From Minisyncoccota bacterium (lineage in GTDB: Bacteria > Patescibacteriota > Minisyncoccia > Phycocordibacterales > PALSA-1337), in contig JBAYJB010000003.1 of assembly GCA_041665325.1 (NCBI GenBank), positions 1,502 through 65,501 of the forward strand: a DNA stretch of 64,000 nt. The letters run 5' to 3'. A model generated the notes under the pieces. That model saw nothing but the letters and a program-made list of their open reading frames with translations. It searched no databases and was not told where the DNA came from. The stretch's first letter is position 1, and the number at the start of each line of letters is the position of its first letter. Of the stretch, positions 1 to 64,000 are shown in pieces. The translations under genes were made by a program, and so were the position numbers.

Positions 1-3000
1 GATGAAGCCAGCGAAGGTCGAGGTACCCGTCCCCGAGACTTGGAGAGTGCCTGTCGTCGTGGCGCCGCCGGAGATGGTCAGACCGCCGGCTTGCGTCCCA
101 TCACCGATAGTAGAGGAAGCGTTGACCATGATACCGATCGTCGTCGTCGGAGCCAGGGCGCCGGAGGCATCGATCTCCCATGACTTACCGAACAACGATG
201 ATGGCGCTACATAGTCAGTGCCGGCGATAGCGGCAGAGAGTACGCCAGCGGTAGATTTGACCAACCCACCGGAAAGGCCGCTCAAGGTGACTGTACCGGT
301 GGCAGTCAAGCCGGCAAGAGACAGATCTCCAGAGAACAGTGCGTTGCCCTGGACGGAAAACTTGGAGAATGGCGAGGTTGTGCCGAGGCCTAAGTTACCG
401 ATTGAATTGATGACCGCGAGCGTGCTCGAGGCCGATGAGACCACTTGGAAGATATTCTCCGGTGTCGAGGAGGCCCAGATCGTCAATGTGGCATAAGGTG
501 TAGAAGTGCCGATGGCTACCCTCCTGGCCTTGGTCGAACCGACGCCGTCGGACTCCGAGTACAGAGTGAGGAGCGGCACTCCGCCGATCTGCGCCGCGTA
601 GCTCTCGACTGTGCCGGCCGGAGCGGCCGAAGTCACCGGCAGATCTACCCACGAGACATTACCGGCATTGGTCTCGAAGTTGAAGTTGCCGGTCAAGAGG
701 TTGCTGATCGAAGTGACGCCGGAAGTGTAATTCTCGAATGATCCATTCGTAAACGAGACTCCACCGGCAAAGGTAGAGGTGGCTGTAGTAGAGGTGGCGA
801 AGTATTTGTCAGCCACTACCCCGCTCGCACCGACGACAGAGAGAGCGGCGTAAGGCGTACTCGTCCCGATGCCAAGCCATCCCGTCGAAGTGAAGGTCGA
901 GGTGGCGGTAGCCCCGAAGTAGGCGGGACCGTAGACCGAGAGCATAGTAGAAGAGGCGCGGGCGAACTGCTGGAGGCCAGTCCAGATGTTGGCTGTGGCC
1001 AGGTTGAGGTCAACGGTGATGGTGCCGGAGCTAGTGATCGGCGAAGAGCCGATCGAGAGAGTGGAGTTTGTTGAGGAAAGACCGACGGAGGTGACTGTAC
1101 CTAGGTTGGTACCGACACAAGTGCCGTTGATTGCAAAACAGCCGCTCGCCAGGTTGATACCACCGGTAGACGAGAAGGTCGAGGTGGCGGTCGAGAAGTT
1201 GATGCCGTTGGTGTTGCCGATAGAAAGGAGTGAACCGGGGGTGGTGGTGCCGATGCCGATCGAGCCGGCGAAGTATCCGGTACCATTCTCGAGGAATGAA
1301 GCCAAGGTGGTGGAAGCAGAGTTGGTGATCTCGAAGAGTCTGTTCGAACCGGTTCCCGAACCCCAGATAGACATCCTGGAATATGGAGTAGTCGTACCGA
1401 TGCCGACTCGGCCACCAAGGAAGAGTGCCGAGACCGGATTCTGGTTGGAGGCCGTGGTAGAGGAGATGCCGGAGACGGTGAGTGCTCCGCCGATCATAGC
1501 GTTGGTTCCGACATTCAAGCCGTCGTGAACAAAGAGACCTTGGTTGAACTGGGCCAAGTTCCCTACTTGCAACGTGTCGATCCTGGCATTGCCGATGGCG
1601 ATATTGGAGATGTTACCTGCACCGACATCAACGATCTCGAGAGCGCCGACAAAAGAGCCGTCTAAGGTCGCTATATAAGCATAGTTGCCGGAGACGAAGA
1701 CTGATCGTGGGGTTGTCAGGACTGCTCCTCCTTCACCTGCCAAGATCTTGCCTTTGTGGACTGGGGCAGCCGGATTTGAGACATCGACGATCTCGAGAGC
1801 ATTGTTGCCTGAAGCGGTAACATACGCATAGTTGCCGGAGACGAAGACAGATGAGGGATTGCTTAGGTTGGCACCGCCTGAGCCATGGATGATCTTGCCT
1901 TTGTGGGCAGGGGCCGCGGGATTCGATATGTCGACGATCTCCAAGGCATTGCCGCCCTCAGAAGCGATATATGCATATTTGCCGGAAACGAAGACGGATG
2001 AGGGACTATTTATATCTGCACCGCCAGCTCCATCTAAGATCTGACCCGCATTGATAGGATTGGATGGATTGGATATGTCGATGATCCCAAGATAATCATC
2101 ACCGAATGGAGTAGCGGTAACATACGCATAGTTGCCGGAGACGAAGACTGAGGTGCCCGAACCACCGCCGCCAGCATCAAGAGAAGACCCTGCATGTCTA
2201 GGGTTTGCGGGGTCAGAAACATCGATGACGACCAGGACGCCGCCAGTTGCGATGACATAAGCATAGTTGCCGGAGACGAAGACGCCGTTTGCACCGCTGA
2301 TAGCAGGTACCTGTGTATCATTGATAGAGCCCTTATGAACAGGCTTCGCGGGATTGGAAACATCGACGATCTCAAGGCCTTGGTCTCCGAAGATAGTTCC
2401 GCGCGTGATATACGCATAGTTGCCGGAGACGAAGATGCCGCTCGGATAGTAGAGGACTGCGCCTCCGACACCATCGAGGAGCGAGCCTTTGTGTACCGGG
2501 TTCCTTGGGTCAGAGATATCGACAATCTCGAGGGCTCCTGCACCAGTGCCACCATAAACGGCTATATAAGCATAGTTGCCGGAGACGAAGACGCCCTTGC
2601 CTACATCGAGGTATGGTGCACTGCCGCCGCCATTCAGGAGCCTGCCGACATGGGTTGGATTGACTACGCCGCCGTCGAGAGTAAAGCCTGTGGATGAGGC
2701 GATGTAGAAGAATGGGGCGGCGCCAGCAGTCGACGAGGTGGCGATGGCTAAGTAAGGGTTGGTCTGCCCCGCTGTGCCGGCGATGGAGAGCTTGGCATAC
2801 GGCGTACTCGTCCCGATACCAAGCCAGCCAGCCGAAGTGAAGGTCGAAGTGGCGGTAGCGCCGAAGTAGGCCGGGCCGTAGACGGAGAGCTGGGTGGAGG
2901 AAGCATTCTTGAACTGCTGGAGACCAGTCCAGATGTTGGCTGTAGCTAGGTTGAGATCTACGGTGATGTTGCCGGAAGATGTGATCGGGGAGGAACCAAT

Positions 3001-6000
3001 CGTGAGGGTGGAATTGGTGGAAGCGAGACCGACGGATGTGACCGTACCTAGGTTGGTACCGACACAAGTGCCATTCACAGCAAAGCATCCCGATGCCAAG
3101 TTGATGCCGCCGGTAGACGAGAAGGTCGAGGTGGCTGTCGAGAAGTTGATGCCGTTGGTGTTGCCGACCGAGAGGAGCGAGCCGGGTGTGGTGGTGCCGA
3201 TGCCGACACTGCCGCCCAAAGTCGCTAGGTAAGCAGAACCTGTCGAAGTGAAAGCTGTGGAGGAAGCATATGTGAAGCTATTCAATCCCGTGAATGAGTT
3301 GTTATCAGCAAGCAGCGTCGAGGAGGCGGCCCCGGCGAGCGAGGTGAGGTATCCGGCATCATTCGTCCACTGCGAGATATTCGGTGTAGTGAAAAGTCCT
3401 GGGGAAAGCTTCTGATAGACGAGGGACGCACCGGTCGATTGGAGGACGGTTGAAGAAGCGCCTACTGCATTGAGACCGGTACCGCCATACAAGGGGTAAA
3501 TCGTGGAAGCGGCCGAAACTACCCCGTCCACGGCCTGCAAGGGACCGGTCAAGGCGGCTAGAGTGAGATTGGCTGTGGTGATTGTGCCAGCGAAGTATGC
3601 GTTCCCAGTCGTCGTCGCACCGCCATTGATCGTCAGACCGCCAGCTTGCGTACCATCACCAATAGTAGAGGAGGCATTGACCATGATGCCGATCGTCGTC
3701 GTCGGAGCCAGAGCGCCGAAGGCATTGATCTCCCATGATTTGCCAAATGAGCTTCCGCTTCCGGAACCGCAATTGACTCCGGTCGAAGTCAGGAATCCGC
3801 CGGCACCGAACTGGGCACAGCCGGCGGCGGCAGTCGAAAGACCAAATGAAGAAACTAAGAGATTTGGTAGCGACGAAGTAGCCGTACTGGTGGCAGTGAA
3901 GTATCCGGCCAGAGCATTCGTGCCGAGATCGCTATCGCCATAGACCGACAAGCTGCGCCATGGAGAGGTCGTGCCGAAGCCAACATTGCCGCTAAGATAT
4001 GATGTCTGGGTATTTGGATCGAACCAGAACTTGGCGGATGTCGTAGAGTTCGCTCCGATCGCCACGATATCGGTGCTGTTGTTCGGATAGTTGACGAACT
4101 GGCCGGCTACCGAGGAAGTGGTCGTAGACCAGGTGCCGCTCGAGCCACCGCCGGCACCACAAGGAGAACCCGATGAAGTGACGATGCCGGCCGAGGTCTG
4201 CAGACAACCATCGGTGAGTCCGGTGAATCTCACTGTACCTGTAGCTGTGAGACTGGCGAGTGCTAGGTTGCCGGAGAACAGAGCATCGCCTTGGATGGAG
4301 AGAAGGCGGGATGGTGAAGTGGTACCGATGCCTACTAGGCCGGTAGTCTTTATCCTGAGCTTTTCTGCACCAAAACCACCGGCAACTAAGATGGCGTCAC
4401 CACTATATGTTCCTATCTCTCCGCCTGAATTGCCAAGGTACGTGCCATTCGCAAAGACTGACGAGGCCGTTATATTGCCATTGACATCCAGCTTGGTTGT
4501 TGGATTCTTCCCTATCCCAACATTGCCTGCGAAGTATGCGTTCCCGGTCGTCGTCGCACCGCCATTGATAGTCAGTCCACCGGTCTGTGTGCCATCACCG
4601 ATAGTCGAAGACGCGTAAGCAGTCAGTCCCCCGTTGAATTGGGTAAGAGTAGATGTGGCGTTGCCGGTGAGACTAAATGGGTATGCGAATGTTGAAGTGA
4701 GATAACCCGCATCATTGGTCCACTGGGAAATGTTTGATGTCGTGAATAGTCCGGGCGAGAGCTTCTGATACACGAGTGATGTGCCGTTCGACTGGAGGAT
4801 GGTAGAAGAGGCGCCGATGCCTGTGAGGCCGGTACCGCCGTTGCCGATGCCGACCGTCCCGGACAAGTATGCTGTGGTATCAACTGACAATGCGCCGGTG
4901 CCACCGGAAGTCCGGACCAGACCGTTGGAAGTGAGGTTGGAGAGCGTGGAAATATTCTGGGAAGCGTTGACTGTGACATTGCCGCTGCTGTAAGTCAGTC
5001 CAGTACCATAAGTGGTAGTCGCGGTCCAGGTCGGAACGCCATTCAAGAAGGCGAGGATGTTGCCGGCCGTACCCGCCGTAGTCGTCGCGAGGGCGCCGCT
5101 GCCATTGCCATATAGTAGAGTGCCGGCGCTGATCGCAGACCAGCCCGTGCCGCCGTTCCCCACTCCCAGGATGCCGGCCAAGGTCAGTAAGCCGGAAGTC
5201 GTCACCGGCCCGCCAGAGAATGAGAGGCCGGTCGTGCCGCCGGAAGCATTGACGGAGGTGACCGTGCCATTGGTGCCGCCGATACAGACGCCGTTGATGG
5301 CGAAACATCCGCCGTAAGGGAGGTTGACCCCGGCTAGCGTGGAGGTCGCCGTCGTCGAAGCGCTCACAGCGGAGATGAACGAGGCGAAAGTCGAAGTGCC
5401 CAAATCGCCTACGATGCTAGTAGTAGCCGTCCCCCCCACGGAGATGCCGTTGTATGCCGAGAAAGAGGTCGAGGAAGCGGAGCGGAATTGCTGGAGGCCA
5501 GTCCAAATATTGGAATTGCCCAGGTTGAGGCCGGCTACGACCACGCCGGTGGTCGGAGAGATTGTCAGGGTGCCGTCTGGGTTAGCCGAGACCGACGATA
5601 CGGCTCCGCCGCCGGCGCTGTTCGTAATACAGTTGCCATCGACACCCCGGAAACATCCGCCGGAGAGCTGGATGCCGTTCGCGAAAGTCGAAGTGGCGTT
5701 GGTGGCGGTGATATTGAGCGCGCTGGCTTGGATGCCGGCGGCAAAAGTAGAAGTTGCAGTCGAGGTGGCGATGAGATAACCGATCGTGAGCGATGGTGTG
5801 CCGGTAGCGGCCAGACGCGTGCCATCGTATTGGAGGAGCGCGCCGGTGATGATGGAAGTCGTGTCCAAGCCGAGTGTGCCTGTGGTGGAGATGACGCCGC
5901 CTGTCAGTCCGTTGTTGGTGGCGATCGAGGTAACCGTACCGGATCCGGAGATGCCGAGCGAGCTCGTAGCCAGGAGATCGTAGGTGCCGGCACTGTTGCC

Positions 6001-7308
6001 CACGAGCAGTTTGCCGTAAGTCGGAGCCGAGGAGGTGCCGGTGCCGCCGTTGTCGAGATCGAGTATGCCGGAGAGCGTCAACGTGCCGGAGCTCGTCACC
6101 GGTCCGCCGGAGAATGAAAGGCCGGTCGTGCCGCCGGAAGCGTCGAGCGAAGTGACCGAACCAGAACCGCCTCCTCCTACACTCAATCCGCTGATCGCCT
6201 TGGAGATGCTCCAGCCGATGCTATCGCTCAAGGCGATGTTCTGCGTCATCTGCAGACGCTGGAAGATATTCAGCTGATTGGAGAGATCAGAGACTTGGTT
6301 CCGTAGGTCGTTGAGCTCGGCGCTCGATGCACCAGTGGCGCCGTTGGTGACGACGATGGTCTGCGGCGTCGTATTGCCGCCATATCCAAAGAATTGGTTG
6401 TAGACGGTCCGCGGGATAGACGGTGTCTCGTCGGGAGCCGAGACGATGACCGTCTGGCCTCCTGATAGATCGAGCCAGCGACGGACGGCATCCACCACGA
6501 CGACGCTGGTAGCTCTCCACCAATCTCCGATCGCAAACGGAACATCTGATATTGCCGCGGTATTGTCCTGAAGATTATCTCGCGTGATACTCTGCACGAT
6601 GTTCTGCGTGCGGTCTCTCATGCCAAGCGCACCACCGATCTCATGCCAGGTCAGTTGCGACATCGTCCGCGACAGCGCCGCGAAACTTTCGTCGGCCTTG
6701 AGGACGGCTGATGCTGTCGTCTCCACGACAGCGGCAACCGTTCCACGAATCTGATCAGAGTAAGAAGCGAATACCGAACCGGCACCGATCACTACGACGG
6801 CGGCTGTGACCGCCATCGCCGTACCTATCTTATGCTTCAGCGGAGATACGATCCTTCTCTGCACTCCAGGAACAAGAAGCTTTTCGGTAGCGGCCTTCTC
6901 GATCGTCGGGAGGAGCGGTCTGGCATCATCGCTATACTTCACTGCGGGCCCTCCATCCGGATAGCTGAAACTCCACACAATAGGAGGTATGGCTACCGGC
7001 GCTGCTGGAACTGACGGAACTTGATTTACAACAACAGCCGGAATCGCCTCTGCCGCAGGTTTCGCGCTTTCCGATGACTTTGTTGCAACACTCCTATTAT
7101 GACCATTTCGCGAATGGACTTTTTCCGCCCCATTCTTGTATGTGATCAAGGCATCCTGATCAACAAACCAAATGCGTCCTGTCATCTGTGCCGGCACCTT
7201 TCCACCACGACAGAGTTGCCCGATGTAATCGGCTGAATACTTGGTCATCTCGGAAGCTCGGGCAACCGAGATATACATTTTTCCATCTACGACGAGCTGT
7301 CCTTTCAT
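1..7308 (-). CDS. Giant repetitive surface/adhesin-like protein, partial (C-terminus beyond window start). N-terminal HTH-like segment, then one TM helix, then a >2,200-aa Gly/Thr/Ser-rich extracellular region with LVIVD-type repeats and duplicated modules.
   Basis: Only reading frame without stops from 7308 down to 1; every listed minus-strand ORF here lies in the other two frames. My own translation from the ATG (complement of 7306-7308) gives MKGQLVVDGKMYISVARASEMTKY... then a TM segment IGTAMAVTAAVVVIGAGSVFASY, then repeats such as GIGTTTP, LSGNVGIGTTSP and LEIVDVSNPAAPVHKGK...VFVSGNYAYV. An alternative start is the in-frame Met 10 codons downstream (~7278). Confidence 0.75.
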   Translation of the reverse strand, partial: MKGQLVVDGKMYISVARASEMTKYSADYIGQLCRGGKVPAQMTGRIWFVDQDALITYKNGAEKVHSRNGHNRSVATKSSESAKPAAEAIPAVVVNQVPSVPAAPVAIPPIVWSFSYPDGGPAVKYSDDARPLLPTIEKAATEKLLVPGVQRRIVSPLKHKIGTAMAVTAAVVVIGAGSVFASYSDQIRGTVAAVVETTASAVLKADESFAALSRTMSQLTWHEIGGALGMRDRTQNIVQSITRDNLQDNTAAISDVPFAIGDWWRATSVVVVDAVRRWLDLSGGQTVIVSAPDETPSIPRTVYNQFFGYGGNTTPQTIVVTNGATGASSAELNDLRNQVSDLSNQLNIFQRLQMTQNIALSDSIGWSISKAISGLSVGGGGSGSVTSLDASGGTTGLSFSGGPVTSSGTLTLSGILDLDNGGTGTSSAPTYGKLLVGNSAGTYDLLATSSLGISGSGTVTSIATNNGLTGGVISTTGTLGLDTTSIITGALLQYDGTRLAATGTPSLTIGYLIATSTATSTFAAGIQASALNITATNATSTFANGIQLSGGCFRGVDGNCITNSAGGGAVSSVSANPDGTLTISPTTGVVVAGLNLGNSNIWTGLQQFRSASSTSFSAYNGISVGGTATTSIVGDLGTSTFASFISAVSASTTATSTLAGVNLPYGGCFAINGVCIGGTNGTVTSVNASGGTTGLSFSGGPVTTSGLLTLAGILGVGNGGTGWSAISAGTLLYGNGSGALATTTAGTAGNILAFLNGVPTWTATTTYGTGLTYSSGNVTVNASQNISTLSNLTSNGLVRTSGGTGALSVDTTAYLSGTVGIGNGGTGLTGIGASSTILQSNGTSLVYQKLSPGLFTTSNISQWTNDAGYLTSTFAYPFSLTGNATSTLTQFNGGLTAYASSTIGDGTQTGGLTINGGATTTGNAYFAGNVGIGKNPTTKLDVNGNITASSVFANGTYLGNSGGEIGTYSGDAILVAGGFGAEKLRIKTTGLVGIGTTSPSRLLSIQGDALFSGNLALASLTATGTVRFTGLTDGCLQTSAGIVTSSGSPCGAGGGSSGTWSTTTSSVAGQFVNYPNNSTDIVAIGANSTTSAKFWFDPNTQTSYLSGNVGFGTTSPWRSLSVYGDSDLGTNALAGYFTATSTATSSLPNLLVSSFGLSTAAAGCAQFGAGGFLTSTGVNCGSGSGSSFGKSWEINAFGALAPTTTIGIMVNASSTIGDGTQAGGLTINGGATTTGNAYFAGTITTANLTLAALTGPLQAVDGVVSAASTIYPLYGGTGLNAVGASSTVLQSTGASLVYQKLSPGLFTTPNISQWTNDAGYLTSLAGAASSTLLADNNSFTGLNSFTYASSTAFTSTGSAYLATLGGSVGIGTTTPGSLLSVGNTNGINFSTATSTFSSTGGINLASGCFAVNGTCVGTNLGTVTSVGLASTNSTLTIGSSPITSSGNITVDLNLATANIWTGLQQFKNASSTQLSVYGPAYFGATATSTFTSAGWLGIGTSTPYAKLSIAGTAGQTNPYLAIATSSTAGAAPFFYIASSTGFTLDGGVVNPTHVGRLLNGGGSAPYLDVGKGVFVSGNYAYIAVYGGTGAGALEIVDISDPRNPVHKGSLLDGVGGAVLYYPSGIFVSGNYAYITRGTIFGDQGLEIVDVSNPAKPVHKGSINDTQVPAISGANGVFVSGNYAYVIATGGVLVVIDVSDPANPRHAGSSLDAGGGGSGTSVFVSGNYAYVTATPFGDDYLGIIDISNPSNPINAGQILDGAGGADINSPSSVFVSGKYAYIASEGGNALEIVDISNPAAPAHKGKIIHGSGGANLSNPSSVFVSGNYAYVTASGNNALEIVDVSNPAAPVHKGKILAGEGGAVLTTPRSVFVSGNYAYIATLDGSFVGALEIVDVGAGNISNIAIGNARIDTLQVGNLAQFNQGLFVHDGLNVGTNAMIGGALTVSGISSTTASNQNPVSALFLGGRVGIGTTTPYSRMSIWGSGTGSNRLFEITNSASTTLASFLENGTGYFAGSIGIGTTTPGSLLSIGNTNGINFSTATSTFSSTGGINLASGCFAINGTCVGTNLGTVTSVGLSSTNSTLSIGSSPITSSGTITVDLNLATANIWTGLQQFARASSTMLSVYGPAYFGATATSTFTSTGWLGIGTSTPYAALSVVGASGVVADKYFATSTTATSTFAGGVSFTNGSFENYTSGVTSISNLLTGNFNFETNAGNVSWVDLPVTSAAPAGTVESYAAQIGGVPLLTLYSESDGVGSTKARRVAIGTSTPYATLTIWASSTPENIFQVVSSASSTLAVINSIGNLGLGTTSPFSKFSVQGNALFSGDLSLAGLTATGTVTLSGLSGGLVKSTAGVLSAAIAGTDYVAPSSLFGKSWEIDASGALAPTTTIGIMVNASSTIGDGTQAGGLTISGGATTTGTLQVSGTGTSTFAGFI
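40..190 (-). repeat. Intragenic module B (IMVNASSTIGDGTQAGGLTI(N/S)GGATTTGNAYFAG). Further copies at ~3615-3765 and ~4525-4620.
   Basis: Near-identical nucleotide stretches (...gtcgtcgtcgcaccgccattgat.gtcag.ccacc.g..tg.g..ccatcaccgatagt.ga.ga.gc...) at the three locations. The shadow ORFs 2..214, 3503..3943 and 4091..4618 share VVVAPP..V.PP.CVPSPIVE.A. Confidence 0.65.
830..1270 (-). repeat. Intragenic duplicated module A, copy 1 (~440 bp, roughly 85-90% identical to copy 2 at 2790-3230).
   Basis: Nucleotide alignment by eye of 841-1270 against 2800-3230. The plus-strand shadow ORFs 986..1528 and 2894..3232 translate nearly identically (MLAVARLRSTVM...), which reflects the duplication. Confidence 0.7.
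1660..2700 (-). repeat. About seven tandem ~150-bp (about 50-aa) LVIVD-like beta-propeller repeats inside the giant CDS.
   Basis: The string catagttgccggagacgaagac (reverse complement encodes VFVSGNYAYV) recurs near 1681, 1841, 2121, 2261, 2421 and 2571, with a variant near 1975. Translated units read L(E/D)IVD(V/I)S(N/D)P..P..(H/K)(K/A)G...G.. VFVSGNYAYV. Confidence 0.7.
2790..3230 (-). repeat. Intragenic duplicated module A, copy 2. It flanks the LVIVD block on the other side.
   Basis: See copy 1. Both encode ...NGINFSTATSTFSSTGGINLASGCFA(V/I)NGTCVGTNLGTVTSVGL..TNSTL.IGSSPITSSG.ITVDLNLATANIWTGLQQF... Confidence 0.7.
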
Positions 7309-7444
7309 TAGTACAATTATAGCTCTCTGCTCTCCAAATCTCCTTGTGGATAAGCCCCATTACTGCAGATCATCGATCTCATGTATAATTAGGTCCATTG
7401 AGGGGGTTGAAAAATATTCACCCAAAAGAGCATCTCAGGTAAAC

Positions 7445-7463
7445 TTTGCGAAGGTTTTGCGAA
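7445..7463. promoter_or_regulatory. Direct repeat TTTGCGAA-ggt-TTTGCGAA in the divergent intergenic region between the giant CDS and the small HTH gene. Candidate operator.
   Basis: Seen in sequence: aaacTTTGCGAAggtTTTGCGAAaagtt. It lies between two divergently transcribed genes that both begin with HTH-like segments. Confidence 0.3.
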
Positions 7464-7515
7464 AAGTTAATCCTTACAAAAAGCTACCTAACATTAGTCA
7501 ATAAATATCACTTCA

Positions 7516-7521
7516 TATAAT
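7516..7521 (+). promoter_or_regulatory. TATAAT -10 box 9 nt upstream of the ATG at 7531, with a possible -35 TTAGTC 16 nt further upstream. Leaderless-type promoter.
   Basis: cattagtcaataaatatcacttcaTATAATcttttatcaATG. No Shine-Dalgarno between box and start. Confidence 0.4.
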
Positions 7522-7530
7522 CTTTTATCA

Positions 7531-7818
7531 ATGTTTAGTAATGATGTTTTAACCCAAATAACAACAATGAACGACTCACCAAAACTCATAAGCATCAAGG
7601 AAGCCGCTAAGATGCTTGGCATCACCCCACTGACATTGAGGAATTGGGATAAGAATGGCAAATTGCCGGCTCTTCGCCACCCCATGAATAACTATCGCGT
7701 ATACAAGCGTGAAGACATTGATAGGCTTCTTGAGGTGATCAGTATGAATACGAAGCCAGTCGAAATGAGGAAAAGGAAAATTCAAAAGAAGCTGCAGGTC
7801 ATCCATCTGGATCAATAA
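7531..7818 (+). CDS. Small helix-turn-helix DNA-binding protein (MerR/excisionase-type HTH_17-like).
   Basis: LISIKEAAKMLGITPLTLRNWDKNGKLPALRHPMNNYRVYKREDIDRLL fits the MerR/excisionase HTH pattern. 95 aa. Confidence 0.7.
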   Translation: MFSNDVLTQITTMNDSPKLISIKEAAKMLGITPLTLRNWDKNGKLPALRHPMNNYRVYKREDIDRLLEVISMNTKPVEMRKRKIQKKLQVIHLDQ

Positions 7819-7887
7819 TCGGCATCCGAGATGGGGCTTTAATATTGATTATCTCGGACGGAGGAGTTATCATTATAACTACGAGCC

Positions 7888-9312
7888 ATGACAAATAACG
7901 AGTACATAGCTACCATAGGTCTAGAGATCCACGCCGAATTAAAAACAGCCACAAAGATGTTCTGCGGCTGTAAGAATAACCCCGATGAAGAGAGGCCTAA
8001 CATCAATATCTGCCCTATTTGCCTAGGTCATCCAGGGACATTGCCGGTCTTGAACAAGGAGGCCATCAAACATGTGCTCAAAGTCGGCATCGCCCTCGAT
8101 GGGACATTGGCCGACTTCACCGAGTGGGACCGTAAGAATTACTTCTACCCTGACATCCCCAAGGGCTATCAGATCAGCCAATACAAATATCCACTAGTGA
8201 CTGACGGCAAGCTTGCCGGCGTCGCGCTCGAGCGCATCCACTTGGAGGAAGACACCGCGCAGTCCACGCACGATACGCACGACAAGAGTCTCATCAACTT
8301 CAACCGCTCCGGCGTACCGCTCATGGAGCTCGTGACCAAGCCGGTCATCCACGATGCCGTGACGGCCGTGACTTTCGCCAAGGAGCTGCAACTCCTCCTA
8401 CGCGCGCTCAGCGTCGGCGATGCCAACATGGAGAAGGGCGAGATGCGCGTCGAGGCCAACATCTCTGTTGCATCCCCCACTGACACTGCGGCCGGTAGAT
8501 TCGGCACGAAGACCGAGGTCAAGAATCTCAACTCATTCCGTTCGGTCGAACGCGCGATCGCCTACGAGCTCGACAGGCAGATGAGACTCCTCGAAGCCGG
8601 AGAGAAGGTCGTCCAGGAGACGCGTGGCTGGGATGACGCAAAGAGCGAGACATACTCGCAGAGGAGCAAAGAGAGTTCGCATGACTATCGCTATTTCCCC
8701 GAGCCGGATATCCCGAAGCTCAAGATCTCGGAGATCGCGGAATTTTCCGCGGCCGCTCTCAAGAAAGAAATTCCCGAACTCCCCTGGATCAAGCGCGACC
8801 GATTCAAAAAAGATTACGCCATGACCGACAAGGAGGCGGCGGTCTTCGTCGACTCCCCTGCCTTGGCGGATTACTTTACATCCATAATCAGTAGTTACAA
8901 AACAGACACTAAGAAGATAAAACTGACGATTAATTATTTACTGAACACTCCATTGAAGGAGATCGACACGAAGCCGATAGACATATCGTATGTCGTGGAG
9001 CTTGTCGGCATGGTTGATTCCGGAGAGATCTCTTCATCTGCCGCAAAGGATATAATCGCCATGCTCCATGAGCACCCGGGCAGATCTCCGAGGGAGATAG
9101 CTATAGGAAACAACCTCCTCCAACAGAACTCTGCCGCGGATCTCATTCCTGCCATCGAGAAAGTCCTCACAGACAATGCCGGTGTGGTCAGCGAATATAG
9201 AGGCGGCAAGACAGCTTCCCTGCAGTTCCTGATCGGTCAGGCCATGAAAGCGACAAAAGGGGCTGCGAACCCCGAGATAGTTAAAAAACTATTAGTCGAG
9301 AAGCTAGGCTAG
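7888..9312 (+). CDS. gatB: Asp-tRNA(Asn)/Glu-tRNA(Gln) amidotransferase subunit B.
   Basis: N-terminus YIATIGLEIHAELKTATKMFCGCKNN...NINICPICLGHPGTLPVLN is the GatB signature. 474 aa. Confidence 0.93.
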   Translation: MTNNEYIATIGLEIHAELKTATKMFCGCKNNPDEERPNINICPICLGHPGTLPVLNKEAIKHVLKVGIALDGTLADFTEWDRKNYFYPDIPKGYQISQYKYPLVTDGKLAGVALERIHLEEDTAQSTHDTHDKSLINFNRSGVPLMELVTKPVIHDAVTAVTFAKELQLLLRALSVGDANMEKGEMRVEANISVASPTDTAAGRFGTKTEVKNLNSFRSVERAIAYELDRQMRLLEAGEKVVQETRGWDDAKSETYSQRSKESSHDYRYFPEPDIPKLKISEIAEFSAAALKKEIPELPWIKRDRFKKDYAMTDKEAAVFVDSPALADYFTSIISSYKTDTKKIKLTINYLLNTPLKEIDTKPIDISYVVELVGMVDSGEISSSAAKDIIAMLHEHPGRSPREIAIGNNLLQQNSAADLIPAIEKVLTDNAGVVSEYRGGKTASLQFLIGQAMKATKGAANPEIVKKLLVEKLG

Positions 9313-10272
9313 GGCCTTCACGATCGCTTCTCCGAGCTTCTTGACCGCCGCATCATCTAGGACACTCACTTCGAGGATGTCCTTTCCGAGCTTTTCGAGC
9401 GATCTGCGGGCCGCCAAGGTCGTCTGCTCATCACAAAGGTCAGTCTTGGTCAGCAAAATGAGCTCTTTCTTGTCTGTCAGGCTCTCTCCATACTTCTCGA
9501 GCTCCTTGCGGACGACCTCGTAAGCTTCCAAAACATTGATATTCTCTAATGACACCAGGTGCAAGAGTATCTTGGTCTTCTTGATATGGCGCAGGAACTT
9601 GTGGCCAAGCCCCTTCCCTTCCGAGGCCCCCTCGATCAATCCAGGAAGGTCCGCCAGAATGTATCCGCCCGGGAGGGCGCCGAGGTTGGGGTCGAGTGTG
9701 GTGAATGCATAGCTCCCGACCTTGGCACCGGCGGATGTGAGCGCATTGAGCAAGCTGGATTTGCCGGCATTCGGCAGGCCGATCAAGCCGACATCAGCGA
9801 TCAGAGATAGCTCCACCTTGAAATCAGCCTCATCGCCAGGCAGGCCGGGAGTAGACTGTTCCGGCCGGATGTTGGTCGAGGCCTTGAAGTGTTCATTGCC
9901 CAAGCCACCCTTGCCGCCGTGAAGGATCTTGGCAGTCTCCCCTTCCTGGGTCAGCTCGATGACCCTCTTGGTGTTGGTATTGGTGATGACCGAACCGATC
10001 GGTAGCTCGATGTAGCGGTCCTCTCCCGATCCGCCCTGCCGGCTGAAGTTCGCTCCGGCCTCGCCGTGACCGGCCTCGAAGCTCTTGACCGACTTGTGAC
10101 GGGCTAGGATGTTGATGTCACGCACAGCGCGCACATAGACGTCGCCGCCCTTACCGCCGTTGCCGCCGCCCGGCCCGGAATATTCCTTGCTCTTCTCGTG
10201 GCGCCAACGGACCACGCCGGCCCCGCCGTTGCCGGCTTTCGCATAAAAAGCTATTTCATCGATGAGAGCCAT
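9304..10272 (-). CDS. obg: GTPase Obg/CgtA.
   Basis: Gly-rich Obg fold (FYAKAGNGGAGVVRWRHEK...GPGGGNGGKGGDVYV) followed by a GTPase domain (GLPNAGKSSLLNALT...DLPGLIEGA). Confidence 0.9.
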   Translation of the reverse strand: MALIDEIAFYAKAGNGGAGVVRWRHEKSKEYSGPGGGNGGKGGDVYVRAVRDINILARHKSVKSFEAGHGEAGANFSRQGGSGEDRYIELPIGSVITNTNTKRVIELTQEGETAKILHGGKGGLGNEHFKASTNIRPEQSTPGLPGDEADFKVELSLIADVGLIGLPNAGKSSLLNALTSAGAKVGSYAFTTLDPNLGALPGGYILADLPGLIEGASEGKGLGHKFLRHIKKTKILLHLVSLENINVLEAYEVVRKELEKYGESLTDKKELILLTKTDLCDEQTTLAARRSLEKLGKDILEVSVLDDAAVKKLGEAIVKALA

Positions 10273-10278
10273 GTAGTT

Positions 10279-11331
10279 TTAGTTGCGGCGCAGGGCCAGA
10301 GTCTTGTATATGTCAAGCAAGGCAAAGAGGAAAGCCAGGACCAGCGGCCCAAGAACGAAGCCGATCACCCCGAAGAGGGTGAGGCCGCCGAAGACCGAGA
10401 GGAGGACGAGGAGCGGATGGACCCGGGCTCCACGGCTGACGAAGAGCGGTCCGAGGAGGTTGTCGACGAGTCCGACGGCGATGAGGCTCCAGATGAGGAG
10501 ACCGACGGCATGGGGTGTCGAACCGGTGATAAACATATAGATGATACCTGGGATGAGGACAAGTGATGTACCGATGCCGGGGATGAGAGCTGCCACAGCG
10601 GCCACCGATCCCCAGACTGCCGGATTGGGCACACTGAAGATGGCAAAGCCGACGCCAGTCATGATCCCCTGGATGATCCCGATGGCGATCGAGCCGCCGA
10701 AGATGGCATATATAGTCTGGCGGAGCTTGTGCAGGACCTGCTCGTCATCGGCATCACCGAGCGGCGAGAGTTGGATGATCTGGCGCTTGAGCTCCTGCCC
10801 GTCACGTAGGAAATAGAAGAGTGACAAGAGCATGATGAATACGCCGATAGCCATGCGGGATAATCCATTGAAGACCACGTTGAGATTGTCGAACATCCAT
10901 TCCAGACCATGCGAAATGATGGTGGTGATATTGAAACTGTCGAATGATTGGGCCGGGTAGAGATCGAGGAAGATATGCGAGATCGAAGCCGAGACGCCAT
11001 TTAAGGCCGAGATAGTCTCCGAACGGCCGGACTCGTCTATCAGATAGGCATACATATTCTGGACTTCTACGTATATCTGGCCGGAGATGAGTAGGAGCGG
11101 CACAAGGACGATGACCACCACGACGATGATGGTGAGGAGGGCGGCCAAACTGCTCTTGGGCTTGCCGCCGAAGAAGAGACGGGTGATCCACCTGTACAGC
11201 GGTCCCGATACGACCGCGAGCGCGGCCGCGAGGACGATCGAAGTCAGGAATGGCAGGAACATGACCACGGCCAGGGCGATGACCGCGAGGAGGAGGCCGA
11301 AGAAGAAGTGATTCTTGGACTGTGAAGTCAT
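10279..11331 (-). CDS. AI-2E family (UPF0118/PerM-like) membrane transporter.
   Basis: 350-aa polytopic membrane protein with typical AI-2E family architecture and motifs (…IFGGSIAIGIIQGIMTGVGF…). Confidence 0.75.
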   Translation of the reverse strand: MTSQSKNHFFFGLLLAVIALAVVMFLPFLTSIVLAAALAVVSGPLYRWITRLFFGGKPKSSLAALLTIIVVVVIVLVPLLLISGQIYVEVQNMYAYLIDESGRSETISALNGVSASISHIFLDLYPAQSFDSFNITTIISHGLEWMFDNLNVVFNGLSRMAIGVFIMLLSLFYFLRDGQELKRQIIQLSPLGDADDEQVLHKLRQTIYAIFGGSIAIGIIQGIMTGVGFAIFSVPNPAVWGSVAAVAALIPGIGTSLVLIPGIIYMFITGSTPHAVGLLIWSLIAVGLVDNLLGPLFVSRGARVHPLLVLLSVFGGLTLFGVIGFVLGPLVLAFLFALLDIYKTLALRRN

Positions 11332-11358
11332 ACGGACAGTCTACCCCAGGGGGCCTAT

Positions 11359-11832
11359 TTACTCAACTTCCCTGATATCTTGCTCTATGATCACCGCCGA
11401 ATGAGCCGGGCCTGACGCTTGATCGAAGCGGATCCTGCCTTTGAATCTCTTCCCTTGGAGGAATAGCGGGAACCAGTAAGGATCGTCGCTCCACATGTCC
11501 TTGAATGGGATCTTATCGGAGTCGAACCATTGCGGCCGCATCTCTTCGGTCTCGATCGGGTCGCCGCGATGGCGATCGATCCTATAGATGTGCATCTCGA
11601 TCGATTCCTCGCCATTCTGGAATTCAAAGACGAGCACACCCTGCTCGGTCATGGCCAAGGCTTCGATGCCGCACTCTTCCAGGACCTCCCTCTTGGCCGC
11701 TTCCTCGATGGTCTCATCGGACTTGACCTTACCGCCGAAGCCATTCCAGAGACCCATGCCAAAGCCGCGCTTCTTCATGCCCAAAAGAACTTTTGAGTGT
11801 TCGTGGATCAAACAGAGCGTGGTGACTTTCAT
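11359..11832 (-). CDS. Nudix hydrolase, MTH1/NUDT1-like (8-oxo-dGTP diphosphatase family).
   Basis: Nudix box GKVKSDETIEEAAKREVLEECGI. It resembles human MTH1 over its whole length (VLLGMKKRGFG.G.WNGFGGKV...FEF...EMRP.WF..D.IPFKDMW.DD.YWFPL.LQ.K.F.G...F). Confidence 0.8.
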   Translation of the reverse strand: MKVTTLCLIHEHSKVLLGMKKRGFGMGLWNGFGGKVKSDETIEEAAKREVLEECGIEALAMTEQGVLVFEFQNGEESIEMHIYRIDRHRGDPIETEEMRPQWFDSDKIPFKDMWSDDPYWFPLFLQGKRFKGRIRFDQASGPAHSAVIIEQDIREVE

Positions 11833-12016
11833 AGATGAATATGATTATACACAAATTCAAATAAGGGGATGTTTGGTTATCAGATTCGCGAGCGTGGCGA
11901 GCAAATCCCTCTTTTCATCAAAAATTTCTAAGTCAAAACTCAAAAAGTATGTTCTGGTAGTATGGCCCGGTGATAGATGCCCTTCTTGCTCCTCCAGCGA
12001 AGTGACCACTTTCCGG

Positions 12017-14677
12017 TCACTTCAAGGAAGTTGACGGAAGTGATAGACGCCGGTGTTCTTCCGTATCGAGCGCGCCACACTTCTTGAATTTTTTACCGCT
12101 GCCACAAGGACAAGGGTCGTTGCGTCCCGGGCCATCCGCCGAACCAGCGCCGACGCGTACTGCCGCCTTACCGGAACCATCACCCAGAGTGATATCCTGC
12201 GCATTCTTCTGCACTTCGTTTAGGTCGGATTTCTCGGCCTTAGCCGGTACCCCATTCTGGACAGGCACGATATTCGGCAGGATGCGGGCGAATTGTCCAC
12301 GCATAGCGGCTTGCATCTCCTTGTAGAGACGCAGACCTTCCTTCTTGTATTCAACAAGCGGATCCCTCTGGCCATAGGCACGGAGGTTGACGCTCGAACG
12401 GGTGTAATCCATGACTTCGAGGTGCTCCACCCAATACATATCCATCGTCTGGAGGAGGATGATCCTCACGGCAGCCAGGAATGATTCGCGGCCGAATTCA
12501 CCGACTTTCTTCGTGACCACGGTCTGTGCTTCGACGTCACCTTCGGTCACCATCGTAAGCTGGGCTTCAACTTCATCGAGCGAACCCACCAAGAGAGCGC
12601 GGCGATCCTTGTACACCGTGGTGCGCTGATGGTTGATGACATCGTCGAATTCGAGGACATGTTTGCGCGAGTCGAAGTTGAAACCTTCGATCTTCTGTTG
12701 GGCGCTCTCGAGCGATTTGGAGATCATACCGTGCTCGATCGGCTCATCTTCTGGCATGCCGAGCTTGGTCATCATGGACTTGAGCATGTCGGAAGCAAAG
12801 ACGCGCATCAGCTGGTCCTCGAGCGACACATAGAACTGCGTCTCCCCCGGATCGCCCTGGCGGCCGGAGCGGCCGCGCAACTGGTCGTCGATGCGCCGAG
12901 CTTCGTGGCGCTCGGTGCCGAGGACGAAGAGGCCGCCGGTCCCGCGAACTTCGTCGTATGACTCCGGAGTGTTGGGCGAACCGCCGAGCTTGACGTCTAC
13001 GCCACGACCGGCCATGTTGGTGGCGATGGTCACGGCCCCCTTCTTGCCTGCTTGAGCGACGGTCTCACCCTCGCGCTCGGCGTATTCCGGCTTGGCATTC
13101 AAGATAGTATGCGGGATGCCTTCAGACTTGAGGAATGACGACAGGAGCTCATTCTTCTCGATCGAGACTGTGCCGATCAAGACCGGCTGACCCTTGGCAT
13201 GGAGCTCCTTGACCTTCCTCGAGATGGCCTTGAACTTGCCATGCTCGGTGCGGAAGATCTGATCATTGCGGTCGGCGCGGACCATCGGCCGATTGGTCGG
13301 CACGGTGTAGACATCGAGGCCATAGACCTTGAAGAATTCTTCGGCGGAAGTAGCCGCCGTGCCGGTCATGCCGGACAGCTTCGGGAACATGCGGAAGAAG
13401 TTCTGATAGGTGATCGAAGCATAAGTGCGAGACTCCTGCTGGACTGCGACACCTTCTTTGGCTTCGATGGCCTGATGCAAACCCTCAGACCATCGGCGAC
13501 CGGGCTGGAGGCGCCCGGTGAATTCGTCGACGATGATGATCTCATTGCCTTTGACCACATACTCTTTGTCCTTGTGATATAGGGCCTTGGCGCGGATAGC
13601 GGTCTCCAGATGGTGGACAGACTTGATACCCTTGTCGGTGTAGATATTGTCGATGCTCAGGGCCTGCTCGGCCTTGGTGATGCCGGCTTGCGTCAGAGCG
13701 ATGCCCTTATGTTTCTCATCTACAGTATAGTCGGCCTCCTGTTCGAAGCGACCGACGAGCGTGGCGAACTGCTTGTAAGTGCTCTCGGCATCGCGCATCG
13801 GCGCCGAGATGATGAGCGGCGTGCGCGCCTCATCGATCAAGATCGAGTCGATCTCATCGACGACGGCGTAGTTGAACGGCCGCTGGCGCAGACGGTCGGG
13901 CGCGTACTCCAGGTTGTCGCGCAGATAATCGAAACCGAACTCAACGTTGGTGCCATAGGTGATATCGGCTTCGTAGGCCTCACGGCGCGAGATCGGGCGC
14001 AGGAATTCATGGACGACCTTGAATGAACCTAGGAGGTCGCGCTCTTTATCGAGAGTATCGGTCTGGCTTCCTCCCGGGGACAACAGTACATCCGCTCGCT
14101 CGTCGCTAGCTCCTCCTCGCGGAGTACTGTTCTCCTCTACGGGAGCAGTAATGTGTTTCGAGTCATAGATGAAGCTCGACTCGTGGTTGACGACGGCGAC
14201 CGTGAGGCCGAGGGCGTCGTAGATCTGCCCCATCCAAGTAGCATCGCGGCGGGAGAGGTAGTCGTTGACCGTGACAAGATGCGCACCCTTACCGGTCAGG
14301 GCATTGAGGTATAGAGGGAGCGTCGCCACTAAGGTCTTGCCTTCACCGGTCTTCATCTCGGCGATACCGCCGCTATTCAAGACCATGCCGCCGATGAGCT
14401 GGACGTCGAAGTGTCTCTGACCGAGGGTGCGGCGAGAAGCCTCGCGCACTACAGCGAAGGCCTCAGGAAGGATCTCAGCGAGGATGCGGGCCTCATCTTC
14501 CTTACTCCCGTTCCCCTGCTTCAGACGCTCCTTGAACTCAGCAGTCTTAGCCTTGAGGTCGGCATCCGAGAGCGCCTTCGTGGCCGGCTCAAAAGCATTG
14601 ATCTTGGCGACCAACGGCTCGAATTTCTTGACATTCTGGGTGTGCTGGCCACCCATGAGCTTGGCGAAAAATGACAT
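12017..14677 (-). CDS. secA: Preprotein translocase ATPase SecA. It carries a ~60-aa insertion that includes a palindromic element.
   Basis: MSFFAKLMGG...KFEPLVAKINAFEP start, DEAD motor motifs, ...AYEADITYGTNVEFGFDYLRDN, and a C-terminal zinc motif CPCGSGKKFKKC. I place the start at the Met 21 codons into the listed ORF. Confidence 0.93.
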   Translation of the reverse strand: MSFFAKLMGGQHTQNVKKFEPLVAKINAFEPATKALSDADLKAKTAEFKERLKQGNGSKEDEARILAEILPEAFAVVREASRRTLGQRHFDVQLIGGMVLNSGGIAEMKTGEGKTLVATLPLYLNALTGKGAHLVTVNDYLSRRDATWMGQIYDALGLTVAVVNHESSFIYDSKHITAPVEENSTPRGGASDERADVLLSPGGSQTDTLDKERDLLGSFKVVHEFLRPISRREAYEADITYGTNVEFGFDYLRDNLEYAPDRLRQRPFNYAVVDEIDSILIDEARTPLIISAPMRDAESTYKQFATLVGRFEQEADYTVDEKHKGIALTQAGITKAEQALSIDNIYTDKGIKSVHHLETAIRAKALYHKDKEYVVKGNEIIIVDEFTGRLQPGRRWSEGLHQAIEAKEGVAVQQESRTYASITYQNFFRMFPKLSGMTGTAATSAEEFFKVYGLDVYTVPTNRPMVRADRNDQIFRTEHGKFKAISRKVKELHAKGQPVLIGTVSIEKNELLSSFLKSEGIPHTILNAKPEYAEREGETVAQAGKKGAVTIATNMAGRGVDVKLGGSPNTPESYDEVRGTGGLFVLGTERHEARRIDDQLRGRSGRQGDPGETQFYVSLEDQLMRVFASDMLKSMMTKLGMPEDEPIEHGMISKSLESAQQKIEGFNFDSRKHVLEFDDVINHQRTTVYKDRRALLVGSLDEVEAQLTMVTEGDVEAQTVVTKKVGEFGRESFLAAVRIILLQTMDMYWVEHLEVMDYTRSSVNLRAYGQRDPLVEYKKEGLRLYKEMQAAMRGQFARILPNIVPVQNGVPAKAEKSDLNEVQKNAQDITLGDGSGKAAVRVGAGSADGPGRNDPCPCGSGKKFKKCGALDTEEHRRLSLPSTSLK
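14071..14148. repeat. ~75-bp imperfect palindromic element, copy 1, embedded in-frame in secA (second copy at 47226-47305).
   Basis: ctcccggggACAACAGTACATCCGCTCGCTCGTCgctagcTCCTCCTCGCGGAGTACTGTTCTCctctacgggag. The arms GACAACAGTACATCCGC and GCGGAGTACTGTTCTC are reverse complements. The second copy is >85% identical outside a short central segment. Confidence 0.75.
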
Positions 14678-14724
14678 ATGTGGAGCCACTCTATCACATT
14701 TGGCCCTAACGGGCCATGAATTTG

Positions 14725-15750
14725 CTAATTCACCCACTCCACTTCGCCGGTCACTTCCACTCCGGTCTTCTCCTTGACTCTGTTCATCAATTCTTGGGCC
14801 AGGTTGACTACGTCGGCGGCAGTCGATCCGGGCTTGGCCACGATGACCAAGGCCTGCTTCTCATAGACGCATACGCCGTCGAGGCAGAGATCTTTGGCGT
14901 GGCAGACATTGTCCAGGATCCAGCCGAGTGAGAGCTTGATGCGGCCGTCGGGCTCCGGATATCCGGGAAGATCGGGATACGCCTTCTTGAGCTCATGCCA
15001 CTTGTCGATGGTGATGGTCGGATTCTTGAAGAACGACCCTGCTGTACCCCAAAGCTTCCAATCCGGCAGCTTGTGCCAGCGGATATCGATGACGGCCGCG
15101 CGGATATCCCGCGGCGTCGGGTTCGCGACCGGCGGCGTCTTGCGCTTGAAATAGTCATCGACATCGCGATATCTGGTATTGACCTCTCCCTTAGCGCTCA
15201 AAGAAAAATTCACGCGGGTGATGACATAACGGGCGCGGTCTTCCTTGAAAACCGAATCACGGTAGGCAAAATGGCAATCTTGATTGTTGAGCTCGCGATA
15301 TTGTGAGGTCTGGCGGTCGAGGACGCGTACCGACACGATCGTGTCGGAAGCTTCCGTGCCGTAGGCGCCGATGTTCTGCACCGGCGCGGCGCCAACCGTG
15401 CCGGGAATGGCCGAGAGATTCTCCAAGCCATAGAGGCCGCGCTCAACGGTCTCCTCGACTAGCTCATCCCACATCTCACCGGCCGCGGCCGAGACGATCG
15501 TCCTATCCCCTTCGGTCCGGTATGTGACGCCGCGAAGCTCGATCTTGATGACGAGGCCAGGGAATCCCTTGTCGGAGATGAGGATATTTGACCCGCCGCC
15601 TAGAATGAAGACGCGCAGCTTCTTCTCGCTCGCGAAGGCCAGAGCCTTGAGCAATTCATCCTCGGTCGAAACATGACAAAAAAAGCGGGCTGATCCCCCG
15701 ATTTTGAATGTCGTATATTGTGCCAAAGCGACGTTTTCCTGAATATTCAT
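14725..15750 (-). CDS. murB: UDP-N-acetylenolpyruvoylglucosamine reductase.
   Basis: MNIQENVALAQYTTFKIGGSARFF...FILGGGSNIL is the FAD-binding MurB signature. Start placed at Met14 of the listed ORF. Confidence 0.88.
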   Translation of the reverse strand: MNIQENVALAQYTTFKIGGSARFFCHVSTEDELLKALAFASEKKLRVFILGGGSNILISDKGFPGLVIKIELRGVTYRTEGDRTIVSAAAGEMWDELVEETVERGLYGLENLSAIPGTVGAAPVQNIGAYGTEASDTIVSVRVLDRQTSQYRELNNQDCHFAYRDSVFKEDRARYVITRVNFSLSAKGEVNTRYRDVDDYFKRKTPPVANPTPRDIRAAVIDIRWHKLPDWKLWGTAGSFFKNPTITIDKWHELKKAYPDLPGYPEPDGRIKLSLGWILDNVCHAKDLCLDGVCVYEKQALVIVAKPGSTAADVVNLAQELMNRVKEKTGVEVTGEVEWVN

Positions 15751-15765
15751 ATGTTTGTACCAACT

Positions 15766-15826
15766 GACGGCGACGGGTGCGAGCTCCAAATATAATGTCT
15801 ATAATGTGAGTACAGCCGTCGCCGTC
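15766..15826. promoter_or_regulatory. Perfect 11-bp GC-rich inverted repeat (GACGGCGACGG ... CCGTCGCCGTC) enclosing a 39-nt AT-rich loop with two tandem TATAATGT boxes.
   Basis: Seen in sequence between the murB start and the stop of the upstream O-antigen-ligase-like gene: gacggcgacgggtgcgagctccaaaTATAATGTcTATAATGTgagtacagccgtcgccgtc. Confidence 0.4.
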
Positions 15827-15889
15827 ACTTGGTGCAATCTACTCTCATTATATGCTCGGTTCCGGAATCCGCAAGTATGACGCTCCATG

Positions 15890-15916
15890 ACGCAAAAGGC
15901 CGCCAGAGGCGGCACT
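15890..15916 (-). terminator. Possible intrinsic terminator for the minus-strand gene ending at 16041.
   Basis: Reverse complement reads gtgccgcctctggcggccttttgcg: a GC stem followed by CTTTTGC. Confidence 0.25.
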
Positions 15917-16040
15917 TTGCGTAGACATTTTTGGAGAGTGCCCACACTGGGTACTCACCAAGACAATATAGCATAAATGACCATAAAAAGCAAGTCTCGT
16001 CTGTCGATAGACAGTGGATAACCGATCCCCTGTCTTGCCC

Positions 16041-18224
16041 TTATTTCTGGATCTCCTTGATGGACGCATCTATCTGATCCTTGTATTCCGGATGATCCTT
16101 GGCGATCTGTCGGAGCGTAGCCACGGCCGCCGAGAGCTGTCCGGCGGTATATTGGGCTTGGGCCAGCTGGATAGCGGCGCCGGCATTCTTGGGGTCGATC
16201 TTCAGGAGGGCTTGGTATATGTCCAAGGCCTTGGAATAGTCCTTGACTGCCATGTAAGCCTGGGCGACCTGCGGCGACTGGAAGATCCCCGTATCGTCCG
16301 CAAACATCTGACGGGCCGCGGCGTCTTTGCCAGCGATGATGAGAGCCACAACATAAGTACTCTTGACCGACACATTATCCGGTGCCGCGTCATATGCAGC
16401 CTTCAGGATATCGACGGCCTCGGCGGCTTTGCCGGAGTTGATGAGACTGATGCCCAACTGGAGACTGATCGACTGTTTGGCTGGCGAGAGCTCATGCGCC
16501 GTCTGTAGCAGAGCGACCGCAGCTGCCGATTGGTTGACGACATTCAGGAATGATCCGCCGAGAGTGTAGATGCGGGCGTCCTTCATGGGCGTAGCGGCGA
16601 TCTGATCCGTGATGGCTTTGTTCGCCAGATCGTAGAAAGCCTGCTTGGTAGGACCGGGGACCTGTTGGTTGCCGATGACGCCGCTCGCGCAAGACAAGAG
16701 CTGTTCACGGATCTCCTGATTGGCTGTGTAGACGTCGATGGCTAGAACCTTCTCGAAAAGAGCGACATCCGGCTGTGAGCCGCAAGCTTGGAGCGCCCTG
16801 ATGAGACCGGTGTTGGCCTTGATCACCCGGACATTGAGGAAATAGATGCCGAAGATAAGGACGATGATGATGACAGGTAGGGCGACATATTCGACAGCTT
16901 CGACGGGCATCGGCTTGTCACCGATCATCTTGATCGGACGGCCTGGGCGCAGAGAGTCAGCGAACCCGAGCGCCGTGAAGAACAGGACGTAACTAGCCAG
17001 GTTGTCGAAGACGAAGATGTTGTGGACGGCATAGCCGGCCAAGAGGCCAGTGAGGATGCTCTTCTCCCCGACAGTGAGTGAGGATCTCCAGATCGAGAAA
17101 AGGAATAGGATATATAGAGACAGGTAGGCGAGCAATCCGACGATACCCGAAGCGGTCAGCCAATCGAGGAAGACACTGTGGGCGCGGTCGAACCATTGCT
17201 CCTGATTCCACATCTTTGGTTCATAATTGGCGTTGAAGATGTAGTTGAAATTCTCCTGACCCCAGCCCAAGATCGGACGCTCGGCAAAGCCCTTCACGGC
17301 CATCGGCCAGATATAGCCGCGGGCTTGAGTCTTGTTCTCTTCCCAGGAGATCGAGGCCATGCGCTGTAAGGTCTCGTTATTCTGGATGAACGGCTGATGA
17401 CGATTGGCCCAGAATACCAAGCTGACCAAGACGATGAGAGCGACGCCGCCTAGAGCCACACCGCGCGACTTCCTGGACTCCTTCTTGCCAAAGACGACAT
17501 ACAGGAGAAGGGCCAAGACAGCGCCGCCTACGAGACCGAGGATCGTGCCGCGGGTAGAAGTCTCGAAGACTTCAAAGGCGAACAGAAGCGCGAGGATCAG
17601 GTATGCCCAGCGCAAAAAAGAGGCATTATTGATCTGCCGAGCTTTGGCCACGAGGAACATGTAAGCGGCCAAGCCGGCATTCCAGAGCATGTATACGGCC
17701 ATGTATGCGGCGTTGCCGAGAGAGGCATCGATACGAGAAGACCCTTGGTGGATGGCTGCCCAACCAAAGAACTGGAAGAGACCGTAGATGCCGACGATGA
17801 GGGCGATGAAGAGCTCGACATTCAAGAATCGATGCCACATCCGCTTCCCCTCTTCGCCGGAACCGAAGATATTGGTAGTGACGAGGAAGAAGGCGCCGAG
17901 GTGAGCGATAGTGAGCCATCCCTCCATACGCTCGAAGTTGGACCAGATGCTACGAAGCGGGTTGACGCCCAGGAGATCGGCGGCCAAAGTGACTAGAGTG
18001 AAGATGCCGATGCCGATCGTGAGCGGCGTCCACTTGGGCCGATACTTGGCGTCGAGGAAAGCTAGGATGAGCCAGGCGGCCAGAGCGACCTCTACGAGGA
18101 TCCTGAAATAGAAAGCCTTGCCGGTGATGAACGGGAAGAAAAAAGGATTAGCGATGATGAGGGGGAAAACTGGGACAAGGAAGATAGCGGCTAGGGCGAG
18201 GAAGCGAGCGGTTTTTTTGATCAT
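16041..18224 (-). CDS. O-antigen ligase/polymerase-family (Wzy_C-like) polytopic membrane protein with a C-terminal TPR-repeat domain.
   Basis: ~12 predicted TM helices with a large periplasmic loop (…RGTILGLVGGAVLALLLY…) typical of the WaaL/Wzy family. The C-terminal ~300 aa form Ala-rich TPR-like repeats. Start placed at MIKKTARF, Met29 of the listed ORF (the listed ORF begins at TTG). Confidence 0.7.
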   Translation of the reverse strand: MIKKTARFLALAAIFLVPVFPLIIANPFFFPFITGKAFYFRILVEVALAAWLILAFLDAKYRPKWTPLTIGIGIFTLVTLAADLLGVNPLRSIWSNFERMEGWLTIAHLGAFFLVTTNIFGSGEEGKRMWHRFLNVELFIALIVGIYGLFQFFGWAAIHQGSSRIDASLGNAAYMAVYMLWNAGLAAYMFLVAKARQINNASFLRWAYLILALLFAFEVFETSTRGTILGLVGGAVLALLLYVVFGKKESRKSRGVALGGVALIVLVSLVFWANRHQPFIQNNETLQRMASISWEENKTQARGYIWPMAVKGFAERPILGWGQENFNYIFNANYEPKMWNQEQWFDRAHSVFLDWLTASGIVGLLAYLSLYILFLFSIWRSSLTVGEKSILTGLLAGYAVHNIFVFDNLASYVLFFTALGFADSLRPGRPIKMIGDKPMPVEAVEYVALPVIIIVLIFGIYFLNVRVIKANTGLIRALQACGSQPDVALFEKVLAIDVYTANQEIREQLLSCASGVIGNQQVPGPTKQAFYDLANKAITDQIAATPMKDARIYTLGGSFLNVVNQSAAAVALLQTAHELSPAKQSISLQLGISLINSGKAAEAVDILKAAYDAAPDNVSVKSTYVVALIIAGKDAAARQMFADDTGIFQSPQVAQAYMAVKDYSKALDIYQALLKIDPKNAGAAIQLAQAQYTAGQLSAAVATLRQIAKDHPEYKDQIDASIKEIQK

Positions 18225-18301
18225 GGTGGTAAGGGTACTATAACATGGCCTATTTGCAAAGTTTAATTGAAAAAACAGGCCCAAAATGCTAGCATGGCCC
18301 C

Positions 18302-19126
18302 ATGTCAACGGCCGTCACCGTCATCCGCCCCAAGCGGTTATTCCACCTCGCCGACCTCAAGGAACTCTGGAATTACCGGGAGCTTTTGTATTTCTTCAGC
18401 TGGCGGGACCTCAAGGTACGCTACAAGCAGACAGCGATCGGCGTCCTCTGGTCGGTCCTACAGCCCTTCATCACTATGGTGGTGTTCTCGTTCTTCTTCG
18501 GCAAGCTCGTCCAGGTGCCGTCTGACGGAGTGCCCTATCCGATCTTCGTGTACACCGGCCTCCTATTCTGGCAATTCTTTTCCGACTCCTTGAATGAGAC
18601 CAGCAACTGTCTCCTGGCCAACAAAGCCATCGTCACCAAGATATACTTCCCGCGACTGATCCTGCCGATCTCTTCTGTACTGACCAAGCTCGTGGACTTC
18701 GCGATCGCCGCGGTCATCATGATCGGTCTCATGTTCTACTATGGATATGTGCCAAGTTGGGGCGGCCTACTCATGCTGCCGCTCTTACTCGTCCTGACAT
18801 TCATGGCCGCGGTCGGGCTCGGCCTCGTCCTGGCTTCGATCAACGTCAAATATCGCGATGTGCGCTACGCCCTGCCCTTCTTCATCCAGATACTACTCTT
18901 CGTCACGCCGGTCATATATCCGGCATCGCTCGCCGGAAGCTATTCGAAGTTTCTGGCCTTGAACCCGATGATGGGCGTGATCCAGAGCGCCCGCGCGGCT
19001 CTCCTCGGCACTACACCGATCAACTGGACGCTCATCCTGACTTCGGCGATCGGCGGACTCATCCTGCTAGGCATCGGCTTGGTCTACTTCAAGAAAACAG
19101 AGAGGTACTTCGCAGATATCATATAG
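18302..19126 (+). CDS. wzm: ABC-2 type polysaccharide export permease (Wzm/TagG/KpsM family).
   Basis: LWNYRELLYFFSWRDLKVRYKQTAIGVLWSVLQPF is the ABC-2 permease signature. Six TM segments, 274 aa. Confidence 0.85.
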   Translation: MSTAVTVIRPKRLFHLADLKELWNYRELLYFFSWRDLKVRYKQTAIGVLWSVLQPFITMVVFSFFFGKLVQVPSDGVPYPIFVYTGLLFWQFFSDSLNETSNCLLANKAIVTKIYFPRLILPISSVLTKLVDFAIAAVIMIGLMFYYGYVPSWGGLLMLPLLLVLTFMAAVGLGLVLASINVKYRDVRYALPFFIQILLFVTPVIYPASLAGSYSKFLALNPMMGVIQSARAALLGTTPINWTLILTSAIGGLILLGIGLVYFKKTERYFADII

Positions 19127-19164
19127 ACATTATAAACTCACACTGGCGGCAGCAATCTAACATC

Positions 19165-19722
19165 ATGAAGCAGAAAGATAACGGTATGCTAGTGTGGATA
19201 ACGGGATTACCTGGTTCCGGCAAGACAACGCTAGCAAACGCTGTATACAAAAAAATAGGTCTTGTTATCCCAGCCATACATATCGACGGCGATCACTTCC
19301 GGGCGATCATGGGTAATGATCTGGGACACAGCATGAAAGACCGTTTAGAAAACGCCTATCGAATAACACGCCTCAACAAACACCTGACTGATCAAGGTAT
19401 CACGGTCATCTGTTCGACAGTCTCGTTGTTCAGGGAAATACACAGATGGAATAGAAAAAATCACAAAAAACTGATGGAAATATATATCGATACTCCCATG
19501 GATATCCTAATGAGGAGAGACCAAAAAGGGATGTATACCGGTGCAGCAAAGAAACAAGTCAAGAATGTACGTGGCTTCGACCAGGGTTTCGATATGCCGC
19601 AAAAACCCGATATGATCATAAGGAATACGGGCAGTCTAAAGAACTTCTTGCTCCATACTGAGAAGATTGTCAGAACTATAAAAAGAAGGAATATATCTCA
19701 TGAAAAAAAGACCAGAAAATAA
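19165..19722 (+). CDS. Adenylylsulfate-kinase-fold enzyme, CysC-like. In context it is most likely a Cj1415-type cytidine-diphosphoramidate 3'-kinase.
   Basis: P-loop LVWITGLPGSGKTTLA and APS-kinase core (HIDGDHFR...LGHS..DR.EN..R...L..GI.VI.S..S..R..R.......EIYIDTP). 186 aa. Its end overlaps the next gene by 23 nt. Confidence 0.8.
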   Translation: MKQKDNGMLVWITGLPGSGKTTLANAVYKKIGLVIPAIHIDGDHFRAIMGNDLGHSMKDRLENAYRITRLNKHLTDQGITVICSTVSLFREIHRWNRKNHKKLMEIYIDTPMDILMRRDQKGMYTGAAKKQVKNVRGFDQGFDMPQKPDMIIRNTGSLKNFLLHTEKIVRTIKRRNISHEKKTRK

Positions 19723-22069
19723 AATCTTTGGCACCAAGGCAGAAACCCTAGAGCGGCTTCATGGCCACTTGAAGAAGTCGGTGGTAGACAAACTGGTGCT
19801 CTTTTCGGTCGAGGACTGGCCGAAAGAAAAATCTGCGATCGTAACCAAGATCATCTCGACATTCCCGAAGAAGCTCCTGATCGTCAGGAGCAGCGCTTTT
19901 GCTGAGGACTCCACTAAGCAGTCGAATGCCGGTCACTTCGCTTCGCTTGGCAACGTGAAGTGCTCCGCTCCGAAGATCGAGAAGGCCGTGGAGGAGGTGA
20001 TCAGCAGATATGACGGAGATATCCGCAACCAGGCCTTCGTCCAAGAACATATCACCGACGTAGACCTAAGCGGCGTCGTCTTCACCAGAGACGTCAACAA
20101 TCTCGCCCCTTACATGACGATAAACTACGACGACTCTAGCGGTCGTACCGATACGATCACTTCCGGTCAGAGCACCGCTCATAAGACGCTCGTCATCTAT
20201 CGGGAGAAGAGGCCTATGCTGACGGACCAGAGGCTCATGAAAGTATATGCGGCAGTGGAGGAACTCGAGAAAGTACTGAAGAGCGATAGGCTCGATATCG
20301 AATTTCTCTACAAGAAGGGAGTGGTGCATATCTTGCAGGCTCGACCTCTCACCGCCAAGACCAAAGAAGCACCCAGCCTCGACAGCGTCTCCGAGATCGT
20401 GCGAGGCATCAGCGACTACATGCGTGAATCTAACGCACCGCATCCGGACCTCTACGGCGACGATACATTCTACGGGATTATGCCTGACTGGAATCCGGCC
20501 GAGATGATCGGCATCAAACCGAGACCACTGGCCTTGTCGCTCTATCGAGAGCTCATCACTGACAGCATCTGGGCGTTCCAGCGCGACAACTACGGCTACA
20601 AGAGGCTGCGCAGCTTCCCTCTCCTGGTGTCGCTCGCGGGGCATCCCTATATCGACCTGCGCGTCGACTTCAACTCGTTCATACCCAAGGCCCTCGATGA
20701 CGATCTGTCTCATCGGCTGGTGAATTTCTATCTCGACAAATTGCGTTCCGTGCCGGCGAGCCACGACAAGATCGAATTCGACATCGTCTATTCCTGCTAC
20801 ACGCTCGATCTGGACGCTCGTCTCATGGAGCTCAAGAGACACGGCTTTTCTGCCAAGGACCGGCAAGCGATCAAAGATTCACTGCTCGAACTGACCAATA
20901 AGATCATCCGTCCCGACGGACTATATAAGGAAGACCTCAAGAAGATAACCACTCTCAAGAAGAGGCTCAAGCCCCTACTCGAATCGAGGCTCACTGAAGC
21001 CAAGAAGATCTACTGGCTTATCGAAGACTGCAAGCGCTACGGCACCCTGCCTTTTGCCGGCATCGCCAGGGCGGCCTTCATCGCCATCCAGCTTTTGGAC
21101 TCTATAGTCAGCCTCGGCATCATCTCCATCGAGGAGAAAAATCTCTTCCTCAGCACTATGAATACAGTAGCCAGACACCTGTCAGAAGATATGGACAAGC
21201 TCAATAGAGGGAAGCTCCCGATCAAGGCCTTCCTCAAAAAATACGGGCATCTCCGTCCGGGGACCTACGACATCCTGTCTGAGAGCTACGAGGAGAATTT
21301 CCACAAATACTTCGACCGCGGCACCAGAGCCGCGGAACCGAGCGCGGACCACCCCAAGAAACTAACGCTCTCTTCCATACAGATGAAGAAGATTGACCGT
21401 CTGCTCAAGAAGCATGGTTTGGCAGTCGATGCCGATGAGTTTTTCCTCTTCATGAAGGAAGCCATCGAGGGACGCGAGTATGCCAAGTTCGTATTCACGC
21501 GAAATATCCATGAGATCCTCAAATCGATCAAGGCTTATGGGACGAGAATCAGTGCTACGCCGGAAGATATGTCGTACGTCGAGATCGGGGCGCTTATGAA
21601 GATGCATTCGGCGGTAATTTTGCCGATTGAAGAGAGGAAGCTCCTCGAGGATATCAAAGCCAACCGAGCTAGGCACAAGCTCAACCGCTTCGTAAAGCTG
21701 CCCCAGCTCATAACACAGCCGGAAGACCTCTATCATTTCTACATGGATAGCATCGAACCGAACTATGTGACCAGCGAGTCGGCCATCGGAAACGTCGCCA
21801 CCATCATCCGCAACACGAGCACCAAAAACATCAAGGGCAAGATCGTGTGTATCGAGAATGCCGATCCAGGCTTCGACTGGATCTTCTCGCATAAGATCAA
21901 AGGCCTGATCACCGCCTACGGCGGCGCCAATTCCCACATGGCTATCCGCGCCGCCGAACTGAACATCCCCGCCGTTATCGGTTGTGGTCCGGCGCTCTTC
22001 GATAAATGGAGCAACGCGAAGAAGATGAAGATCGACTGTCTCAATAAGAAATCCGATGTCCTCTCCTAA
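19700..22069 (+). CDS. PEP-utilizing dikinase-family enzyme (PPDK_N ATP-grasp plus C-terminal phosphohistidine swivel domain). Candidate Cj1418-type L-glutamine kinase.
   Basis: 789 aa. The C-terminal mobile-domain motif IVCIENADPGFDWIFSHKIKGLITAYGGANSHMAIRAAELNIPAVIGCG has the conserved His. There is no TIM-barrel PEP-binding domain, as in rifampin phosphotransferase, glucan-water dikinase and Cj1418. Confidence 0.75.
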   Translation: MKKRPENKIFGTKAETLERLHGHLKKSVVDKLVLFSVEDWPKEKSAIVTKIISTFPKKLLIVRSSAFAEDSTKQSNAGHFASLGNVKCSAPKIEKAVEEVISRYDGDIRNQAFVQEHITDVDLSGVVFTRDVNNLAPYMTINYDDSSGRTDTITSGQSTAHKTLVIYREKRPMLTDQRLMKVYAAVEELEKVLKSDRLDIEFLYKKGVVHILQARPLTAKTKEAPSLDSVSEIVRGISDYMRESNAPHPDLYGDDTFYGIMPDWNPAEMIGIKPRPLALSLYRELITDSIWAFQRDNYGYKRLRSFPLLVSLAGHPYIDLRVDFNSFIPKALDDDLSHRLVNFYLDKLRSVPASHDKIEFDIVYSCYTLDLDARLMELKRHGFSAKDRQAIKDSLLELTNKIIRPDGLYKEDLKKITTLKKRLKPLLESRLTEAKKIYWLIEDCKRYGTLPFAGIARAAFIAIQLLDSIVSLGIISIEEKNLFLSTMNTVARHLSEDMDKLNRGKLPIKAFLKKYGHLRPGTYDILSESYEENFHKYFDRGTRAAEPSADHPKKLTLSSIQMKKIDRLLKKHGLAVDADEFFLFMKEAIEGREYAKFVFTRNIHEILKSIKAYGTRISATPEDMSYVEIGALMKMHSAVILPIEERKLLEDIKANRARHKLNRFVKLPQLITQPEDLYHFYMDSIEPNYVTSESAIGNVATIIRNTSTKNIKGKIVCIENADPGFDWIFSHKIKGLITAYGGANSHMAIRAAELNIPAVIGCGPALFDKWSNAKKMKIDCLNKKSDVLS

Positions 22070-22075
22070 TATATT

Positions 22076-22855
22076 ATGAAAGCTATCATCTTAGCGGCAG
22101 GCATGGGAAAGAGGCTCGGCAAGTATACGGCCAATCTGCCCAAGGGTATGCTCTCATTCCGAGGCGAGACTCTGATAGAGAGGCAGGTCAGAACGCTCCG
22201 CTCCTGCGGGATAAAAGATATCTCCATCGTGACCGGTTACGAGGCCAAGAAGATCACTATCCCGGACGTGAAGTATTATCACAACAAAAGATATGCAGAG
22301 ACGAATATGGTCGAGAGCTTGTTTTGTGCCGAGAAAGAACTAAAAGGAGATGTGCTCATCGCTTATTCAGATATCATTTATGAAGATCGAGTAATCAAAC
22401 AAATGATTGAGAGCCTGGCGGATATCGGAGTTGCTGCCGATGAGGATTATCAGGGATACTGGAAGGCTCGTCTCGACAATGAGACAGACGACTTGGAAAG
22501 TCTGGTTGTAGCAAGCGGCCAAATCATCGAGCTTGGCGTTCCCTGCGGCCCGGATAAGGCCGCACTGCGCTACGTCGGCCTGATCAAGTTGTCTTCCAAG
22601 GGAGTAGCAAATATTAAGGAAGTCTATACGGAGAATAGAAAACGCTTCTTTGATTCGAGCGCTCCCTGGTTGGGATCTAAGTCTTTCAAACAGGGCTATA
22701 TGACGAGCCTGCTTCAAGCTACCATTAACGCAGGTCATGAAGTGAAGCCAGTCGTGATTCGCCGGGGTTGGATGGAATTCGACACTGAAAATGATTATGA
22801 GAGAGCCGAGGTTTGGGCCAATAAAGGCAGCTTGGGGAGATTCATAAAATTATGA
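22076..22855 (+). CDS. Nucleotidyltransferase (LicC/Cj1416-like cytidylyltransferase family).
   Basis: N-terminal MKAIILAAGMGKRLG (GxGxR) nucleotidyltransferase motif. 259 aa. Confidence 0.75.
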   Translation: MKAIILAAGMGKRLGKYTANLPKGMLSFRGETLIERQVRTLRSCGIKDISIVTGYEAKKITIPDVKYYHNKRYAETNMVESLFCAEKELKGDVLIAYSDIIYEDRVIKQMIESLADIGVAADEDYQGYWKARLDNETDDLESLVVASGQIIELGVPCGPDKAALRYVGLIKLSSKGVANIKEVYTENRKRFFDSSAPWLGSKSFKQGYMTSLLQATINAGHEVKPVVIRRGWMEFDTENDYERAEVWANKGSLGRFIKL

Positions 22856-23541
22856 AAAAGAATCAGATCGTTGGCATCACACAAAGAGTCACCGTCAACA
22901 AAAATGGCGTCAGGTGTGACACATTGGAACAGAACTACAGTACCTACTTCTCCGCTCTCGGAGTCACTCTCATACCGATACCGAACGACCTCACGAGTGT
23001 CTCCAGCTTCATCGAGTCGACACATATGAGCAAGCTTATCTTCTCCGGCGGCGGAGATATCGATCCTGATCTTTATGGCGGCAAAAGAAAAGATCCGGCC
23101 TCGTATACTGCCGATAGAGAACGAACCGAGAAAGAGCTATTCGCTTATGCGCAGAAGTCCGATATGCCCGTCCTAGGCATCTGCCGCGGCGCGCAGATGA
23201 TCAATGTGCTCTCCGGAGGAAAGCTCCTAGACCTTCGGGAGACATATGGACCGGTTCACGGGCATGTTAAAACATTCCACGACGTCGAGATAGTAGCTGG
23301 CCTCATAACCGGACTGCCAAAGGGGCCAGCGAAGGTCAACTCCTATCATGACTTTGGTTTCACCAAAAAGGAGCTAGGCCAAGGACTGGTGGCTTTCGCC
23401 AAGGCCAAGGACGGCATTGTCGAAGGCATCGGGAATATAGATAAAAAGATATATGGTATATTATGGCATCCAGAACGCGACGGCATAGACCGAGAAGAGT
23501 TGACCAAGAAGATTATCGAAGCTTTTTTATCCGATACATAA
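22852..23541 (+). CDS. Class I glutamine-amidotransferase-like / peptidase C26 hydrolase (Cj1417-like gamma-glutamyl hydrolase candidate).
   Basis: Catalytic triad motifs PVLGICRGAQMIN and ILWHPERDG. 229 aa. ATGA start/stop overlap with the upstream gene. Confidence 0.75.
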   Translation: MKKNQIVGITQRVTVNKNGVRCDTLEQNYSTYFSALGVTLIPIPNDLTSVSSFIESTHMSKLIFSGGGDIDPDLYGGKRKDPASYTADRERTEKELFAYAQKSDMPVLGICRGAQMINVLSGGKLLDLRETYGPVHGHVKTFHDVEIVAGLITGLPKGPAKVNSYHDFGFTKKELGQGLVAFAKAKDGIVEGIGNIDKKIYGILWHPERDGIDREELTKKIIEAFLSDT

Positions 23542-23551
23542 ATACATCTAT

Positions 23552-24313
23552 ATGAAACAAGGCGACTTTACAACTCTGGCGAAGAACTACATCCACCGCG
23601 CCGGATATTCGCCACTTGTGCTCGAGACTATATATAAGTATGCCGGATTTACTAAAGACACCCTGATCGCCGACGTGGCGGCCGGCACCGGCAAACTTAC
23701 AGAGAACCTCTTGGCCTACCCGAGTAGAAAGCTATTCTGTATCGAACCGAATGATGCCATGAGGGAGGAAGGCGGCAAATATATAAATGATAAAAGAGTC
23801 AGTTGGGCCAAGGGATCGGGCGAAAAGACCGGACTACCGACGGCTTCCATAGACTGGGTGACCGTGGGTTCGGCCTTCCACTGGATGGACTTGGTCGTGA
23901 CCCTGGGAGAATTCCATCGGATCCTCAAGCCCGGCGGCGTCTTCACAGCCATCTGGAATCCTCGCGATATCTCCGGTAGCGAACTACACAGTAAGATCGA
24001 GAAGAAGATCCATGATATGGCGCCTTTTATCGAGAGGAAGTCTTCCGGCTCCGGAAAATACACCGAAGACCTAGACGAGAAGATCGTCAGCACCTCCCAG
24101 TTCCGTGACATCATATATATGGAAGCCAAACATGAAGAAAAGATGAGCAAGGAAAGATATATGGGCATATGGGATTCCGTCAATGACATTCCCGCTCAGA
24201 CCGGACCGGAGCTCTGGGACAAGATCCTCGCCGAGATCAGAGCGATCATCGAGCCCTACGGTGAGATCATTGTGCCCTACAAGACCCGATCCTGGACTGC
24301 ACGAAAAGTGTAA
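23552..24313 (+). CDS. Class I SAM-dependent methyltransferase (Cj1419/Cj1420-like candidate).
   Basis: Motif I IADVAAGTGKLTENL, a motif II/III-like VTVGSAFHWMD, and LKPGGVF. Confidence 0.75.
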   Translation: MKQGDFTTLAKNYIHRAGYSPLVLETIYKYAGFTKDTLIADVAAGTGKLTENLLAYPSRKLFCIEPNDAMREEGGKYINDKRVSWAKGSGEKTGLPTASIDWVTVGSAFHWMDLVVTLGEFHRILKPGGVFTAIWNPRDISGSELHSKIEKKIHDMAPFIERKSSGSGKYTEDLDEKIVSTSQFRDIIYMEAKHEEKMSKERYMGIWDSVNDIPAQTGPELWDKILAEIRAIIEPYGEIIVPYKTRSWTARKV

Positions 24314-24323
24314 GGATAGCAAA

Positions 24324-25859
24324 ATGAATAAGCGCACAGAAATACAACTGGTCGCGTCGCACTTCCCATCTGGTCTATCCTGGCTGAACAACTTCCTCTT
24401 GGAGATCGGCGTGCTCGCCTACAACGGGGACGCGACCTTCGATGGTATGTGGCAACGGATCGGAGATCATACCTTCAGACTGAAGGAGACTGAGGAGCGT
24501 CAGAGGCAATGGCTGCCGGTCCTGAGCAAAAAACTAATCTTCGACTTTCCGGAAGATATCATGGTCAGATGGTCTCACAATCTGCCGATGATAGTCAGAG
24601 AGGAGCAGAAGACGATCTTATTTGTACGAGATGGTAGGGACGCCGTATATTCAGCCTTCAAAAGGGAGGGCCTCTATAGCTCGCTAGAAGCTATGGTCAA
24701 GGCAAGATGTGCCCCCCTGAGTCTCACCCCTCCGGAAACATGGGCGGTGTTCAATCGTCTATGGATAGAGAACGTCACTCCTTCGTGCCTGAGGGTGGTG
24801 AAGTTTGAAGACCTGAAGACAAAGCCATACGAGACCATCAAGGATATACTGGAATTCATCGGAGTAGAGCGTCGAGACGCGGACATTCTATCCGCCATCG
24901 AGTCATCTAGTTTTGAAAATGCAAAAAGAGCCGAGGTCGCGCACAAGGAACATGATCGGAGCACGATTGTGCCGACGATAAACAGAAGTGGTGCGATCTT
25001 CGAGTGGAAGGGGCGATATGACAGTGCCTCGTTATCGACATTCAAGGGGTTCCCTGAAAAGATGCTATCGTACCTCGGATATGAAACCTCCGGCAGCGAC
25101 AATAAGACAAGACCGGATGCAAAATTGCCGGGATATACTTCAGACGAGGAGAAGAAATTCGTCGAAGCGTGGCAAAGATACACGAGGACCTACCGGCAGG
25201 GACGGTGGCAATACGATATCCTCATCAAGATGCGGGAAGTAAGAGCGTGGTCCAAAAATGTGGCCCTCAAACTGCTGAGCATCGAGCTCCTCTCAAGCCT
25301 TATCAAAACAAAAGATCCATATATTAAGTTTACATATAGCCCGAACGGCGAAGACATCCTGATTGGCAACATACTGATGAAGAAAAATTCAAAGACATTC
25401 GATGATATCAACGGGTTGTATGTCAGTATCGATCCTCCCCACCCGCGAAAGTGTTCTTACACCTACTTGTTATATAATCATGGCTGGAGAGGCCTAAACA
25501 TCGTGGATGCTAGTTTATACTCCACATTCAGGAGAGATCGGCCGCACGATAAGAATTTCCTCTCGAACAATGGCGAGGGCAGCGAAAACGGTCGCCAACC
25601 AATAAAAGACCTGCTCTCCAAGAACCTTCCCCGCGAAAGATCCTTGGGTCTCCTTGTTCTCGATCAAGAGAGCAGGAATGGTGAAATGGTAGAGTCAAAT
25701 ATCTGGAGTTTACGGCCGAAGCTTGTGATTGCCAGGGATTCAAGATACTCCCCCGCAAGACCTGATGATTCGGAGCTATATTCTTTCATGAAACGGACCG
25801 GGTACAGCTTGATAGGTTGGATGAACCAGACTATGGCCTTTTTGGACCAGACAAGGTAA
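24324..25859 (+). CDS. Two-domain protein: N-terminal sulfotransferase-fold domain (PAPS-type 5'-PSB and 3'-PB motifs) fused to a C-terminal degenerate FkbM-like methyltransferase-fold domain.
   Basis: N-domain VASHFPSGLSWL (5'-PSB-like) and ILFVRDGRDAVYSAF (3'-PB RDxRD..S.Y). C-domain TYSPNGEDILIGNIL...YTYLLYNHGWRGLNIVDA is homologous to the N-terminus of the FkbM protein at 27152, but the Gly-rich SAM loop is replaced by VSIDPP. Start placed at Met48 of the listed ORF. Confidence 0.65.
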   Translation: MNKRTEIQLVASHFPSGLSWLNNFLLEIGVLAYNGDATFDGMWQRIGDHTFRLKETEERQRQWLPVLSKKLIFDFPEDIMVRWSHNLPMIVREEQKTILFVRDGRDAVYSAFKREGLYSSLEAMVKARCAPLSLTPPETWAVFNRLWIENVTPSCLRVVKFEDLKTKPYETIKDILEFIGVERRDADILSAIESSSFENAKRAEVAHKEHDRSTIVPTINRSGAIFEWKGRYDSASLSTFKGFPEKMLSYLGYETSGSDNKTRPDAKLPGYTSDEEKKFVEAWQRYTRTYRQGRWQYDILIKMREVRAWSKNVALKLLSIELLSSLIKTKDPYIKFTYSPNGEDILIGNILMKKNSKTFDDINGLYVSIDPPHPRKCSYTYLLYNHGWRGLNIVDASLYSTFRRDRPHDKNFLSNNGEGSENGRQPIKDLLSKNLPRERSLGLLVLDQESRNGEMVESNIWSLRPKLVIARDSRYSPARPDDSELYSFMKRTGYSLIGWMNQTMAFLDQTR

Positions 25860-25874
25860 CTTAAACAAGAAGAC

Positions 25875-27155
25875 ATGAGCAAACCGATAATAGAAGTCAG
25901 GAATATTAGCAAGCGCTACGATATCACACATACGCATGGCGGCTATGTGGCCTTGCGCGATGTCCTGACAACGATCATGCGTCGGCCATTCTCCTTCTTG
26001 GCGCACAAGGCCAAGCGCGCCGTCGGCCTCGAGAAAAAAGAAGAATTCTGGGCGCTCAAAGATGTGAGCTTCGCCGTAAATAGGGGCGAGGTCATCGGGG
26101 TAATCGGCGCGAACGGCGCCGGCAAGTCCACCCTGCTCAAGATACTCTCCCAGATCACGCCGCCCACCGGAGGCGAGGTCATCCTGCGAGGCCGGGTCGG
26201 CTCCCTTCTTGAGGTCGGTACCGGCTTCCATCCAGAATTGACCGGTCGCGAAAATATCTTCTTGAACGGGGCCATCCTCGGCATGAAGAAACAGGAGATC
26301 GCCGCGAAGTTCGATCAGATCGTCGACTTCGCAGGGATCGAAAGATTCTTAGATACACCTGTCAAGCACTATTCGAGCGGTATGTATGTGCGGCTGGCTT
26401 TCTCCGTAGCCGCTCACATGGAGCCGGATATCCTCCTCGTCGACGAAGTCCTAGCTGTAGGTGATGCAGAATTCCAGAAGAAATGCCTCGGTAAGATGGA
26501 CGAGATCACTAGGAATGAAGGCCGAACTATCATCTTCGTGAGCCATAGTCTGAATACGATCCGAGACCTATGCCCAACTACAATCTTGATGAAGGAGGGG
26601 CGTATAGACCTAGTCGGTCCGACCGACGAAGTGATCGACCATTATCAGGAAGAGATCAAGGGGCTGCGCTCTATCGATCTTCGAAATGAAACTAGGAGGC
26701 GTGGCACCGGAGCAATCAAATTGACAGATTTTTATGTCGAAAACTCTGACGGAAGCAAATCAACCATGGTCAAAAGCGGAGAATCCACCACTTTCGTATT
26801 GTCTTATGAGTGCGCAAAACCAGAGAATGTAAAAACTGCTGATGTTGGCATATCTATAAATAGGAACGGGGCACCAATCGCGACTTTTTATAGTTCATAC
26901 GTCAAGAGCTCCTTATCCGACATTGCTACATCTGGACAATTCCGCTTCTCGGCCGAAAATATTCCGCTCGCTGAAGGCACTTACGGCATTGGCGCACGCG
27001 TACTTGCGAATGATGTCGAGGCCGACTGGCCAAAATCAGAAATCGGCCAACTCGAGGTTTCAAATCCGACAGAATTCAAGGAGAAAGGATTTCGCACGGG
27101 GGCGGGCTCAGCAGTCATCATAAATGGCCTTTGGAGTCACATCCCTTCCAAATGA
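25875..27155 (+). CDS. wzt: ABC transporter ATP-binding protein Wzt/TagH-type with a C-terminal carbohydrate-binding (Wzt_C-like) extension.
   Basis: Walker A GVIGANGAGKSTLLKIL, signature YSSGMYVRLAFS, Walker B ILLVDEVLAVGD. A ~150-aa C-terminal beta-rich extension follows. 426 aa. Confidence 0.85.
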   Translation: MSKPIIEVRNISKRYDITHTHGGYVALRDVLTTIMRRPFSFLAHKAKRAVGLEKKEEFWALKDVSFAVNRGEVIGVIGANGAGKSTLLKILSQITPPTGGEVILRGRVGSLLEVGTGFHPELTGRENIFLNGAILGMKKQEIAAKFDQIVDFAGIERFLDTPVKHYSSGMYVRLAFSVAAHMEPDILLVDEVLAVGDAEFQKKCLGKMDEITRNEGRTIIFVSHSLNTIRDLCPTTILMKEGRIDLVGPTDEVIDHYQEEIKGLRSIDLRNETRRRGTGAIKLTDFYVENSDGSKSTMVKSGESTTFVLSYECAKPENVKTADVGISINRNGAPIATFYSSYVKSSLSDIATSGQFRFSAENIPLAEGTYGIGARVLANDVEADWPKSEIGQLEVSNPTEFKEKGFRTGAGSAVIINGLWSHIPSK

Positions 27156-27868
27156 AAAAAACGTTGAAAGCCATGATCCGAGCGTTAGTCAAGCTGATTC
27201 CGCTCGAATTTATTGAGCAGATGATTTCCTTGAAGATGGGCTATCCAACGATCTCGTATGGTCCAAACGGAGAAGACGCCATTTTAAGGAACATGCTCCG
27301 CGGCATAAGCGGCGGCTTCTACATAGATGTTGGCGCATATCATCCCAATAGGTTTTCTAATACACGCACCTTTTACAATGATGGCTGGTCCGGCATAAAT
27401 ATAGATGCGATGCCAGGTAGCATGAAAGCGTTCATGAAAGAGCGCCCCAGAGATATCAACCTCGAATCAGCCGTATCTGACAGGACCGAGACATTGACAT
27501 ATCACGTGTTTGCGGAACAAGCATACAACACCTTCTCTCATGAATTGGCAACGGAGTGTGTAAAGTCAGGGAAAAACAAAATACGCGAGATAAAACTCGA
27601 CACGATGCGGCTTGTAGACATCCTCGATGAGTACATGCCGAAAGACAAAATAATAAATTTGCTTTCGATCGATGTGGAGGGATACGATATGGCGGTTCTC
27701 CGATCAAATGATTGGATAAGGTATCTCCCCGAGGTCATAGCTATAGAAGAAATTGGCTTCGACGTCGAGGCTCCCCAGAAATCAGAGATATTCAACTTCC
27801 TCAAAAGCAAAGGTTACCATCTGGAAGTGGCTATGCCCAAAACGATATTTTTCCGTCTACACAAATGA
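27152..27868 (+). CDS. FkbM-family SAM-dependent methyltransferase.
   Basis: GFYIDVGAYHPNRFSN...GINIDAMPGSMKAF...ESAVSDRTETLTYHV matches the FkbM-family pattern. Start placed at MKKTLKAM, forming an ATGA overlap with the wzt stop. Confidence 0.75.
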   Translation: MKKTLKAMIRALVKLIPLEFIEQMISLKMGYPTISYGPNGEDAILRNMLRGISGGFYIDVGAYHPNRFSNTRTFYNDGWSGINIDAMPGSMKAFMKERPRDINLESAVSDRTETLTYHVFAEQAYNTFSHELATECVKSGKNKIREIKLDTMRLVDILDEYMPKDKIINLLSIDVEGYDMAVLRSNDWIRYLPEVIAIEEIGFDVEAPQKSEIFNFLKSKGYHLEVAMPKTIFFRLHK

Positions 27869-29574
27869 AACCACTTAAGACCCCTATCCTGTTCATTGCC
27901 TTCAATCGTCCAGGACCTACTAAGGATGTTTTTGCGGAGATCCGTAAGGCACGCCCCGAAAAACTCTTCGTGGCAGTCGATGGCCCGAGAAAAGACCGGC
28001 CAGAAGATGTGGACAAAGTAAACAAGGTTCAGGAGATAGTGAGCCAAGTAGACTGGCCATGTGAAGTAAAAAAACTCTTCAGAACAGAGAACCTCGGATG
28101 CAAAATCGGCGCGACTTCGGCTATCACATGGTTCTTCGAACATGTCGAGGAAGGCATCATTGTGGAAGACGACTGTCTGCCGGAACAATCCTTCTTTGCC
28201 TTCTGTTCTGAAATGCTCGAGCATTTCCGCAATGAGCCGAGGGTAGCCATGATCTGCGGGTATAACATAGAGAAGACTTCTGATCTTCCGTATTCCTATA
28301 CCTTCTCACGCTACGGACATCTCTGGGGCTGGGCTTCATGGAAAAGGATCTGGGATCAATACGATGTGACCATGAAAGTTTGGGACAATATTGATAACCG
28401 CAAGAAGATTAGAAAAGCCATGGATGATTATCGGCAATGGAATTATCGCGAGTGGCTATACAATGAGACCTACGAGGGTCGCAAGGATACGTGGGACTAC
28501 CAGTGGGAATCATATCGCCTACTTCATAGTCAGATCTGCGTGATCCCAAATAGGAACATGATCAGAAATCTGGGTTTTGGCGCCGATGCCACTCACACCA
28601 AGCAAACTACTTCGCACCTCGTCATTCCAGGACAAACCATGAAGTTTCCTCTAGCACATAATCCAGACCTGGTAGCCAGTGACTACTATGATCGACTACT
28701 CCGCCCCAAGATCAAAGCCCAAAGCCGACTGCGGAGATCGCTCAAGGATAGAAGCTTTAGACTGGGGAAACTATTGCTCCCGCCATTCATATATCAGTTA
28801 GTCAGGAAGCTCATCCGGGGCACAAAAGTATGGAAGCCTATCTGGAATACCCTTGATTATGAACCGATGGCCGGAGTGAAGATGTTCTTTGACCCTTCCG
28901 GCTCCTGGCAGAGCAAGATGAAGAATGGGTCGTATGATAAGTTCATGTTCGACCGAGTATCCGCCATCGGCGCCGAAGGCAAGGTGATCTACGATATCGG
29001 TGCACATGTCGGATACCATTCCCTCTATTTCGCCCGGCTTGTTGGTAAAAACGGCAAGGTTATCACGATTGAACCTAATAAGAAGAACTTTGAGCGCCTA
29101 AAGAAGAACATAGACGAAAACAAGGATCTGAAAGAAAGGATATCAGCATTTAATATTGCGGTTGGAGACAAGGATGGGAAAGTGGAATTCAACATAAATG
29201 AAGATGTCGAGGGAGGTCGTAGCACTGGCAGCTTCATAGGCACGGCCGACACATTCTCAAGCCGCGAGACATATAAGAATAAGGGGTTCACAAAAACTTC
29301 TGTTGACCTAGTGACTATAGATTCATTTGAGAAGATGCTTAGCATTCACGACGCTCCAGACATCATCAAAATCGACGTTGAGGGCGCCGAGTCATTGGCT
29401 CTCGAGGGCGCCAGGGGAATCTTACTCGCTAAGAAACCGGTGCTTTTTGTCGAGATCCATTCGATGAGAAACATGTCAGATGTCATGAACTTCTTACACT
29501 CGATATCATATGAGGCCAAGATCGCTAATATTGAGGGCAATGGGGTGTGTTATATAGAGGCACACGCTAAGTGA
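27865..29574 (+). CDS. Fusion of a GT-A-fold glycosyltransferase-like domain (EDD motif) with a C-terminal FkbM-family methyltransferase.
   Basis: N-domain ILFIAFNRPGPTKDVF...LFVAVDGPR...GIIVEDDCLP. C-domain VIYDIGAHVGYHSLYFARLVGKNGKVITIEPNKKNFERLKKNI...IIKIDVEGAESLALEGA is classic FkbM. ATGA overlap with the upstream gene. Confidence 0.7.
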   Translation: MKPLKTPILFIAFNRPGPTKDVFAEIRKARPEKLFVAVDGPRKDRPEDVDKVNKVQEIVSQVDWPCEVKKLFRTENLGCKIGATSAITWFFEHVEEGIIVEDDCLPEQSFFAFCSEMLEHFRNEPRVAMICGYNIEKTSDLPYSYTFSRYGHLWGWASWKRIWDQYDVTMKVWDNIDNRKKIRKAMDDYRQWNYREWLYNETYEGRKDTWDYQWESYRLLHSQICVIPNRNMIRNLGFGADATHTKQTTSHLVIPGQTMKFPLAHNPDLVASDYYDRLLRPKIKAQSRLRRSLKDRSFRLGKLLLPPFIYQLVRKLIRGTKVWKPIWNTLDYEPMAGVKMFFDPSGSWQSKMKNGSYDKFMFDRVSAIGAEGKVIYDIGAHVGYHSLYFARLVGKNGKVITIEPNKKNFERLKKNIDENKDLKERISAFNIAVGDKDGKVEFNINEDVEGGRSTGSFIGTADTFSSRETYKNKGFTKTSVDLVTIDSFEKMLSIHDAPDIIKIDVEGAESLALEGARGILLAKKPVLFVEIHSMRNMSDVMNFLHSISYEAKIANIEGNGVCYIEAHAK

Positions 29575-29578
29575 TCAC

Positions 29579-30520
29579 ATGAAGATCCACATCATCACTA
29601 TTTTCGACAAGAATCGCCTCGGGAGAGCCCTAGCGTTCAGAGAGTCGCTTGCAAAATATGCTCCCGGTTGCCATGTGCGCTTCCTTTGTCTTGACCAGGA
29701 GGCATACGATATGACCAACCGGCTCAATCTCGACGATACTACCGCTATGCTTCCGGAGGAGCTAGATGACAAGGAACTTCTAGCCACACGTGCTGGACGA
29801 ACCAATCCGGAGTTCGCGTCGACTTGTAAGCCGGCACTGCTCTCCTACATGATGGAGAGTGGCGTCGTCGAACAAAACGACCTCTTGGTCTTCATAGATG
29901 ACGATTTCTTCTTCTATCAACCTCTCCTGCCCCTGTTCGAAAAGATTTATCACTCTGGTTCTATTGCCATAACCCCACACCGCTTCCCTCCTCATCGTGA
30001 ACATGAGACAGCCACCAAGGGCATATACAATGCCGGTATCGTCTTTTTCAAGAATGATCCCGAGGCGCGAAAATGCCTCAAGGAATGGCGCCTGCAGTGT
30101 CTGAAGTGGTGTTACCTGCGCTATGAGAATGGTCAGATAGGCGATCAGGGGTACCTCAGTGATTGGCCTAAGAAGTATAAGGGCGTCTATGAGATTCCGG
30201 ACATTGGCGTCAATCTCGGCACCTGGAATATCAAAAACTACAAGATTACCAGGAACGTCGGTGGAGACCTTATGATTGATGACCAGCCGCTCATCTGTTA
30301 TCACTTCCATGGGCTTAGGTTATATCTAAATAAACAGAATAAGGTACGGGCCTATCCGATCACGGTCTTACATTCAGGGATTTATAAGCCTTGCATAGAA
30401 GCCTTGGAAAAAGCCTATATAGGATTGATGATCGTAGATCCGAAGTGGGTGTATGGAACCATTGCTAGGCCAAGCATGTTGAGGCTTTTGAAACAAGCCA
30501 TCTTGAGGTTGAAATATTAA
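29579..30520 (+). CDS. Putative GT-A-fold glycosyltransferase (nucleotide-diphospho-sugar transferase-like).
   Basis: LVFIDDDFFFYQPL DxD-type motif and Rossmann-like N-terminus. 313 aa. No closer family assignment is possible by eye. Confidence 0.45.
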   Translation: MKIHIITIFDKNRLGRALAFRESLAKYAPGCHVRFLCLDQEAYDMTNRLNLDDTTAMLPEELDDKELLATRAGRTNPEFASTCKPALLSYMMESGVVEQNDLLVFIDDDFFFYQPLLPLFEKIYHSGSIAITPHRFPPHREHETATKGIYNAGIVFFKNDPEARKCLKEWRLQCLKWCYLRYENGQIGDQGYLSDWPKKYKGVYEIPDIGVNLGTWNIKNYKITRNVGGDLMIDDQPLICYHFHGLRLYLNKQNKVRAYPITVLHSGIYKPCIEALEKAYIGLMIVDPKWVYGTIARPSMLRLLKQAILRLKY

Positions 30521-30544
30521 CGCTTTAAGACTAATATCAGCCAC

Positions 30545-33175
30545 ATGCAGAAAATAGTCATAACAGGCGGGCTGGGATATGTAGGTACCGAGCTATGTAA
30601 GCTTTACTCCGGCGAGGCACGCTTCAAGAAGATTGTGGTCGTCGATAATCGATTCTTCTCGTCCCGTGTCACACAGCTCAGAGATTGGGGTATGGAATTC
30701 ATTCATGGCAACATCCTAGACAAGGATCTCATGAAATCCATTCTTGCAGATGCTGACATCGTATACCACTTGGCAGGCATCACGGATGTTTCTTATACCA
30801 AGAATGAATCAAGTGAGGCCAAAGATAGGCTTATAACTGAGGTCGGCGTTACGGGCACGAAGAATATCATCGACTACTCACCGGCAAAGGCTAAAATCAT
30901 CTTCCCTTCAACGCACGTGGTCTATGAAGGATTCGGCAAGACAAAATTCAACATCACTGAAGATGAACTAACAGTGCCGATGCTTTCATATGCTATGGGT
31001 AAGGATCAGTCTGAAAAAGATCTGATGGCATCAAAAAAGAATTATGTGATCCTCCGCTTCGGATCAGTATATGGATACTCGGAATCAGATACCATGCGTA
31101 TCAACATCATGCCGAATCTGTTCTCCAAGATCGCTTCGCAGAACGGCACAATCAGTCTCTTCTCCGGTGGAGTACAGTACAAGAGCCTGGTCTCACTCGT
31201 AGATGCCGTTCGGGGCCTAAAATTCATGGGTGAGTCAAAGATAAACCGCGAGATTTTCCATCTATGCAACGAGAACATGACGGTCAAGGAAGTGGCTGAT
31301 GTATGCAAGAAGATCAATCCATTAGTAAAGATCATTTCGACTAAGGACGAGATACCAAACTTGGGATATACCACATCAAACAAAAAGCTATTGGCTACCG
31401 GCTTCACATTTAAACACAATATTGAGAGTAGTATCGCTGAGATGATAAGCGCCTGGTCAGCCAAGGAGCTGCCGGATGCTCTGGAATATACAGTACGCGG
31501 CGACAAGGAATTCATCGATGCACGCGGCAAGATCAGCAACTATGAGCTGACGGAACCGATAAACTTGATAGGTTACATCGAATCAAAAGCCGGCACAGTC
31601 CGCGCCAATCACTACCACCCAATCCAGGAACAGAAGTGTCTTGTCATCACAGGGTCATACATAAGCGTCATCAAGGACTTGGCTTATCCAGATGCCCTAG
31701 TCGAAACGCGCCTCATCAAAGCTGGAGACATCGCTGTCATCAGGCCCAATGTAGCCCACACCATGGTATTCCTCGAGGATACGGTATTTCTCAACCTAGT
31801 GCGCGGAGAACGCGAGCATGAGAACTACGGAGTGACGCATACGATCCCTTACAAACTTGTCGACGATAAATTTAGAGACGAACTCCTCAAGAATTTCAAA
31901 CCGGAGTGCCGTTCGTGCGGTAAAAAAAACTTGAAGGACGTTGTCACCCTTGGACTTTCTCCACTAGCCAATAATCTATTACCGAACAAAGATACGCATG
32001 CCGAGATGTTCCCTCTCGAAATGAAGTATTGTCCGGATTGCCACAATTGCCAGTTGTCATTTACAGTATCGGCCCACAAACTATTTGATCACTATCTCTA
32101 TGTATCCTCGACAGCCAAAAGCTTTCGCAAGCATTTTGAAGAAGCGGCTGAACAGTATCTGAAGCAATTCAATCTCACCAAGAAGGACCTTGTTGTAGAT
32201 ATCGGCAGCAATGACGGCATTGCGCTCCGCCCTCTCAAGGCCAGAGGCATCAAAGTCCTAGGCATCGAGCCTGCCAAGAATATCGCCGACCTAGCCAACG
32301 CCGAAGGCATCGAGACCGTCAATGACTATTTTAGTAAGGCCGTCGTAGACAAGATCATCAAAGAAAAAGGCAAGGCTACCTTGATCACTGCTTCCAACGT
32401 ATTCGCTCATTCTGACTTCCTCAAGGATATCGCCATAAATGCCATGAAGCTCCTCAAGGACAACGGCCAATTCATCGTTGAGGTCCAATATCTCATGGAT
32501 ACGATTAAGGATCTGACTTTCGACAATATATATCACGAGCATGTGAACTATTGGTCGGTCACTTCGATCAACAACTTCTTTGAATGTTTGGGCTTCAAGG
32601 TCGTTAAGATAGAACATATAGATACTCACGGCGGATCAATCCGTGTCTATGTCAAGAAAGGCGGCAAACCTGACAAGAGCGTCCTTGATTCGCTCAAAGG
32701 CGAAGAGGTCTTCGGACTTAAGGATTACCAGACTTACCTTAAATTCGGACGTGATATCGCAGATTTGAGAGAAGTCGTCAAACGAAATATCGGATTACTA
32801 AAGAAGAACTACAAACACATCGCCGGATATGGGTCTCCAGCCAAAGCCACAACAGCTCTTAACTATTTCGGCATAGACAACACTCATATCGATTACATCA
32901 TCGAAGACAACGAGCTCAAGAACGGCAAAATCGTTCCTGGCGTAATGATCCCGATCAAAAATAAGCAGTACGCATTTACTCATTTACCAGAGGTCATCAT
33001 AGTCATGGCTTGGAACTTTTTCGAGGCAATCAAGAATAACAACGCCGAGTTAACCAATGAGGGCGTGATCTTCATAAACATCAAGGATTTGCAGGATAAG
33101 AATTTTAAAGTGCCAAGAAGTCTCAGGAGAATCACTAAGAATAGGGTTTCTAAGAAAAAGGCTCTAAAGAAATAA
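30545..33175 (+). CDS. Trifunctional nucleotide-sugar tailoring protein: NAD-dependent SDR epimerase/reductase + WxcM/FdtA-like cupin (sugar 3,4-ketoisomerase-type) + TylC3/NovU-type sugar C-methyltransferase.
   Basis: The SDR domain has VITGGLGYVGTELC and YAMGK (YxxxK). The cupin domain has RANHYHPIQEQKCLVITGSYISVI. The C-MT domain has a Zn-ribbon CRSCGKK...CPDCHNC followed by VVDIGSNDGIALRPL, and ends in the C-methyltransferase C-terminal region. 876 aa. Confidence 0.7.
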   Translation: MQKIVITGGLGYVGTELCKLYSGEARFKKIVVVDNRFFSSRVTQLRDWGMEFIHGNILDKDLMKSILADADIVYHLAGITDVSYTKNESSEAKDRLITEVGVTGTKNIIDYSPAKAKIIFPSTHVVYEGFGKTKFNITEDELTVPMLSYAMGKDQSEKDLMASKKNYVILRFGSVYGYSESDTMRINIMPNLFSKIASQNGTISLFSGGVQYKSLVSLVDAVRGLKFMGESKINREIFHLCNENMTVKEVADVCKKINPLVKIISTKDEIPNLGYTTSNKKLLATGFTFKHNIESSIAEMISAWSAKELPDALEYTVRGDKEFIDARGKISNYELTEPINLIGYIESKAGTVRANHYHPIQEQKCLVITGSYISVIKDLAYPDALVETRLIKAGDIAVIRPNVAHTMVFLEDTVFLNLVRGEREHENYGVTHTIPYKLVDDKFRDELLKNFKPECRSCGKKNLKDVVTLGLSPLANNLLPNKDTHAEMFPLEMKYCPDCHNCQLSFTVSAHKLFDHYLYVSSTAKSFRKHFEEAAEQYLKQFNLTKKDLVVDIGSNDGIALRPLKARGIKVLGIEPAKNIADLANAEGIETVNDYFSKAVVDKIIKEKGKATLITASNVFAHSDFLKDIAINAMKLLKDNGQFIVEVQYLMDTIKDLTFDNIYHEHVNYWSVTSINNFFECLGFKVVKIEHIDTHGGSIRVYVKKGGKPDKSVLDSLKGEEVFGLKDYQTYLKFGRDIADLREVVKRNIGLLKKNYKHIAGYGSPAKATTALNYFGIDNTHIDYIIEDNELKNGKIVPGVMIPIKNKQYAFTHLPEVIIVMAWNFFEAIKNNNAELTNEGVIFINIKDLQDKNFKVPRSLRRITKNRVSKKKALKK

Positions 33176-33220
33176 GTCATAAAGAAAACATCGGTTATCG
33201 CGCTCCGCAAAAAATTGATT

Positions 33221-34123
33221 CTATTTTACATGACCTTCTAACACAAAACGTCTTTTGACACGGTAATCGTATATACCGATGAATCGACAGACGAGACTGA
33301 GCATCGGGGCAGTGAAATGATCGTATTTTTCCTGACTAAAACGATATATAAGTTTGGTAAGTGTGGAATCCGGATGTGTATCTATATATTTGATAATCTG
33401 GAGGGCCGGCATTGTCTTCATGGGACCGCCAGCAAAGTGGATAAAACTGTTCTTGTGATACATTTCCAATATTTTTGAAAGGCTCCGACCGAAAGCCGTC
33501 CGATAACACGCGGCAATCGTATTAAATCCTGACGGAAGCTCTACCCCCCTCTTATCATTGAGTAGATGATAGGAAAGTGGACCATTCTCCCAACATCTCT
33601 GCTCTGGATAGGTATCATAGACCATTTCAAGCATGGGCTTGATATCTTTGGAGACGATGAATACCCCAGTATTCATGAGAACATCGGGCCGGTTGTTTGC
33701 CGGGCACCCATCGTAAAGTTCTAGATCCGTGCGCTTCAGCCCTTTCAAATTGTAAGGATTGTTTGCAACAATTCCCCACTGCATATCACCTATGAAACTA
33801 AATGGATCAGCGGCATGGCTGGTGATATATACATCAGCATCCACGAATAAGGCCCTGCTATACTTTGCGACTCGCGGATGATCAAATATGAGCAGTTTTT
33901 GCCAAGCAACATGTTTATCTGATCTTCGCAGGGGCTGATCAATAATCACCAGCTCGAAGCCGTTTTTCTCCGCATATCTTTCGAGACTTCCGCAGAAAAG
34001 CTTACGGAATTTTATTGAGAAAGTATCGCCAATCGCAATGGTGACCAGAACTTCACGCTTCCTATCGTCGTGGTGGTCGAGGGTCATAATGTGTGGTAGA
34101 TTAGCATATAATCCAACCATCAT
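33221..34123 (-). CDS. Putative GT-A-fold glycosyltransferase (DxD motif FVDADVY).
   Basis: 300 aa, cytoplasmic, with ...ALFVDADVYITS... The family cannot be resolved by eye. Confidence 0.4.
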   Translation of the reverse strand: MMVGLYANLPHIMTLDHHDDRKREVLVTIAIGDTFSIKFRKLFCGSLERYAEKNGFELVIIDQPLRRSDKHVAWQKLLIFDHPRVAKYSRALFVDADVYITSHAADPFSFIGDMQWGIVANNPYNLKGLKRTDLELYDGCPANNRPDVLMNTGVFIVSKDIKPMLEMVYDTYPEQRCWENGPLSYHLLNDKRGVELPSGFNTIAACYRTAFGRSLSKILEMYHKNSFIHFAGGPMKTMPALQIIKYIDTHPDSTLTKLIYRFSQEKYDHFTAPMLSLVCRFIGIYDYRVKRRFVLEGHVK

Positions 34124-34212
34124 GAAAGGTGTCGTTCTATCCGAAGGACGCGATATTGAGGGGATAATTTAGCAAAATACTGCCCCGAAGAAGGTGGTTA
34201 GCAAGAAGTAAT

Positions 34213-35220
34213 ATGCCTGATAATAAAAAAATCCTCGTGACTGGCGGCCTTGGCTTCATCGGAAGTTGTTTTACCGAGATGGCCCTGAAAAGAGGATACG
34301 AAGTCATCAATGTAGACAAGATGACCTATGCTATACGAGAAGATACTGACTTTGAGAAGTACCCAAATTACACTTTCCTCAAGAGAGATATAAATGACCT
34401 TGTGAAAATACCCCCTGAAGTGAGTTGGGTCATTAACTTTGCGGCCGAATCTCATGTAGACAACTCCATCAACGAAGCTGCGCCGTTCTTCCGGAGCAAT
34501 GTCGGCGGTGTATACCACCTGCTACAACTTCTAAAGGCCATGCCAGCGACAAGGAGGCCTACCCTGCTACAAATATCGACTGATGAGGTCTATGGAGATA
34601 TCCTAGAAGGATCATTCTTCGAGACTGACATGCTCAAACCTTCTAGCCCATACTCTGCGAGCAAGGCGGCGGCGGACCAGCTGGTCATGGGCTGGGGACG
34701 GACATACGACATACGCTATCGCATCGCGAGAAGTAGTAATAATTATGGTTATGGCCAGAGAGCTGAGAAGCTGATTCCTAAAGCTATGAAACTGGCTATC
34801 AGAGGTAAAAAGATACCTGTGCACGGTGATGGGTCATATCGCAGGGAATGGACCTTTACTGAAGATAATTGCGAAGGTCTGTTTGCTATCATGGAAAAAG
34901 GCACTGATGGAGAGATTTACAATATTTCAGCCCGGGAGGAATTGACCAACCTGGAGGTGATAAAAAAGGTGCTTGGAGTGATGGGAAGACCGGATGACCT
35001 ATACGAATTCGTAGAGGATCGTCCGGGACAAGACGTGCGCTACTCCATAAACACTGACAAGATTCGTGCACTAGGTTGGAAACCAGCCATGACACTAGAC
35101 CGCTACTTACCAATCTGCAAGAAACTCAATGAGGATAGAACACGTTCTATGCCGCCCGGCAAGAAAGAGCGTCTAGCAAAAATCTTTGGCCTCAAAAATA
35201 TACTTTATCGGAAGTCGTAG
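34213..35220 (+). CDS. rfbB: dTDP-glucose 4,6-dehydratase.
   Basis: ILVTGGLGFIGS...YxxxK (YSASKAAAD) and overall RmlB-type SDR organisation. 335 aa. Confidence 0.85.
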   Translation: MPDNKKILVTGGLGFIGSCFTEMALKRGYEVINVDKMTYAIREDTDFEKYPNYTFLKRDINDLVKIPPEVSWVINFAAESHVDNSINEAAPFFRSNVGGVYHLLQLLKAMPATRRPTLLQISTDEVYGDILEGSFFETDMLKPSSPYSASKAAADQLVMGWGRTYDIRYRIARSSNNYGYGQRAEKLIPKAMKLAIRGKKIPVHGDGSYRREWTFTEDNCEGLFAIMEKGTDGEIYNISAREELTNLEVIKKVLGVMGRPDDLYEFVEDRPGQDVRYSINTDKIRALGWKPAMTLDRYLPICKKLNEDRTRSMPPGKKERLAKIFGLKNILYRKS

Positions 35221-35714
35221 CGCTCCTTCAGTGCCTGGATGATTGGAATATGGATGAGCAGAAGGTCCTCTGGCATCTCTGTCAGAGGAAAGAACTTGGC
35301 GATATCACTCTCCTCGACATTGCCCGGCTTCTCGCAAACAAACATAAGAGTGATGACATCTCCACGGGGGCTTTCGCCGATGCCATTGCCGGGTTGATAT
35401 TGGAACCATCTGTAGAACTCGTAGGGTGTAGATGACGACATACCCATCTCACTCGTGATGACCCTGTCTAAGGTATCCTCGAATTTCTCGTTCGGGAGAT
35501 GGATAGAACCGGGTATGTGCCAACCCTTGAAGAATTCATCCTCCCTATAAGTAAGAAATATCTCACGTACTCCATCATTATTCCTCATGACCGCCAATTC
35601 TGCTGCGATTGTCGGAAAGGCTAGACACCAAGCGGAAAAAACTTCAGGAGGCAATGGGAATGTCACCTTGCCCATAAGCTTGATAAGCTCGTTCTGTTCT
35701 TGAGATGCCAGCAT
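35205..35714 (-). CDS. Hypothetical protein with a degenerate Nudix box. Possible nucleotide-sugar hydrolase.
   Basis: GSIHLPNEKFEDTLDRVITSEMGM partially matches Gx5Ex7REUxEExGU; the two Glu positions are replaced. 169 aa. Confidence 0.35.
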   Translation of the reverse strand: MLASQEQNELIKLMGKVTFPLPPEVFSAWCLAFPTIAAELAVMRNNDGVREIFLTYREDEFFKGWHIPGSIHLPNEKFEDTLDRVITSEMGMSSSTPYEFYRWFQYQPGNGIGESPRGDVITLMFVCEKPGNVEESDIAKFFPLTEMPEDLLLIHIPIIQALKERYDFR

Positions 35715-35754
35715 GGCTTTGCAATAAAGTTATATGCTGTAGAATAACATACAT

Positions 35755-36450
35755 ATGAAAAATCCAATAAGAAAAATGCTAAACAAGGCCGGATTAGACC
35801 TGCGTAGACACCACCCCGAAGCCGACCGCCTGGCCTGGCTGTCGGGCATGAATATCCAGACGGTCTTCGACATCGGCGCCAATATCGGGCAGTTCGCCAC
35901 GGAGATCCGCGCCGCGTTGCCAGATGCACAGATCTACTCCTTCGAGCCACTCGCGGGATGCTACGGTAAGCTCGTCGGTGCATTCAAGGGTGATCAGAAG
36001 TTCCGCGCTTTCAACTATGCGCTCGGGGAAAGAGCGGAGAAGATCGCCATGAATAGGAGCGCTTACACGCCGAGCTCTTCCCTCCTGCCTATGGCCGATT
36101 CGCACAAAGAACTTTTCCCTCACACCAAAGATTCCTTGCCGGAGACCATAGAGGTGCGACGGCTAGACGATGTCTGGGCCGAACTCAAGCCGGTCGGAGA
36201 AGTCCTCATCAAAGCTGACACACAGGGTTACGAAGCCAGAGTCATCGCCGGAGGCCTAGAAGCGTTCAAACAAGCAAGGGCCGTACTCATTGAAGCTTCG
36301 TTTGTAGAACTATACGAAGGCCAACCGCTTTTCGACGACATATATCAGAAGCTCAAAGCTCTCGGTTTTGTCTATAAGGGCGCCTTGCACCAGAAGATCA
36401 ACAATAAAACAGGCGAGGTCATATTCGAGGACGCGATATTTACGCGTTGA
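35755..36450 (+). CDS. FkbM-family methyltransferase.
   Basis: VFDIGANIGQFATE...IYSFEPL...NYALGERAEKIAM...IKADTQGYEARV. A TAGAAT box sits 9 nt upstream of the ATG. Confidence 0.8.
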   Translation: MKNPIRKMLNKAGLDLRRHHPEADRLAWLSGMNIQTVFDIGANIGQFATEIRAALPDAQIYSFEPLAGCYGKLVGAFKGDQKFRAFNYALGERAEKIAMNRSAYTPSSSLLPMADSHKELFPHTKDSLPETIEVRRLDDVWAELKPVGEVLIKADTQGYEARVIAGGLEAFKQARAVLIEASFVELYEGQPLFDDIYQKLKALGFVYKGALHQKINNKTGEVIFEDAIFTR

Positions 36451-37492
36451 TTGCGGCAATAATGTCTTGAGCCAGCTTTCGCGCGGTCAGCTTCTCATCG
36501 AAGAGGCGGCGGCCAGCATCCGCGATCTCCCGCGCCAGCTGCGGCTCATTCTTGAGCTTCAGGATCTTGGCCGCGATGTCCTCCGGGTCTGCCAGATTGG
36601 TCATGAGGCAATCCTTGCCGTTTGTAAGCAATTCAGATACTCCTTGAGCGCGCCCAGTCACATACGGCATCCTCATAGCCAATGACTCGAAAGCCTTATG
36701 GGGGATGGTGCGCTCTAGACGCTCGTGAGCCTCGAACTGGCCGAGGGAAACATGACATTCGAGTGACTTCCTCCTCAAGACATCCGGCGGCAGGTGCTCT
36801 CGAATCCATTCGACATTTTTCGGCTTCAGGCTAGCGATGAGGGCGGAGATTGCTGCCACTTCGTGGCCGCTACCGATGATGCGGATATTTACATCGGACT
36901 TCTCCAAGAGCTTAGCAGCTTGCACGATGTATTTGACGCCCGCTTCAGGCAGGAATCGGCCACGGAAGACAGCAGTGAACTTCACCCTCTTCGAGATTCC
37001 CTGTTCTTCGCGATAGATATGCTCGTCAGCCCCCGTGAAAATCCTGAAAACCTTGTCGGGCGAGAGTGAAAACTGTTTGATGAAGTATTCTTTCTGTACA
37101 TTCGTCTCCACCAAGATCTGGTCGGCTGCGTGGATTGCCCGGCGGTCGATGAGCCTGATCCAGGCCTTCATGATGGGATTGGATCGGTATTTGCCACGTG
37201 AGATAACTTCACCCTCGTAGAGAGTACAGAGAGCGTCGAAGATGACGGACTTCCTCGAGAGGTGCTTGGCGAACGGCACCATGATATGACCGGGGTAACC
37301 GACGATGAGAGCGTCGTAGCCACCGGACGCAATGATAGCGGCATGCTTGCGCCAGAGCCGCCAATATTTGATAGGACCCCAAGAAGTATCGCGACATTCG
37401 ACAACCTCGATGCCATTCTGCCTCAAGCCGGAGATGTAAGGTTTGTTGCGGCCAAAATCAGGATTGTATATACCAAAATAGCAGAGCTTCAT
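36440..37492 (-). CDS. GT4-family (GT-B fold) glycosyltransferase.
   Basis: C-terminal domain has HKAFESLAMRMPYVTG (EX7E-type). Its N-terminus MKLCYFGIYNPDFGRNKPYISGLRQNGIEVVECRD is paralogous to the N-terminus of 42394..43449. Confidence 0.7.
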   Translation of the reverse strand: MKLCYFGIYNPDFGRNKPYISGLRQNGIEVVECRDTSWGPIKYWRLWRKHAAIIASGGYDALIVGYPGHIMVPFAKHLSRKSVIFDALCTLYEGEVISRGKYRSNPIMKAWIRLIDRRAIHAADQILVETNVQKEYFIKQFSLSPDKVFRIFTGADEHIYREEQGISKRVKFTAVFRGRFLPEAGVKYIVQAAKLLEKSDVNIRIIGSGHEVAAISALIASLKPKNVEWIREHLPPDVLRRKSLECHVSLGQFEAHERLERTIPHKAFESLAMRMPYVTGRAQGVSELLTNGKDCLMTNLADPEDIAAKILKLKNEPQLAREIADAGRRLFDEKLTARKLAQDIIAAINA

Positions 37493-37506
37493 GACCTTAC
37501 ACTACC

Positions 37507-39264
37507 TCAAAAAGGTAGATTAACAAAGTTGAGTATCAGAGAATCCATGAAGAAGCTGGCAATGATATATATGATGAGGATCGGGACAAATAGGTACCAG
37601 TACCGCTCGAATCTCTTGAAGAAGAATGAGGCGATGACCACTAGGGCCGGCACCATGACAAAGGCGATGCGCTGAGTGATGGCAGGCCACAATAGCATGG
37701 GCGCGGCTGACAGCAAGAAGCACAGCGTGAAGGCTTTGATGTTCCGACTTGGATGACGCCAGAGGTAATAAGCCCCGGCGATGACCAGGATCGCCAGCAG
37801 GTTGGTGAGCGACCCCATGACCTTCACGTATTCGACCACCCTTGAAGAATAGTGATAATAACCCTGTGCAAAAGAAAGCCAGTCAAAATAGGTATAGTCG
37901 TATATGCGATAGACCGCCAGGTGGAGGATGAGTGTCGGAATGATCATGATGAGCACCGGTCGCCAGATCTTCTTCAGAAATATCGTGACCGACGGGAAGC
38001 ACTCATATATGAGGTACAGGCCGATGAGACACGCCCCGAGGAGTGCATACTCCTTGAAGAGCCCACCGATGCCCACAGCTAGAGAGGCCAACCAGAGGTA
38101 GCCCTGTCGGCCCGAGCGCGCGTAGCACAAGACACCCAGGGCCGAGGCGATATAGAATACCCACCCACCGATATCCATGAAGTAACTCAAGCCAAAAGTG
38201 ACCATCGCGTAGTTCCCTGCCAAGAACAGCGCCGAGAGCGTGGCCACCTTGTCACTGCCATGGATGCGCTTGATCAGTTCGTAGAAGAGTAGCGTGGAGA
38301 TAACATAGAAGATGACATTCATGATGAGCCAGCCGTTGTCATAGCTTCCGAAGATCTTCGACAAGCCGGCGATAGTCCAGAGTCCGCCGGTGGCCGTCAG
38401 GATCCTATTCGGCACAAAATGCGTTGGGGCCTGCCCGTGCTCCAGAATGCTGATGGCCTGTATGTATGAGGGCGCGTCGCTCATCGGATCGATTTGGGAA
38501 TGGTATACCATGACTGAAGCCGCCACGAGTGCGGCTGTACATGCGAGGCAGGCGATGAAGTAGATGCGCTTCTGGACTCGGCCAAGGCTGCCAAACCATT
38601 CCTTGAGGATGAGAGCGATCGTCTGAAAGCCATCGCGATATCTGATCTTCTTGCCGTGAGCGGCGTCGCGCGGTGCATAAGTGATGGGCACTTCCCTGAT
38701 ATCACAACCAGCACGAATGGCACGCAAAGTGAAGATAACTTCCGAGTCGAAGCGGCCCGGACCGAACAAGCCCTTCAACTTACCCGGGAAGAGCTTGTAG
38801 CAAGTCCAGATGTCTGTCAGATTGACGCCATAGAGGATGTTGACCATCTTGGTGATGATCCAGACGCCGAGACGCGAGATGATAAAGCCTTTGCGTGTGT
38901 GGCCGGTGATGTTGCGGGAGCCATACACGACGGAATCATCGCCAGTGATGGCTGCGACTAGATGAGGAATTTGGTTGGGATGATATTCCAGATCGGCGTC
39001 CTGGATGAGGATGAAGTCCCCTTTCGCCGCCGCTAGACCATCTTTGACGGCCGAACCCTTGCCTCCGTTCGTAGTCCGAAGGATGATACTGGCCTTATCC
39101 TTGAGCCCAGCGAGGATATCGCGAGTGCCGTCGGTGGAACAATCGTCGACTACCACGACCTCGATCTGCCAGCCCGGGATGGAGACTGCGAAGACTCGCG
39201 ACAAAAGCTCGCGGATAGTCGCCTGTTCGTTGAAACTCGGGATGATGATGGAGAGAGTTTTCAT
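37507..39264 (-). CDS. Fusion of a GT2 (DPM1/GtrB-like polyprenyl-phosphate glycosyltransferase) domain with a ~330-aa polytopic membrane domain (possibly GT-C-like).
   Basis: N-terminus LSIIIPSFNEQATIRELL...VVDDCSTDGTRDIL...ILIQDADLEY is GT2. The C-terminal half has ≥9 predicted TM helices. Confidence 0.7.
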   Translation of the reverse strand: MKTLSIIIPSFNEQATIRELLSRVFAVSIPGWQIEVVVVDDCSTDGTRDILAGLKDKASIILRTTNGGKGSAVKDGLAAAKGDFILIQDADLEYHPNQIPHLVAAITGDDSVVYGSRNITGHTRKGFIISRLGVWIITKMVNILYGVNLTDIWTCYKLFPGKLKGLFGPGRFDSEVIFTLRAIRAGCDIREVPITYAPRDAAHGKKIRYRDGFQTIALILKEWFGSLGRVQKRIYFIACLACTAALVAASVMVYHSQIDPMSDAPSYIQAISILEHGQAPTHFVPNRILTATGGLWTIAGLSKIFGSYDNGWLIMNVIFYVISTLLFYELIKRIHGSDKVATLSALFLAGNYAMVTFGLSYFMDIGGWVFYIASALGVLCYARSGRQGYLWLASLAVGIGGLFKEYALLGACLIGLYLIYECFPSVTIFLKKIWRPVLIMIIPTLILHLAVYRIYDYTYFDWLSFAQGYYHYSSRVVEYVKVMGSLTNLLAILVIAGAYYLWRHPSRNIKAFTLCFLLSAAPMLLWPAITQRIAFVMVPALVVIASFFFKRFERYWYLFVPILIIYIIASFFMDSLILNFVNLPF

Positions 39265-39980
39265 TTCAGTCTTTTGCGCAAGCGGAATAGGTCGCCGAAC
39301 ATCTTCAGAGAATCACCGAACAGCGAAACCTTGGATTCGTCAGTATCTCGCCAGATGATGTCTATTGATCGGATGGTAAATATTTGTCGGACCGAAACAG
39401 CCAAGAGTTCCGTGTCGAAAAGAAATCCGGTCTCTTGCATCCGTGAAGCGATCTTGAGGAATGATTCCTTCTTCATAGCCTTGAAGCCGCACTGATGGTC
39501 ATCAAATGTGGTGTCAAGAAGAACTCGCACCATGAGATTGTACACCGCCGAAACAGCTTTGCGCGTGAATCTCTTGGAAAAGACCTGTGAACTCTTGCCA
39601 AGTCGATTGCCGATGGCCAGATCGGCGCCCTTGACGATTATTTCATCTACAAGCGGTAGAAATGAATTAAGATCCGAGGATAGGTCGGTATCCATGAACG
39701 AAAGGACATCTCCAGTGCTCCCGCTCCAAGCCGTCCTGATGGCTAACCCCTTCCCTTTCTGTGTGAGATTCAAAACTCTGACTTGCGGAAAATGTTTGGC
39801 CAGATCAGCAGCGACCGCGGCAGACGAGTCAACGCTGGCATTGTTAACCAGTGTGATGACATGCTTATATGGAAATATACTATCCCGCAAAAATCCGACC
39901 AGTCGCTCGACCGATGAACGCAAAATCTTCTCTTCGTTGTAGAGCGGGATGACTATATCGATAAGAGGGTGATCGGGCAT
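39261..39980 (-). CDS. GT2-family glycosyltransferase (DPM1-like, soluble/peripheral).
   Basis: IDIVIPLYNEE...VNNASVDSS...LSFMDTDLSS. 239 aa. Confidence 0.75.
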   Translation of the reverse strand: MPDHPLIDIVIPLYNEEKILRSSVERLVGFLRDSIFPYKHVITLVNNASVDSSAAVAADLAKHFPQVRVLNLTQKGKGLAIRTAWSGSTGDVLSFMDTDLSSDLNSFLPLVDEIIVKGADLAIGNRLGKSSQVFSKRFTRKAVSAVYNLMVRVLLDTTFDDHQCGFKAMKKESFLKIASRMQETGFLFDTELLAVSVRQIFTIRSIDIIWRDTDESKVSLFGDSLKMFGDLFRLRKRLK

Positions 39981-39981
39981 G

Positions 39982-41433
39982 TTATATCTTTTGCCTGCGA
40001 GCTAAGATCGAATACTTATAGACCTTGGCGATCTCCGTATAGTGATCAAATACGCCGGTTTTATCGGCTTCAAAATAGTTGGTTGGCGCCACTACCTTGT
40101 CGACTCTTCCAGCAGCGAGTACCGGCAGATTCTCCGACCCGAGCGAGCGATCGAATAAGATGATGTACTGATAATAATTCCGCCCGTGCATGAATGGCAC
40201 GACATCAGGAGTATTGTAGAAGAAGACCGACTCGGAACCCTTGATCTCGTTTGTGAAATAAGCTTGCAGTGAAGCCGTTTTGTGGCTCGAATAGGTTTGG
40301 GCTACCCAAGAGTTGAAGCCGAGTTGATATACGCCGAGGATGCCGAGCAGAATGATAGCTATCACATACATCCGCTTCGCATGCCAAACTGACACCTTAC
40401 GTGAGATAGCTTCGGAGATATAGAGCAGTGAATATGGAAAGAAGATGAGGGAGAGAAGCTGTGCTGGCAAAAGATACCGATACAAGCCCGGGGTGCGCAA
40501 ATAAGCAAAGAAGATGAGGACGGAGAATGCGAAAGCAATGATCTCTTCGGCATGCAGCTTGATCCTGGCCTTGATACGCATGAAGAAAGCTACAGCCCAA
40601 ACCAAGAGGAGCGATACGGTGTAGAGCGGCCCGACATCCGAAAATAGATGGCGGATATTGTTGAGGATGACCCCCCTTACATCAGTGAGACTGTATGGGT
40701 TGGCATAATAATTCAGAGTCTCGGTGAGTGAATCACCGGCACGGAATTGGACAACGAGCCAGATAAGCACGGGGATGAACATACTGGCCGCGCCGATGCC
40801 GATCTCCTTCAGTGACAGGGTTCCCCTTCTCCATTCGAGATATGAGGCAATCAGGATACCAGGTACGATCACGATGAAGGTCGGCTTAGTAGCCACAGCA
40901 AGGCCAGCCAACAACCCAGAGAGGACGATCCAGAATATCTTGCGGGCGTCATCGGCCCTAACGTTCCACGACGAGATCAGGAACAGAAGCAGATAGAAAA
41001 GTCCGGGAACTTCACCCATGACACTCTTGCCATTGCCATAGAGCGGTGGGAAGGTGGCGACCATGGTTAGCACAGCCAAAGCCACAACGGACCCGTACAT
41101 CTTCTTGGAGAGGAGGTAGCTTGCGGCCACGAAGCCGATCAGGAAGAGAGCCATAAGGAAGCGTGCCTGGAAGATGCCGACTGAGAAGATCTTAAACCAA
41201 AGGCCAAGCGGGTATATGAGCGGATATCCGACGGTCAAGAATGTAGTGATGTGATTTATTTGGCCCGGGGCCATCTGTATTCCGTCTATGCCCGTAGTCG
41301 CCAGATTGGCCGAGGTCTGGAAATACCAGCCTTCATCGAACATGAATGACGGGCTCTCAGTAAGATGAAAGAACCCGAAGAATATCACCAGAACGAACAA
41401 GGCTATGAGACAAATTTTCTGAGTGGTCGACAT
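39982..41433 (-). CDS. GT-C-fold membrane glycosyltransferase (ArnT/PMT, GT39/GT83-like; phospholipid-carrier dependent).
   Basis: 483 aa and polytopic. The N-terminal loop FMFDEGWYFQTS matches the DE motif of PMT/ArnT-type enzymes. Confidence 0.65.
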   Translation of the reverse strand: MSTTQKICLIALFVLVIFFGFFHLTESPSFMFDEGWYFQTSANLATTGIDGIQMAPGQINHITTFLTVGYPLIYPLGLWFKIFSVGIFQARFLMALFLIGFVAASYLLSKKMYGSVVALAVLTMVATFPPLYGNGKSVMGEVPGLFYLLLFLISSWNVRADDARKIFWIVLSGLLAGLAVATKPTFIVIVPGILIASYLEWRRGTLSLKEIGIGAASMFIPVLIWLVVQFRAGDSLTETLNYYANPYSLTDVRGVILNNIRHLFSDVGPLYTVSLLLVWAVAFFMRIKARIKLHAEEIIAFAFSVLIFFAYLRTPGLYRYLLPAQLLSLIFFPYSLLYISEAISRKVSVWHAKRMYVIAIILLGILGVYQLGFNSWVAQTYSSHKTASLQAYFTNEIKGSESVFFYNTPDVVPFMHGRNYYQYIILFDRSLGSENLPVLAAGRVDKVVAPTNYFEADKTGVFDHYTEIAKVYKYSILARRQKI

Positions 41434-41498
41434 GGCAGTATTCTGTGATAATATGTTGAAGCAATTGTAGCCGAAATCCCCAGTAAAAACCAGACTTT

Positions 41499-42401
41499 AT
41501 GGAAAATCCCGCGGCTTCTATCCTCAAGAAAATAATCTCGCTGGTCCCTAAGAAGGCAGTGCGCTTCAGCTACCTCAAACTCTGCAAACCTAAGCCCCTG
41601 AGAGCCCTTGCTGACGGCCTCATCAGGAAGCTCACACCCATCCAGATCGTCCTGCCCGAAGGAACCGTCTTTCTGGACCAGAACGATCCGGCCGTATCGG
41701 GTGCGTTGGCCATGGGCGCACATGATCCATACGAGATCGAATGCTTCCGGAACGCGCTCAAAACAGACATGAATGTCGTCGACATCGGCGCGAATATCGG
41801 ATACTACACCGTGGTCGCCGCCGGGCGAGTCGGGTCGCAAGGAAAGGTGTTCGCTTACGAGCCGGAAAGCCACAACTTTTCCTTGCTCGAGAAGAATATC
41901 GAGGCCAACAAGTTCACGTGGACCACACCAATCAAAGCTGGTCTCTCCGACAAGCCCGGCAAGCGCATTCTGTTCGTAGCCGAAGAGCACACCGGCATCC
42001 ATTCATTTGCGGACAACCGCGGCGCTGGAAGTGGCGTAGAGGTAGAGACGGACACGCTCGACCATTCTCTGGAAAGTTACGGCTCACCCAAGATAGACCT
42101 GATCAAGATGGACATCGAAGGAGCAGAGATATTGGCTCTCCAAGGCATGAAGCAGACATTTGCGCGCAATCCGGGACTCATCCTATTTATCGAGCTATAT
42201 CCCCAGGCTATCGAGAGGTTCGGCCACAGAGCGATCGAACTGCTCGATATCCTCAAGGAATCTGGGTTTACGCTGTCGATCATTGATGAAGACAAAAAAG
42301 CCATCACACCTCTGCCAGAAGCTGAGTTCAGATCATTCATAGAGAGCTTCCCCGCCACGGGCGAGGTCGCCAAGAATATATACGCGGTCCGTTCTAGATG
42401 A
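41499..42401 (+). CDS. FkbM-family methyltransferase.
   Basis: VVDIGANIGYYTVVAAGRVGSQGKVFAYEPESHNFSLLEKNI...IKMDIEGAEILALQGM. Confidence 0.8.
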   Translation: MENPAASILKKIISLVPKKAVRFSYLKLCKPKPLRALADGLIRKLTPIQIVLPEGTVFLDQNDPAVSGALAMGAHDPYEIECFRNALKTDMNVVDIGANIGYYTVVAAGRVGSQGKVFAYEPESHNFSLLEKNIEANKFTWTTPIKAGLSDKPGKRILFVAEEHTGIHSFADNRGAGSGVEVETDTLDHSLESYGSPKIDLIKMDIEGAEILALQGMKQTFARNPGLILFIELYPQAIERFGHRAIELLDILKESGFTLSIIDEDKKAITPLPEAEFRSFIESFPATGEVAKNIYAVRSR

Positions 42402-43449
42402 CCTTAGAGAGGATATCCACGAGCGACTGCGCGACTTCTGTTGGCCGGTGCTTACACGCTGTATCATAGCCATGTTTGGCCAAAGAATCTCGAAGTGATT
42501 TGTCAGCCGCTAGTTTGGTGATACCGTTTACTATCGACTGCGGATCATTCTTGACCAAGAGCATGTCTTCGTCCGTAAATATCTCTCTCACCGCCGGCGT
42601 GTCCATAGTGATCATCGGCCGCTCTGTCGCTAAACCCTCATACACTTTATTTGGTATCACTCGCATGGTCTTTGCCCGGTCGCCGAATACGCCGAGGACG
42701 ATATCGGCTTCGGCTAGATAATTGTTCAGATCGGTCAGGGGGACATTGCGATCGATGAACTCTATATTGTCGAGCTTATATCTATCCGCAAGACTTCTCG
42801 CCAGAGGCAGTTCCCTGCCAGCTCCGATCATCCTGAATCTCAAATCTTTTTTGTCTCTGCATAGATTGACTGCCTCGATGATATTGCATGCACCCTGCAG
42901 GGGGATGTAGGTGCCGTGGAAATGAACTAGTGTGTAGTCTTTTTTTGTCGCGGGCTTTGGGTAAAATACTTTGTCGTTTATGCCAAGATATACAGTAAAT
43001 ATCTTCTCGGAATTAACTAAGAACCATCTGGCCCAATACTCCTTGTGCTGTTCTGTGTCGGCAACGATCATGTCTGCAAACATGAGGCCAAACCAATCCA
43101 ATATCAATAACTTGAGCGCCTTGGGTCCGAAACGTGAGTATTTCCGCCGATCATTCACGACCGAATCGAACATGGAGTAGAAGGCGTCCGACACGACCGG
43201 CTTCTTCGAGATCATCTTGGCTAGGATAGTCGAGACCGGAGACGGATACGCGGCATAGACGAAGTCATAGTCATCACGGAGCGCGCGCAGGGACTTCTTG
43301 AGCTTGGCGTATCTCTTTGGGTCGCGCCAATCTTCGCGGCATTCGACGACGTCGACGCCGGCCTGGCGCAAACCGGCCAGGAGGATGGCATTCCGGCTAT
43401 AGGCCGGGTCGTATATCCCAAAGAAACATATTTTCAGCGGCTGGCCCAT
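42394..43449 (-). CDS. GT4-family glycosyltransferase, paralog of 36440..37492.
   Basis: MGQPLKICFFGIYDPAYSRNAILLAGLRQAGVDVVECRE N-terminus and a GT-B C-domain. Start placed at Met48 of the listed ORF. Confidence 0.65.
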   Translation of the reverse strand: MGQPLKICFFGIYDPAYSRNAILLAGLRQAGVDVVECREDWRDPKRYAKLKKSLRALRDDYDFVYAAYPSPVSTILAKMISKKPVVSDAFYSMFDSVVNDRRKYSRFGPKALKLLILDWFGLMFADMIVADTEQHKEYWARWFLVNSEKIFTVYLGINDKVFYPKPATKKDYTLVHFHGTYIPLQGACNIIEAVNLCRDKKDLRFRMIGAGRELPLARSLADRYKLDNIEFIDRNVPLTDLNNYLAEADIVLGVFGDRAKTMRVIPNKVYEGLATERPMITMDTPAVREIFTDEDMLLVKNDPQSIVNGITKLAADKSLRDSLAKHGYDTACKHRPTEVAQSLVDILSKVI

Positions 43450-44207
43450 CCGAGTGTTAGTTTGATGCGGTACCAGAGCATCTTGATGAATAAGATCCGG
43501 GAAAGATATGACGCCAGTCCTTCCCTCTTCCTTCCCTCGGCCACGCTGAATCCTTCGCGTTCCAAGTGTCTGACGGCCTCGTATAACCATGTATCCTTGC
43601 TAATCCCGTGGACATAAGGAAGTGCCGGCAATCCCTTCTTGACTGATAGAAACAGTTCCTTCAGCTTGCAACTCTCCTCACTACCCTCGCTCTCGCACTC
43701 GGCCGGAGTCCATTCGGGTTTCAAGAAGAATTCCAGGACTGCCTTCTTCCATATGGCCGCCTGGAATGAAACCGAGTACTTGTCGCTCTTAGCGATGATC
43801 CCCAGACTTGCGTCCTCCGGATATGCGATCTTGGGAGGAGGCACCGGACAAAGTCTGATACAGCCGATGCCGTCCCGGCGCAGGAGATCATCCAAGCGCT
43901 TGATCCTGGCCGTATCGATCGGCTCCGACAGGAAATAATCCGTATGAAGGACGATGAGGCGTTCGGCCCCGATGCGGGAGATTCCCTCCCTCATCCTGCT
44001 CGTCCACTGTTCGAGCCAAGGGCGGCCGGTATCGGCCGGCACCAGAAGCGGCAGGACACGCGGATCGGGAAAGGTTTTTCCCTCGGAAAAAAGGTATATC
44101 GGATATGGGCAATCCGGCCAATATCTGAAAAGCAGACCGAAGAAGGCGGGCCATGTGTCTGAATAAGAATCCCTGGCGGCGATGAGGATAGCCGTATCGG
44201 ATTTCAT
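43434..44207 (-). CDS. Hypothetical protein in the glycan island (possibly GT-A-like).
   Basis: 257-aa ORF in an operon with glycosyltransferases. No recognisable motif. Confidence 0.35.
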   Translation of the reverse strand: MKSDTAILIAARDSYSDTWPAFFGLLFRYWPDCPYPIYLFSEGKTFPDPRVLPLLVPADTGRPWLEQWTSRMREGISRIGAERLIVLHTDYFLSEPIDTARIKRLDDLLRRDGIGCIRLCPVPPPKIAYPEDASLGIIAKSDKYSVSFQAAIWKKAVLEFFLKPEWTPAECESEGSEESCKLKELFLSVKKGLPALPYVHGISKDTWLYEAVRHLEREGFSVAEGRKREGLASYLSRILFIKMLWYRIKLTLGWASR

Positions 44208-44260
44208 GCCGCCACTATACCATTTAATATGGGCTTGTTGTATGATGCACGATACCTAAT

Positions 44261-45262
44261 ATGACATCGATAGCCATAATCCTGCCTGACAAAAGCAAAG
44301 ATTATATCGCCAATTCGGTCCTCGACGGGTTCCGCGCCCTGGAACATACCGGAGATTATTTCGTCCGTATCTCGCCGCGGTTCATCCCGATCGCCGACTA
44401 TGCCGACTGGGAGCTCGAGGAGGGCGCCTTCATAGAATTCGCCAAGAAAGCCGATCTCATCCTCTACATCCACGCCAAATACACCTCACGCGAGCTTGTA
44501 GACAAGATCGGCCTGTGGGACAAGACCATAACCATCGACGGTCACGAGGTCGGCAAAGACAACCGGTACGATTTCACCATCCAGAAGGGACTCCTAGACG
44601 GGACATTCAAGAGCGGCGGTTCTATCCAGCAAGATCTCCTCGCCAAGTGCCGCCGATACTTCAGACGAGAGAGGCCTTACATCGACGGGATCATCCCCTT
44701 CCCATTCGCCATCGAGAAGCGCTTCATGAAATATGTCCCCGGCCAGAAGAAAGACATAGACTTCACCTGCATCTTCGGCCAAGACGAGCACCCGCTGATG
44801 CGCCGGTACGCTACGGAGATGCTGGAGAGTTATTGTGCGAAGAACGGATTCACCTGCATGACGGCCAAGACGAACCACATCCTGCTGAACCGCGACTTCC
44901 GGAACACCAAGTCGCAAGCCAAATTCCATGACATCCTAGCGAGGACCAAGGTCGGCGTATCAGTCGGTGGGTCCGGCTTCGACACCTTGCGCTTCTGGGA
45001 GATCCTGGCCAACAACTGCGTCCTCCTGACGGAATCCATCGACATCTATGATCTCGGCAGTGACGCGCTGAAGTTCAAGCGGATCTTCGAGTTCAAGAAT
45101 CTTTTCGAATTCAAATACCAACTGGAGGAGCTGGGCAAACTCATCAAGTCCGGCAGGATCGATGACTATCTCGGACAAGGAGAGTATACGGCCATCCTAG
45201 ACAAACATTTGTCTGGACCGCGAGTGCGCGAACTAGTCAGGATTTCGCTCCAGCCAAAATAA
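44261..45262 (+). CDS. Hypothetical protein (possible glycosyltransferase-like, GT-B-type).
   Basis: 333-aa ORF within the glycan island. No diagnostic motif. Confidence 0.35.
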   Translation: MTSIAIILPDKSKDYIANSVLDGFRALEHTGDYFVRISPRFIPIADYADWELEEGAFIEFAKKADLILYIHAKYTSRELVDKIGLWDKTITIDGHEVGKDNRYDFTIQKGLLDGTFKSGGSIQQDLLAKCRRYFRRERPYIDGIIPFPFAIEKRFMKYVPGQKKDIDFTCIFGQDEHPLMRRYATEMLESYCAKNGFTCMTAKTNHILLNRDFRNTKSQAKFHDILARTKVGVSVGGSGFDTLRFWEILANNCVLLTESIDIYDLGSDALKFKRIFEFKNLFEFKYQLEELGKLIKSGRIDDYLGQGEYTAILDKHLSGPRVRELVRISLQPK

Positions 45263-45267
45263 CAGAG

Positions 45268-46533
45268 TTATAGGAACCTCATCTTCCTGGCCGCAAAGAC
45301 GGTCATTTTGAGCAGGAGCCAGCCGTGCTTCCAGCGGCTGATATTGGTCTCGCCATATACGCGCTCCTTGTAGTGGATCGGCAGATCGACGATCTTGAGA
45401 TTGAGCTTGGCCGCCCCGAAGAGCAAGTCAAAGTCGCCGAAGGGATCGAAATCACCAAAGAAGCTCCGGCCCCGTTGGATCTTGTCATAATCAGCCCTCC
45501 ATAGGACCTTGGTGCCGCAGAGCGTATCTTTGAGCGGCTGGCCGAGGATCCAACTGAAAGCCAGACTGAAGAATTTGTTGCCGAAGAAGTTGAGGACGCG
45601 CATGGAATCCTTCTCCAGGGGGTATACGAGCCGCGAGCCATTGACGAAGTCGGCCTTGTTCCCCACAAGCGCATCATAGAACTTGCCCAGTTCATCGGCT
45701 GGCACAGTCATGTCGGCATCATAGATCGCCAGGATGTCGCCTGTCGCCATATCGAAGCCCTTCCTGACGGCATCGCCCTTGCCGCGGCCTTCCTGTTTGC
45801 AGTACTTGATATTATGCGTCTTACCGAGGAGGCCCGACACCCTCACAATCTCATCATAAGTGTTATCGGTCGAATTCCCTTCGACGAAGATGATCTCGGT
45901 CGATGAGCCGAGCCGCGGCAGGTCACGGGCGATCTTCTCGATCGTACCGGCTTCATTGCGGGCCGGAACGACGATGGAGATCGATGGACCGCCTTTCTGG
46001 GCCTGTGCCGGGAGGCGCGGCACCGGCTTGCGTACGATGAGATAATGGATGAGTCCTAGATGCGTGAACGGCCAGATGTTGGCGATGAAGTGGTTGAAGA
46101 TAAAGGAGACGATCGGTATATAGACAGGCACGAGCATCTTCGCCCCGGATCTGACTGTCTCCAGCCCGGCCAGATGGGCGAAATTCTTGAGATCATTCCT
46201 GGTCAGCCAGTTCTGCTCGATGATCTCGCGACGCAGGCGGAGGTGCGAAGCCAGACGCAAGACCGGCTCCCACAAGACATTGTATTGGGTGATGACGATA
46301 CGGCCGTCATCGTGGAGCGACTCTTTGGCTTGCAGCAAGAATGACTGGACATCAGCGACATAACCGAGGATATCAGTCGCGACAATATAGTCATATCGTC
46401 CGGCAGGAATGGACACCCCCCTATTCTTGACGGCTTCCTGCTGATCGATGATGAGAATCCTGGCATCCTTAGGTACAGTAAAAGCGATGAATCTGACAAG
46501 GTAGTCGTAATAATAATTCTTGAGATGGGACAT
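45268..46533 (-). CDS. Fusion of an N-terminal class I SAM-methyltransferase-like domain with a C-terminal GT2 glycosyltransferase.
   Basis: N-domain ILIIDQQEA...YDYIVATDILGYVADVQSFLLQAKESLHDDGRIVIT. C-domain ISIVVPARNEAGTI...VEGNSTDNT...AIYDADMT. Start placed at MSHLKNYYY, which removes the low-complexity overlap with the downstream gene. Confidence 0.65.
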   Translation of the reverse strand: MSHLKNYYYDYLVRFIAFTVPKDARILIIDQQEAVKNRGVSIPAGRYDYIVATDILGYVADVQSFLLQAKESLHDDGRIVITQYNVLWEPVLRLASHLRLRREIIEQNWLTRNDLKNFAHLAGLETVRSGAKMLVPVYIPIVSFIFNHFIANIWPFTHLGLIHYLIVRKPVPRLPAQAQKGGPSISIVVPARNEAGTIEKIARDLPRLGSSTEIIFVEGNSTDNTYDEIVRVSGLLGKTHNIKYCKQEGRGKGDAVRKGFDMATGDILAIYDADMTVPADELGKFYDALVGNKADFVNGSRLVYPLEKDSMRVLNFFGNKFFSLAFSWILGQPLKDTLCGTKVLWRADYDKIQRGRSFFGDFDPFGDFDLLFGAAKLNLKIVDLPIHYKERVYGETNISRWKHGWLLLKMTVFAARKMRFL

Positions 46534-46540
46534 GATGGAA

Positions 46541-48307
46541 TTATAGGCTATATATGGTCTTTTGGTCATGCGGACAATCATACACCCTAGCTGTGACATT
46601 CTTGGAATCCGATCCGAAGAGAGTCCGACATTGCGCGAAGAACTTGTGATAGAAGCCGCCGGGGTCGAGCTTGGGTATGTCGACGACCAGATATTGGCCG
46701 TCGAAGGCGGCGAATTTGGCACGATATCCCCCTTCAGATTCCGGTGTCGCGTATATTCTACCGGCATACTTGCCCATGATAGACAGCGGCCCGGCGCCGA
46801 TATCATTGTAAGTGATGACCTGCTTGATATCTTCGGAATTTTTGATAAAGATGACAGCTTCCTGGAGAACTTGTGGCGCATTGCCATTGATCCCGCCATA
46901 CAGAAACTCCTCGGCGAAGACGCCGTTGTACGCGAGGCCGATGATGACGAGGATGATCAGGGCACAGTCCCGCCACGACTTCTTGAAGAGCCCTATGAGC
47001 GCGATCCCCGCCGCAACGAGATACGAAAAGGCGATGAACAGGAATGATATATAGAAGCCCATCGGCCCGGAACCGCCATTGAGCGGTGTGAGGATGTTCC
47101 AGTAGCCATGAATGACCCGTGAGAACCACAGGGTCTTGGGGTACAGGGCGACGACTGATTGTGGCAGGAAGTTGAGGGCGATGAGGATGACGGCGATGAT
47201 GAGGCCGATGATTATAGCCGCGCCCTCTCGGCGACAACAGTACATCCGCTCGCTCGTCCTCCTTGCGTCCTCCTCCTCGCGGAGTACTGTTCTCGCCTGC
47301 GGGCACGACCAGGAATCAAAGACCTTGCTCAAGATCATGCCGGTGATCGCCGCGAGCGGCACGATGGCGAACATCAGATATTTGTCGAGTGCCGCGCGGG
47401 AAAAGTCGAAGACCACAAAGTAGAATAGGAAGCCGATAGCCAGATAGAGCCAGAATGGCAAAGTCTTCTTGAATATCTCTCTCGAAGAAAATAAGAGCGG
47501 CACTAGCATGAGCGGCGAGATATAGTAGATCGCCTTGGCACCCTGCACGATGATCTGCAGCCAATTCCGGCCAGCATCACCTGAATATTGGTTGGCATGA
47601 TCCAACATCAGACTGATGCTGAAGGCCGGGTACACGGCTTGGATCAGGTAGAGCAGGCCTATATAGACGGCGACAAATACGGCCGCGCCGAGGATACCCG
47701 CTCCGGCCCATCGGAAAGAAAGTTGTTTCCTGATTGACCACAGGTAGTCTGCGGCTATCGCCCCGATGCCCAGGATGAAATTCAATTTGATGAGCAAGCC
47801 GAGCAGAAGTACGACGATGAGCGCGGCGAGCCAATACCCTCTTTGGGCAGGCTCGGCGCGGTGCCATCTGTCATACGCAAACACGGCCAACAGGAAGAAG
47901 AACGGCAATATGGCTCCGTCAACATCCGGCGAAAGAGAGCCAAGGATATTGTAGAAGCAAACGGCGAGAAGTCCGACCGATATGGCTGCCGTCCTGCGGT
48001 CAGAACGATCCTTGATCACGAAATACAGGAGGATCGCCGAGCCGATAGAGAACAGCAGCGGAAAAAGCCGGAAATGATCGACGCCGAATACGGCGTGGGC
48101 CGCCACGAACATCATCTGCATGAGCGGCGGGTGGGCATAGAATGTCCCGGCTCCGGCCACGGTCTCGGAGGTCGCCACATTCTTCCATTCATCCTGGTGA
48201 TAAGGGAGATCTACGCCCGGCAGGCGCAGAACCAGGAATAATACGGCGATTCCGGCAATCACTAGTGTAGCTTTGGTACGCGGAGTCATAGTCGATGATG
48301 TGGACAT
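46541..48307 (-). CDS. GT-C-fold membrane glycosyltransferase (ArnT/PMT-like). Contains palindromic element copy 2.
   Basis: 588 aa and polytopic, with DLPYHQDEWKNV DE motif in the first loop. The element encodes ...ARTVLREEEDARRTSERMYCCRRE... in a cytoplasmic loop. Confidence 0.65.
   Translation of the reverse strand: MSTSSTMTPRTKATLVIAGIAVLFLVLRLPGVDLPYHQDEWKNVATSETVAGAGTFYAHPPLMQMMFVAAHAVFGVDHFRLFPLLFSIGSAILLYFVIKDRSDRRTAAISVGLLAVCFYNILGSLSPDVDGAILPFFFLLAVFAYDRWHRAEPAQRGYWLAALIVVLLLGLLIKLNFILGIGAIAADYLWSIRKQLSFRWAGAGILGAAVFVAVYIGLLYLIQAVYPAFSISLMLDHANQYSGDAGRNWLQIIVQGAKAIYYISPLMLVPLLFSSREIFKKTLPFWLYLAIGFLFYFVVFDFSRAALDKYLMFAIVPLAAITGMILSKVFDSWSCPQARTVLREEEDARRTSERMYCCRREGAAIIIGLIIAVILIALNFLPQSVVALYPKTLWFSRVIHGYWNILTPLNGGSGPMGFYISFLFIAFSYLVAAGIALIGLFKKSWRDCALIILVIIGLAYNGVFAEEFLYGGINGNAPQVLQEAVIFIKNSEDIKQVITYNDIGAGPLSIMGKYAGRIYATPESEGGYRAKFAAFDGQYLVVDIPKLDPGGFYHKFFAQCRTLFGSDSKNVTARVYDCPHDQKTIYSL
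47226..47305. repeat. ~80-bp imperfect palindromic element, copy 2, embedded in-frame in the GT-C gene.
   Basis: ctctcggcgACAACAGTACATCCGCTCGCTCGTCctccttgcgtccTCCTCCTCGCGGAGTACTGTTCTCgcctgcgggc. Same plus-strand orientation as copy 1, but translated in a different frame. Confidence 0.75.
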
Positions 48308-48317
48308 ACTAGCTCGA

Positions 48318-49352
48318 TCAACCCTGAATGGCCCGGGTCAATTCGTCGGCCAATCTAGTCAAGCTGTGAGTCTGGACCAAACCAGCGATATTGGCCGCCT
48401 TCTTGGTGCGTTCGACGTCAGTGAGAGCCAAGAGCTTCGTGATCTTCTCGGCCAGATCGGCTGGGTCGTTGTATCGGAACATCAGGGCATCATCGAGGAT
48501 GACGCGCAGATCGTCGTTCGAAGCGAAGACAAAACAGCCGCAGGCCATGGCCTCGAAGATGGTCTTGTCATACATGCCGTTCGGCGACAGATTGACGAAG
48601 ATATGGTGAGCCGAATACACCTTGACCGTCTCTCTGTTCGGGACTCCTTTGTAGAATTTCACCTGGCCGGCAAGCTTGGCCTCGACGACCTGTTTCTTCA
48701 GGGATTCGGCGTACATCTCTCCGTCAGCCGGCGGATTGCCGTAGATATCCGCGGTGAACTTCACGCCCTTGGCCTTCAAGAGGGCTAGAGCGCCCACCAG
48801 GCAATCCAAGTTCTTGGAGGGGGCGATGCGGCCGAGCGAGAGGATCGAGCTCGGCACCGGCGCTACCGCTGGGTCGGGCCTGAAGGTCGCGGTATCCACA
48901 CCGACCGGCATAAACATTGTATTGCGATATTTGGCGGTATAAGAGTATCGGGAAGTACAGAACACCTTGGTGCAGAAGATGGCGGCGAGATCGGTGGAGA
49001 TCCCTCCGGCAAAATGGTTGCGCCACATGTAGATGCGTTTGCCGAGAAGCTTCCACAACCAGCCTGCGGCGAGGACGTATTCCTGATTCATGTGCACGAG
49101 CACCGCATCATAGCGGTTGAAATAGCGGATCGAGAAATAAAAGAGCAGGAAGATGTATTTGAGCTTATTCTTCCATTTCTCTTTACCCAACGACAGGACG
49201 GACACATTGCCAGGCAAGTCGTAATCCCCCTTTTGCAGGCAGACGATCACCACCGACTTCAGGTGCTTGGAGAACTCCTCCACCCAGCGGTGGACGAAAC
49301 CGAGGACTGGATCGGCACGATCTATCTTCTGGGTGATGATGAGCAGTCTCAT
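48318..49352 (-). CDS. GT4-family glycosyltransferase.
   Basis: GT-B architecture with C-terminal TIFEAMACGCFVFASN (EX7E-like). 344 aa. Confidence 0.7.
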   Translation of the reverse strand: MRLLIITQKIDRADPVLGFVHRWVEEFSKHLKSVVIVCLQKGDYDLPGNVSVLSLGKEKWKNKLKYIFLLFYFSIRYFNRYDAVLVHMNQEYVLAAGWLWKLLGKRIYMWRNHFAGGISTDLAAIFCTKVFCTSRYSYTAKYRNTMFMPVGVDTATFRPDPAVAPVPSSILSLGRIAPSKNLDCLVGALALLKAKGVKFTADIYGNPPADGEMYAESLKKQVVEAKLAGQVKFYKGVPNRETVKVYSAHHIFVNLSPNGMYDKTIFEAMACGCFVFASNDDLRVILDDALMFRYNDPADLAEKITKLLALTDVERTKKAANIAGLVQTHSLTRLADELTRAIQG

Positions 49353-50860
49353 GGTCTTTTGGGCGACGAAGGGGCGAAGATGAACATCCTGTATATGATA
49401 AAGCTTTCAATGGCGATGGCAATGCTGGTCAGCACTTGACTAAGCAGGTAATGCAACCCCCCGTAATGCACGAGTATATAGATGAGGCCGGTGTTGATGG
49501 CCAGGTTGCCTCCGGTCACGAGGAGGTACAAGAGGGCCTGGCCGTGCACGCCGTCCATGCCATGGTCCTGGAAAGTGAAGAATTTCTGCAGGATGAAGCT
49601 CACCACAAAAGCCACCAGGAAAGCGAGGACTGACGACAGGACATACCAGATCCCGAAGACATCCGTAAGGATATACAGAAGGATCAGATCAGTGGCGGCG
49701 GCCGTGCCGCCAGAGAAGAGGTAGCGGATGAGCTTGGCGGCGGTCGCTTTCTTCTTGCGGAGAGGTGAAGGTGAGTTCACTAGTCCGGTAGCGGCTTTCT
49801 CGACTGCACTCACAGTCGCGCCGATGGAGAATGAACCGGCTTTGGCTATCGCGGCTCCGACTAGTCCCTTGCGGAAGCTTTGGTCGGTGGATATCCGCTT
49901 CACGGCGGCGATGAATCCCGTCTCATCGTCTGGAGCGATGAGGATGCCTTCCCGGCCATCGGTGATGATCTCCGGCAGGTCTCCGACCCGAGTAGTGATG
50001 ACAGGCGTGCCGACGGCCATGGCTTCAACTATCTGGAATGAGAAGCTCTCAAAGCTAGTGTTGAGGGCGAAGATCTCCGCCTGAGAGATCTTCCCGATGA
50101 GCTCTCCCCTGTCGATGCGGCCGAGCAGGGCCACGCGGCTCTCGAGACCGAGCTTGGCGATCAGATCGTTGAGTTGGGACATCTCTGGCCCATCGCCGAC
50201 GATCTCTAGCTTCCAGCCGTCGAGCTTCTTCATGGCGACTATCAGCATAGCAAAGCCCTTCCACGGCACCAGACGGCCAGCTGAAATGATCGTCCTTGGC
50301 ATGAATGACACAGCGGACTTCAACTTCACGATCTCCGAGAGATCGACGCCATTATATATAGGGATAACCTTGTCCTGGCTCTTTACCCAGCCATTGGCCA
50401 GAACGGCAAAATACTTGCTAGGTGCGATCGCGATATCGGAGTGGCCAACGACGAAACGCTGGATGTAGCGCAGACATTCGGTCCTGAAGCCATACTTCTT
50501 CTTCTGGAAATCATCTATGGTATCCATGACGCCGAAGCGCTGGACGGATTGCTCCCAGGCATGATCACCGGGGATACGGACCATGAGAGCTTTGCCGAGG
50601 ACGAAGGCCGACACCAGAGAAGGCAGGCCGACTGATACCGTATCTTGGGCAAAGATGACATCCGCCGCGCGAGCATGCCATAGGAGCTTCAGGGAAAATA
50701 CTATATGTCTCACAACCTTGGGCAGACGCCGCACCGTGCTGAAGCTAAGCACATCCGTCACGATCCCCCGCTTGGGCAATTCGTCAGAGAGGAGCTTGGA
50801 ATACGTAGCCGGGCCGCCGATATCCGGCGGGTACATGCCCGTGGCGATCAATATTTTCAT
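49349..50860 (-). CDS. GT4 glycosyltransferase fused to a C-terminal GtrA-like four-TM domain.
   Basis: N-terminus MKILIATGMYPPDIGGPATY; mid-region QIVEAMAVGTPVITT. The C-terminal ~120 aa read LIRYLFSGGTAAATDLILLYIL...LAINTGLIYILVHYGG, which is GtrA-like. Confidence 0.7.
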   Translation of the reverse strand: MKILIATGMYPPDIGGPATYSKLLSDELPKRGIVTDVLSFSTVRRLPKVVRHIVFSLKLLWHARAADVIFAQDTVSVGLPSLVSAFVLGKALMVRIPGDHAWEQSVQRFGVMDTIDDFQKKKYGFRTECLRYIQRFVVGHSDIAIAPSKYFAVLANGWVKSQDKVIPIYNGVDLSEIVKLKSAVSFMPRTIISAGRLVPWKGFAMLIVAMKKLDGWKLEIVGDGPEMSQLNDLIAKLGLESRVALLGRIDRGELIGKISQAEIFALNTSFESFSFQIVEAMAVGTPVITTRVGDLPEIITDGREGILIAPDDETGFIAAVKRISTDQSFRKGLVGAAIAKAGSFSIGATVSAVEKAATGLVNSPSPLRKKKATAAKLIRYLFSGGTAAATDLILLYILTDVFGIWYVLSSVLAFLVAFVVSFILQKFFTFQDHGMDGVHGQALLYLLVTGGNLAINTGLIYILVHYGGLHYLLSQVLTSIAIAIESFIIYRMFIFAPSSPKRP

Positions 50861-50868
50861 GGATTCTA

Positions 50869-51888
50869 CTATACCCGAAGAGCGTCGGTAATACCACGAG
50901 CGACGGCGACTGGAGACTGCTCAACTATCATAGCTCCCTGTTCCCCGGCCACCCCTACATCAGTGGAGACGATCCGGCACCCTGCCGCATGGGCCTCAAC
51001 TAGAGTCATGCCATAACCCTCGAAAAGCGAGGTGTTCAGGAATAGATCGGAGGTCTTATAATAAGAAGCGAGCGTTCCCTGGTCTGCCCATGATTCGAAT
51101 ACGATCGAATGATCCAGTCCGAGGTGCGCAACCAGGGCCTTGAGTTTTCCGGCCTGGGAGCCGGATCCCACGATGATCAGTCCGGCCTTGGGGATATCCT
51201 TGATGACTTCAGGCCATGAACGGATGGCCAGCTCGACACCCTTCTCCGGCTCAAGCCGCGAAGCCATGAGGACAACCTTACCGAACTGTGGATACTTCTT
51301 GCGCAGGTCTGCCGTGATGGGAGCATTCTTGAGCGCTTCGACATCGACGGCTATCGGCCTGACGAATATCTTGGCCGGACTGATGCCGAGCGTCTCGATC
51401 ACATACTGGCTGATGCGGTCGGAAACTACTCTGATGCTATCGGCTTTGGGCAGGTGCGACAGGGCCATAGCTTTGCGGAGCTTATTGCCGAGCGAATACG
51501 GATAGTTCGGACTGCCGATATCCGTGTGCACCTGGAGCTCGAGCGGCAGACCAGAACCCTTGCGGAGCGAAACCCCGGCCATAGCCGTGAGGAACGGGTC
51601 CTGACAAGTGATCTTGGTGATATCGCGACGGGCGATGATAAATCGGCCGAGGCGCATGGCGTCCATGGGATACAGGATCTTCGCCGCCGAGCGCGTCGGA
51701 TAGACCCAGACGTTCGAGCCTATCGAAGTTTCCCGGAAGCTCCGGTCTGTCGCGACGATGACATGGATCTCGTCCCATTGCTTGCCGTATTCCAGGAAAC
51801 GCTTGCTGACAGCGCTGTCCGGCTCAAATAACAACCGATCCGTACCGATCGATAGTAGTCTCTTTGGTTTTTGTCCGTCTGTCTGCAT
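50869..51888 (-). CDS. GT4-family glycosyltransferase.
   Basis: C-terminal FEGYGMTLVEAHAAGCRIVSTDVG. 339 aa. Confidence 0.7.
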   Translation of the reverse strand: MQTDGQKPKRLLSIGTDRLLFEPDSAVSKRFLEYGKQWDEIHVIVATDRSFRETSIGSNVWVYPTRSAAKILYPMDAMRLGRFIIARRDITKITCQDPFLTAMAGVSLRKGSGLPLELQVHTDIGSPNYPYSLGNKLRKAMALSHLPKADSIRVVSDRISQYVIETLGISPAKIFVRPIAVDVEALKNAPITADLRKKYPQFGKVVLMASRLEPEKGVELAIRSWPEVIKDIPKAGLIIVGSGSQAGKLKALVAHLGLDHSIVFESWADQGTLASYYKTSDLFLNTSLFEGYGMTLVEAHAAGCRIVSTDVGVAGEQGAMIVEQSPVAVARGITDALRV

Positions 51889-51900
51889 GGATATGGATAT

Positions 51901-53064
51901 TCAAGAGATATCGGCCAGGATGTCCTTCATGTTAGCGGCGATGTTCGCCCAACCATACTTCTCCTCGACCAGCTCTCTGGCGCGCCCGACGACATAATCT
52001 CGCGACTCCCGATCCTTGGCTAGTTTCTCAGCTTTCTGGGCGATGGACTTAGGGTTGCCGACTTCGCAGAAGAAGCCCGTCTCGCCGTCCGTCAGGAAGT
52101 CTGGGATACCACCGACCGGCGTGGCGATGACCGGGATACCGGCCGCCATAGCCTCCAGGAATGAATTGCCGAGGCCCTCGGAGCGCGACGGTCTGACAAA
52201 GATGTCAGAAATCTGCAGATATTGCGGCAGATTTTCGTGCGATACGAAGCCCTTGAATACAACTCGGCCATCAAGCTTCAAGTCACGAATCTGGGTCCGC
52301 AAAGCTGATTCGTCATGGCCCGTTCCGATATTCAGGAACTTATATGGAGTGTCCAGATGTCTTAGAGATGAGATGATGTCGTCGACGGCGTTCTTGTATA
52401 CCATGCGGCCGGCCGTCACAAGCACGATGTCTTGGTCGGTGAAGCCGAGCTCCCTGCGCAAGGCCGATTTGCGCTCCGGCGCGAGCGGCGCAGAGAAGTG
52501 CTCGTAGTCAACACCGTTCGGGATGACCACAACCGGGCATACTGCTCCCATGTGGCGCGACCAATCAGCCAGATAATTCGAGATCGTCTGGATATGGTTC
52601 GCTGCCGCAAAAATCTTCCGAAACCAGGGCGAGAGGACTCCTTCACGGCGTTTGAAATGGTCGCCCTCCTGGATGGTCAGGAATATCGGAACCTTCGGTT
52701 GCTTCTTCTTGAAAAGATAGGCGGCATATCCGGCATAGCTCGCCATGATGGCCCAGACCGCATCGTATCTTTCCACACGGTGGAGTCGTCGAGCTTTGGC
52801 AGAGGCGACAAATGGAAAAAATAGCTTTTGGAATATGCCGACATCATCGAAGACACGGAAGATCCTCACATTGCCGATCTGTTCTTCCCTCTTACCGCGG
52901 CCGTCGCCCAGAGTGATCATATCGAACTGCATCTCGTTTTTTGAGATACGATCAGTGATCTCCTTCACGGCGACTTCCGCCCCGCCGATGAGGAGGGGGT
53001 AGTAAGATAATGAGAATATCAGGACTCGGCGTGGCTTCATGCTTTCATACTTCCATACCTTCAC
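51901..53064 (-). CDS. GT4-family glycosyltransferase.
   Basis: VLIFSLSYYPLLIGGAEVAV... and SEGLGNSFLEAMAAGIPVIATPVGG. 4-nt overlap with the upstream gene. Confidence 0.75.
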   Translation of the reverse strand: MKVWKYESMKPRRVLIFSLSYYPLLIGGAEVAVKEITDRISKNEMQFDMITLGDGRGKREEQIGNVRIFRVFDDVGIFQKLFFPFVASAKARRLHRVERYDAVWAIMASYAGYAAYLFKKKQPKVPIFLTIQEGDHFKRREGVLSPWFRKIFAAANHIQTISNYLADWSRHMGAVCPVVVIPNGVDYEHFSAPLAPERKSALRRELGFTDQDIVLVTAGRMVYKNAVDDIISSLRHLDTPYKFLNIGTGHDESALRTQIRDLKLDGRVVFKGFVSHENLPQYLQISDIFVRPSRSEGLGNSFLEAMAAGIPVIATPVGGIPDFLTDGETGFFCEVGNPKSIAQKAEKLAKDRESRDYVVGRARELVEEKYGWANIAANMKDILADIS

Positions 53065-54902
53065 TCGACTTTCAACACGTTCTTTAGAACATCTTCGGGG
53101 ACCTCTTTTAGTGATTCTTTCAGCGACTGGGAGGTGGGCGCCGGTGATTTGATAGGTGGCTGGATAGGCGATGGGGCCGGTCTGGTCACAAGCTCGTCAG
53201 ACTTCTTGCCGAGTGCAGCGGCGAGAGCGCTCTTCAGCCCTTCGACATTCTTGGGGGTCTGCGCCTTGGGATCGACCTTGGCAACCGGCTTCGGAGCGAG
53301 GGTGGTCAAAGGAATCGGCTTCACCGGTTCCGGCTTTGCCTCGGGAACGAGTGGTTGGGGCGGCTTGGATTGGACCGGAGGAACACCCTTCGGGGCAACG
53401 ACCTGACCCAGGTTGGCAAATGGTTTGTGCGTCGGCTGTGGGACAGGCGGCTTCGGAGGAGCCTGCGTAGAGGGTTTGACGGCAGCCGCGTTCGTAGGCG
53501 AGAGCGGTGTCGCGCGAGGAGGAGCCGGAGGCGAAGAGCGAGCGGGAGCACTGCTCTCGCCGAGAGGACGCGGCGGCAGTGCAACCTTCGGCAACGGTAC
53601 CGATATGGGCTTCGGCGTCGGCTCGTGGAATTTGACGATCTCGGCCTCGACACCAGCGCGCGGCTTAGCGAACTGCTCGCGGGAAGCGGCCAGGATCTCC
53701 TGAACATATGATGCATCCGGGTGCGCAAATGGCGGCAATCCTCGGGCCGAGAAGGGCGGCGAGGTCAGGCCGTCGATCATGAGCTTGAGATACATCTGAT
53801 ACTGGCCGAGATTGACTAGATCCTCGACAGTGAACTGGGGCATGAATTCATTCTCAAGGAGCTCGGCATCATTGGCCCCGATCCGGAAGACGATCATGGT
53901 CCCCACGTTACCGAAGACGGCCGGACGTACAAATTCATCCATTTGCTCGACATATTGGTGAGCGATGGTCAGATTGAGCTTGTATTTACGGGCTTCGGAG
54001 AGGATGTCGGCGAACGAAGCGTTGGCGAAGTTCTGGAATTCGTCGACGAAGAGATAGAAGTTCGGCAGGACCTTCATGATCCGATCCGGGACATCGGCGC
54101 GCGACATGGCGGCCAGGTATATCTTGGTGACCAGAAGGCCGCCGAGGAGCTTCATATTCTCGTCGCCGATCTTGCCCTTGGACAAGTTGATGATGATGAT
54201 CTTGCGCTTGTCCATGGCCTCGCGGAAATCGAAGGACGAATGCGGCTGACCGATCATGTTCCGGATCAGCGGATTGGCGGTGAATTGGCCGACCTTGTTC
54301 TGGATGGCTGGCACAGCTTCAGCGGCCATACGCTCCGTGTAGCCGGCGAATTCCTTGACCCAAAAGGCCTTGACCGAGGGGTCTTGGACATGGGAGACAA
54401 TCTCCTTCCTATATTCCTTGTCGGAAAGCATCCTATTCACGCCCAAGAGAGTCGAGCCGGGCGCTTCGAGGAGAGCCAAGAGCGTGTTAGTCAGGATATA
54501 TTCCATGCGGGCTGACCAGGCATCTACCCAGATCTTCTTGAAGGTGCTCATGAGGCCGGAGACTACTAGATGCCTCTTCTCGGGAGTGACGCTCTCAAGC
54601 ACATTGAATGAGATCGGGTACTCGGTATCGAACGGCGCGATGTATATAACATCGCGGATGCGGTCTTTGGGTACGTATTCGAGGAGGAGGTCTACGGTCT
54701 TGCCGTGCGGATCGATGAAGCACATGCCTTCCCCGCCCTGGATATCTTGCACTGCCATAATCTCCAAGAGATTGGACTTGCCCATGCCGGTCTTACCGAT
54801 GACATAGACATGGCGCGTGCGGTCCTTGGCCTTGATGCCGAACTTGACCCGCTTGTTGCGGGCGTCAGTCTCGGCGAAGTATGTGATGCGATTGTCGTCC
54901 AT
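53061..54902 (-). CDS. TraD/VirD4-like type IV secretion coupling-protein-family ATPase with a ~180-aa Pro/Lys-rich disordered C-terminal tail.
   Basis: Walker A VIGKTGMGKS and Walker B LFVDEFQNF, with the overall TraG/TraD/VirD4 layout (…AHQYVEQMD…VFRIG). No N-terminal TM helix. Confidence 0.65.
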   Translation of the reverse strand: MDDNRITYFAETDARNKRVKFGIKAKDRTRHVYVIGKTGMGKSNLLEIMAVQDIQGGEGMCFIDPHGKTVDLLLEYVPKDRIRDVIYIAPFDTEYPISFNVLESVTPEKRHLVVSGLMSTFKKIWVDAWSARMEYILTNTLLALLEAPGSTLLGVNRMLSDKEYRKEIVSHVQDPSVKAFWVKEFAGYTERMAAEAVPAIQNKVGQFTANPLIRNMIGQPHSSFDFREAMDKRKIIIINLSKGKIGDENMKLLGGLLVTKIYLAAMSRADVPDRIMKVLPNFYLFVDEFQNFANASFADILSEARKYKLNLTIAHQYVEQMDEFVRPAVFGNVGTMIVFRIGANDAELLENEFMPQFTVEDLVNLGQYQMYLKLMIDGLTSPPFSARGLPPFAHPDASYVQEILAASREQFAKPRAGVEAEIVKFHEPTPKPISVPLPKVALPPRPLGESSAPARSSPPAPPRATPLSPTNAAAVKPSTQAPPKPPVPQPTHKPFANLGQVVAPKGVPPVQSKPPQPLVPEAKPEPVKPIPLTTLAPKPVAKVDPKAQTPKNVEGLKSALAAALGKKSDELVTRPAPSPIQPPIKSPAPTSQSLKESLKEVPEDVLKNVLKVE

Positions 54903-54935
54903 AGAAGATGCTATTTCAGGACAATTATATCATAG

Positions 54936-54974
54936 ATAAAAAGAGACCCACCTTGTCCTGTGACTTGGTGGGCC
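54936..54974 (-). terminator. Rho-independent terminator (minus strand) downstream of the hypothetical gene 55024..55443.
   Basis: Minus strand reads GGCCCACCaagtcacaggacaaGGTGGGTCtcTTTTTATCT. Confidence 0.55.
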
Positions 54975-55023
54975 TTGAGCGATATCCTCGATATCGCGTG
55001 TGTTGAGTGTTGCGGTGCCTGAG

Positions 55024-55443
55024 TCACCCACCGACGGCGTGCAGATAGTTGTGCCGGCGGATCGGGCTTGTCGTCACCGTGAGGATGGGGTGACAACTGC
55101 GCGGGATGGCAGGACCATCTGCCGGAGCTGAGGCCAAGGCGGCCTCGTATTCACCACGAGTTTGAAACCCCAGACTGGAGATCTCGTCCATGGTGAGCCA
55201 ACCTTCTCCCGGCGCCCTCTCGACGACGATAGTGGGTCTGCTCGGCGGCCTGTAGGGGGCCACCGTATTGGATTTGTTGCCCACAGCCACCTTTGGGATG
55301 ACAAACGGGACAACGGTCTTACTGACAACTGCTGCAGGTTGACCGCTAGGGGTAGCGGCCACCGAAACCTTGCTCCCCTTACGGGAGCGAGACTTTGATT
55401 TTTTCACGACTTTACTGATTTTGACCAACCTTGCATCTACCAT
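55024..55443 (-). CDS. Hypothetical basic protein. Possible HTH-like C-terminus.
   Basis: ORF with its own downstream terminator. Lys/Ser-rich N-terminus. C-terminal GWLTMDEISSLGFQTRGEYEAAL is weakly HTH-like. Confidence 0.4.
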   Translation of the reverse strand: MVDARLVKISKVVKKSKSRSRKGSKVSVAATPSGQPAAVVSKTVVPFVIPKVAVGNKSNTVAPYRPPSRPTIVVERAPGEGWLTMDEISSLGFQTRGEYEAALASAPADGPAIPRSCHPILTVTTSPIRRHNYLHAVGG

Positions 55444-55642
55444 ATGTCTGCCAGATTGCACTCCATGTGCAGAGCGACAGGAGTCCATCAGGGGAAACGG
55501 ACTTCGACCACACCGCTTTTGAGGCGTCCCGATAGATATCGGGAACAGACAAACGTAAACACAAGAGATTACCAATCCGGTTTCATATAGTAACGCTTTT
55601 TGGCCAAAAAGCAAGGGGCTGTGGATGGCGCCAGAAAGCCCC

Positions 55643-56845
55643 TTACGGCTCTATAACCGGCATCAAAGCCTCTTTGTTATAGACATTGGCTGCATTCCAG
55701 AGCATCCAGCTAGTCAGACCGGCATCATAGACTCCCTGATACTGCTTCTTAACCATCTCTGGCGTGTACACGGCTCCGAGGTCGAATGCTTGCAACCAGG
55801 GGCGGATCTTGTCCGGACTCGAAGAGGCGGCCACTGCTCGCTCTACCGCCCTGATCATAGTATTTTTGACCACTTCATATGGGTACTCGGCCGGGTTTGG
55901 ATAGCCATCGAAATTGCTTATAAAATGTGAAGGGTAGACCATCGGTGCTACATAATCGAAATACGGCAAGGAATTCTCCAGGATCTGGCCGATGCCCATG
56001 TCGTCGGTATTGACCGTGGTCTGGCCGAAGAGATCGGCCGACATGATGATACCCTCTGGCGCGAGCTCCGAGCGAAGATAGGAAAAGAAATCCGTCATGG
56101 CCATGGCCTTGGTCGTCGAAGCCGACAGGATGAAACGAGCATCGCTCATGTCCCCGTCGGATGGAAAGCGGATATAATCAAAATTGATCTCATCGAAGCC
56201 GATGGCGTATCCTTCCTTAGAGATATCCACGATGTAATCCCAATAGGCCGGGAAGTTAGGATCGATGTAAGCCAATCTATTCTTGTCTGTCCATGGCGTA
56301 TCAGGGTGAGAGATGCTCTGCACGGCGATCTCCGGATGGGCGGCCGCATACAGAGGGTCCTGGAAGACCGTGACGCGAGCGATGGCGTAGATATTGTCCT
56401 TGTGGAGACGCGCGATGAACTCGGGCAGGTCGGCTACGCGACAACCCTTGCCCGACGGGGCCGGTACCTTGCTCGCGGCATACGAGATCGTACCGGTATA
56501 GTCCTTGAGGTCGATCACCAGAGCATTGATCTCGGTGTCCTTCATGACTGACAAAACTCGCTCCCGGATGCTCGGGGTGCTGGCCACGCAGGAAGTCATG
56601 TATATGCCTTTGACCGCGGCAGGAGTTGCGATGTGAGTGACGACGGGCAACGGTTCTACCGCCTTGACTGATGTGGTCGCAAGGTCCGATAGCCCAGCCA
56701 AATCCCCATAGTCGATATGATCACTGGGCAATAGGCCTTCGGGCATGAATAAGAAAATCAAAGCGCCCAGCACGACGATGACGCAAGCGCCAAAGACGAT
56801 ACCGGTGGTTCGTGCCACACCGGCCTCATGACCGCGAATATTCAT
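55643..56845 (-). CDS. Putative glycoside hydrolase-like (TIM-barrel, DUF4015/GHL-type) protein with an N-terminal TM anchor.
   Basis: N-terminal TM IVFGACVIVVLGALIFLF. The motifs ...NALVIDLKDYTG..., FDEINFDYIRFPSDGD and MVYPSHF recall the putative glycosyl hydrolase-like family. Start placed at MNIRGH. Confidence 0.45.
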   Translation of the reverse strand: MNIRGHEAGVARTTGIVFGACVIVVLGALIFLFMPEGLLPSDHIDYGDLAGLSDLATTSVKAVEPLPVVTHIATPAAVKGIYMTSCVASTPSIRERVLSVMKDTEINALVIDLKDYTGTISYAASKVPAPSGKGCRVADLPEFIARLHKDNIYAIARVTVFQDPLYAAAHPEIAVQSISHPDTPWTDKNRLAYIDPNFPAYWDYIVDISKEGYAIGFDEINFDYIRFPSDGDMSDARFILSASTTKAMAMTDFFSYLRSELAPEGIIMSADLFGQTTVNTDDMGIGQILENSLPYFDYVAPMVYPSHFISNFDGYPNPAEYPYEVVKNTMIRAVERAVAASSSPDKIRPWLQAFDLGAVYTPEMVKKQYQGVYDAGLTSWMLWNAANVYNKEALMPVIEP

Positions 56846-57156
56846 GGGGTTGCCTGATCGGCTGGATTGGTAACTGCTGGTCCCGAAGAAGTGGAGGGTT
56901 GAGCTGATCCTGGAACGGAAACAGGCGGCACCGAAGGAACAGAGGTCTCTGGAGCTTGGGCAGGCCGGCGGCGCTCCATATATGAGATCGAACGGTCTTG
57001 CATCGCCTTTGCTTCCGGCCGGATCCTCGAAGCGACAAAGACGATGACCACCCCAGTGATCAAGGCTAGAACCTCTCTGACTCCGGGCGGGAAGCCGAGC
57101 TTGAATAAGATCATAACCCAAATACCGAGAAGCATGATGACCTGGCGTTTCGACAT
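56842..57156 (-). CDS. Small membrane protein with a Pro/Ser-rich tail.
   Basis: Two TM helices, then PAQAPETSVPSVPPVSVPGSAQP. 104 aa. ATGA overlap with the downstream gene. Confidence 0.45.
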   Translation of the reverse strand: MSKRQVIMLLGIWVMILFKLGFPPGVREVLALITGVVIVFVASRIRPEAKAMQDRSISYMERRRPAQAPETSVPSVPPVSVPGSAQPSTSSGPAVTNPADQATP

Positions 57157-57195
57157 GATGAGATTATTATAGCAACAAGCAGAGCATCGCGCACC

Positions 57196-57897
57196 CTAAC
57201 GATTGCTCACAATGACGACGAACTCGCCGCGCACCGTATCCGGATGGATTTCAAAATATCGAGCGGTCTCTGCAGCCGTGCCGCTCACCACTTGTTCAAA
57301 TATTTTAGTCAGCTCGCGACAGACCGTCACACGCTTGCCTGCGACGTCAAGATGCAGAGCAAGAGACTCCAGAGTCTTTTCGATACGATGAGGCGATTCG
57401 TAGAAGACCACAGTACGTTCCGCGACGGTGATCTCCTTGAATAGGGTCTCTCTTCCCTTCTTGTGCGGCAGGAAGCCCAGGAATACGAAGTCGGCACAGG
57501 GCACGCCGGCGATCGACAGAGCGGCGGTCAGAGCTGACGGGCCGGGCACAGACTCGATCTTCAACCGGCCATCAGCTAGTTCGACTGCCATGTCCTTACG
57601 GAGCCGCGAGACCAGCTCGGCCCCGGGGTCGGATATGCCGGGGGTGCCGGCGTCGGAGACCAAAGCGAGATTCTTGCCCTCGCCCAACAATCTGATGATC
57701 CCCTCTACTCGGGAGATCTTGCTATGCGCATGGTAGGACAGCGTCGGTGTCTTGATGCTGTGCCGGTCAAGCAACCGCTTGGTCATGCGGGTATCTTCGC
57801 AGAGGATCACATCTGCCGCCGCGAGGGTCTTGAGCGCCCGGAGGGTGATGTCCTCGAGATTGCCGATGGGGGTGCCGACGATGGATAAGGTAGACAT
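57196..57897 (-). CDS. rsmI: 16S rRNA (cytidine1402-2'-O)-methyltransferase.
   Basis: LSIVGTPIGNLEDITLRALKTL..ADVILCEDTR...ALVSDAGTPGISDPG is the tetrapyrrole-methylase-fold RsmI signature. Start placed at MSTLSIV. Confidence 0.85.
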   Translation of the reverse strand: MSTLSIVGTPIGNLEDITLRALKTLAAADVILCEDTRMTKRLLDRHSIKTPTLSYHAHSKISRVEGIIRLLGEGKNLALVSDAGTPGISDPGAELVSRLRKDMAVELADGRLKIESVPGPSALTAALSIAGVPCADFVFLGFLPHKKGRETLFKEITVAERTVVFYESPHRIEKTLESLALHLDVAGKRVTVCRELTKIFEQVVSGTAAETARYFEIHPDTVRGEFVVIVSNR

Positions 57898-58020
57898 GTG
57901 TTGTTCCAGTATAGTCGTGCCCGCAGGCGAGAACAAGTCCTCCGCGAGGAGGAAGCGAAGCTGAGGATCGAGTGGAGGACTGTTGTCGCCGAGAGGGCGC
58001 GTGTATGATAGTGTAAACGC

Positions 58021-59259
58021 ATGACTACCCGGGAAACCGTCATCTATGTGACCAGGGAGATCGAGAGGGCCCTCGGTATGGCCCCGAATGAGCATTATCT
58101 CATCGTCACCAACCGCACCGCTTATGGCGTGAAGGTGCGCGATCAATACCCCGACTTCGTGACCCTCATAGCAGATCAGGCCGGCGAGCTCCTCGGGACC
58201 GGTGACCTGCTGAAGCATGAACAGACCGAGGAACTCGTAGCCAAGGTCGCCAAAGCCTCCGGAGCAAAACCTTATATCCTGGTCTTCAAGAATACCGCCC
58301 GGATCGAACCCTTGGTCCGCGACCACGGCTGGATGCTCCTCAATCCGAGCGCGGCTTCATCCGAGAAGATCGAGAGCAAACTCTCGCAGATCGGGTGGCT
58401 CGCCGAGCTCGGCAGATACCTGCCGGCACACCGCATGGCCTCGATGCGCCATGTCCCATTCGAGGGCAAACCCTTCGTCATCCAGTGGGCGCACGGCCAT
58501 ACCGGCACAGGCACGATCCTGATCGAATCGGAAGAGGCCCTCAAGGCCGTCCAAGCCAAATTCCCCGAACGCTGGACGCGCGTCACCGAGTATATTCGAG
58601 GGCCGTCATTCACGGTCAATGTGATCATCACCCCGGATCGCGTGGCGGTCGGGAATGTCAGCTACCAGATCACCGGGCTTCCCCCCTTCACGGACAACCG
58701 CTTCACCACGATCGGCAACGACTGGGGAGTGGCGCGCACTCTGCTCACAGCCGACGATAAGAGCCGGCTGGACGAGATGGTCCGCGAGATCGGGGCCAAG
58801 ATGCAAAAAGATTATTGGCGCGGCCTCTTCGGTATAGATGTCATCAAGGATATCGACAGGAACAAGCTCTACCTCATCGAGATCAACGCCCGACAAGCGG
58901 CTTCATCGCCTTTTGAGTCATCCTTGCAGGAAGAACAGCGCTCCAAGGGAGCTCAAGGTCTGACCGTCTTCGAAGCCCATATCGCCGCCCTCCTCGGACA
59001 GCCGGTGGTCAAGCCGATCATCGAGATCAAGGAGGGCGCCCAGATCGTCCAGCGTGTCACCAAAGATGTCCGTTCCGTACCGGCAGAAGCCGCAGGCGGG
59101 CTAGAGCTGGCCGGGTACAATGTCGTGGCTTATGAGAATACCAAGGAAGGATCCGACCTCCTCCGCGTCCAGAGCGCAAAAGACATCATGGCCGCCGACG
59201 GCGCCTTCAACGACAAGGGCAAGGAGATATCTGGCATCGTCAGCGGCAGGGGCTTGTAG
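58021..59259 (+). CDS. ATP-grasp-fold enzyme (carboxylate-amine ligase-like), function unknown.
   Basis: 412 aa. ...FVIQWAHGHTGTGTILIESEE... and ...LYLIEINARQAASSP fit the ATP-grasp B/C-domain pattern. A TATGAT box sits 11 nt upstream of the ATG. Confidence 0.5.
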   Translation: MTTRETVIYVTREIERALGMAPNEHYLIVTNRTAYGVKVRDQYPDFVTLIADQAGELLGTGDLLKHEQTEELVAKVAKASGAKPYILVFKNTARIEPLVRDHGWMLLNPSAASSEKIESKLSQIGWLAELGRYLPAHRMASMRHVPFEGKPFVIQWAHGHTGTGTILIESEEALKAVQAKFPERWTRVTEYIRGPSFTVNVIITPDRVAVGNVSYQITGLPPFTDNRFTTIGNDWGVARTLLTADDKSRLDEMVREIGAKMQKDYWRGLFGIDVIKDIDRNKLYLIEINARQAASSPFESSLQEEQRSKGAQGLTVFEAHIAALLGQPVVKPIIEIKEGAQIVQRVTKDVRSVPAEAAGGLELAGYNVVAYENTKEGSDLLRVQSAKDIMAADGAFNDKGKEISGIVSGRGL

Positions 59260-59272
59260 TAGACTTAAGGGG

Positions 59273-60055
59273 ATGGACACCCAAACCCTCTCACCCGACG
59301 CCCTCTCGGTCATCGACCATTACCTACATTTCCATGTCGGCCCGGCCGTCTGCTCTATCCCCTATTTCAACAACAAGACCGTGCGTGCCCGCGGGGCGTT
59401 GGGCATTTCCGTGGGCAAAGGCAGCCCCAAGGAGATCACCGACGAGGTCAATATGCTGATCTTCAAACACCACATCGACAGCAACGCCCTGACGAACGAT
59501 TCCTTGAAGAAATTCCTGGTTGACCGGAACATTGGTATCGATTGTTCCGGCTTCGCGTACCACATCCTGAACTCCGAGAGCCGGGCGCGCAACAAGGACG
59601 GGCTCAAGAAGCGCATCGCATTCACCCGGGCGCGCGGTCTAGTCGGCCGGATCATGGCCAAGATGAGTCCCGTCAAGAATACCGATGTCGCCACGCTCGC
59701 TGACAACGAGAACAGCCGCATCATCGCGATCGGCGAGGTCATGCCCGGCGATATGATCATCATGATCCAAGAGACCACCGATGACGAGCGCAACCATATC
59801 CTCGTCGTGCACGAAGTAGAACGGGTGGACTCCAAACCGACCGTCATCCATTACTCTCACGCCATCGCTTATCCCGAAGACGGCCTCTATGGCAGCGGCA
59901 TGAAGCAGGGCACGATCGAGATCGCCGATCCGACCGGCTCGCTCTTCCAGCAACTATGGAAAGAAGGTGGAATGATCGAAGGCGCTTCGAATATCTTCAC
60001 CCGAGCACGAGGTTCTCGCACCGAGCTGCGCCGATTGAAGTGGCTCTATTCCTGA
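59273..60055 (+). CDS. NlpC/P60-family (papain-like Cys/His) hydrolase domain protein, apparently cytoplasmic.
   Basis: Catalytic Cys motif IGIDCSGFAYHIL, then PGDMIIMIQETTDDERNHILVVHEV (the PGD..I...H pattern of NlpC/P60). No signal peptide. Confidence 0.55.
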   Translation: MDTQTLSPDALSVIDHYLHFHVGPAVCSIPYFNNKTVRARGALGISVGKGSPKEITDEVNMLIFKHHIDSNALTNDSLKKFLVDRNIGIDCSGFAYHILNSESRARNKDGLKKRIAFTRARGLVGRIMAKMSPVKNTDVATLADNENSRIIAIGEVMPGDMIIMIQETTDDERNHILVVHEVERVDSKPTVIHYSHAIAYPEDGLYGSGMKQGTIEIADPTGSLFQQLWKEGGMIEGASNIFTRARGSRTELRRLKWLYS

Positions 60056-60091
60056 TTGAAACGGCGCTCCAGCCGTGATATTCTGGAACGG

Positions 60092-61219
60092 ATGATAACC
60101 ATCCTCCAGGGCACGGCTGATCTGGCGTACATCTTGGGCTTCACGCTCGTCGGGGCTTTCGCGGCATTCCTCCTAGCGCCGCCTGTCATCCGTTTCCTCA
60201 AACATTTCAATGTCGTCAAAGGAGCCAAGGTAGAGCTGACCGCTCTCGGCTCTCACGCCTACAAAGCCACCACCCCGGTCATGGGAGGCTTGTTGGTCAT
60301 CATCACCATCGCTCTGATCACTTACCTCTTCAACTGGTCTCGAAGCTTCACTTGGGTGCCGATCGGCGTGATGCTCATCGCCGCCATCTTGGGAGCCGTC
60401 GACGATATCATGAATGTCTACGGTGCCGAACGCCGCTCTAGGAAACTCGACCACGTCCTCACCCTGATCCGCGTCCACCATGACTGGCGAGTCCGCGTCT
60501 GGTACGCTGTGACTCTGCCTTGGACCCTGTTCAAACGCATGTCCGTCTGGTTCGGTTCGCGCCCCGGCAAAGGCGTCTTCGTCCACGAGAAGCTCATCCT
60601 GCAATTCATCGCCGGATCGGTCACGGCCTGGTGGATATATGACAAGCTGGGACCGGCCTGGCACTTCGTCTATTTCCCCTTCGGGCTCTACTGGGACGCC
60701 GGCTGGCTGATCGTGCCGATCGTCATCCTGACCGTCATGTTCACCGCAAACGCCGTCAATATCGCCGACGGCATGGACGGCCTCTCCGGCGGCATGCTGG
60801 TCATCACCTTTAGTGCCTTGACGTTCCTGTCCTGGATCAACGGCTTCGGCGAGATCGCCATCCTGAACGCTACCGCCGTCGGAGCCCTGGCGGCCTACAC
60901 TTATTTCAATATCAAGCCGGCGCGCTTCATGATGGGCGATGTAGGATCATTGGGCCTCGGCGCACTCCTGGCTGTGAGCGCCATGGCTATCGGTGAGATC
61001 GGCTCCCTCTTCTTTCTGGGCTTCATGTTCTACATCGAAGCCCTCTCAGTCATCATCCAGGTCGGCTCACGTTATTTCTTCGGGCGCAAGGTGTTCAAGA
61101 TGGCACCCTTGCACCACCATTTCGAACTGCTCGGCTGGAGCGAGGAACGGACGGTCATGCGCTTCTGGATCATCCATTTCGTGTTCGTGGTATTCGGGTT
61201 CTGGCTGGCACTACACTAA
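60092..61219 (+). CDS. mraY: Phospho-N-acetylmuramoyl-pentapeptide transferase.
   Basis: NAVNIADGMDGLSGG, ...MGDVGSLGLGALLA..., ...APLHHHFEL. The listed ORF begins at TTG 60056; the first ATG is at 60092. Confidence 0.88.
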   Translation: MITILQGTADLAYILGFTLVGAFAAFLLAPPVIRFLKHFNVVKGAKVELTALGSHAYKATTPVMGGLLVIITIALITYLFNWSRSFTWVPIGVMLIAAILGAVDDIMNVYGAERRSRKLDHVLTLIRVHHDWRVRVWYAVTLPWTLFKRMSVWFGSRPGKGVFVHEKLILQFIAGSVTAWWIYDKLGPAWHFVYFPFGLYWDAGWLIVPIVILTVMFTANAVNIADGMDGLSGGMLVITFSALTFLSWINGFGEIAILNATAVGALAAYTYFNIKPARFMMGDVGSLGLGALLAVSAMAIGEIGSLFFLGFMFYIEALSVIIQVGSRYFFGRKVFKMAPLHHHFELLGWSEERTVMRFWIIHFVFVVFGFWLALH

Positions 61220-61223
61220 GCCC

Positions 61224-61892
61224 ATGAATAAAAAGCCCGCCCGAGAATATCTGTGCTGGAAGGAAGAGATCATTACCGATTTCTCCGAGGCAAATGTGGC
61301 CAAAAAATACAATGAGGGCTTTGTATTTACACGTATAGGAAAAGGCGTGATGCAGCAGACGCGCTCCGTTCGCATTGATATGTCTAGATTTGAACTAACT
61401 AGCGAGAACCGCCGCATCCTCAAAAAAACAGAGGGGGTTGAATTGAAGGGTTTTGAATTGCCCTTGAAAGATTATGATTTCAAAGTCGGCAAACTCGCCA
61501 AAGATTTCTACGACGAAAAATTCGGGCCAGGCATCATGAGCGCCAACAAGGTCAAGGAGCTAGTGGCGGATCTTACGAAAAGTTCGTTCAATTCTCTCCT
61601 CACGTATTCGAATGGTGACTCCCCCCTCGGTTACACCATCTGCTACCAAAACAAAGACCTCCTCCACTACTCTTATCCGTTCTATGATCTGGATGAATCT
61701 CCAAAGGACATGGGCCTCGGCATGATGATCCGCGCTGTGCAGTATGCAAAAGAGGCAGGTCTGAAATATATCTATCTCGGCTCCTTGCAAAGGCCGGGTG
61801 ACATTTACAAATTGCAGTTCGAGGGATTGGAGTGGTTCGATAGGAATGGGTGGCAGACGGGTACAGCAGAACTTAAAGAGATTTTGAAGTAA
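61224..61892 (+). CDS. ATE_C/Bpt-like (arginyl- or leucyl-tRNA-protein-transferase-like, GNAT-fold) protein.
   Basis: LHYSYPFYDLDESPKDMGLGMMIRAVQYAKEAGLKYIYLGSLQRPGDIYKLQFEGLEWFDRNGW matches the ATE C-terminal consensus (S.Y.FYDPD...LG...YYYLGY....KM.YK..F.P.E..W). 222 aa. Confidence 0.45.
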   Translation: MNKKPAREYLCWKEEIITDFSEANVAKKYNEGFVFTRIGKGVMQQTRSVRIDMSRFELTSENRRILKKTEGVELKGFELPLKDYDFKVGKLAKDFYDEKFGPGIMSANKVKELVADLTKSSFNSLLTYSNGDSPLGYTICYQNKDLLHYSYPFYDLDESPKDMGLGMMIRAVQYAKEAGLKYIYLGSLQRPGDIYKLQFEGLEWFDRNGWQTGTAELKEILK

Positions 61893-61897
61893 AAGAT

Positions 61898-61925
61898 AAA
61901 CCCCCAAGCCGGATTGCTTGGGGGT
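61898..61925 (+). terminator. Perfect 9-bp stem hairpin (CCCCCAAGC-cggatt-GCTTGGGGG) immediately after the 61892 stop.
   Basis: Seen in sequence. The downstream stretch is not U-rich on the plus strand, so strength and direction are uncertain. Confidence 0.4.
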
Positions 61926-62380
61926 GGAGTTTGATACGCGTATCTCCTTAGCGTACTTCGGGATTATCGCAATAATACCTGAAGTGACCGACCTGACCGC
62001 CGAGCCCGTCGAACTTGGTAAGTGGCTTATCGCCCATCATGAGGGTAATCGGGTCCGCTCTGCCTTGCTCCAGAACCTTCTCTTGAAGGCCTGTGACCTC
62101 AACCAGAACGAAGCGATAAGCGCCGAAACCTTTGATACCAAATTCCCAGTCTTGTCCGTGATACACAAAGTATCGGGGGTCAGACGGAGGTTGGCTGGCG
62201 GCTCGGCCATTTTCGATGTTCGGGACATGACTCTGCAACTTGCGATGCAGTTCGGCAATCGGTAGACGAGTGGTCTCGCGACTGCACATAGCTCTGTAGG
62301 GTAGTCTATACATACTTTACTCACTTTCTTTTGTATGTACCTCCACGGAATGTGAAGGCAACTGTCGCCGGTTTTGAAGC

Positions 62381-62426
62381 GGGTACAGTACGCAGAGAAG
62401 AATAACTCTTCGCTATGTACTGTACC
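62381..62426. promoter_or_regulatory. 20-bp imperfect inverted repeat (GGGTACAGTACGCAGAGAAG-aataact-CTTCGCTATGTACTGTACCC) ~100 bp upstream of the murC-like start.
   Basis: Seen in sequence. It shares the ACAGTAC/GTACTGT core with the two intragenic palindromic elements. Confidence 0.4.
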
Positions 62427-62526
62427 CAACCCTTTCAATGTTCCAATACCCTGCTATTATACACCACAATATCCCCCTTTGTCAAGTATCCCAATCCCTC
62501 AAAATGGCCTAGAATTAGGGCCATAT

Positions 62527-63915
62527 ATGGCCAAGCCCAACAAAGTCCACTTCATCGGTATCTGCGGCGTCGCCATGTCCGCGGTCGCCACAGCCCTCCA
62601 CAAGAAAGGCTTCAAGGTCACCGGCTCCGACGCCGGCTTCTTCCCACCCATCTCCACCCACCTGACCAAGCTCGGCATCCCCTACTACGCCGGCTGGCAT
62701 CCCGAGAAGATGATCGAGGGCGGCAAGCCAGATCTCGTGATCGTCGGCAACGCTATCGGCACGACCAATCCCGAACTCCTCTACGTCAAGGAAAATAAAA
62801 TGACATTTAAGTCATATCCGGAAGCCATCGGCGAATTCCTCATCGCCAAGAATAGCATCGTCGCGGCCGGCACTTATGGCAAGACCACCTCGAGCGCGTT
62901 GCTCACACACATATTGAGACATGCAAAATGGAACCCTTCCTACATGATCGGTGGTCTGACGCAGGATGAGTATCCAGCCGCGGCTATCGACAGCACCGAG
63001 TGGAGCGTGGTCGAGGGCGATGAATACACCACAGCCAAGTGGGATCAACGGCCGAAGTTCGCGCACTACAAGCCGACGCATCTGCTTCTCACGGCAGTGA
63101 AGTGGGATCATGCCGATATTTATAAAACAGAGGAGAGTTATTTTGATGCGTTCCGCACACTGATTAAGGAACTACCGAAGCCGCAAAGCATCATCGTTTC
63201 CTGTTTGGACAGCGAGACAGCGCACAAACTCATAGACCAAGCAATCAGGGGCTTTGTCAGCTACGGTAAGTCTGAATTTGCCAGCTATCGTTATTCGGAT
63301 GTCGTGCAATCCAAGGACGGTTTGAAATTCAAGATCACGCACGATGATCTCATCCATGAGATAAAGAGTCCCCTACTGGGCGCTTACAATGCCGAAAACA
63401 TCACCGGCTGTTTTGCTATGGCGTACGAGATCGGCATACCGGCAGATAAGGTAGTCGAAGCGATCTCTTCATTCATGGGCATGAAGCGCCGCATGGAAAA
63501 GCGCTTAGATGGAAAAGTAACCGTCATTGACGACATCGCCCATTCACCGGAGAAAGCAAAATCTGTATTGAAAAATCTCCGAGAGATATACTCCGGCAAG
63601 ATCATCGCCGTCTATGAGCCGAACACCGGCAACCGGACACCGGAATCTATCCCCTCTTACAAAGACGCATTCAGAGACGCCGATGAAGTGATCGTGCCGG
63701 CATTGACCAAACTCAAGGTAGATGCCAAGGACACGGACAAGACATTCGATGGGGCAAAATTGGCAGAAGTGATCGGAAAAAACGCTAAATATATCGAGGA
63801 TGACGACACCTTAGTCACGCACCTTATCCAGGGACGAAAAGCTGGCGATGTCATCGCTTTCCTAGGCTCCCACGGCTTCCGTGGCATGATCGAGGAGACG
63901 GTTAAGAAGTTTTAA
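62527..63915 (+). CDS. murC: Mur ligase, MurC/Mpl family (UDP-N-acetylmuramate-L-alanine ligase, or a murein-peptide ligase).
   Basis: HFIGICGVAMSAVATALHKKGFKVTGSD...FPPISTHLTKLGI; ATP-binding GTYGKTTSSALL; typical Mur-ligase three-domain length. The FPP...LGI element resembles Mpl. A TAGAAT box sits 11 nt upstream. Start placed at Met52 of the listed ORF. Confidence 0.75.
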   Translation: MAKPNKVHFIGICGVAMSAVATALHKKGFKVTGSDAGFFPPISTHLTKLGIPYYAGWHPEKMIEGGKPDLVIVGNAIGTTNPELLYVKENKMTFKSYPEAIGEFLIAKNSIVAAGTYGKTTSSALLTHILRHAKWNPSYMIGGLTQDEYPAAAIDSTEWSVVEGDEYTTAKWDQRPKFAHYKPTHLLLTAVKWDHADIYKTEESYFDAFRTLIKELPKPQSIIVSCLDSETAHKLIDQAIRGFVSYGKSEFASYRYSDVVQSKDGLKFKITHDDLIHEIKSPLLGAYNAENITGCFAMAYEIGIPADKVVEAISSFMGMKRRMEKRLDGKVTVIDDIAHSPEKAKSVLKNLREIYSGKIIAVYEPNTGNRTPESIPSYKDAFRDADEVIVPALTKLKVDAKDTDKTFDGAKLAEVIGKNAKYIEDDDTLVTHLIQGRKAGDVIAFLGSHGFRGMIEETVKKF

Positions 63916-63935
63916 GGGAAAATAGGAATATGAAA

Positions 63936-63966
63936 ATGGCCCGGCTCCCTTCGGGAATCGGGCCAT
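63936..63966 (+). terminator. Hairpin (ATGGCCCG...CGGGCCAT, 8-bp stem) 20 nt after the murC-like stop.
   Basis: atggcccggctcccttcgggaatcgggccat. No clear U-tract within the window. Confidence 0.35.
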
Positions 63967-64000
63967 ATCGCTTGGCTAGCTAGGACAAGACTACTATCGT

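What the first reader, a model, noticed from the sequence alone, without database searches (positions are those of the whole stretch)
24324..25859. Sulfotransferase-fold/FkbM-fold fusion as candidate phosphoramidate transferase using a PAPS-analogous 3'-phospho-CDP-amidate donor
Immediately after the cassette lies a protein whose N-terminal domain has recognisable sulfotransferase 5'-PSB (HFPSGLSWL) and 3'-PB (RDGRDAVYSAF) motifs. These are the loops that bind the 5'-phosphosulfate and 3'-phosphate of PAPS. The MeOPN donor, 3'-phospho-cytidine-5'-diphosphoramidate, is a structural analogue of PAPS. A sulfotransferase scaffold would therefore be a natural solution for transferring the phosphoramidate to a sugar hydroxyl. 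The fused C-terminal FkbM-like domain has lost the Gly-rich SAM loop (VSIDPP). It may be a degenerate acceptor-binding module rather than an active methyltransferase.
Basis: inference. Interest (0 to 1): 0.8.

Follow-up and report, generated by a model that had tools for sequence, protein, structure and literature searches.

The report
Sulfotransferase-fold candidate phosphoramidate transferase
This gene encodes a sulfotransferase-shaped enzyme that always sits beside the genes making a PAPS-like phosphoramidate donor, so it is probably the unidentified enzyme that attaches phosphoramidate to a surface sugar, and it offers a small, tractable model for a step never reconstituted in Campylobacter.

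Summary
Window 24324-25859 (+) encodes a 511-aa protein. Its N-terminal 260 residues form a confident sulfotransferase fold. Its C-terminal third is a decayed copy of the FkbM methyltransferase gene 1.3 kb downstream.

The gene closes an operon encoding homologues of C. jejuni Cj1415-Cj1418 plus a Cj1419/20-like methyltransferase. These make the O-methyl-phosphoramidate (MeOPN) donor 3'-phospho-CDP-amidate. The cassette lies between wzm and wzt in a Candidatus Paceibacterota MAG.

The protein keeps the catalytic His and all 3'-phosphate-binding residues. Its whole family has lost both sulfuryl-contacting lysines.

Close relatives are almost always next to the same cassette: 10 of 10 metagenome loci with upstream DNA, and 4 of 5 informative encoding-contig look-ups. 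Among 48 glutamine-kinase loci with both flanks present, 34 carry a sulfotransferase-like gene within three genes. These genes come from at least four different families, some fused to methyltransferases.

The genetically proven C. jejuni MeOPN transferases belong to a different sequence family (NF058596). They nevertheless appear to hide a divergent sulfotransferase-like core.

I rate it a new variant of a known kind.

The parts
24324..25859 (+). Complete gene: 511-aa fusion of a sulfotransferase-like domain and a degenerate FkbM-like domain (the finding)
   Evidence: ORF, RBS and stop. Identical to an NCBI protein annotated 'sulfotransferase domain-containing protein [Candidatus Paceibacterota bacterium]'.
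24324..25103 (+). Sulfotransferase-fold domain (res 1-260), the proposed phosphoramidate-transferase catalytic domain
   Evidence: Pfam PF00685 42.8 bits. AF2 pLDDT >90. Foldseek top hits are all PAP(S) sulfotransferases. 369 representative homologues at E<1e-10.
24357..24386 (+). 5'-PSB-like loop SHFPSGLSWL. G17 and W20 are conserved. The position of the canonical catalytic Lys is Pro15.
24570..24578 (+). W83-S84-H85: putative catalytic base His85. The second sulfuryl-contacting Lys of SULTs (K106 equivalent, mapped from my knowledge of SULT1E1) is Trp83.
   Evidence: W83 and H85 are at least 90% conserved in 80 family members.
24627..24659 (+). 3'-phosphate-binding motif RDGRDAVYSAF (R102 and S110 invariant)
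24981..25010 (+). NRSGAIFEWK, equivalent to the RKGxxGDWK 3'-phosphate-binding loop of SULTs (R221, G223, W228 conserved)
   Evidence: HMMER alignment to SULT2A8. Conservation.
25104..25265 (+). Helical linker between the two domains (res 261-314)
   Evidence: AF2 secondary structure H274-291, H295-302 and the start of H314-328, at low to medium confidence.
25266..25841 (+). Degenerate FkbM-like domain (res 315-506). It is a paralogue of gene 27152-27868. The SAM motif I is lost (VSIDPP at 25422-25439) and there is an internal deletion.
   Evidence: BLASTP E=2e-23. jackhmmer links it to FkbM. No Pfam hit. AF2 pLDDT <50.
19165..19722 (+). Cj1415-like kinase (APS-kinase fold), the presumed CDP-amidate 3'-kinase
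   Evidence: PF01583 125.6 bits and NF004041 170.9 bits. 44% identity to the C. jejuni homologue, E=5e-40. Start codon.
19700..22069 (+). Cj1418-like L-glutamine kinase
   Evidence: NF004508 963 bits. The C. jejuni Cj1418-position protein hits the same model at 1172 bits.
22076..22855 (+). Cj1416-like cytidylyltransferase
   Evidence: PF12804 64.3 bits. Conserved position in the cassette.
22852..23541 (+). Cj1417-like glutamine-amidotransferase-fold hydrolase (gamma-glutamyl-CDP-amidate hydrolase-like)
   Evidence: PF07722 112.8 bits. NF045546 81.5 bits, below its cut-off of 250.
23552..24313 (+). Class I SAM methyltransferase (Cj1419/Cj1420-like)
   Evidence: PF08241 52.8 bits. Always present in the cassette.
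18302..19126 (+). Wzm-type ABC-2 permease immediately upstream of the cassette
   Evidence: Translation. My label by homology to the PF01061:ABC2_membrane genes of L001/L005.
25875..27155 (+). Wzt-type ABC ATPase with a C-terminal carbohydrate-binding domain, immediately downstream
   Evidence: PF00005 81.3 bits and PF14524 Wzt_C 39 bits.
27152..27868 (+). Intact FkbM-family methyltransferase, the parent paralogue of the target's C-terminal domain
   Evidence: PF05050 74.3 bits. BLASTP.

Best explanation
The N-terminal domain is a phosphoramidate (MeOPN-type) transferase built on the sulfotransferase scaffold.

Proposed mechanism, by analogy with sulfotransferases:
1. The upstream genes make 3'-phospho-cytidine-5'-diphosphoramidate. 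The order is glutamine kinase, cytidylyltransferase, gamma-glutamyl-CDP-amidate hydrolase, then 3'-kinase. This pathway is established for C. jejuni; here it is inferred by homology.
2. The sulfotransferase-like domain binds this PAPS analogue through its retained 3'-phosphate site (R102, S110, R221/G223) and P-loop (G17, W20).
3. His85 deprotonates a sugar hydroxyl of the growing glycan.
4. That hydroxyl attacks the terminal phosphorus, releasing cytidine 3',5'-bisphosphate.
5. A SAM methyltransferase (23552-24313) O-methylates the phosphoramidate, before or after transfer.

The two lysines that stabilise the sulfuryl group in true sulfotransferases are replaced family-wide (Pro15, Trp83). 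This fits a transferred group that carries an NH2 instead of an O-, but that link is my inference.

The C-terminal FkbM-like domain is a catalytically dead relic of a local duplication. Its role (acceptor binding, partner docking or none) is unknown.

The cassette lies between wzm and wzt, and the Wzt carries a carbohydrate-binding domain. The modification may therefore be a chain-end cap of an ABC-exported cell-surface glycan. This last step is speculative.

What is shown: fold, motif retention and loss, synteny, co-occurrence. What is inferred: donor, acceptor, chemistry.
For: Fold and residues
- Confident sulfotransferase model with PDB matches all to PAP(S) enzymes; Pfam.
- H85, R102, S110, R221, G223 and W20 are invariant or at least 90% conserved in 80 homologues.

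The transferase is the only missing step
- The operon encodes homologues of Cj1415-1418 plus a methyltransferase, and this is the only cassette gene left without a role.

Synteny of the family with the cassette
- P0153 (39% id), P0005, P0057 (35% id) and the tandem-domain P0155 all lie beside the cassette.
- In 10 of 10 metagenome loci with upstream DNA, cassette genes lie directly upstream.
- This includes a Sulfuricurvum locus (L027) in the same phylum as Campylobacter.

The reverse direction
- Of 78 glutamine-kinase loci from GTDB genomes, 34 have a sulfotransferase-like gene adjacent to or inside the cassette. About 9 would be expected from the local gene density (p=1.5e-11).
- Of the 48 loci with at least 5 kb on both flanks, 34 have one within 3 genes.
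- At least four different sulfotransferase-like families fill this slot.

Supporting associations
- Sulfotransferase-methyltransferase fusions occur in the target's family and in the 'ST8' family, matching the transfer-then-methylate logic.
- A CysQ-like 3',5'-bisphosphate nucleotidase sits in or next to the cassette in 12 of the 86 labelled loci, all of them among the 80 GTDB loci. One more was seen in a metagenome locus, L092. It would recycle the predicted by-product.

The proven C. jejuni transferases look sulfotransferase-like too
- Collinear PSB / 3'-PB / FEDL-like motifs.
- hhalign scores of 27.0 and 33.6 against shuffled maxima of 20.3 and 15.1.
Against: - There is no biochemical or genetic evidence for this protein or any member of its family.
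- Sequence alone cannot distinguish a cytidine donor from an adenosine donor. The Trp that stacks on adenine in SULTs is retained (W20).
- One of the cassette-associated families (ST3) keeps a canonical Arg in the P-loop (GRSGS). Loss of the lysine is therefore not a universal signature.
- About a quarter to a third of complete cassette loci have no recognisable sulfotransferase-like gene. The Pseudomonas flagellar loci instead carry a TagF-like CDP-glycerol-type phosphotransferase, so other folds may do the job.
- One family member (P0042) lies after wzm/wzt with no cassette within 8 kb. A distant member (P0142) lies next to only a PK-like gene and an APS-kinase-like gene.
- The C. jejuni structural comparison rests on a low-confidence model (pLDDT 54.5), and Foldseek found nothing significant.
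- The fusion architecture is known from a single assembly.
Confidence: 0.68

Rival explanations
1. It is a genuine PAPS-dependent sulfotransferase that sulfates the same polysaccharide. Its position next to the phosphoramidate cassette only reflects co-location of glycan-decorating genes.
For: - Pfam Sulfotransfer_1 scores above threshold.
- The structural neighbours are all PAPS enzymes.
- The catalytic His, the 3'-phosphate site and the adenine-stacking Trp are retained.
- The source annotation says sulfotransferase.
Against: - The Lys of the PSB loop and the Lys two residues before the catalytic His are absent in essentially the whole family.
- The tight, order-conserved linkage to the cassette (10/10 and 4/5 loci) is not expected for an unrelated decoration.
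- The only APS-kinase-like gene nearby is the Cj1415 type, sharing the NF004041 subfamily with C. jejuni Cj1415.
- No ATP-sulfurylase, PAPS-reductase or CysQ signature motif occurs in the 64-kb window. This was a simple regex, so the evidence is weak.
Confidence: 0.12
2. The sulfotransferase-like domain uses a 3'-phosphonucleotide donor from this cassette but transfers something other than bare phosphoramidate. Candidates are the pre-methylated O-methyl phosphoramidate, or in loci lacking the Cj1417-type hydrolase a phospho-glutamine-type group.
For: - The cassette always contains a methyltransferase, and the family is sometimes fused to one, so methylation could precede transfer.
- Loci L005 and L008 have the family member, kinase, glutamine kinase and cytidylyltransferase, but no amidotransferase-fold hydrolase within the cluster.
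Against: - This window does encode the hydrolase homologue.
- In C. jejuni, unmethylated phosphoramidate is observed on the capsule (review PMC9561416), which favours methylation after transfer.
Confidence: 0.1
3. The protein is a non-catalytic scaffold or regulator, and the true transferase is another gene in the locus or elsewhere in the genome. For example it could be a chain-terminator or ruler that binds the nucleotide or the glycan end.
For: - Both sulfuryl-stabilising lysines are lost.
- The protein is fused to a dead methyltransferase domain through a helical linker.
- It sits between wzm and wzt, where chain-terminating proteins such as WbdD are encoded in E. coli (my own knowledge).
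- Some cassettes have a TagF-like gene rather than a sulfotransferase-like gene.
Against: - His85 and the complete nucleotide-binding site are under strong conservation, which is typical of an active enzyme.
- No TagF-like or NF058596-like gene was labelled in the annotated part of this locus.
- Most homologues are stand-alone proteins of 330-400 aa without scaffold-like extensions.
Confidence: 0.07

Closest known systems
C. jejuni MeOPN transferases Cj1421/Cj1422 (NCBIfam NF058596 'CJJ1420_fam'; Pfam DUF8374 + DUF2972)
   Same: - Same genomic slot: directly beside the Cj1415-1420-type genes.
- Same predicted reaction.
   Different: - There is no detectable HMM-level similarity. The target has no NF058596 hit, and hmmsearch of three sulfotransferase-like HMMs against the C. 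jejuni protein is negative.
- The C. jejuni proteins are about 610 aa, with a roughly 240-residue helical N-terminal region and a DUF2972 C-terminal domain.
- They were absent from all 80 non-Campylobacter loci.
- They are phase-variable through poly-G tracts (literature). The target has no long homopolymer.
Cytosolic and bacterial PAPS-dependent sulfotransferases (Pfam PF00685; e.g. SULT2B1b, SULT1E1, Teg12/StaL)
   Same: - Fold (Foldseek E about 5e-8, TM about 0.56-0.59 normalised to the target).
- Catalytic His.
- 3'-PB Arg/Ser and the RxGxxGxWK loop.
- The Trp of the PSB loop.
   Different: - The PSB Lys is replaced by Pro/Gly/Ala/Ser, and the Lys before the catalytic His by Trp, across the family.
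- Only 12-19% identity.
- Dedicated genomic association with a CDP-amidate pathway instead of sulfate activation.
E. coli O9a WbdD / Wzt-C chain-termination system (own knowledge, not tested)
   Same: - A small phosphate-based methylated cap (methyl phosphate versus methyl phosphoramidate).
- Capping genes encoded with wzm and wzt.
- The Wzt has a C-terminal carbohydrate-binding domain (PF14524 present here).
- Multiple methyltransferase domains.
   Different: - WbdD is a kinase-methyltransferase with a coiled-coil ruler, not a sulfotransferase fold.
- There is no evidence here for the position of the modification on the glycan.
FkbM-family methyltransferases (Pfam PF05050 / TIGR01444)
   Same: The C-terminal domain aligns over about 190 residues with the intact in-window FkbM enzyme (E=2e-23).
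   Different: - Falls below all Pfam and NCBIfam thresholds.
- The glycine-rich motif I is destroyed (DVGA to SIDP).
- About 40 residues are deleted.
- Probably inactive.

Membership tests
PAPS-type sulfotransferase fold (Pfam PF00685 Sulfotransfer_1) | Profile match above the curated gathering score | tested here: met
   42.8 bits against a cut-off of 22, E=5.5e-11. 77 of 80 family members also match.
PAPS-type sulfotransferase fold (Pfam PF00685 Sulfotransfer_1) | Three-dimensional fold: P-loop-like alpha/beta core superposable on solved sulfotransferases | tested here: met
   AF2 pLDDT >90 for res 1-260. The top 50 Foldseek PDB hits are all PAP(S)-binding sulfotransferase-fold proteins (two are retinol dehydratase).
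PAPS-type sulfotransferase fold (Pfam PF00685 Sulfotransfer_1) | 3'-phosphate-binding residues (3'-PB Arg and Ser; RxG loop) and the catalytic His | tested here: met
   R102 and S110 are invariant. H85, R221 and G223 are at least 90% conserved. Alignment to SULT2A8.
Catalytically canonical sulfotransferase (sulfuryl transfer from PAPS) | Conserved Lys (or Arg) in the 5'-PSB loop (PKSGTTW) contacting the leaving-group or sulfuryl oxygens | tested here: not met
   The position is Pro15. Across the top 150 representatives it is P, G, A or S.
Catalytically canonical sulfotransferase (sulfuryl transfer from PAPS) | Actual use of PAPS as donor | not testable with these tools
   Needs an enzyme assay. 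No sulfate-activation motifs were found in the window by regex, which is weak evidence.
C. jejuni O-methyl phosphoramidate transferase family (NCBIfam NF058596 CJJ1420_fam; Pfam DUF2972/DUF8374) | Match to the curated family model | tested here: not met
   The target has zero NCBIfam hits at E<=0.01. The C. jejuni protein scores 747 bits. A Cj1421-family HMM finds nothing in the window or the 80 loci.
C. jejuni O-methyl phosphoramidate transferase family (NCBIfam NF058596 CJJ1420_fam; Pfam DUF2972/DUF8374) | Gene adjacent to the Cj1415-1420-type biosynthetic genes | tested here: met
   The target follows the cassette directly. The same holds in the related loci. The C. jejuni arrangement is shown.
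C. jejuni O-methyl phosphoramidate transferase family (NCBIfam NF058596 CJJ1420_fam; Pfam DUF2972/DUF8374) | Remote homology of the catalytic core (shared fold) | tested here: inconclusive
C. jejuni O-methyl phosphoramidate transferase family (NCBIfam NF058596 CJJ1420_fam; Pfam DUF2972/DUF8374) | Loss of the MeOPN modification on gene inactivation | not testable with these tools
   Genetic evidence exists only for Cj1421/Cj1422 (McNally 2007, as cited in PMC9561416 and PMC3546167).
FkbM methyltransferase family (PF05050/TIGR01444), C-terminal domain | Profile match above threshold | tested here: not met
   No Pfam or NCBIfam hit even at E<=1. Homology is seen only by BLASTP to the in-window paralogue.
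FkbM methyltransferase family (PF05050/TIGR01444), C-terminal domain | Glycine-rich SAM-binding motif I (DxGAxxG) | tested here: not met
   YIDVGAYHP in the paralogue is YVSIDPPHP in the target, and an internal deletion of about 40 residues is present.

The most novel reading that the evidence does not exclude
Sulfotransferase-fold proteins are the general phosphoramidate transferases of bacteria. On this reading they form a polyphyletic set of at least four or five families (the target's family, a Sulfotransfer_3-like family, the unannotated 'GLFGTGR/YRHPLDSLL' family, a second Sulfotransfer_1 family, and the cryptic core of C. jejuni Cj1421/Cj1422). They partner glutamine-kinase cassettes present in more than 570 species across many phyla, including CPR bacteria. 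In wzm/wzt loci such as this one, the methyl phosphoramidate would be a non-reducing-end cap read by the Wzt carbohydrate-binding domain, a nitrogen analogue of the E. coli O9a methyl-phosphate terminator.
Probability: 0.4. Interest if true: 0.85.

Novelty: new variant of a known kind. Interest (0 to 1): 0.68.

Why it matters
The transfer step of O-methyl-phosphoramidate biosynthesis has not been reconstituted. MeOPN is a capsule decoration of C. jejuni that acts as a phage receptor. In 2025 the laboratory that solved the donor pathway still listed the decoration mechanism as something to be elucidated (PMC12409886).

If sulfotransferase-fold proteins do this chemistry, three things follow.
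- Small soluble homologues (334-380 aa, e.g. P0153 and P0057) become obvious candidates for in vitro assays with the already-synthesised donor.
- It would show a classic enzyme scaffold re-tooled from S-O to P-O bond formation with a P-N-containing group. The loss of two catalytic lysines would then be a testable specificity determinant.
- It would give a sequence marker for predicting phosphoramidate-modified glycans. The cassette scan here shows these are far more widespread than the Campylobacter-centred literature implies: more than 570 species in many phyla, including Patescibacteria.

Tried and rejected
- Primary pathway papers. PMC5938747, PMC6643276 and PMC5629633 (Taylor/Raushel) are not held. 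Statements about the donor and the PAPS analogy therefore rest on my own knowledge plus a review figure legend.
- Literature co-mentions. Searches for sulfotransferase together with Cj1421, phosphoramidate transferase or glutamine kinase found nothing relevant. That is absence from this library only.
- First homology search. The word-index search found only 3 proteins. The exhaustive HMMER search was needed.
- My recollection that Cj1421/22 were TagF-like. This was wrong. The 'CGPTase' of PMC8949473 is a different gene. The real family is DUF8374+DUF2972 / NF058596.
- Candidate neighbour clusters. Clusters c22, c28 and c85 looked like antisense ORF artefacts on reading their sequences. c98 is an MCP chemoreceptor, and c21 looks like a metallophosphoesterase from its GNHDY motif, with no Pfam match.
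- Metagenome scan. A 12-sequence alignment worked.
- Sulfate-activation genes. A regex screen of the window found none. It is too crude to carry much weight.
- Phase variation. It is not indicated. The longest homopolymer in the gene is C6.
Full report
**What is there**

Window 24324-25859 (+) is a clean 511-codon gene. An AAGGA ribosome-binding site precedes the ATG. The start lies 10 nt after the stop of the upstream gene, and the next gene starts 16 nt after its stop. The identical protein is in NCBI as 'sulfotransferase domain-containing protein' from a Candidatus Paceibacterota MAG, known from one contig.

**N-terminal domain**

Pfam Sulfotransfer_1 matches at 42.8 bits against a cut-off of 22. 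With an 80-sequence alignment, AlphaFold2 models res 1-260 at pLDDT above 90. Foldseek against the PDB returns only PAP(S)-bound sulfotransferase-fold proteins among the top 50, with E about 5e-8.

Family conservation covers the catalytic base (H85), the 3'-phosphate-binding Arg and Ser (R102, S110), the RxG loop (R221, G223, W228), and the Gly and Trp of the P-loop (G17, W20).

Two features depart from true sulfotransferases.
- The Lys of PKSGTTW is Pro15. HMMER aligns 'hfPsglsw' to 'YPKSGTHW' of SULT2A8.
- The residue two before the catalytic His is Trp83. From my knowledge of SULT1E1 (K106-T-H108), that position is a second sulfuryl-contacting Lys.

These are family traits, not private mutations. 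In the 150 best representatives the P-loop reads xPSGxxWL, xGSGxxWL or xASGxxWL.

**C-terminal domain**

No profile library recognises res 261-511, and AlphaFold gives low confidence there. BLASTP of res 315-506 against the intact FkbM methyltransferase encoded at 27152-27868 gives E=2e-23. In the alignment, the SAM motif I YIDVGAYHP becomes YVSIDPPHP, and about 40 residues of the paralogue have no counterpart.

This is therefore a decayed local duplicate of an FkbM gene fused to the sulfotransferase-like domain through a helical linker. I found no other protein with this architecture, so it is not independently confirmed. Its function is unknown, and it is probably not an active methyltransferase.

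**Context**

The gene is the last of a co-directional block:

| Coordinates | Product |
|---|---|
| 18302-19126 | wzm |
| 19165-19722 | APS-kinase-like gene |
| 19700-22069 | 789-aa PEP-utiliser, 963 bits to NF004508 |
| 22076-22855 | MobA-like nucleotidyltransferase |
| 22852-23541 | Peptidase_C26 amidotransferase-fold protein |
| 23552-24313 | class I methyltransferase |
| 24324-25859 | the target |
| 25875-27155 | wzt, with a Wzt_C carbohydrate-binding domain |

I fetched a C. jejuni capsule locus (L086). It has the order KpsS-KpsC-Cj1415-1416-1417-1418-1419-1420-Cj1421-like. Its proteins hit the same NCBIfam models:
- NF004041 for the kinase.
- NF004508 for the glutamine kinase.
- NF045546 for the hydrolase. 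The window's protein reaches only 81.5 bits, below the cut-off of 250.

The two kinases are 44% identical. The window therefore encodes the whole known route to 3'-phospho-CDP-amidate plus a methyltransferase. The step with no assigned gene is the transferase.

**Is the link with the cassette more than local coincidence? (a) Starting from the protein**

The exhaustive HMMER search gave 369 representative homologues at E<1e-10, all matching only the N-terminal domain.

I looked up the contigs of seven of them.
- P0153 (Patescibacteria, 39% id), P0005, P0057 (35% id, 'PREPSGATWL' subgroup) and the tandem-domain P0155 all sit directly beside the kinase / glutamine kinase / cytidylyltransferase / (hydrolase) / methyltransferase genes. 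Gene order differs between them.
- P0042, a sulfotransferase-methyltransferase fusion, follows wzm/wzt but has no cassette within 8 kb.
- P0142, a distant member, is next to a PK-like gene and an APS-kinase-like gene only.
- P0134 is on a 1.7-kb contig and is uninformative.

A scan of JGI metagenomes with the closest subgroup found 12 loci. All 10 that contain upstream DNA have cassette genes immediately upstream. One of them (L092) reads wzm-wzt-kinase-GlnK-CysQ-NTP-GATase-MTase-ST, nearly the arrangement of the window.

**Is the link with the cassette more than local coincidence? (b) Starting from the cassette**

Glutamine-kinase homologues occur in at least 571 GTDB species genomes from many phyla. 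I labelled the 80 best loci with my own HMMs.
- A sulfotransferase-like gene is adjacent to or inside the cassette in 34 of 78 loci. The density of such genes in the same loci predicts about 9 (binomial p=1.5e-11).
- Among the 48 loci with at least 5 kb on both sides, 34 have one within three genes.

These genes belong to at least four families:
- The target's family.
- A Sulfotransfer_3-type family (51 bits).
- A family with no Pfam match but clear GLFGTGR and YRHPLDSLLT motifs.
- A second Sulfotransfer_1 family.

Several are fused to class I methyltransferases:
- P0002, P0006, P0042, P0091 and L030 in the target's family.
- L038 and L055 in the 'ST8' family.

These fusions are documented.

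A CysQ-like bisphosphate nucleotidase is in or beside the cassette in 12 of the labelled loci. This fits a reaction whose by-product is cytidine 3',5'-bisphosphate.

Not every locus fits. Pseudomonas loci next to flgK/flgL carry a TagF-like Glyphos_transf gene instead, and several loci have no recognisable candidate.

**Comparison with the known transferases**

The C. jejuni protein at the Cj1421 position is 619 aa. It carries DUF8374 + DUF2972 and scores 747 bits to NCBIfam NF058596, 'O-methyl phosphoramidate transferase'.

The target does not match that model. The three sulfotransferase-like HMMs I tested (the target's family, the Sulfotransfer_3-type family and ST8) do not match the C. jejuni protein. 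The target is therefore not a member of that family.

The C. jejuni family nevertheless has, in the right order:
- a beta-strand plus glycine loop (FVFLSAGVSGHAAM / FVFLLVHGAGTTAM);
- an RDP motif (FLVRDPIERLKS);
- an FYIDMEEIKP segment that parallels VVKFEDLKTKP of the target.

Profile-profile alignment of its core against the target's family scores 27.0, and against the Sulfotransfer_3-like family 33.6. Column-shuffled controls gave 13.3±2.4 (max 20.3) and 11.4±1.5 (max 15.1).

I regard a shared fold as likely but not settled.

**Mechanism proposed**

The steps below are inference; the shown facts are those above. The domain binds 3'-phospho-CDP-amidate as sulfotransferases bind PAPS. His85 activates a glycan hydroxyl, which attacks the terminal phosphorus in line. 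pCp leaves, and a methyltransferase O-methylates the phosphoramidate.

Replacing the two lysines with uncharged residues is what one might expect when one sulfuryl oxygen is replaced by an NH2 donor group. This cannot be a general rule, because the Sulfotransfer_3-like cassette partners keep an Arg.

The cassette is inserted between wzm and a Wzt_C-bearing wzt, here and in L001, L005, L008 and L092. This suggests that the modification may be the terminal cap recognised for export. It would be analogous to the methyl-phosphate cap of E. coli O9a (my own knowledge). That idea is untested.

**Rivals**

- A true PAPS sulfotransferase (about 0.12). Fold and annotation fit. The lost lysines, the dedicated synteny and the Cj1415-type kinase argue against it.
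- A related donor or transferred group (about 0.10).
- A non-catalytic scaffold (about 0.07). The strict conservation of the active-site His and the nucleotide site argues against it.

**Novelty and verdict**

The function (MeOPN transferase) and the PAPS analogy of the donor are known. Assigning the function to canonical sulfotransferase-family proteins does not appear in the library I could search. Neither does the breadth of the association. A 2022 review still calls the glutamine kinase C. jejuni-specific, and in 2025 the decoration enzymology was still described as open.

I class this as a new variant of a known kind. It is well supported computationally (confidence about 0.68), biochemically unproven, and of good practical interest because it offers small, probably soluble enzymes for a reaction not yet reconstituted.

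Noticed in passing
window 18302-19126 (wzm) and 25875-27155 (wzt); also L001, L005, L008, L092: The whole phosphoramidate cassette is inserted between wzm and a wzt that carries a Wzt_C carbohydrate-binding domain. The same adjacency recurs in four other loci. This suggests that methyl phosphoramidate might be a chain-terminating, export-signalling cap, like the methyl phosphate of E. coli O9a.
   Followed up: partly
L006-L085 (GTDB genomes): Cj1418-type glutamine kinase homologues (43-49% identical to the window's) occur in at least 571 species. They span Acidobacteriota, Alpha-/Gammaproteobacteria, Pseudomonas, Bdellovibrionota, Planctomycetes, Sericytochromatia, Bacillota, Elusimicrobiota, Nitrospina and others. 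A 2022 review nevertheless calls the enzyme C. jejuni-specific.
   Followed up: partly
e.g. L007:12919-13692, L025, L044, L058:6723-7523, L084, L092:6943-7725: A CysQ-like inositol-monophosphatase-family gene (Pfam Inositol_P, 160 bits) sits inside or beside the cassette in 12 of the 80 genome loci and in one metagenome locus. It is a plausible recycler of the cytidine 3',5'-bisphosphate by-product.
   Followed up: partly
L033, L035, L038, L047, L052, L055, L057, L064, L068, L070, L078, L081, L083: An unannotated protein family with no Pfam hit has sulfotransferase-like motifs GLFGTGR and YRHPLDSLLT. It is found next to the cassette mainly in Acidobacteriota. It is sometimes fused to a methyltransferase (about 900 aa) and is often next to a metallophosphoesterase-like gene (GNHDY motif).
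   Followed up: partly
L040, L048, L054, L062, L073 (Pseudomonas): In these loci the cassette lies next to flagellar hook-associated genes (flgK/flgL-like by sequence). It comes with a TagF-like Glyphos_transf gene, a formyltransferase-like gene and aminotransferases, and with no sulfotransferase-like gene. This may reflect a phosphoramidate decoration of flagellin glycan made by a different transferase fold.
   Followed up: no
L005 and L008: These loci have the sulfotransferase-like gene, kinase, methyltransferase, glutamine kinase and cytidylyltransferase. No Cj1417-type hydrolase lies within the cluster. The transferred group may differ, or the hydrolase may be encoded elsewhere.
   Followed up: no
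L091:6630-9343: A distant member of the target's family is followed by a pyruvate-kinase-domain protein and an APS-kinase-like gene, without the glutamine-kinase genes. This may be a different 3'-phosphonucleotide donor system.
   Followed up: no
window 27152-27868, 27865-29574, 35755-36450: Three further FkbM-family methyltransferase domains lie in the same polysaccharide locus. One is fused to an N-terminal domain of about 350 aa with no Pfam match (FIAFNRP motif, possibly a glycosyltransferase). The first is the parent of the target's dead C-terminal domain.
   Followed up: partly
window 30545-33175: An 876-aa multi-domain protein. It begins with an NAD-dependent epimerase/dehydratase-like Rossmann motif (GGLGYVG) and ends with a region resembling sugar C-methyltransferases. 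I did not analyse it.
   Followed up: no
window 16041-18308 (-): A 755-aa membrane protein with a C-terminal TPR region lies next to the locus. Its homologue in L004 carries Wzy_C plus TPR Pfam hits, which suggests an O-antigen-ligase/polymerase-like protein in a CPR bacterium.
   Followed up: no
L086:632-2874 (C. jejuni): Upstream of the Cj1421-like gene in this C. jejuni strain lie an APH-like phosphotransferase (507 aa) and a weak nucleotidyltransferase-like protein (240 aa). These are strain-specific capsule genes that I did not examine further.
   Followed up: no

Follow-up and report, generated by a model that had tools for sequence, protein, structure and literature searches.

A widespread SDR–cupin–C-methyltransferase fusion protein with a predicted role in the synthesis of a C-methyl-branched deoxysugar

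A 64,000-nt stretch of DNA from a Minisyncoccota bacterium (hereafter the window) encodes an 876-aa protein with a three-part architecture, comprising an N-terminal short-chain dehydrogenase/reductase (SDR) module, a small cupin and a C-terminal C-methyltransferase (MT). We propose that this enzyme catalyzes the methylation, epimerization and 4-keto reduction of an NDP-4-keto-6-deoxyhexose, the three closing steps in the synthesis of a branched-chain deoxysugar, a reading to which we assign a probability of roughly 55%. The same architecture was found full-length in SAR11, Patescibacteria, archaeal metagenome-assembled genomes (MAGs) and phages.

Architecture of the fusion protein

The modules are encoded by one uninterrupted reading frame in the order SDR, cupin and C-methyltransferase, as the initial annotation had described, and are borne out by domain profiles and full-length homologs:

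30545..33175, + strand: whole tri-domain ORF, ATG start, 876 aa, stop codon included in the end coordinate
30545..31462, + strand: extended SDR module, aa 1–306 (PF01370, E 8.6e-21; PDB 6vo6, E 7e-23 over residues 2–305)
31484..31864, + strand: small cupin module, aa ~314–440, with a complete metal motif (H356, H358, E362, H405)
31907..32086, + strand: Cys4 zinc subdomain, aa 455–514 (PF08421, E 3e-14; C455, C458, C496, C499)
32138..32608, + strand: class I SAM-binding Rossmann domain, aa 532–688 (PF13489, E 4.5e-16; H622, Y663, E665, H666)
32624..33076, + strand: C-terminal (NDP-sugar binding) domain, aa 694–844 (PF08484, E 3.1e-37)
33080..33172, + strand: basic C-terminal tail, aa 846–876, unconserved among homologs

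An exact match to the 876-aa protein is on record from a "Candidatus Paceibacterota bacterium" MAG (P0001). The full-length structure model had a pLDDT of 84, falling below 50 for residues 862–876 of the tail; most homologs stop at ~850 aa.

The individual modules were compared to enzymes of known structure. The SDR module contains a GGLGYVG NAD motif together with S122/T123, Y149, K153 and D34, all invariant (59 homologs); an Asp in this position, here within a VVDN motif, is typical of NAD-binding SDRs. Its best sequence match in the PDB was Cj1427 from Campylobacter jejuni (6vo6/6vo8; E 7e-23 and 84 bits, with ~30% of residues identical across the entire domain), the next-best matches having E-values of at least 1.6e-11, and Cj1427 was also the best structural match of the model (Foldseek target-normalized TM 0.86). 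The module thus combines full-length sequence and fold likeness to Cj1427 with the S/T-Y-K catalytic set. All of the top sequence and structure neighbors were NAD-retaining, C4-oxidizing enzymes, and no 4-ketoreductase was found among the Foldseek top 50. An assignment as an RmlB/GMD-type 4,6-dehydratase was rejected, as the TDE motif is missing (P-S-T-H-V-V-Y instead) and the TIGR01181 score was 50 bits against a cut-off of 365, and so was an assignment as RmlD (TIGR01214, 37 bits against a 224-bit cut-off; RmlD in the PDB, E 1.6e-4). The PF04321 match of the module is a generic cross-hit typical of extended SDRs.

The cupin directly follows the SDR module (1–306), an arrangement also seen in CapF/WbjC-type proteins. 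Its H356/H358 pair forms an HxH motif, with E362 and H405 completing a canonical metal motif of predicted ligands, and all four residues were invariant or at least 99% conserved among homologs. Pfam matches of the query alone were weak (PF14667, E 0.0026, 18.3 bits against a cut-off of 28.7; Cupin_2, E 0.0045), while PF14667 was matched by 39 of 44 relatives (best 4.7e-12). The FdtA family, PF05523, was matched by ten of the 44, and a Pfam profile search gave no PF05523 match for the query. When the family profile was compared to the PDB, the CapF cupin ranked first (E 7e-12), followed by an RmlC-like protein from S. tokodaii (5e-9), QdtA (2e-6) and FdtA (1e-5). The isolated module was modelled as an 11-strand barrel (pLDDT 87), for which Foldseek placed QdtA and FdtA first (E ~1e-7, TM 0.61–0.68), but with an rmsd of ~7 Å; RmlC-like epimerases scored nearly as high, and CapF was absent from the top 50. 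By modelled fold the cupin is thus FdtA-like, and by sequence profile it is nearest to the CapF epimerase cupin.

The C-methyltransferase (aa 455–844) belongs to the TylC3/TcaB9/MtmC type, with strong matches to MtmC (4rv9, E 7.5e-68) and TcaB9 (E 7e-53) and a Foldseek TM of 0.89–0.91 to MtmC, KijD1 and TcaB9. The residues C455, C458, C496 and C499 align with the zinc cysteines of TcaB9 (chain C15/C18/C56/C59) and are conserved in homologs, and Y517, H622, Y663, E665 and H666 align with TcaB9 Y76, H181, Y222, E224 and H225 and were invariant in 59 homologs. Homology to the structurally characterized members suggests methylation at C3, with C5, as in NovU, as the alternative.

Compared with the initial annotation, the TylC3-type methyltransferase was fully recovered, all of its profiles being matched and all TcaB9 catalytic residues kept. 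For the N-terminal module, described as a reductase/epimerase, the SDR fold held, whereas "reductase" did not as a direct identification: the nearest relative is the C4-dehydrogenase Cj1427 and not a known 4-ketoreductase, so a reductive role is deduced from context. The middle domain, named FdtA/WxcM-like, resembles that family in fold, whereas membership was not upheld, since the ketoisomerase profile was not matched and CapF was nearer by profile. The Cys4 zinc ribbon was correctly seen as four cysteines, but it is not a fusion-specific linker, as it corresponds to PF08421, the N-terminal zinc subdomain of every TylC3/TcaB9 enzyme.

Distribution and gene neighborhoods

The fusion is widespread rather than unusual: full-length copies were found in at least 120 protein clusters at 90% identity (63–78% identity, 97–100% coverage), in 313 species genomes, mostly from SAR11 but also from Patescibacteria and archaeal MAGs, and on 68 viral contigs; across all three sets the full-length identity was 55–78%. 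One of the viral sequences is a manually curated complete phage genome of 642 kb (LR756502.1), and another contig of 660 kb, rich in small ORFs of unknown function, may also be a phage. Apart from members of its syntenic group, the window copy is most closely related to phage-borne copies. No paper describing the SDR–cupin–C-methyltransferase architecture was found in the open-access literature.

The three modules also occur in other combinations:

Type A: SDR, cupin and MT on one polypeptide, as in the window
Type B: 4,6-dehydratase-like SDR, cupin and MT on one polypeptide; the gene of a GFO/IDH/MocA oxidoreductase follows after 6 bp
Type C: orthologous SDR encoded on its own (45% identity; its gene overlaps the one that follows) and a cupin–MT fusion
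Type D: SDR–cupin di-fusion (450–463 aa) and a separate MT

All split and fused permutations occur, the three modules forming a functional unit. The type B fusion P0136 carries a TSDK motif and scores 169 bits against TIGR01181; with a dehydratase, a cupin, an MT and a reductase candidate, type B would therefore hold the four steps proposed below.

In the window, the fusion is flanked by the following genes:

29579..30520, + strand: 313-aa gene upstream of the fusion, candidate glycosyltransferase (DDD stretch, by eye only)
33221..34123, − strand: 300-aa gene that separates the fusion from the RfbB-like gene, candidate glycosyltransferase (DAD stretch, by eye only)
34213..35220, + strand: RfbB-like NDP-glucose 4,6-dehydratase (TIGR01181, 332 bits, just below the 365-bit cut-off; STDEVYG motif)
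35205..35714, − strand: NUDIX hydrolase adjoining the dehydratase (PF00293, E 5.7e-6)

The RfbB-like gene, which the initial annotation had placed 1 kb downstream, starts 1,038 nt past the stop codon of the fusion and is supported by its TIGR01181 score and active-site motif. The two candidate glycosyltransferases gave no match in Pfam, NCBIfam, the PDB or our own GT17 HMM; both are also present in a syntenic locus (L004), where the upstream gene is kept beside the fusion. The NUDIX hydrolase possibly controls the sugar-nucleotide pool. No genes encoding RmlA, RmlC, RmlD or an aminotransferase were found in the 64 kb. As the window contains no sugar-nucleotide tailoring genes besides the RfbB-like gene and the fusion, nothing else is seen there that could use or reduce the product of the dehydratase.

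Linkage to rfbB did not extend to the family as a whole. After re-scoring by bit score and active-site motif, which showed that 13 initially clustered loci held assorted SDRs, a true 4,6-dehydratase was found within 8–10 kb of the fusion in six of ~150 loci (four cellular and two viral), namely the window, L004, the SAR11 loci L067 and L068 and the viral loci L133 and L136. In 69 of 84 cellular loci no other SDR was found near the fusion. The usual genomic partner is instead a GT17 glycosyltransferase, and the common SAR11 arrangement is a two-gene cassette in which GT17 and the fusion form a tight divergent pair amid housekeeping genes. The RfbB-like gene of L067/L068 was considered as part of an rmlABCD operon and rejected as such, the neighbors being housekeeping genes and a GT2; no RmlA, RmlC or RmlD was found among the scanned neighbors. 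A tblastn search of phages with RfbB did not return LR756502.1 among the 60 matches listed, beyond which 176 further records matched; for a phage, such a result would settle little in any case. The RfbB-linked fusions are 79–88% identical to those in cassettes lacking RfbB, and one function should therefore cover both.

Proposed pathway and alternative readings

In the proposed pathway, the RfbB-like dehydratase would supply an NDP-4-keto-6-deoxyhexose, probably dTDP-linked. The TylC3/TcaB9-type module would first deprotonate the carbon alpha to the C4 keto group and add the methyl group of SAM, at C3 by homology, using H666, E665, Y663, H622 and Y517. The cupin, through its putative metal site (H356, H358, E362 and H405), would then epimerize the remaining acidic center, most likely C5, via an enolate. 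Finally, the SDR (S122/T123, Y149 and K153), predicted to be of the NAD(H) type because of D34, would reduce the C4 keto group to give an NDP-6-deoxy-3-C-methyl-hexose. A dedicated glycosyltransferase would transfer this product, GT17 in most genomes and another enzyme in the window, where the sugar would be built into a glycan that a Wzm/Wzt ABC transporter exports. That a 4,6-dehydratase is followed by a C-methyltransferase, an epimerase and a 4-ketoreductase is well established for L-mycarose, L-epivancosamine and L-nogalose. The route proposed for virenose follows the same plan (PMC3539893). The catalytic sets are intact in all three modules, and SAR11 offers an independent case (L067/L068) in which the fusion is accompanied by an RfbB-like gene. 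In line with the initial annotation, a C-methyl-branched sugar nucleotide is a sensible product to predict. Counting against the pathway are the relatedness of the SDR to Cj1427 with an RmlD-type score of only 37 bits, the scarcity of nearby dehydratases relative to GT17 cassettes, the lack in the window of an RmlA-type nucleotidyltransferase for the substrate, and the metal motif of the cupin, unlike the metal-free RmlC/EvaD 5-epimerases of classical pathways.

Several of these points would fit an enzyme that is self-contained and redox-neutral, which we regard as the main alternative, though an unlikely one. The SDR would oxidize C4 of an ordinary NDP-hexose and later re-reduce it with the retained NADH, the cupin and MT acting on the released 4-keto sugar in between; the product would be an NDP-3-C-methyl-hexose with its 6-hydroxyl retained, and GT17 and the fusion would form a complete two-gene cassette. 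Such a scheme agrees with Cj1427 being by far the best SDR relative, with the invariant NAD-type D34, with the lack of a dehydratase within 8–10 kb in more than 90% of loci and with the tight GT17–fusion pairs of SAR11. Cj1427 itself frees the 4-keto sugar and keeps NADH tightly bound (PMC10680097). The epimerases of C. jejuni can be supplied by either a C4-dehydrogenase or a C4,6-dehydratase (PMC10680097), a choice that mirrors type A versus type B. Type B also requires one more oxidoreductase gene, which is missing from type A cassettes. The scheme leaves unexplained, however, the RfbB-like genes in all six loci that hold one, including L067/L068, where the scanned neighbors hold no other consumer of the RfbB-like product, and the high identity between RfbB-linked and GT17-only fusions also speaks against it; a distal RmlB copy is plausible, RmlB being so common. 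No case is known to us in which a 4-keto sugar formed transiently is C-methylated in another domain and then returned. In its broadest form, GT17 and the fusion would be a self-sufficient, horizontally mobile two-gene cassette of huge phages, SAR11, Patescibacteria and archaeal MAGs, in which an NAD(H)-retaining SDR transiently oxidizes an NDP-hexose, the cupin and MT epimerize and C-methylate it, the SDR re-reduces it and GT17 installs the sugar on a surface glycan, a picture that we put forward as speculative. Phages may use a C-methyl-sugar cassette to remodel the host surface, e.g. to exclude superinfecting phages.

A variant that resembles noviose synthesis is improbable. Here the MT would methylate C5, the cupin would act as a C3-epimerase and the SDR would reduce C4, giving a 5-C-methyl-6-deoxyhexose. 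NovU is a C5-methyltransferase of the same family, and NovW, NovU and NovS have the same three activities. The best sequence relative of the cupin, CapF, is a C3-epimerase, an activity that would make sense only with C3 unmethylated, because C3-methylation would pass through a planar enolate. On the other hand, all structurally characterized relatives of the MT (MtmC, TcaB9 and KijD1) are C3-methyltransferases, and the module keeps every TcaB9 catalytic residue.

The version offered by the initial annotation is more improbable still: an FdtA/WxcM-type 3,4-ketoisomerase would make a 3-keto sugar, which would be C-methylated on a neighboring carbon and then reduced. QdtA and FdtA are the nearest solved structures to the cupin, an HxH pair is present, as in FdtA, for which H49N and H51N mutant structures exist, and sugar 3-ketoreductases are among the members of the GFO/IDH/MocA family, to which the extra oxidoreductase of type B belongs. 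Speaking against this version are the PF05523 results, sequence profiles that favor CapF and RmlC-like proteins over FdtA and the near-equal scores of RmlC-like epimerases in the fold search. A 3-keto sugar would also be hard to reconcile with C3-methylation, because the C4-keto/C3-H arrangement used by TylC3-type enzymes would vanish, and C3-methylation would in turn preclude 3,4-isomerization. FdtA is metal-free, and a full His/His/Glu/His set would be an addition to it.

A frameshift or misassembly joining separate genes, or a decaying remnant of a fusion, has a negligible probability: a frameshift had been named as a possible objection and was looked for through homologs, no evidence favoring an artefact or decay was found, and 876 codons far exceed chance, while full-length conservation in at least 120 independent clusters as well as in the species genomes and viral contigs, a curated complete phage genome, invariant catalytic residues and a confident model all stand against it.

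So far, C-methyl-branched sugars have been described chiefly from actinomycete antibiotics and from a few lipopolysaccharides. If the proposed pathway is correct, hundreds of species rely on one conserved polypeptide for such a sugar. Besides Patescibacteria and archaeal MAGs, they include SAR11, the most abundant bacteria in the sea, and the largest phages known, and the protein would give a concrete, testable handle on surface-glycan chemistry where envelopes are almost unstudied. As the closest relatives of the window copy beyond its syntenic group are phage-borne, the enzyme would also bear on phage–host interplay. By combining a Cj1427-like C4 oxidoreductase with a metal-motif cupin and a TylC3-type methyltransferase, the fusion would offer a compact means of producing branched sugar nucleotides, and it would probe whether one SDR that works by transient oxidation can supply two partner domains.

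Comparison with known systems

The same three chemistries, with the same methyltransferase family, are found in the L-mycarose (TylC3/TylK/TylC2), L-epivancosamine (EvaC/EvaD/EvaE) and L-nogalose (SnogG2/SnogF and partners) pathways. There, separate proteins are encoded in actinomycete antibiotic clusters, with metal-free RmlC-type epimerases of ~200 aa and RmlD-like reductases, and most substrates are 2-deoxy or 3-amino sugars. In contrast, the window protein is fused, with a small metal-motif cupin and a Cj1427-like SDR, and the fusion sits in surface-glycan loci of SAR11, Patescibacteria, archaeal MAGs and phages. MtmC, TcaB9 and KijD1 share the three-part fold of the methyltransferase module (zinc subdomain, SAM domain and C-terminal domain; TM ~0.9, E down to 7.5e-68), and every residue targeted by mutagenesis in TcaB9 is kept in the fusion, but they are stand-alone antibiotic-pathway enzymes of ~410 aa acting on dTDP-linked 2,6-dideoxy or 3-amino sugars, with 28–32% identity to the module. 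FdtA, QdtA and WlaRA/RB resemble the cupin in size (~135–145 aa), as top fold matches and in having an HxH pair in cupin motif 1; the query differs in its four-ligand metal motif and in not matching PF05523.

CapF/WbjC (S. aureus Cap5F; 2zkl, 3st7 and 4yrd) combines C3-epimerase and C4-reductase activities, its substrate being a 4-keto-6-deoxy sugar nucleotide (PMC3699295). It likewise has an N-terminal SDR and a small C-terminal cupin, is the best single-domain PDB sequence match of the cupin family and shares PF14667 with it, and SDR–cupin di-fusions are also known from type D; it has no methyltransferase, however, and its SDR was absent from the SDR matches and not detectably closer to the module than a generic SDR. 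Like the activity predicted for the SDR module, Cj1427 works on C4 of a sugar nucleotide, and its product passes to a cupin epimerase, but it is a stand-alone oxidase recycled by α-ketoglutarate, and separate NADPH-dependent reductases complete its pathway (PMC10680097). For virenose (6-deoxy-3-C-methyl-gulose) in Coxiella burnetii lipopolysaccharide, a dehydratase, a TylCIII-type C3-methyltransferase and an epimerase/4-ketoreductase have been proposed (PMC3539893). That sugar is also a 6-deoxy-3-C-methylhexose for a cell-surface polysaccharide; the virenose scheme, an in silico proposal, differs in using separate enzymes, GDP- or dTDP-linked intermediates and a single GMER-type SDR without a cupin (PMC3539893).

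A fused polypeptide of three modules

One ATG-initiated ORF of 876 aa encodes the fusion at 30545..33175 (+), starting 25 nt past the stop of the preceding gene. The initial annotation, which described one polypeptide with SDR, cupin and C-methyltransferase (MT) modules, was correct in its observation and was supported in part in its interpretation. All three modules come from known families. Public pipelines annotate the fusion only generically, and no description of the fused architecture (a Cj1427-like SDR, a metal-motif cupin and pairing with GT17) was found in searches of open-access papers.

The N-terminal module (aa 1-306) is an extended SDR (PF01370, E 8.6e-21) with a GGLGYVG motif, S122/T123, Y149 and K153, and an invariant Asp34 closing beta-2. 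Among solved structures, C. jejuni Cj1427, an NAD-dependent GDP-heptose C4-dehydrogenase, was clearly the closest relative (E 7e-23 over the whole domain; Foldseek TM 0.86), followed by 4-epimerases, decarboxylases and dehydratases; no 4-ketoreductase was found among the top 50 structures matching the module. The T-D-E pair of 4,6-dehydratases is missing from the module, which scored 50 bits against the dTDP-glucose dehydratase model (cut-off 365).

The small cupin (aa ~314-440) gave weak matches as a single query (CapF, E 0.17; PF14667, E 0.0026). Its family is compact, with 412 representatives found in an exhaustive search of 1.8 billion proteins, and its predicted metal ligands (H356, H358, E362 and H405), which match the canonical cupin set, are invariant. 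When a 44-member profile was compared to the PDB, the top single-domain match was the C-terminal cupin of CapF (E 7e-12), with an RmlC-like protein (5e-9), QdtA (2e-6) and FdtA (1e-5) at lower ranks. By fold, a domain-only AlphaFold model (pLDDT 87) lay nearest to QdtA/FdtA (E ~1e-7); RmlC-type epimerases, ChmJ and EvaD ranked just below. The proposed identity as an FdtA/WxcM ketoisomerase agrees with the fold match but not with the family profile, as 39 of the 44 members match PF14667 and only 10 match PF05523/FdtA. Sequence and model together place it among the small sugar-nucleotide cupins, any assignment to a sub-family or a reaction being tentative.

Residues 455-844 form a complete TylC3/TcaB9/MtmC-type C-methyltransferase, as had been proposed, with all three Pfam domains matched (PF08421, PF13489 and PF08484) and MtmC matched in both sequence (E 7.5e-68) and fold (TM ~0.9). 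Y517, H622, Y663, E665 and H666 align with Y76, H181, Y222, E224 and H225 of TcaB9, the residues mutated in TcaB9 structures. The supposed zinc ribbon linker between cupin and MT is really the N-terminal subdomain of the MT family itself, since C455/C458/C496/C499 align with the zinc cysteines of TcaB9. A Lys/Arg-rich basic tail (aa 846-876; window 33080-33172) is non-conserved, missing from most homologs and modelled as a low-confidence helix.

Distribution, arrangements and neighbours

The fusion is genuine, and it is both conserved and widespread. Full-length relatives (848-912 aa, 97-100% query coverage, 63-78% identity) fall into at least 120 clusters (90% identity threshold), and relatives were found in 313 genomes among the GTDB species representatives scanned. 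The best 80 of these 313 are mainly Pelagibacteraceae (SAR11; 55-59% identity), together with Patescibacteria, Peribacteria, Absconditabacterales, one complete Pseudothioglobus genome, and a Methanobacterium MAG (63%) and a Nanoarchaeota MAG (55%), for both of which a binning error is possible. In the Absconditabacterales and Peribacteria loci L008 and L011, translation table 11 splits the fusion over several ORFs; for the Absconditabacterales this probably reflects a UGA sense codon in the lineage rather than real fragmentation.

Apart from the copy in L004, the syntenic sister locus of the window, the closest relatives of the fusion are phage-borne. IMG/VR lists 68 putatively viral contigs with a relative (L088-L155), full-length in 46, and a relative with 68% identity is encoded by LR756502.1, a 642,428-bp genome deposited as 'uncultured phage' that matches the complete, curated 642-kb huge phage of Al-Shayeb et al. 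(PMC7162821). There, the tri-fusion lies within a large glycan-biosynthesis cluster (441068-463671) encoding GT2, GT6, three GT11, GT17, DegT aminotransferases, UDP-glucose dehydrogenase and further SDRs.

SDR, cupin and MT form one functional unit, of which every permutation exists, and tetra-fusions with GT17 or FkbM domains were also found.

Arrangements of the three modules
Type A: SDR-cupin-MT, the arrangement of the window
Type B: 4,6-dehydratase-like SDR joined to cupin and MT in one protein; a GFO/IDH/MocA oxidoreductase is encoded separately, 6 bp downstream
Type C: separate 307-aa SDR overlapping the next gene, then a cupin-MT di-fusion
Type D: SDR-cupin di-fusion, followed by MT as its own gene

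The type C SDR shares 45% identity with the SDR module of the window over its full length. That of type B is of a different kind, with a TSDK motif and 169 bits on TIGR01181. Two type B loci (L084 10001-13546 and L085 3649-7209; 876-881 aa, GT17 divergent upstream) also have B12-binding radical-SAM genes and a second SDR/RmlC-FdtA-like pair in their vicinity.

A GT17-family glycosyltransferase is the commonest neighbour: 49 of 84 cellular loci have one, adjoining the fusion in 43 and divergent from it in 40 of those 43. In type B loci it occupies the same position as in type A. Many SAR11 genomes carry GT17 and the fusion as a two-gene island amid housekeeping genes. This tight divergent cassette (among the SAR11 loci L012-L083, e.g. 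L035 9046-12538) is surrounded by Lon, ClpX, MsrA, HhH-GPD and phosphoribosyltransferase genes, in at least two insertion contexts. A true STDEVYG 4,6-dehydratase lies within 8-10 kb of the fusion in six loci only (the window, L004, L067, L068, L133 and L136). In L067 and L068 it is an 'orphan', with RmlA, RmlC and RmlD not found nearby, and the fusions share 79-88% identity with those of GT17-only cassettes.

The glycan locus of the window

An ABC-transporter-dependent glycan cluster spans ~16-53 kb, encoding Wzm, Wzt with Wzt_C, a Wzy_C/TPR protein, three FkbM methyltransferases and GT1/GT2/PMT_2 enzymes; RmlA, RmlC, RmlD and aminotransferase genes were not found in it. Its only sugar-nucleotide tailoring genes are the fusion and an RfbB-like gene of the NDP-glucose 4,6-dehydratase family (34213..35220 (+); TIGR01181, 332 bits). 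The Wzm/Wzt exporter and the three FkbM-type enzymes (18302-19126, 25875-27155, 27131-29574 and 35755-36450), with a C-terminal carbohydrate-binding domain in Wzt and one FkbM forming the C-terminal half of a 620-aa protein, follow the pattern of O-polysaccharide systems with an exporter-recognised chain-end cap.

Two genes are conserved beside the fusion in L004, each with an acidic DxD-like stretch seen by eye:
29579-30520 (+), flanking gene
33221-34123 (-), flanking gene

Neither has relatives in Pfam, NCBIfam or the PDB. Because the window lacks a GT17, both may be glycosyltransferases that act on the branched sugar and represent a new family.

A further gene run was observed at 18757-25856 (+):
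~19.15-19.72 kb (+), APS-kinase-like domain
19700-22069 (+), PEP-utiliser protein, 789 aa (NF004508/PRK05849, 963 bits)
22076-22855 (+), MobA-like NTP transferase
22852-23541 (+), Peptidase_C26/GATase
23552-24313 (+), class I methyltransferase, following the first four
24183-25859 (+), sulfotransferase-domain protein, following the methyltransferase

NF004508 is presumably the Cj1418 family. The four enzyme classes of the first four genes are also those of Cj1415-Cj1418 in C. jejuni, which jointly make CDP-phosphoramidate-3'-phosphate, the O-methyl phosphoramidate donor (PMC11800397). One may speculate that the sulfotransferase-domain protein is the transferase for this PAPS-like donor. For a Paceibacterota genome, a MeOPN-like modification system would be notable.

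The stretch at ~22-36 kb has 44-49% GC versus 55-59% in its flanks, and holds phosphoramidate-like genes, Wzt, FkbM genes, the fusion and the RfbB-like gene. Its lower GC suggests horizontal acquisition of 22000-36000, consistent with the nearest relatives of the fusion being phage-borne. A TrwB/DUF87-type ATPase is encoded downstream of the glycan locus together with a DUF4015 putative glycosyl hydrolase (53061-57121, -). The pair recurs near the fusion in L003, with which L005 looks syntenic by ORF layout, a hint that synteny is conserved across Patescibacteria.

Proposed pathway and alternatives

The reading we favour, with a probability of about 0.55, is synthesis of an NDP-6-deoxy-3-C-methylhexose. 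The RfbB-like enzyme would provide NDP-4-keto-6-deoxyhexose, which the MT module would C-methylate (at C3, by homology); the cupin would then epimerise the remaining enolisable centre, probably C5, and the SDR would reduce C4. Such a pathway is in line with the type B loci and their four activities, with the islands that carry an orphan dehydratase, and with the lack of another reductase or consumer in the window.

A distinctly less probable route, still to be taken seriously, supposes that the SDR works as its similarity to Cj1427 suggests. In C. jejuni, Cj1427 is a non-dehydrating alternative to a 4,6-dehydratase, releasing the 4-keto sugar to a cupin epimerase while NADH stays tightly bound (PMC10680097). 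A module of this kind could both form and re-reduce the keto sugar, which would make GT17 and the fusion self-sufficient and leave the product with its 6-hydroxyl intact. This accounts for the >90% of loci without a local dehydratase, but leaves the orphan RfbB genes unexplained. A noviose-like variant, with C5-methylation and C3-epimerisation, is improbable. Less probable still is a ketoisomerase role of the cupin, which its fold supports but the family profile does not, and which is chemically awkward beside a C3-methyltransferase.

For the 6-deoxy-3-C-methylhexose pathway, unfused equivalents of the proposed steps are TylC3/TylK/TylC2 and EvaC/EvaD/EvaE. The proposed virenose route is likewise a counterpart of the fused steps (PMC3539893).

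Follow-up and report, generated by a model that had tools for sequence, protein, structure and literature searches.

Palindromes that lie in frame within protein-coding genes are best known from Rickettsia, whose genomes are reduced and gene-dense. The Paceibacteria (CPR) genome studied here carries such a palindrome in the middle of a gene for a membrane glycosyltransferase, raising the question of whether it is repeat DNA that the gene tolerates and translates, a structure that the host requires, or a segment that is removed before the mature protein is made.

An in-frame palindrome in a GT39/PMT_2 gene

The first-pass annotation placed a palindromic element at 47226–47305 of the window (the whole 64-kb stretch of DNA analysed) inside a GT-C glycosyltransferase gene. 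The element proved real, and a covariance model refined its bounds to a full imperfect palindrome at 47212–47311 on the minus strand (copy B, 106.8 bits), with an 84-nt conserved core at 47220–47303 that corresponds to residues ~335–363 of the host protein. Both strands fold more stably than shuffled sequence, the minus, coding strand at −55 kcal/mol (z = −7.2) and the plus strand at −40.8 kcal/mol (z = −4.4). The host open reading frame (ORF; 46541–48307, minus strand) encodes a 588-aa multi-pass membrane glycosyltransferase resembling PMT_2 and glycosyltransferase family 39 (GT39), with a Pfam PMT_2 match at E = 1e-7 and 328 homologues, several of which bear the name of glycosyltransferase family 39 and come from Patescibacteria.

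This ORF runs in frame through copy B as ...SCPQARTVLREEEDARRTSERMYCCRREGA..., gaining ~28 residues that its closest homologue (P0002, 66–69% identity) and most others lack; comparison of the homologues places the insert in a length-variable loop. The AlphaFold model of the enzyme (pLDDT 83, pTM 0.85) falls below a pLDDT of 50 at residues 334–356, overlapping the start of the stretch encoded by copy B. From the order of helices in the model and the Arg-rich character of the insert, we infer that the loop would face the cytoplasm.

Copies in the window and in other genomes

Rather than the two copies first supposed, covariance-model, repeat and pattern searches found four full copies (A–D) and one half remnant (E) in the window. 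Copy A (14058–14151, minus strand, 88 bits; core 14066–14143, 78 nt) lies in frame and in sense orientation in the gene for SecA, the domains of which were confirmed by domain search and the loop of which was mapped against SecA structures in the PDB. It encodes PVEENSTPRGGASDERADVLLSPGGS in a loop of NBD1, shares the plus-strand orientation of copy B and is read in a different frame; identity between the two is 73% overall and rises to 90% in the inner stem with its loop. The insert is 78 nt, exactly 26 codons, at a position where the equivalent loop of Bacillus subtilis SecA has 8 residues, and the filled site differs from an empty SecA site in another genome (L118) by the same 78 nt.

Copy C (53483–53579, plus strand, 95.5 bits; core 53491–53571, 81 nt) sits in the Pro-rich C-terminal tail of a TrwB/TraG-like P-loop ATPase (Pfam TrwB_AAD_bind, DUF87 and TraG-D_C). 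Its orientation is opposite to that of copy B and antisense to its host ORF (53061–54902, minus strand), in which it is translated as PRPLGESSAPARSSPPAPPRATPLSPTN. Copy D (57912–58008, plus strand, 96.6 bits; core 57920–58000, 81 nt) is intergenic, taking up most of the 114-nt gap between a divergent pair of genes, an rsmI-like methylase (57196–57906, minus strand) and an ATP-grasp gene (58021–59259, plus strand). Remnant E (55212–55244, minus strand), which came to light in repeat and pattern searches, is a single arm, the 3′ half, ~73% identical to copy B; it forms no hairpin, its fold being no better than that of shuffles (z = −0.9). ORF 55024–55614 (minus strand) reads through it in the third of the sense frames, as ...RPTIVVERAPGEG....

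The other full copies are 69–85% identical to copy B. A 20-nt arm core has 4 matches in the window, against 0.02 expected, and a gapped pattern also has 4, against none in 100 shuffles. Two weak covariance-model matches, at 2663–2750 and 15752–15843, were judged not to be family members. The family is thus dispersed in both orientations over unrelated genes and one intergenic gap, and its intragenic copies and remnant use three sense frames and one antisense frame. With respect to orientation against replication, GC skew tracks the coding strand, with no change of sign from copy B to copy C.

Of the four full copies, three are intragenic; each of these has no stop in its frame of translation, and the host reading frames are intact on either side. 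Because these copies are in frame, stop-free and in length-variable or disordered loops, they are expected from their sequences to be translated as 26–28 extra residues; ENSTPRGGASDER and REEEDARRTSER are peptides that would span the element.

It had also been proposed that the element is stop-free in all six frames, and that palindromy together with frame-independence reflects selection for coding neutrality. The former is true of copy B, with a match in only 12 of 2,000 shuffles and in 0.5% of the 85-mers of the window. It is not a property of the family, since within the window copy B alone has it: copies A, C and D contain stops in one to three unused frames, and only two of six family members (copy B and one homologue outside the window) are open throughout. 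The proposed selection falls with this count; stops are scarce in large part because the composition is rich in purines and in GC.

Two further Paceibacteria genomes (L111 and L113) have diverged homologues of the element in this SecA loop. Identity among copies A, B and D is 78–90% in the inner stem and its loop, whereas, in that region, the SecA-site copies of the other genomes are only 39–49% identical to copy A; that likeness is greater within the genome than at the same site points to amplification or homogenisation within the genome. Further, related genomes have at least three unrelated palindromic families in this SecA loop, one of which occupies the GT39 loop as well, and this marks both loops as permissive landing sites.

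Searches of wider collections returned little. A scan of genome contigs with the pattern CGCGAGGAGGAN{25,50}TCSCCGRGAGG gave 107 matches, all of them single chance matches in GC-rich genomes, with neither the loop block nor the arms; because the pattern demands a loop block specific to the subfamily of the window genome, this negative result does not extend to the wider family represented by L111 and L113. A three-block pattern recovered from metagenomes only the locus of copy D itself in a near-identical strain. The narrow subfamily is therefore found nowhere else in these scans of public collections, and little independent material is available. A viral scan with the framework pattern and BLAST searches of phages and plasmids gave no match, and a six-frame peptide search of a protein database returned the two host proteins only, its candidate filter having probably been saturated by low-complexity words. 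A literature search by peptide strings for a repeat of the VIPAKAGIQ type produced only noise. In P0148, TSAVLAGDGADP is a possible deletion footprint.

The hairpin is maintained by compensatory substitutions

The element is a GC-rich imperfect palindrome with a core of 66–84 nt and, with its outer stem, a whole length of about 82–100 nt (~95 nt). An interrupted inner stem of 18 pairs carries a loop of 15–29 nt and is followed by an outer stem of 10 pairs, closed by a GAGA bulge. Beside the inner stem is a constant framework, G(C/U)AG-GYGA ... UCRCC-GAGA, with the tag directly 5′ of the GGYGA stem reading GCAG in four members (B, D, L111 and L113) and GTAG in two (A and C). The GGYGAGA/TGTCRCC framework is conserved, and the true ends, in the outer stem, vary and covary.

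We compared six copies (A–D, L111 and L113) from three genomes. Across their 28 stem pairs, 92% of cells pair, versus 31–51% in slid controls, and both sides have changed in 13 of the 28 pairs, showing that the hairpin is maintained through compensatory substitutions. The more stable strands fold with z-scores of −3.5 to −7.2. Wobble pairs are biased to one strand, with 11 G·U against 3 A·C pairs; all three A·C pairs belong to copy A, where the outer stem has degraded and contains them. The core length is a multiple of three in all six copies. On a reading of the sequence against the usual definitions, we set aside an integron attC site (boxes of the GTTRRRY type are lacking), a K-turn at the GCA/GAGA internal loop (which would need G·G as its second sheared pair) and a head-to-head dimer of repetitive extragenic palindromes (REPs), as the arms are not themselves hairpins.

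In our judgement the family is probably a selfish, non-autonomous repeat of the type of REPs and of Rickettsia palindromic elements (RPEs), tolerated and translated in disordered loops of a Paceibacteria (CPR) genome. The idea of a dispersed palindrome tolerated in permissive coding loops, already put forward in the first-pass annotation, thus agrees with these observations: the host genes are unrelated, several frames are used, the inserts are absent from the closest relatives and the GT39 loop has low pLDDT. Weighing against a mobile repeat, filled and empty alleles were not seen side by side in any one population, the window and fetched flanks gave neither a consistent target-site duplication nor a transposase, and the element is intermediate in size between REPs and RPEs.

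Strong covariation would also be expected of an RNA hairpin selected by the host as an mRNA stabiliser, ribosome pause or RNase III site, with the peptide as a by-product. The wobbles are almost all G·U on one strand, and this strand is sense in the SecA and GT39 genes as well as in the two SecA homologues elsewhere; copy D is situated immediately 5′ of the ATP-grasp gene, in sense orientation (a scan around it gave no sigma-70-type promoter). Moreover, a hairpin is kept at the same SecA site between proteins that are 81% identical while its inner stem is re-written, a retention that speaks against a mere repeat and could mean a selected host function. Against this, copy C is antisense to its host, the functions of the hosts are unrelated, and the element is missing from the closest relatives of both SecA (L118) and GT39 (P0002). 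The greater likeness of copies within the genome than at one site across genomes, and the filling of the same loop elsewhere by unrelated palindromes, fit a host-selected structure poorly; Rfam yields nothing at gathering thresholds and, at permissive thresholds, only microRNA-like or generic hairpin noise far below them. G·T wobble would suit a single-stranded DNA intermediate equally well. We therefore regard a host-selected RNA as unlikely.

A classical miniature inverted-repeat transposable element (MITE), derived by deletion from an insertion sequence and mobilised by a DDE transposase through binding to the terminal inverted repeats, with duplication of the target site, also seems improbable. 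The length of ~95 nt is within the MITE size range, the inverted termini are alike (GGCGAGAACAG and CTGTTGTCGCC), and some copies stand between short direct repeats, which are CGGCAG for copy C and ATAG-like for copy D. There is, however, nothing consistent around A, B, L111 and L113, and no fixed-length target-site duplication or terminal TA recurs across the six copies. Pairing is kept along the whole stem by compensation, whereas a repeat bound by protein would conserve its terminal sequence, and the inner stems from different genomes have almost no sequence in common. No transposase, RAYT or integrase, nor any parent insertion sequence, was found among the ~50 ORFs of the window or the called genes of the fetched flanks; the sole exception is a weak rve match adjoining a SecA gene that carries an unrelated palindrome, family 2.

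Excision after transcription or translation, as by a mini-intron or an intein-like element, would leave mature proteins without the insert. Removal of cores that are multiples of three would preserve the frame, and the paired ends would bring the splice points together. We consider this very unlikely, as 66–84 nt is far below the size of group I or group II introns or inteins, Rfam has no match, one copy is antisense and one intergenic, and the used frames are open, which would be needless in an excised segment; in-frame survival by itself forces the multiple-of-three length in five of the six copies. Finally, although palindromes can produce chimeric joins in short reads, the likelihood that the copies reflect mis-assembly or a gene-conversion tract between just two loci is negligible: identical copies occur in three independent assemblies from separate projects (Logan assembly L001, JGI contig L109, which is from a near-identical strain and holds copy D, and ENA contig L110 from a related strain), host frames continue correctly through both flanks, and the existence of at least four copies as diverged as 69–85% from copy B, with the remnant, excludes the two-locus conversion named at the outset as a possible refutation.

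If the family is the selfish repeat that we favour, new copies would arise at the DNA level, with an enzyme encoded elsewhere recognising the folded single strand. The GYAG tag and the bias of G·U pairs to one strand would make a Y1/HUH (RAYT-like) enzyme the leading candidate. Selection would then purge insertions that break genes, so that in a genome ~90% coding the survivors would be copies in frame and in permissive loops, and the hairpin would persist through the needs of propagating lineages or through exchange among copies, not through a need of the host for the peptide.

Relation to known repeats and significance

A close parallel by description is with RPEs (Ogata et al. 2000, reviewed in PMC2229807 and PMC10969869), which are palindromic and are known in frame from 19 genes of Rickettsia, the host enzyme retaining its activity (PMC2229807). 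Like them, the window element is a dispersed long stem-loop, both intergenic and in frame within conserved housekeeping genes, in a small-genome host with little non-coding DNA, and its peptide would fall in a tolerated surface region, here the low-pLDDT loop of the GT39 model and the NBD1 surface loop. Unlike them, its host belongs to CPR/Paceibacteria and not to Alphaproteobacteria, its core of 66–84 nt and whole length of ~95 nt fall short of the 105–146 bp of RPEs (PMC2229807), its tag is G(C/U)AG and not the CGTC of the RPE-4 and RPE-6 type (PMC3733652), and it is translated in several frames and on both strands, whereas each RPE family has one conserved peptide. The comparison is one of description; relatedness in sequence, or membership by descent, is not expected because the names given to homologues of the host proteins place the host within the Patescibacteria, near Candidatus Taylorbacteria.

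REPs are 20–40 bp long, with a stem of 5–13 bp and a loop of 2–20 nt, are mostly extragenic and have had their mobilisation attributed to RAYT tyrosine transposases (PMC3733652); intragenic GTAG/CGTC REPs encode 20–30 residues, with GYAG variants and frequent G·T pairing (Di Nocera et al. 2013, PMC3733652). The window element shares with them an unpaired G(T/C)A and G tag directly 5′ of the stem, and so the GYAG motif, as well as complementary changes in the stem, frequent G·T on one strand and intragenic units of 20–30 residues. It differs in its 18-bp interrupted inner stem, loop of 15–29 nt and additional 10-bp outer stem with a GAGA bulge, in having three of its four full window copies within genes, and in that no RAYT was found in the window (64 kb of genome) or the fetched loci. 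In size it therefore lies above REPs and below RPEs.

Bacterial MITEs with in-frame fusions include the 107-bp form of Correia, ERIC and YPAL (PMC2229807). The window element resembles these in being small and non-autonomous, with a long stem-loop transcript and open frames fused to those of its hosts, and differs from them in lacking a consistent target-site duplication, a terminal TA and a known parent, and in conserving structure instead of terminal sequence. PARCELs (palindromic amphipathic repeat coding elements) are described as tandem repeat domains within genes, from which surface repeat proteins are built (PMC2996958); palindromic coding sequence in genes of minimal-genome microbes is a common trait, whereas the window element is a single dispersed hairpin in unrelated enzymes. 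The element is in frame in GT39 and is found again in SecA, in the tail of an ATPase and between two genes; it thus adds a new case, from a further phylum, to the protein-coding palindromes of the Rickettsia type.

A broader proposal, which we hold only tentatively and think less probable than not, is that in Paceibacteria, and perhaps CPR generally, several unrelated families of structured palindromes repeatedly colonise the SecA NBD1 and GT39 loops, persist over long divergence with compensatory hairpins and are a main source of the large length variation in these proteins. The window family would then be a GYAG-tagged, REP-like folded single strand in coding DNA, maybe co-opted as mRNA structure in SecA.

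An unrelated palindrome family in CPR, with at least three others in the same SecA loop, suggests convergence with Rickettsia: where non-coding DNA is nearly absent, small hairpin repeats may survive mainly through being translatable. For annotation, unusual inserts of low complexity in the conserved proteins of CPR bacteria may represent repeat DNA and not lineage-specific domains, and for assembly, hairpin repeats break contigs and can mislead the binning of CPR genomes. For protein evolution, such repeats offer essential proteins a ready supply of new loop sequence. If the GYAG tag does mark a single-strand mechanism of the RAYT type, the biology of REPs would extend to CPR and into coding DNA.

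Palindromic copies in the window

Within window positions 47100–47450 lies an imperfect palindrome, which a covariance model built for the repeat (the element model) places at 47212–47311 on the minus strand (copy B), with a conserved core of 84 nt at 47220–47303. Folded as RNA, the minus strand reaches −55 kcal/mol (z −7.2) and the plus strand −40.8 kcal/mol (z −4.4). The host ORF, 46541–48307(−), encodes a 588-aa membrane glycosyltransferase (GT39; Pfam match PMT_2), and its translation continues uninterrupted across the element as SCPQARTVLREEEDARRTSERMYCCRREGA. The palindrome reported at this site by the first-pass annotation is therefore real.

That annotation counted a pair of copies. 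Repeat, pattern and model searches of the window instead located four full copies and a remnant. Copies A (14058–14151) and B form their stable hairpins on the minus strand and are read in frame, in sense, in the SecA and GT39 genes, respectively. Copies C (53483–53579) and D (57912–58008) form theirs on the plus strand; C lies antisense within ORF 53061–54902(−), in the Pro-rich tail of the TrwB/TraG-like ATPase encoded there, and D accounts for most of the 114 nt that separate the divergent rsmI-like and ATP-grasp genes. Remnant E (55212–55244) is one arm, without a significant fold, in ORF 55024–55614(−). Copy B shares 85% identity with D, 73% with A (90% in the inner stem and loop) and 69% with C. 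The arm core matches four times in the window (0.02 expected), as does a gapped pattern that had no match in any of 100 shuffles, excluding chance for the repeat family. An unrelated inverted repeat at the start of a MurB-like gene (15755–15837; 25-nt arms, 88% complementary, 33 nt apart) matches the element model only weakly.

Identical copies are present in three other assemblies: copy B in the Logan assembly of SRR6484324, copy D in JGI contig Ga0265292_1038347 (L109) and copy A in an ENA contig of a related strain (L110). By this assembly-level comparison the assembly is sound at the copies, and mis-assembly, raised as a possible objection by the first-pass annotation, is unlikely to account for them. 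In the same related strain, SecA (P0121, L110:590–3250) is near-identical to that of the window (12017–14677) from about residue 100 on and strongly diverged over the N-terminal ~100 residues, a pattern that suggests within-gene recombination between strains.

Hairpin structure and reading frames

The outermost part of the element is a stem of 10 bp. Next come an internal loop, with G(C/U)A in its 5′ strand and GAGA in its 3′ strand, a stem of five pairs (GGYGA/UCRCC) and a G·G mismatch. An inner stem of 13 bp, in which one base bulges out, leads to a purine-rich terminal loop of 15–29 nt. This structure was specified explicitly for the pair counts. Across the four window copies, in a MAFFT alignment not fitted to the model, 92% of cells are paired, against 31–52% in slid controls, and 7 pairs changed on both sides. 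Adding two homologues from other genomes gave a six-sequence alignment, fitted to the model and so favouring the structure, in which 92% are paired (31–51% in slid controls), 13 of 28 pairs changed on both sides and none of 500 shuffles reached the observed covariation score. Wobble pairs number 11 G·U against 3 A·C, and the three A·C pairs all belong to copy A, whose outer stem, where they lie, is degraded. This strand bias hints at selection acting on a single strand, either RNA or single-stranded DNA, but is not proof, because some G·U pairs are shared by descent. The conserved loop block (47264–47281, 57938–57953) could also form a small hairpin, CUCC-GCGA-GGAG, with a GNRA-type loop, which would compete with the upper end of the main stem; the two homologues lack it.

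As the first-pass annotation proposed, the copies are read in different frames. Copy A is translated as PVEENSTPRGGASDERADVLLSPGGS, copy B uses the next sense frame, remnant E the third, and copy C an antisense frame (PRPLGESSAPARSSPPAPPRATPLSPTN). The further proposal, that the element is free of stops in all frames, holds for copy B, which is open in six of six frames, as are just 12 of 2,000 shuffles and 0.5% of the 85-mers in the window. Stops interrupt between one and three of the unused frames in copies A, C and D, and only two of the six known family members are fully open, so this supposed hallmark is a trait of copy B and not of the family. Core lengths (84, 81, 81, 78, 75 and 66 nt) are multiples of three in all six, in five of them because in-frame survival forces it.

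Protein loops that accept palindromes

Alignment of 20 sequences places the GT39 insert in a loop of variable length that connects two membrane helices; the closest homologue (P0002, 66–69% identity) lacks it. In the AlphaFold model (mean pLDDT 83, pTM 0.85), the sole long low-confidence stretch, residues 334–356, is the start of the stretch encoded by copy B (about residues 335–363), the remainder of which is modelled as extending helix 347–380. Helix order and the Arg-rich peptide suggest that the loop is cytoplasmic. The homologues (~550–575 aa) are named as family 39 glycosyltransferases of Patescibacteria, Candidatus Taylorbacteria or Paceibacterota, from which we infer that the host belongs to the Paceibacteria, within the CPR. 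The hexamer TATAAT follows copy B; −10-like hexamers TATGAT and TATACT abut the two ends of copy D, which spans nearly the whole gap 57907–58020, and a sigma-70 scan found no full promoter around it.

The SecA copy, too, is an insertion in a permissive loop. It lies in NBD1, between residues aligned to B. subtilis 157 and 166, and differs from the closest element-free SecA (P0122, 78% identity; empty loop at L118:10493–10528) by a clean 78-nt, 26-codon block. Among 118 close Paceibacteria SecA homologues this loop measures between 51 and 118 aa. We examined the DNA of several long inserts. One (L119:6535–6660, VIPAKAGIQ...LDSRLRGNDK) is a near-perfect palindrome of 31 bp (−80 kcal/mol, z −13), one (L114:2332–2469, family 2) is a palindrome that folds at −71/−82 kcal/mol (z −8.6), one (L121:6511–6642) is an imperfect palindrome (z about −3), and one (L120:6514–6612) is an AT-rich direct repeat with no hairpin. 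The inserts thus hold at least three palindromic families unrelated to that of the window, plus the direct repeat, and the SecA NBD1 loop is a recurrent, general landing site. The L114 insert also shares a 41-nt block (88% identity) with a GT39-loop insert from a different genome (L116:2271–2450); both loops have therefore also received a second family, unrelated to that of the window.

Relatives and likeness to known repeats

A narrow subfamily, recognised by its loop block CGCGAGGAGGA, was not found in 185,579 species-representative genomes (all 107 matches were chance), and among 241 million metagenome records its sole match was copy D's own locus. Phages, plasmids and viral contigs gave no match to the element, and no Rfam family corresponds to it. 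The element model did find clear homologues in SecA of two other genomes, at L113:10575–10656 (GCA_037144235.1, Candidatus Taylorbacteria; 45 bits) and L111:699–789 (43 bits), both occupying the same SecA loop and read in the same frame, with the hairpin on the sense strand. Their SecA proteins are 81% identical, and the insertion was thus probably inherited from a common ancestor in that clade. Another SecA loop (P0148, TSAVLAGDGADP) resembles the L111 insert, TSAVPAG[...22 aa...]DGVTD, minus the exact inner hairpin, and could be a deletion footprint or a pre-insertion state.

Relative to the window copies, the two homologues conserve or covary the framework and outer stem, and the inner stem is wholly rewritten with pairing kept. 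Over the inner stem and loop, copy A is 78–90% identical to B and D of its own genome and 39–49% identical to these SecA copies. That likeness is greater within the genome than at the same site fits amplification or homogenisation inside the genome, and would not be expected of a locus-specific functional RNA.

None of the about 50 window ORFs, which comprise housekeeping functions and a large surface-glycan cluster, encodes a transposase, a RAYT (the tyrosine transposase linked to REPs) or an integrase. No consistent target-site duplication was found at the copies, and GC skew offers no replication-linked explanation for their orientation. Elsewhere in the window, positions 1–7000 contain a very large repetitive region (147-nt periodic units at ~1620–2600; duplicated 300-nt modules at 830–1129 and 2777–3076), probably encoding a giant surface repeat protein; the syntenic L110 product exceeds 2365 aa and runs off its contig. 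At about 24000–36000, in the section of the glycan cluster that holds the methyltransferase, sulfotransferase and ABC-transporter genes, GC falls to 0.45–0.49 from about 0.55 elsewhere, and this stretch may have been acquired horizontally.

Rickettsia palindromic elements (RPEs) are 105–146-bp stem-loop repeats that are fused in frame with 19 genes of Rickettsia, and a host enzyme that was tested stayed active (PMC2229807, PMC10969869). The window element shares their in-frame tolerance but not their length. In REPs, a GTAG or GYAG tag is left unpaired next to a stem with complementary changes and frequent G·T pairs, and some are intragenic, encoding 20–30 residues (PMC3733652). With these the element shares the tag, covariation, wobble bias and intragenic in-frame tolerance, although it falls outside their size range and no RAYT was seen with it. 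Its likeness to RPEs and REPs is one of behaviour rather than of demonstrated descent, and we found no description of such palindromic elements in CPR bacteria in the literature. Apart from the all-frames claim, the earlier interpretation of copy B as a selfish intragenic palindrome tolerated in loops is right in substance, and the wider pattern, in which the same loops of CPR proteins house multiple families of palindromes, most deserves follow-up.
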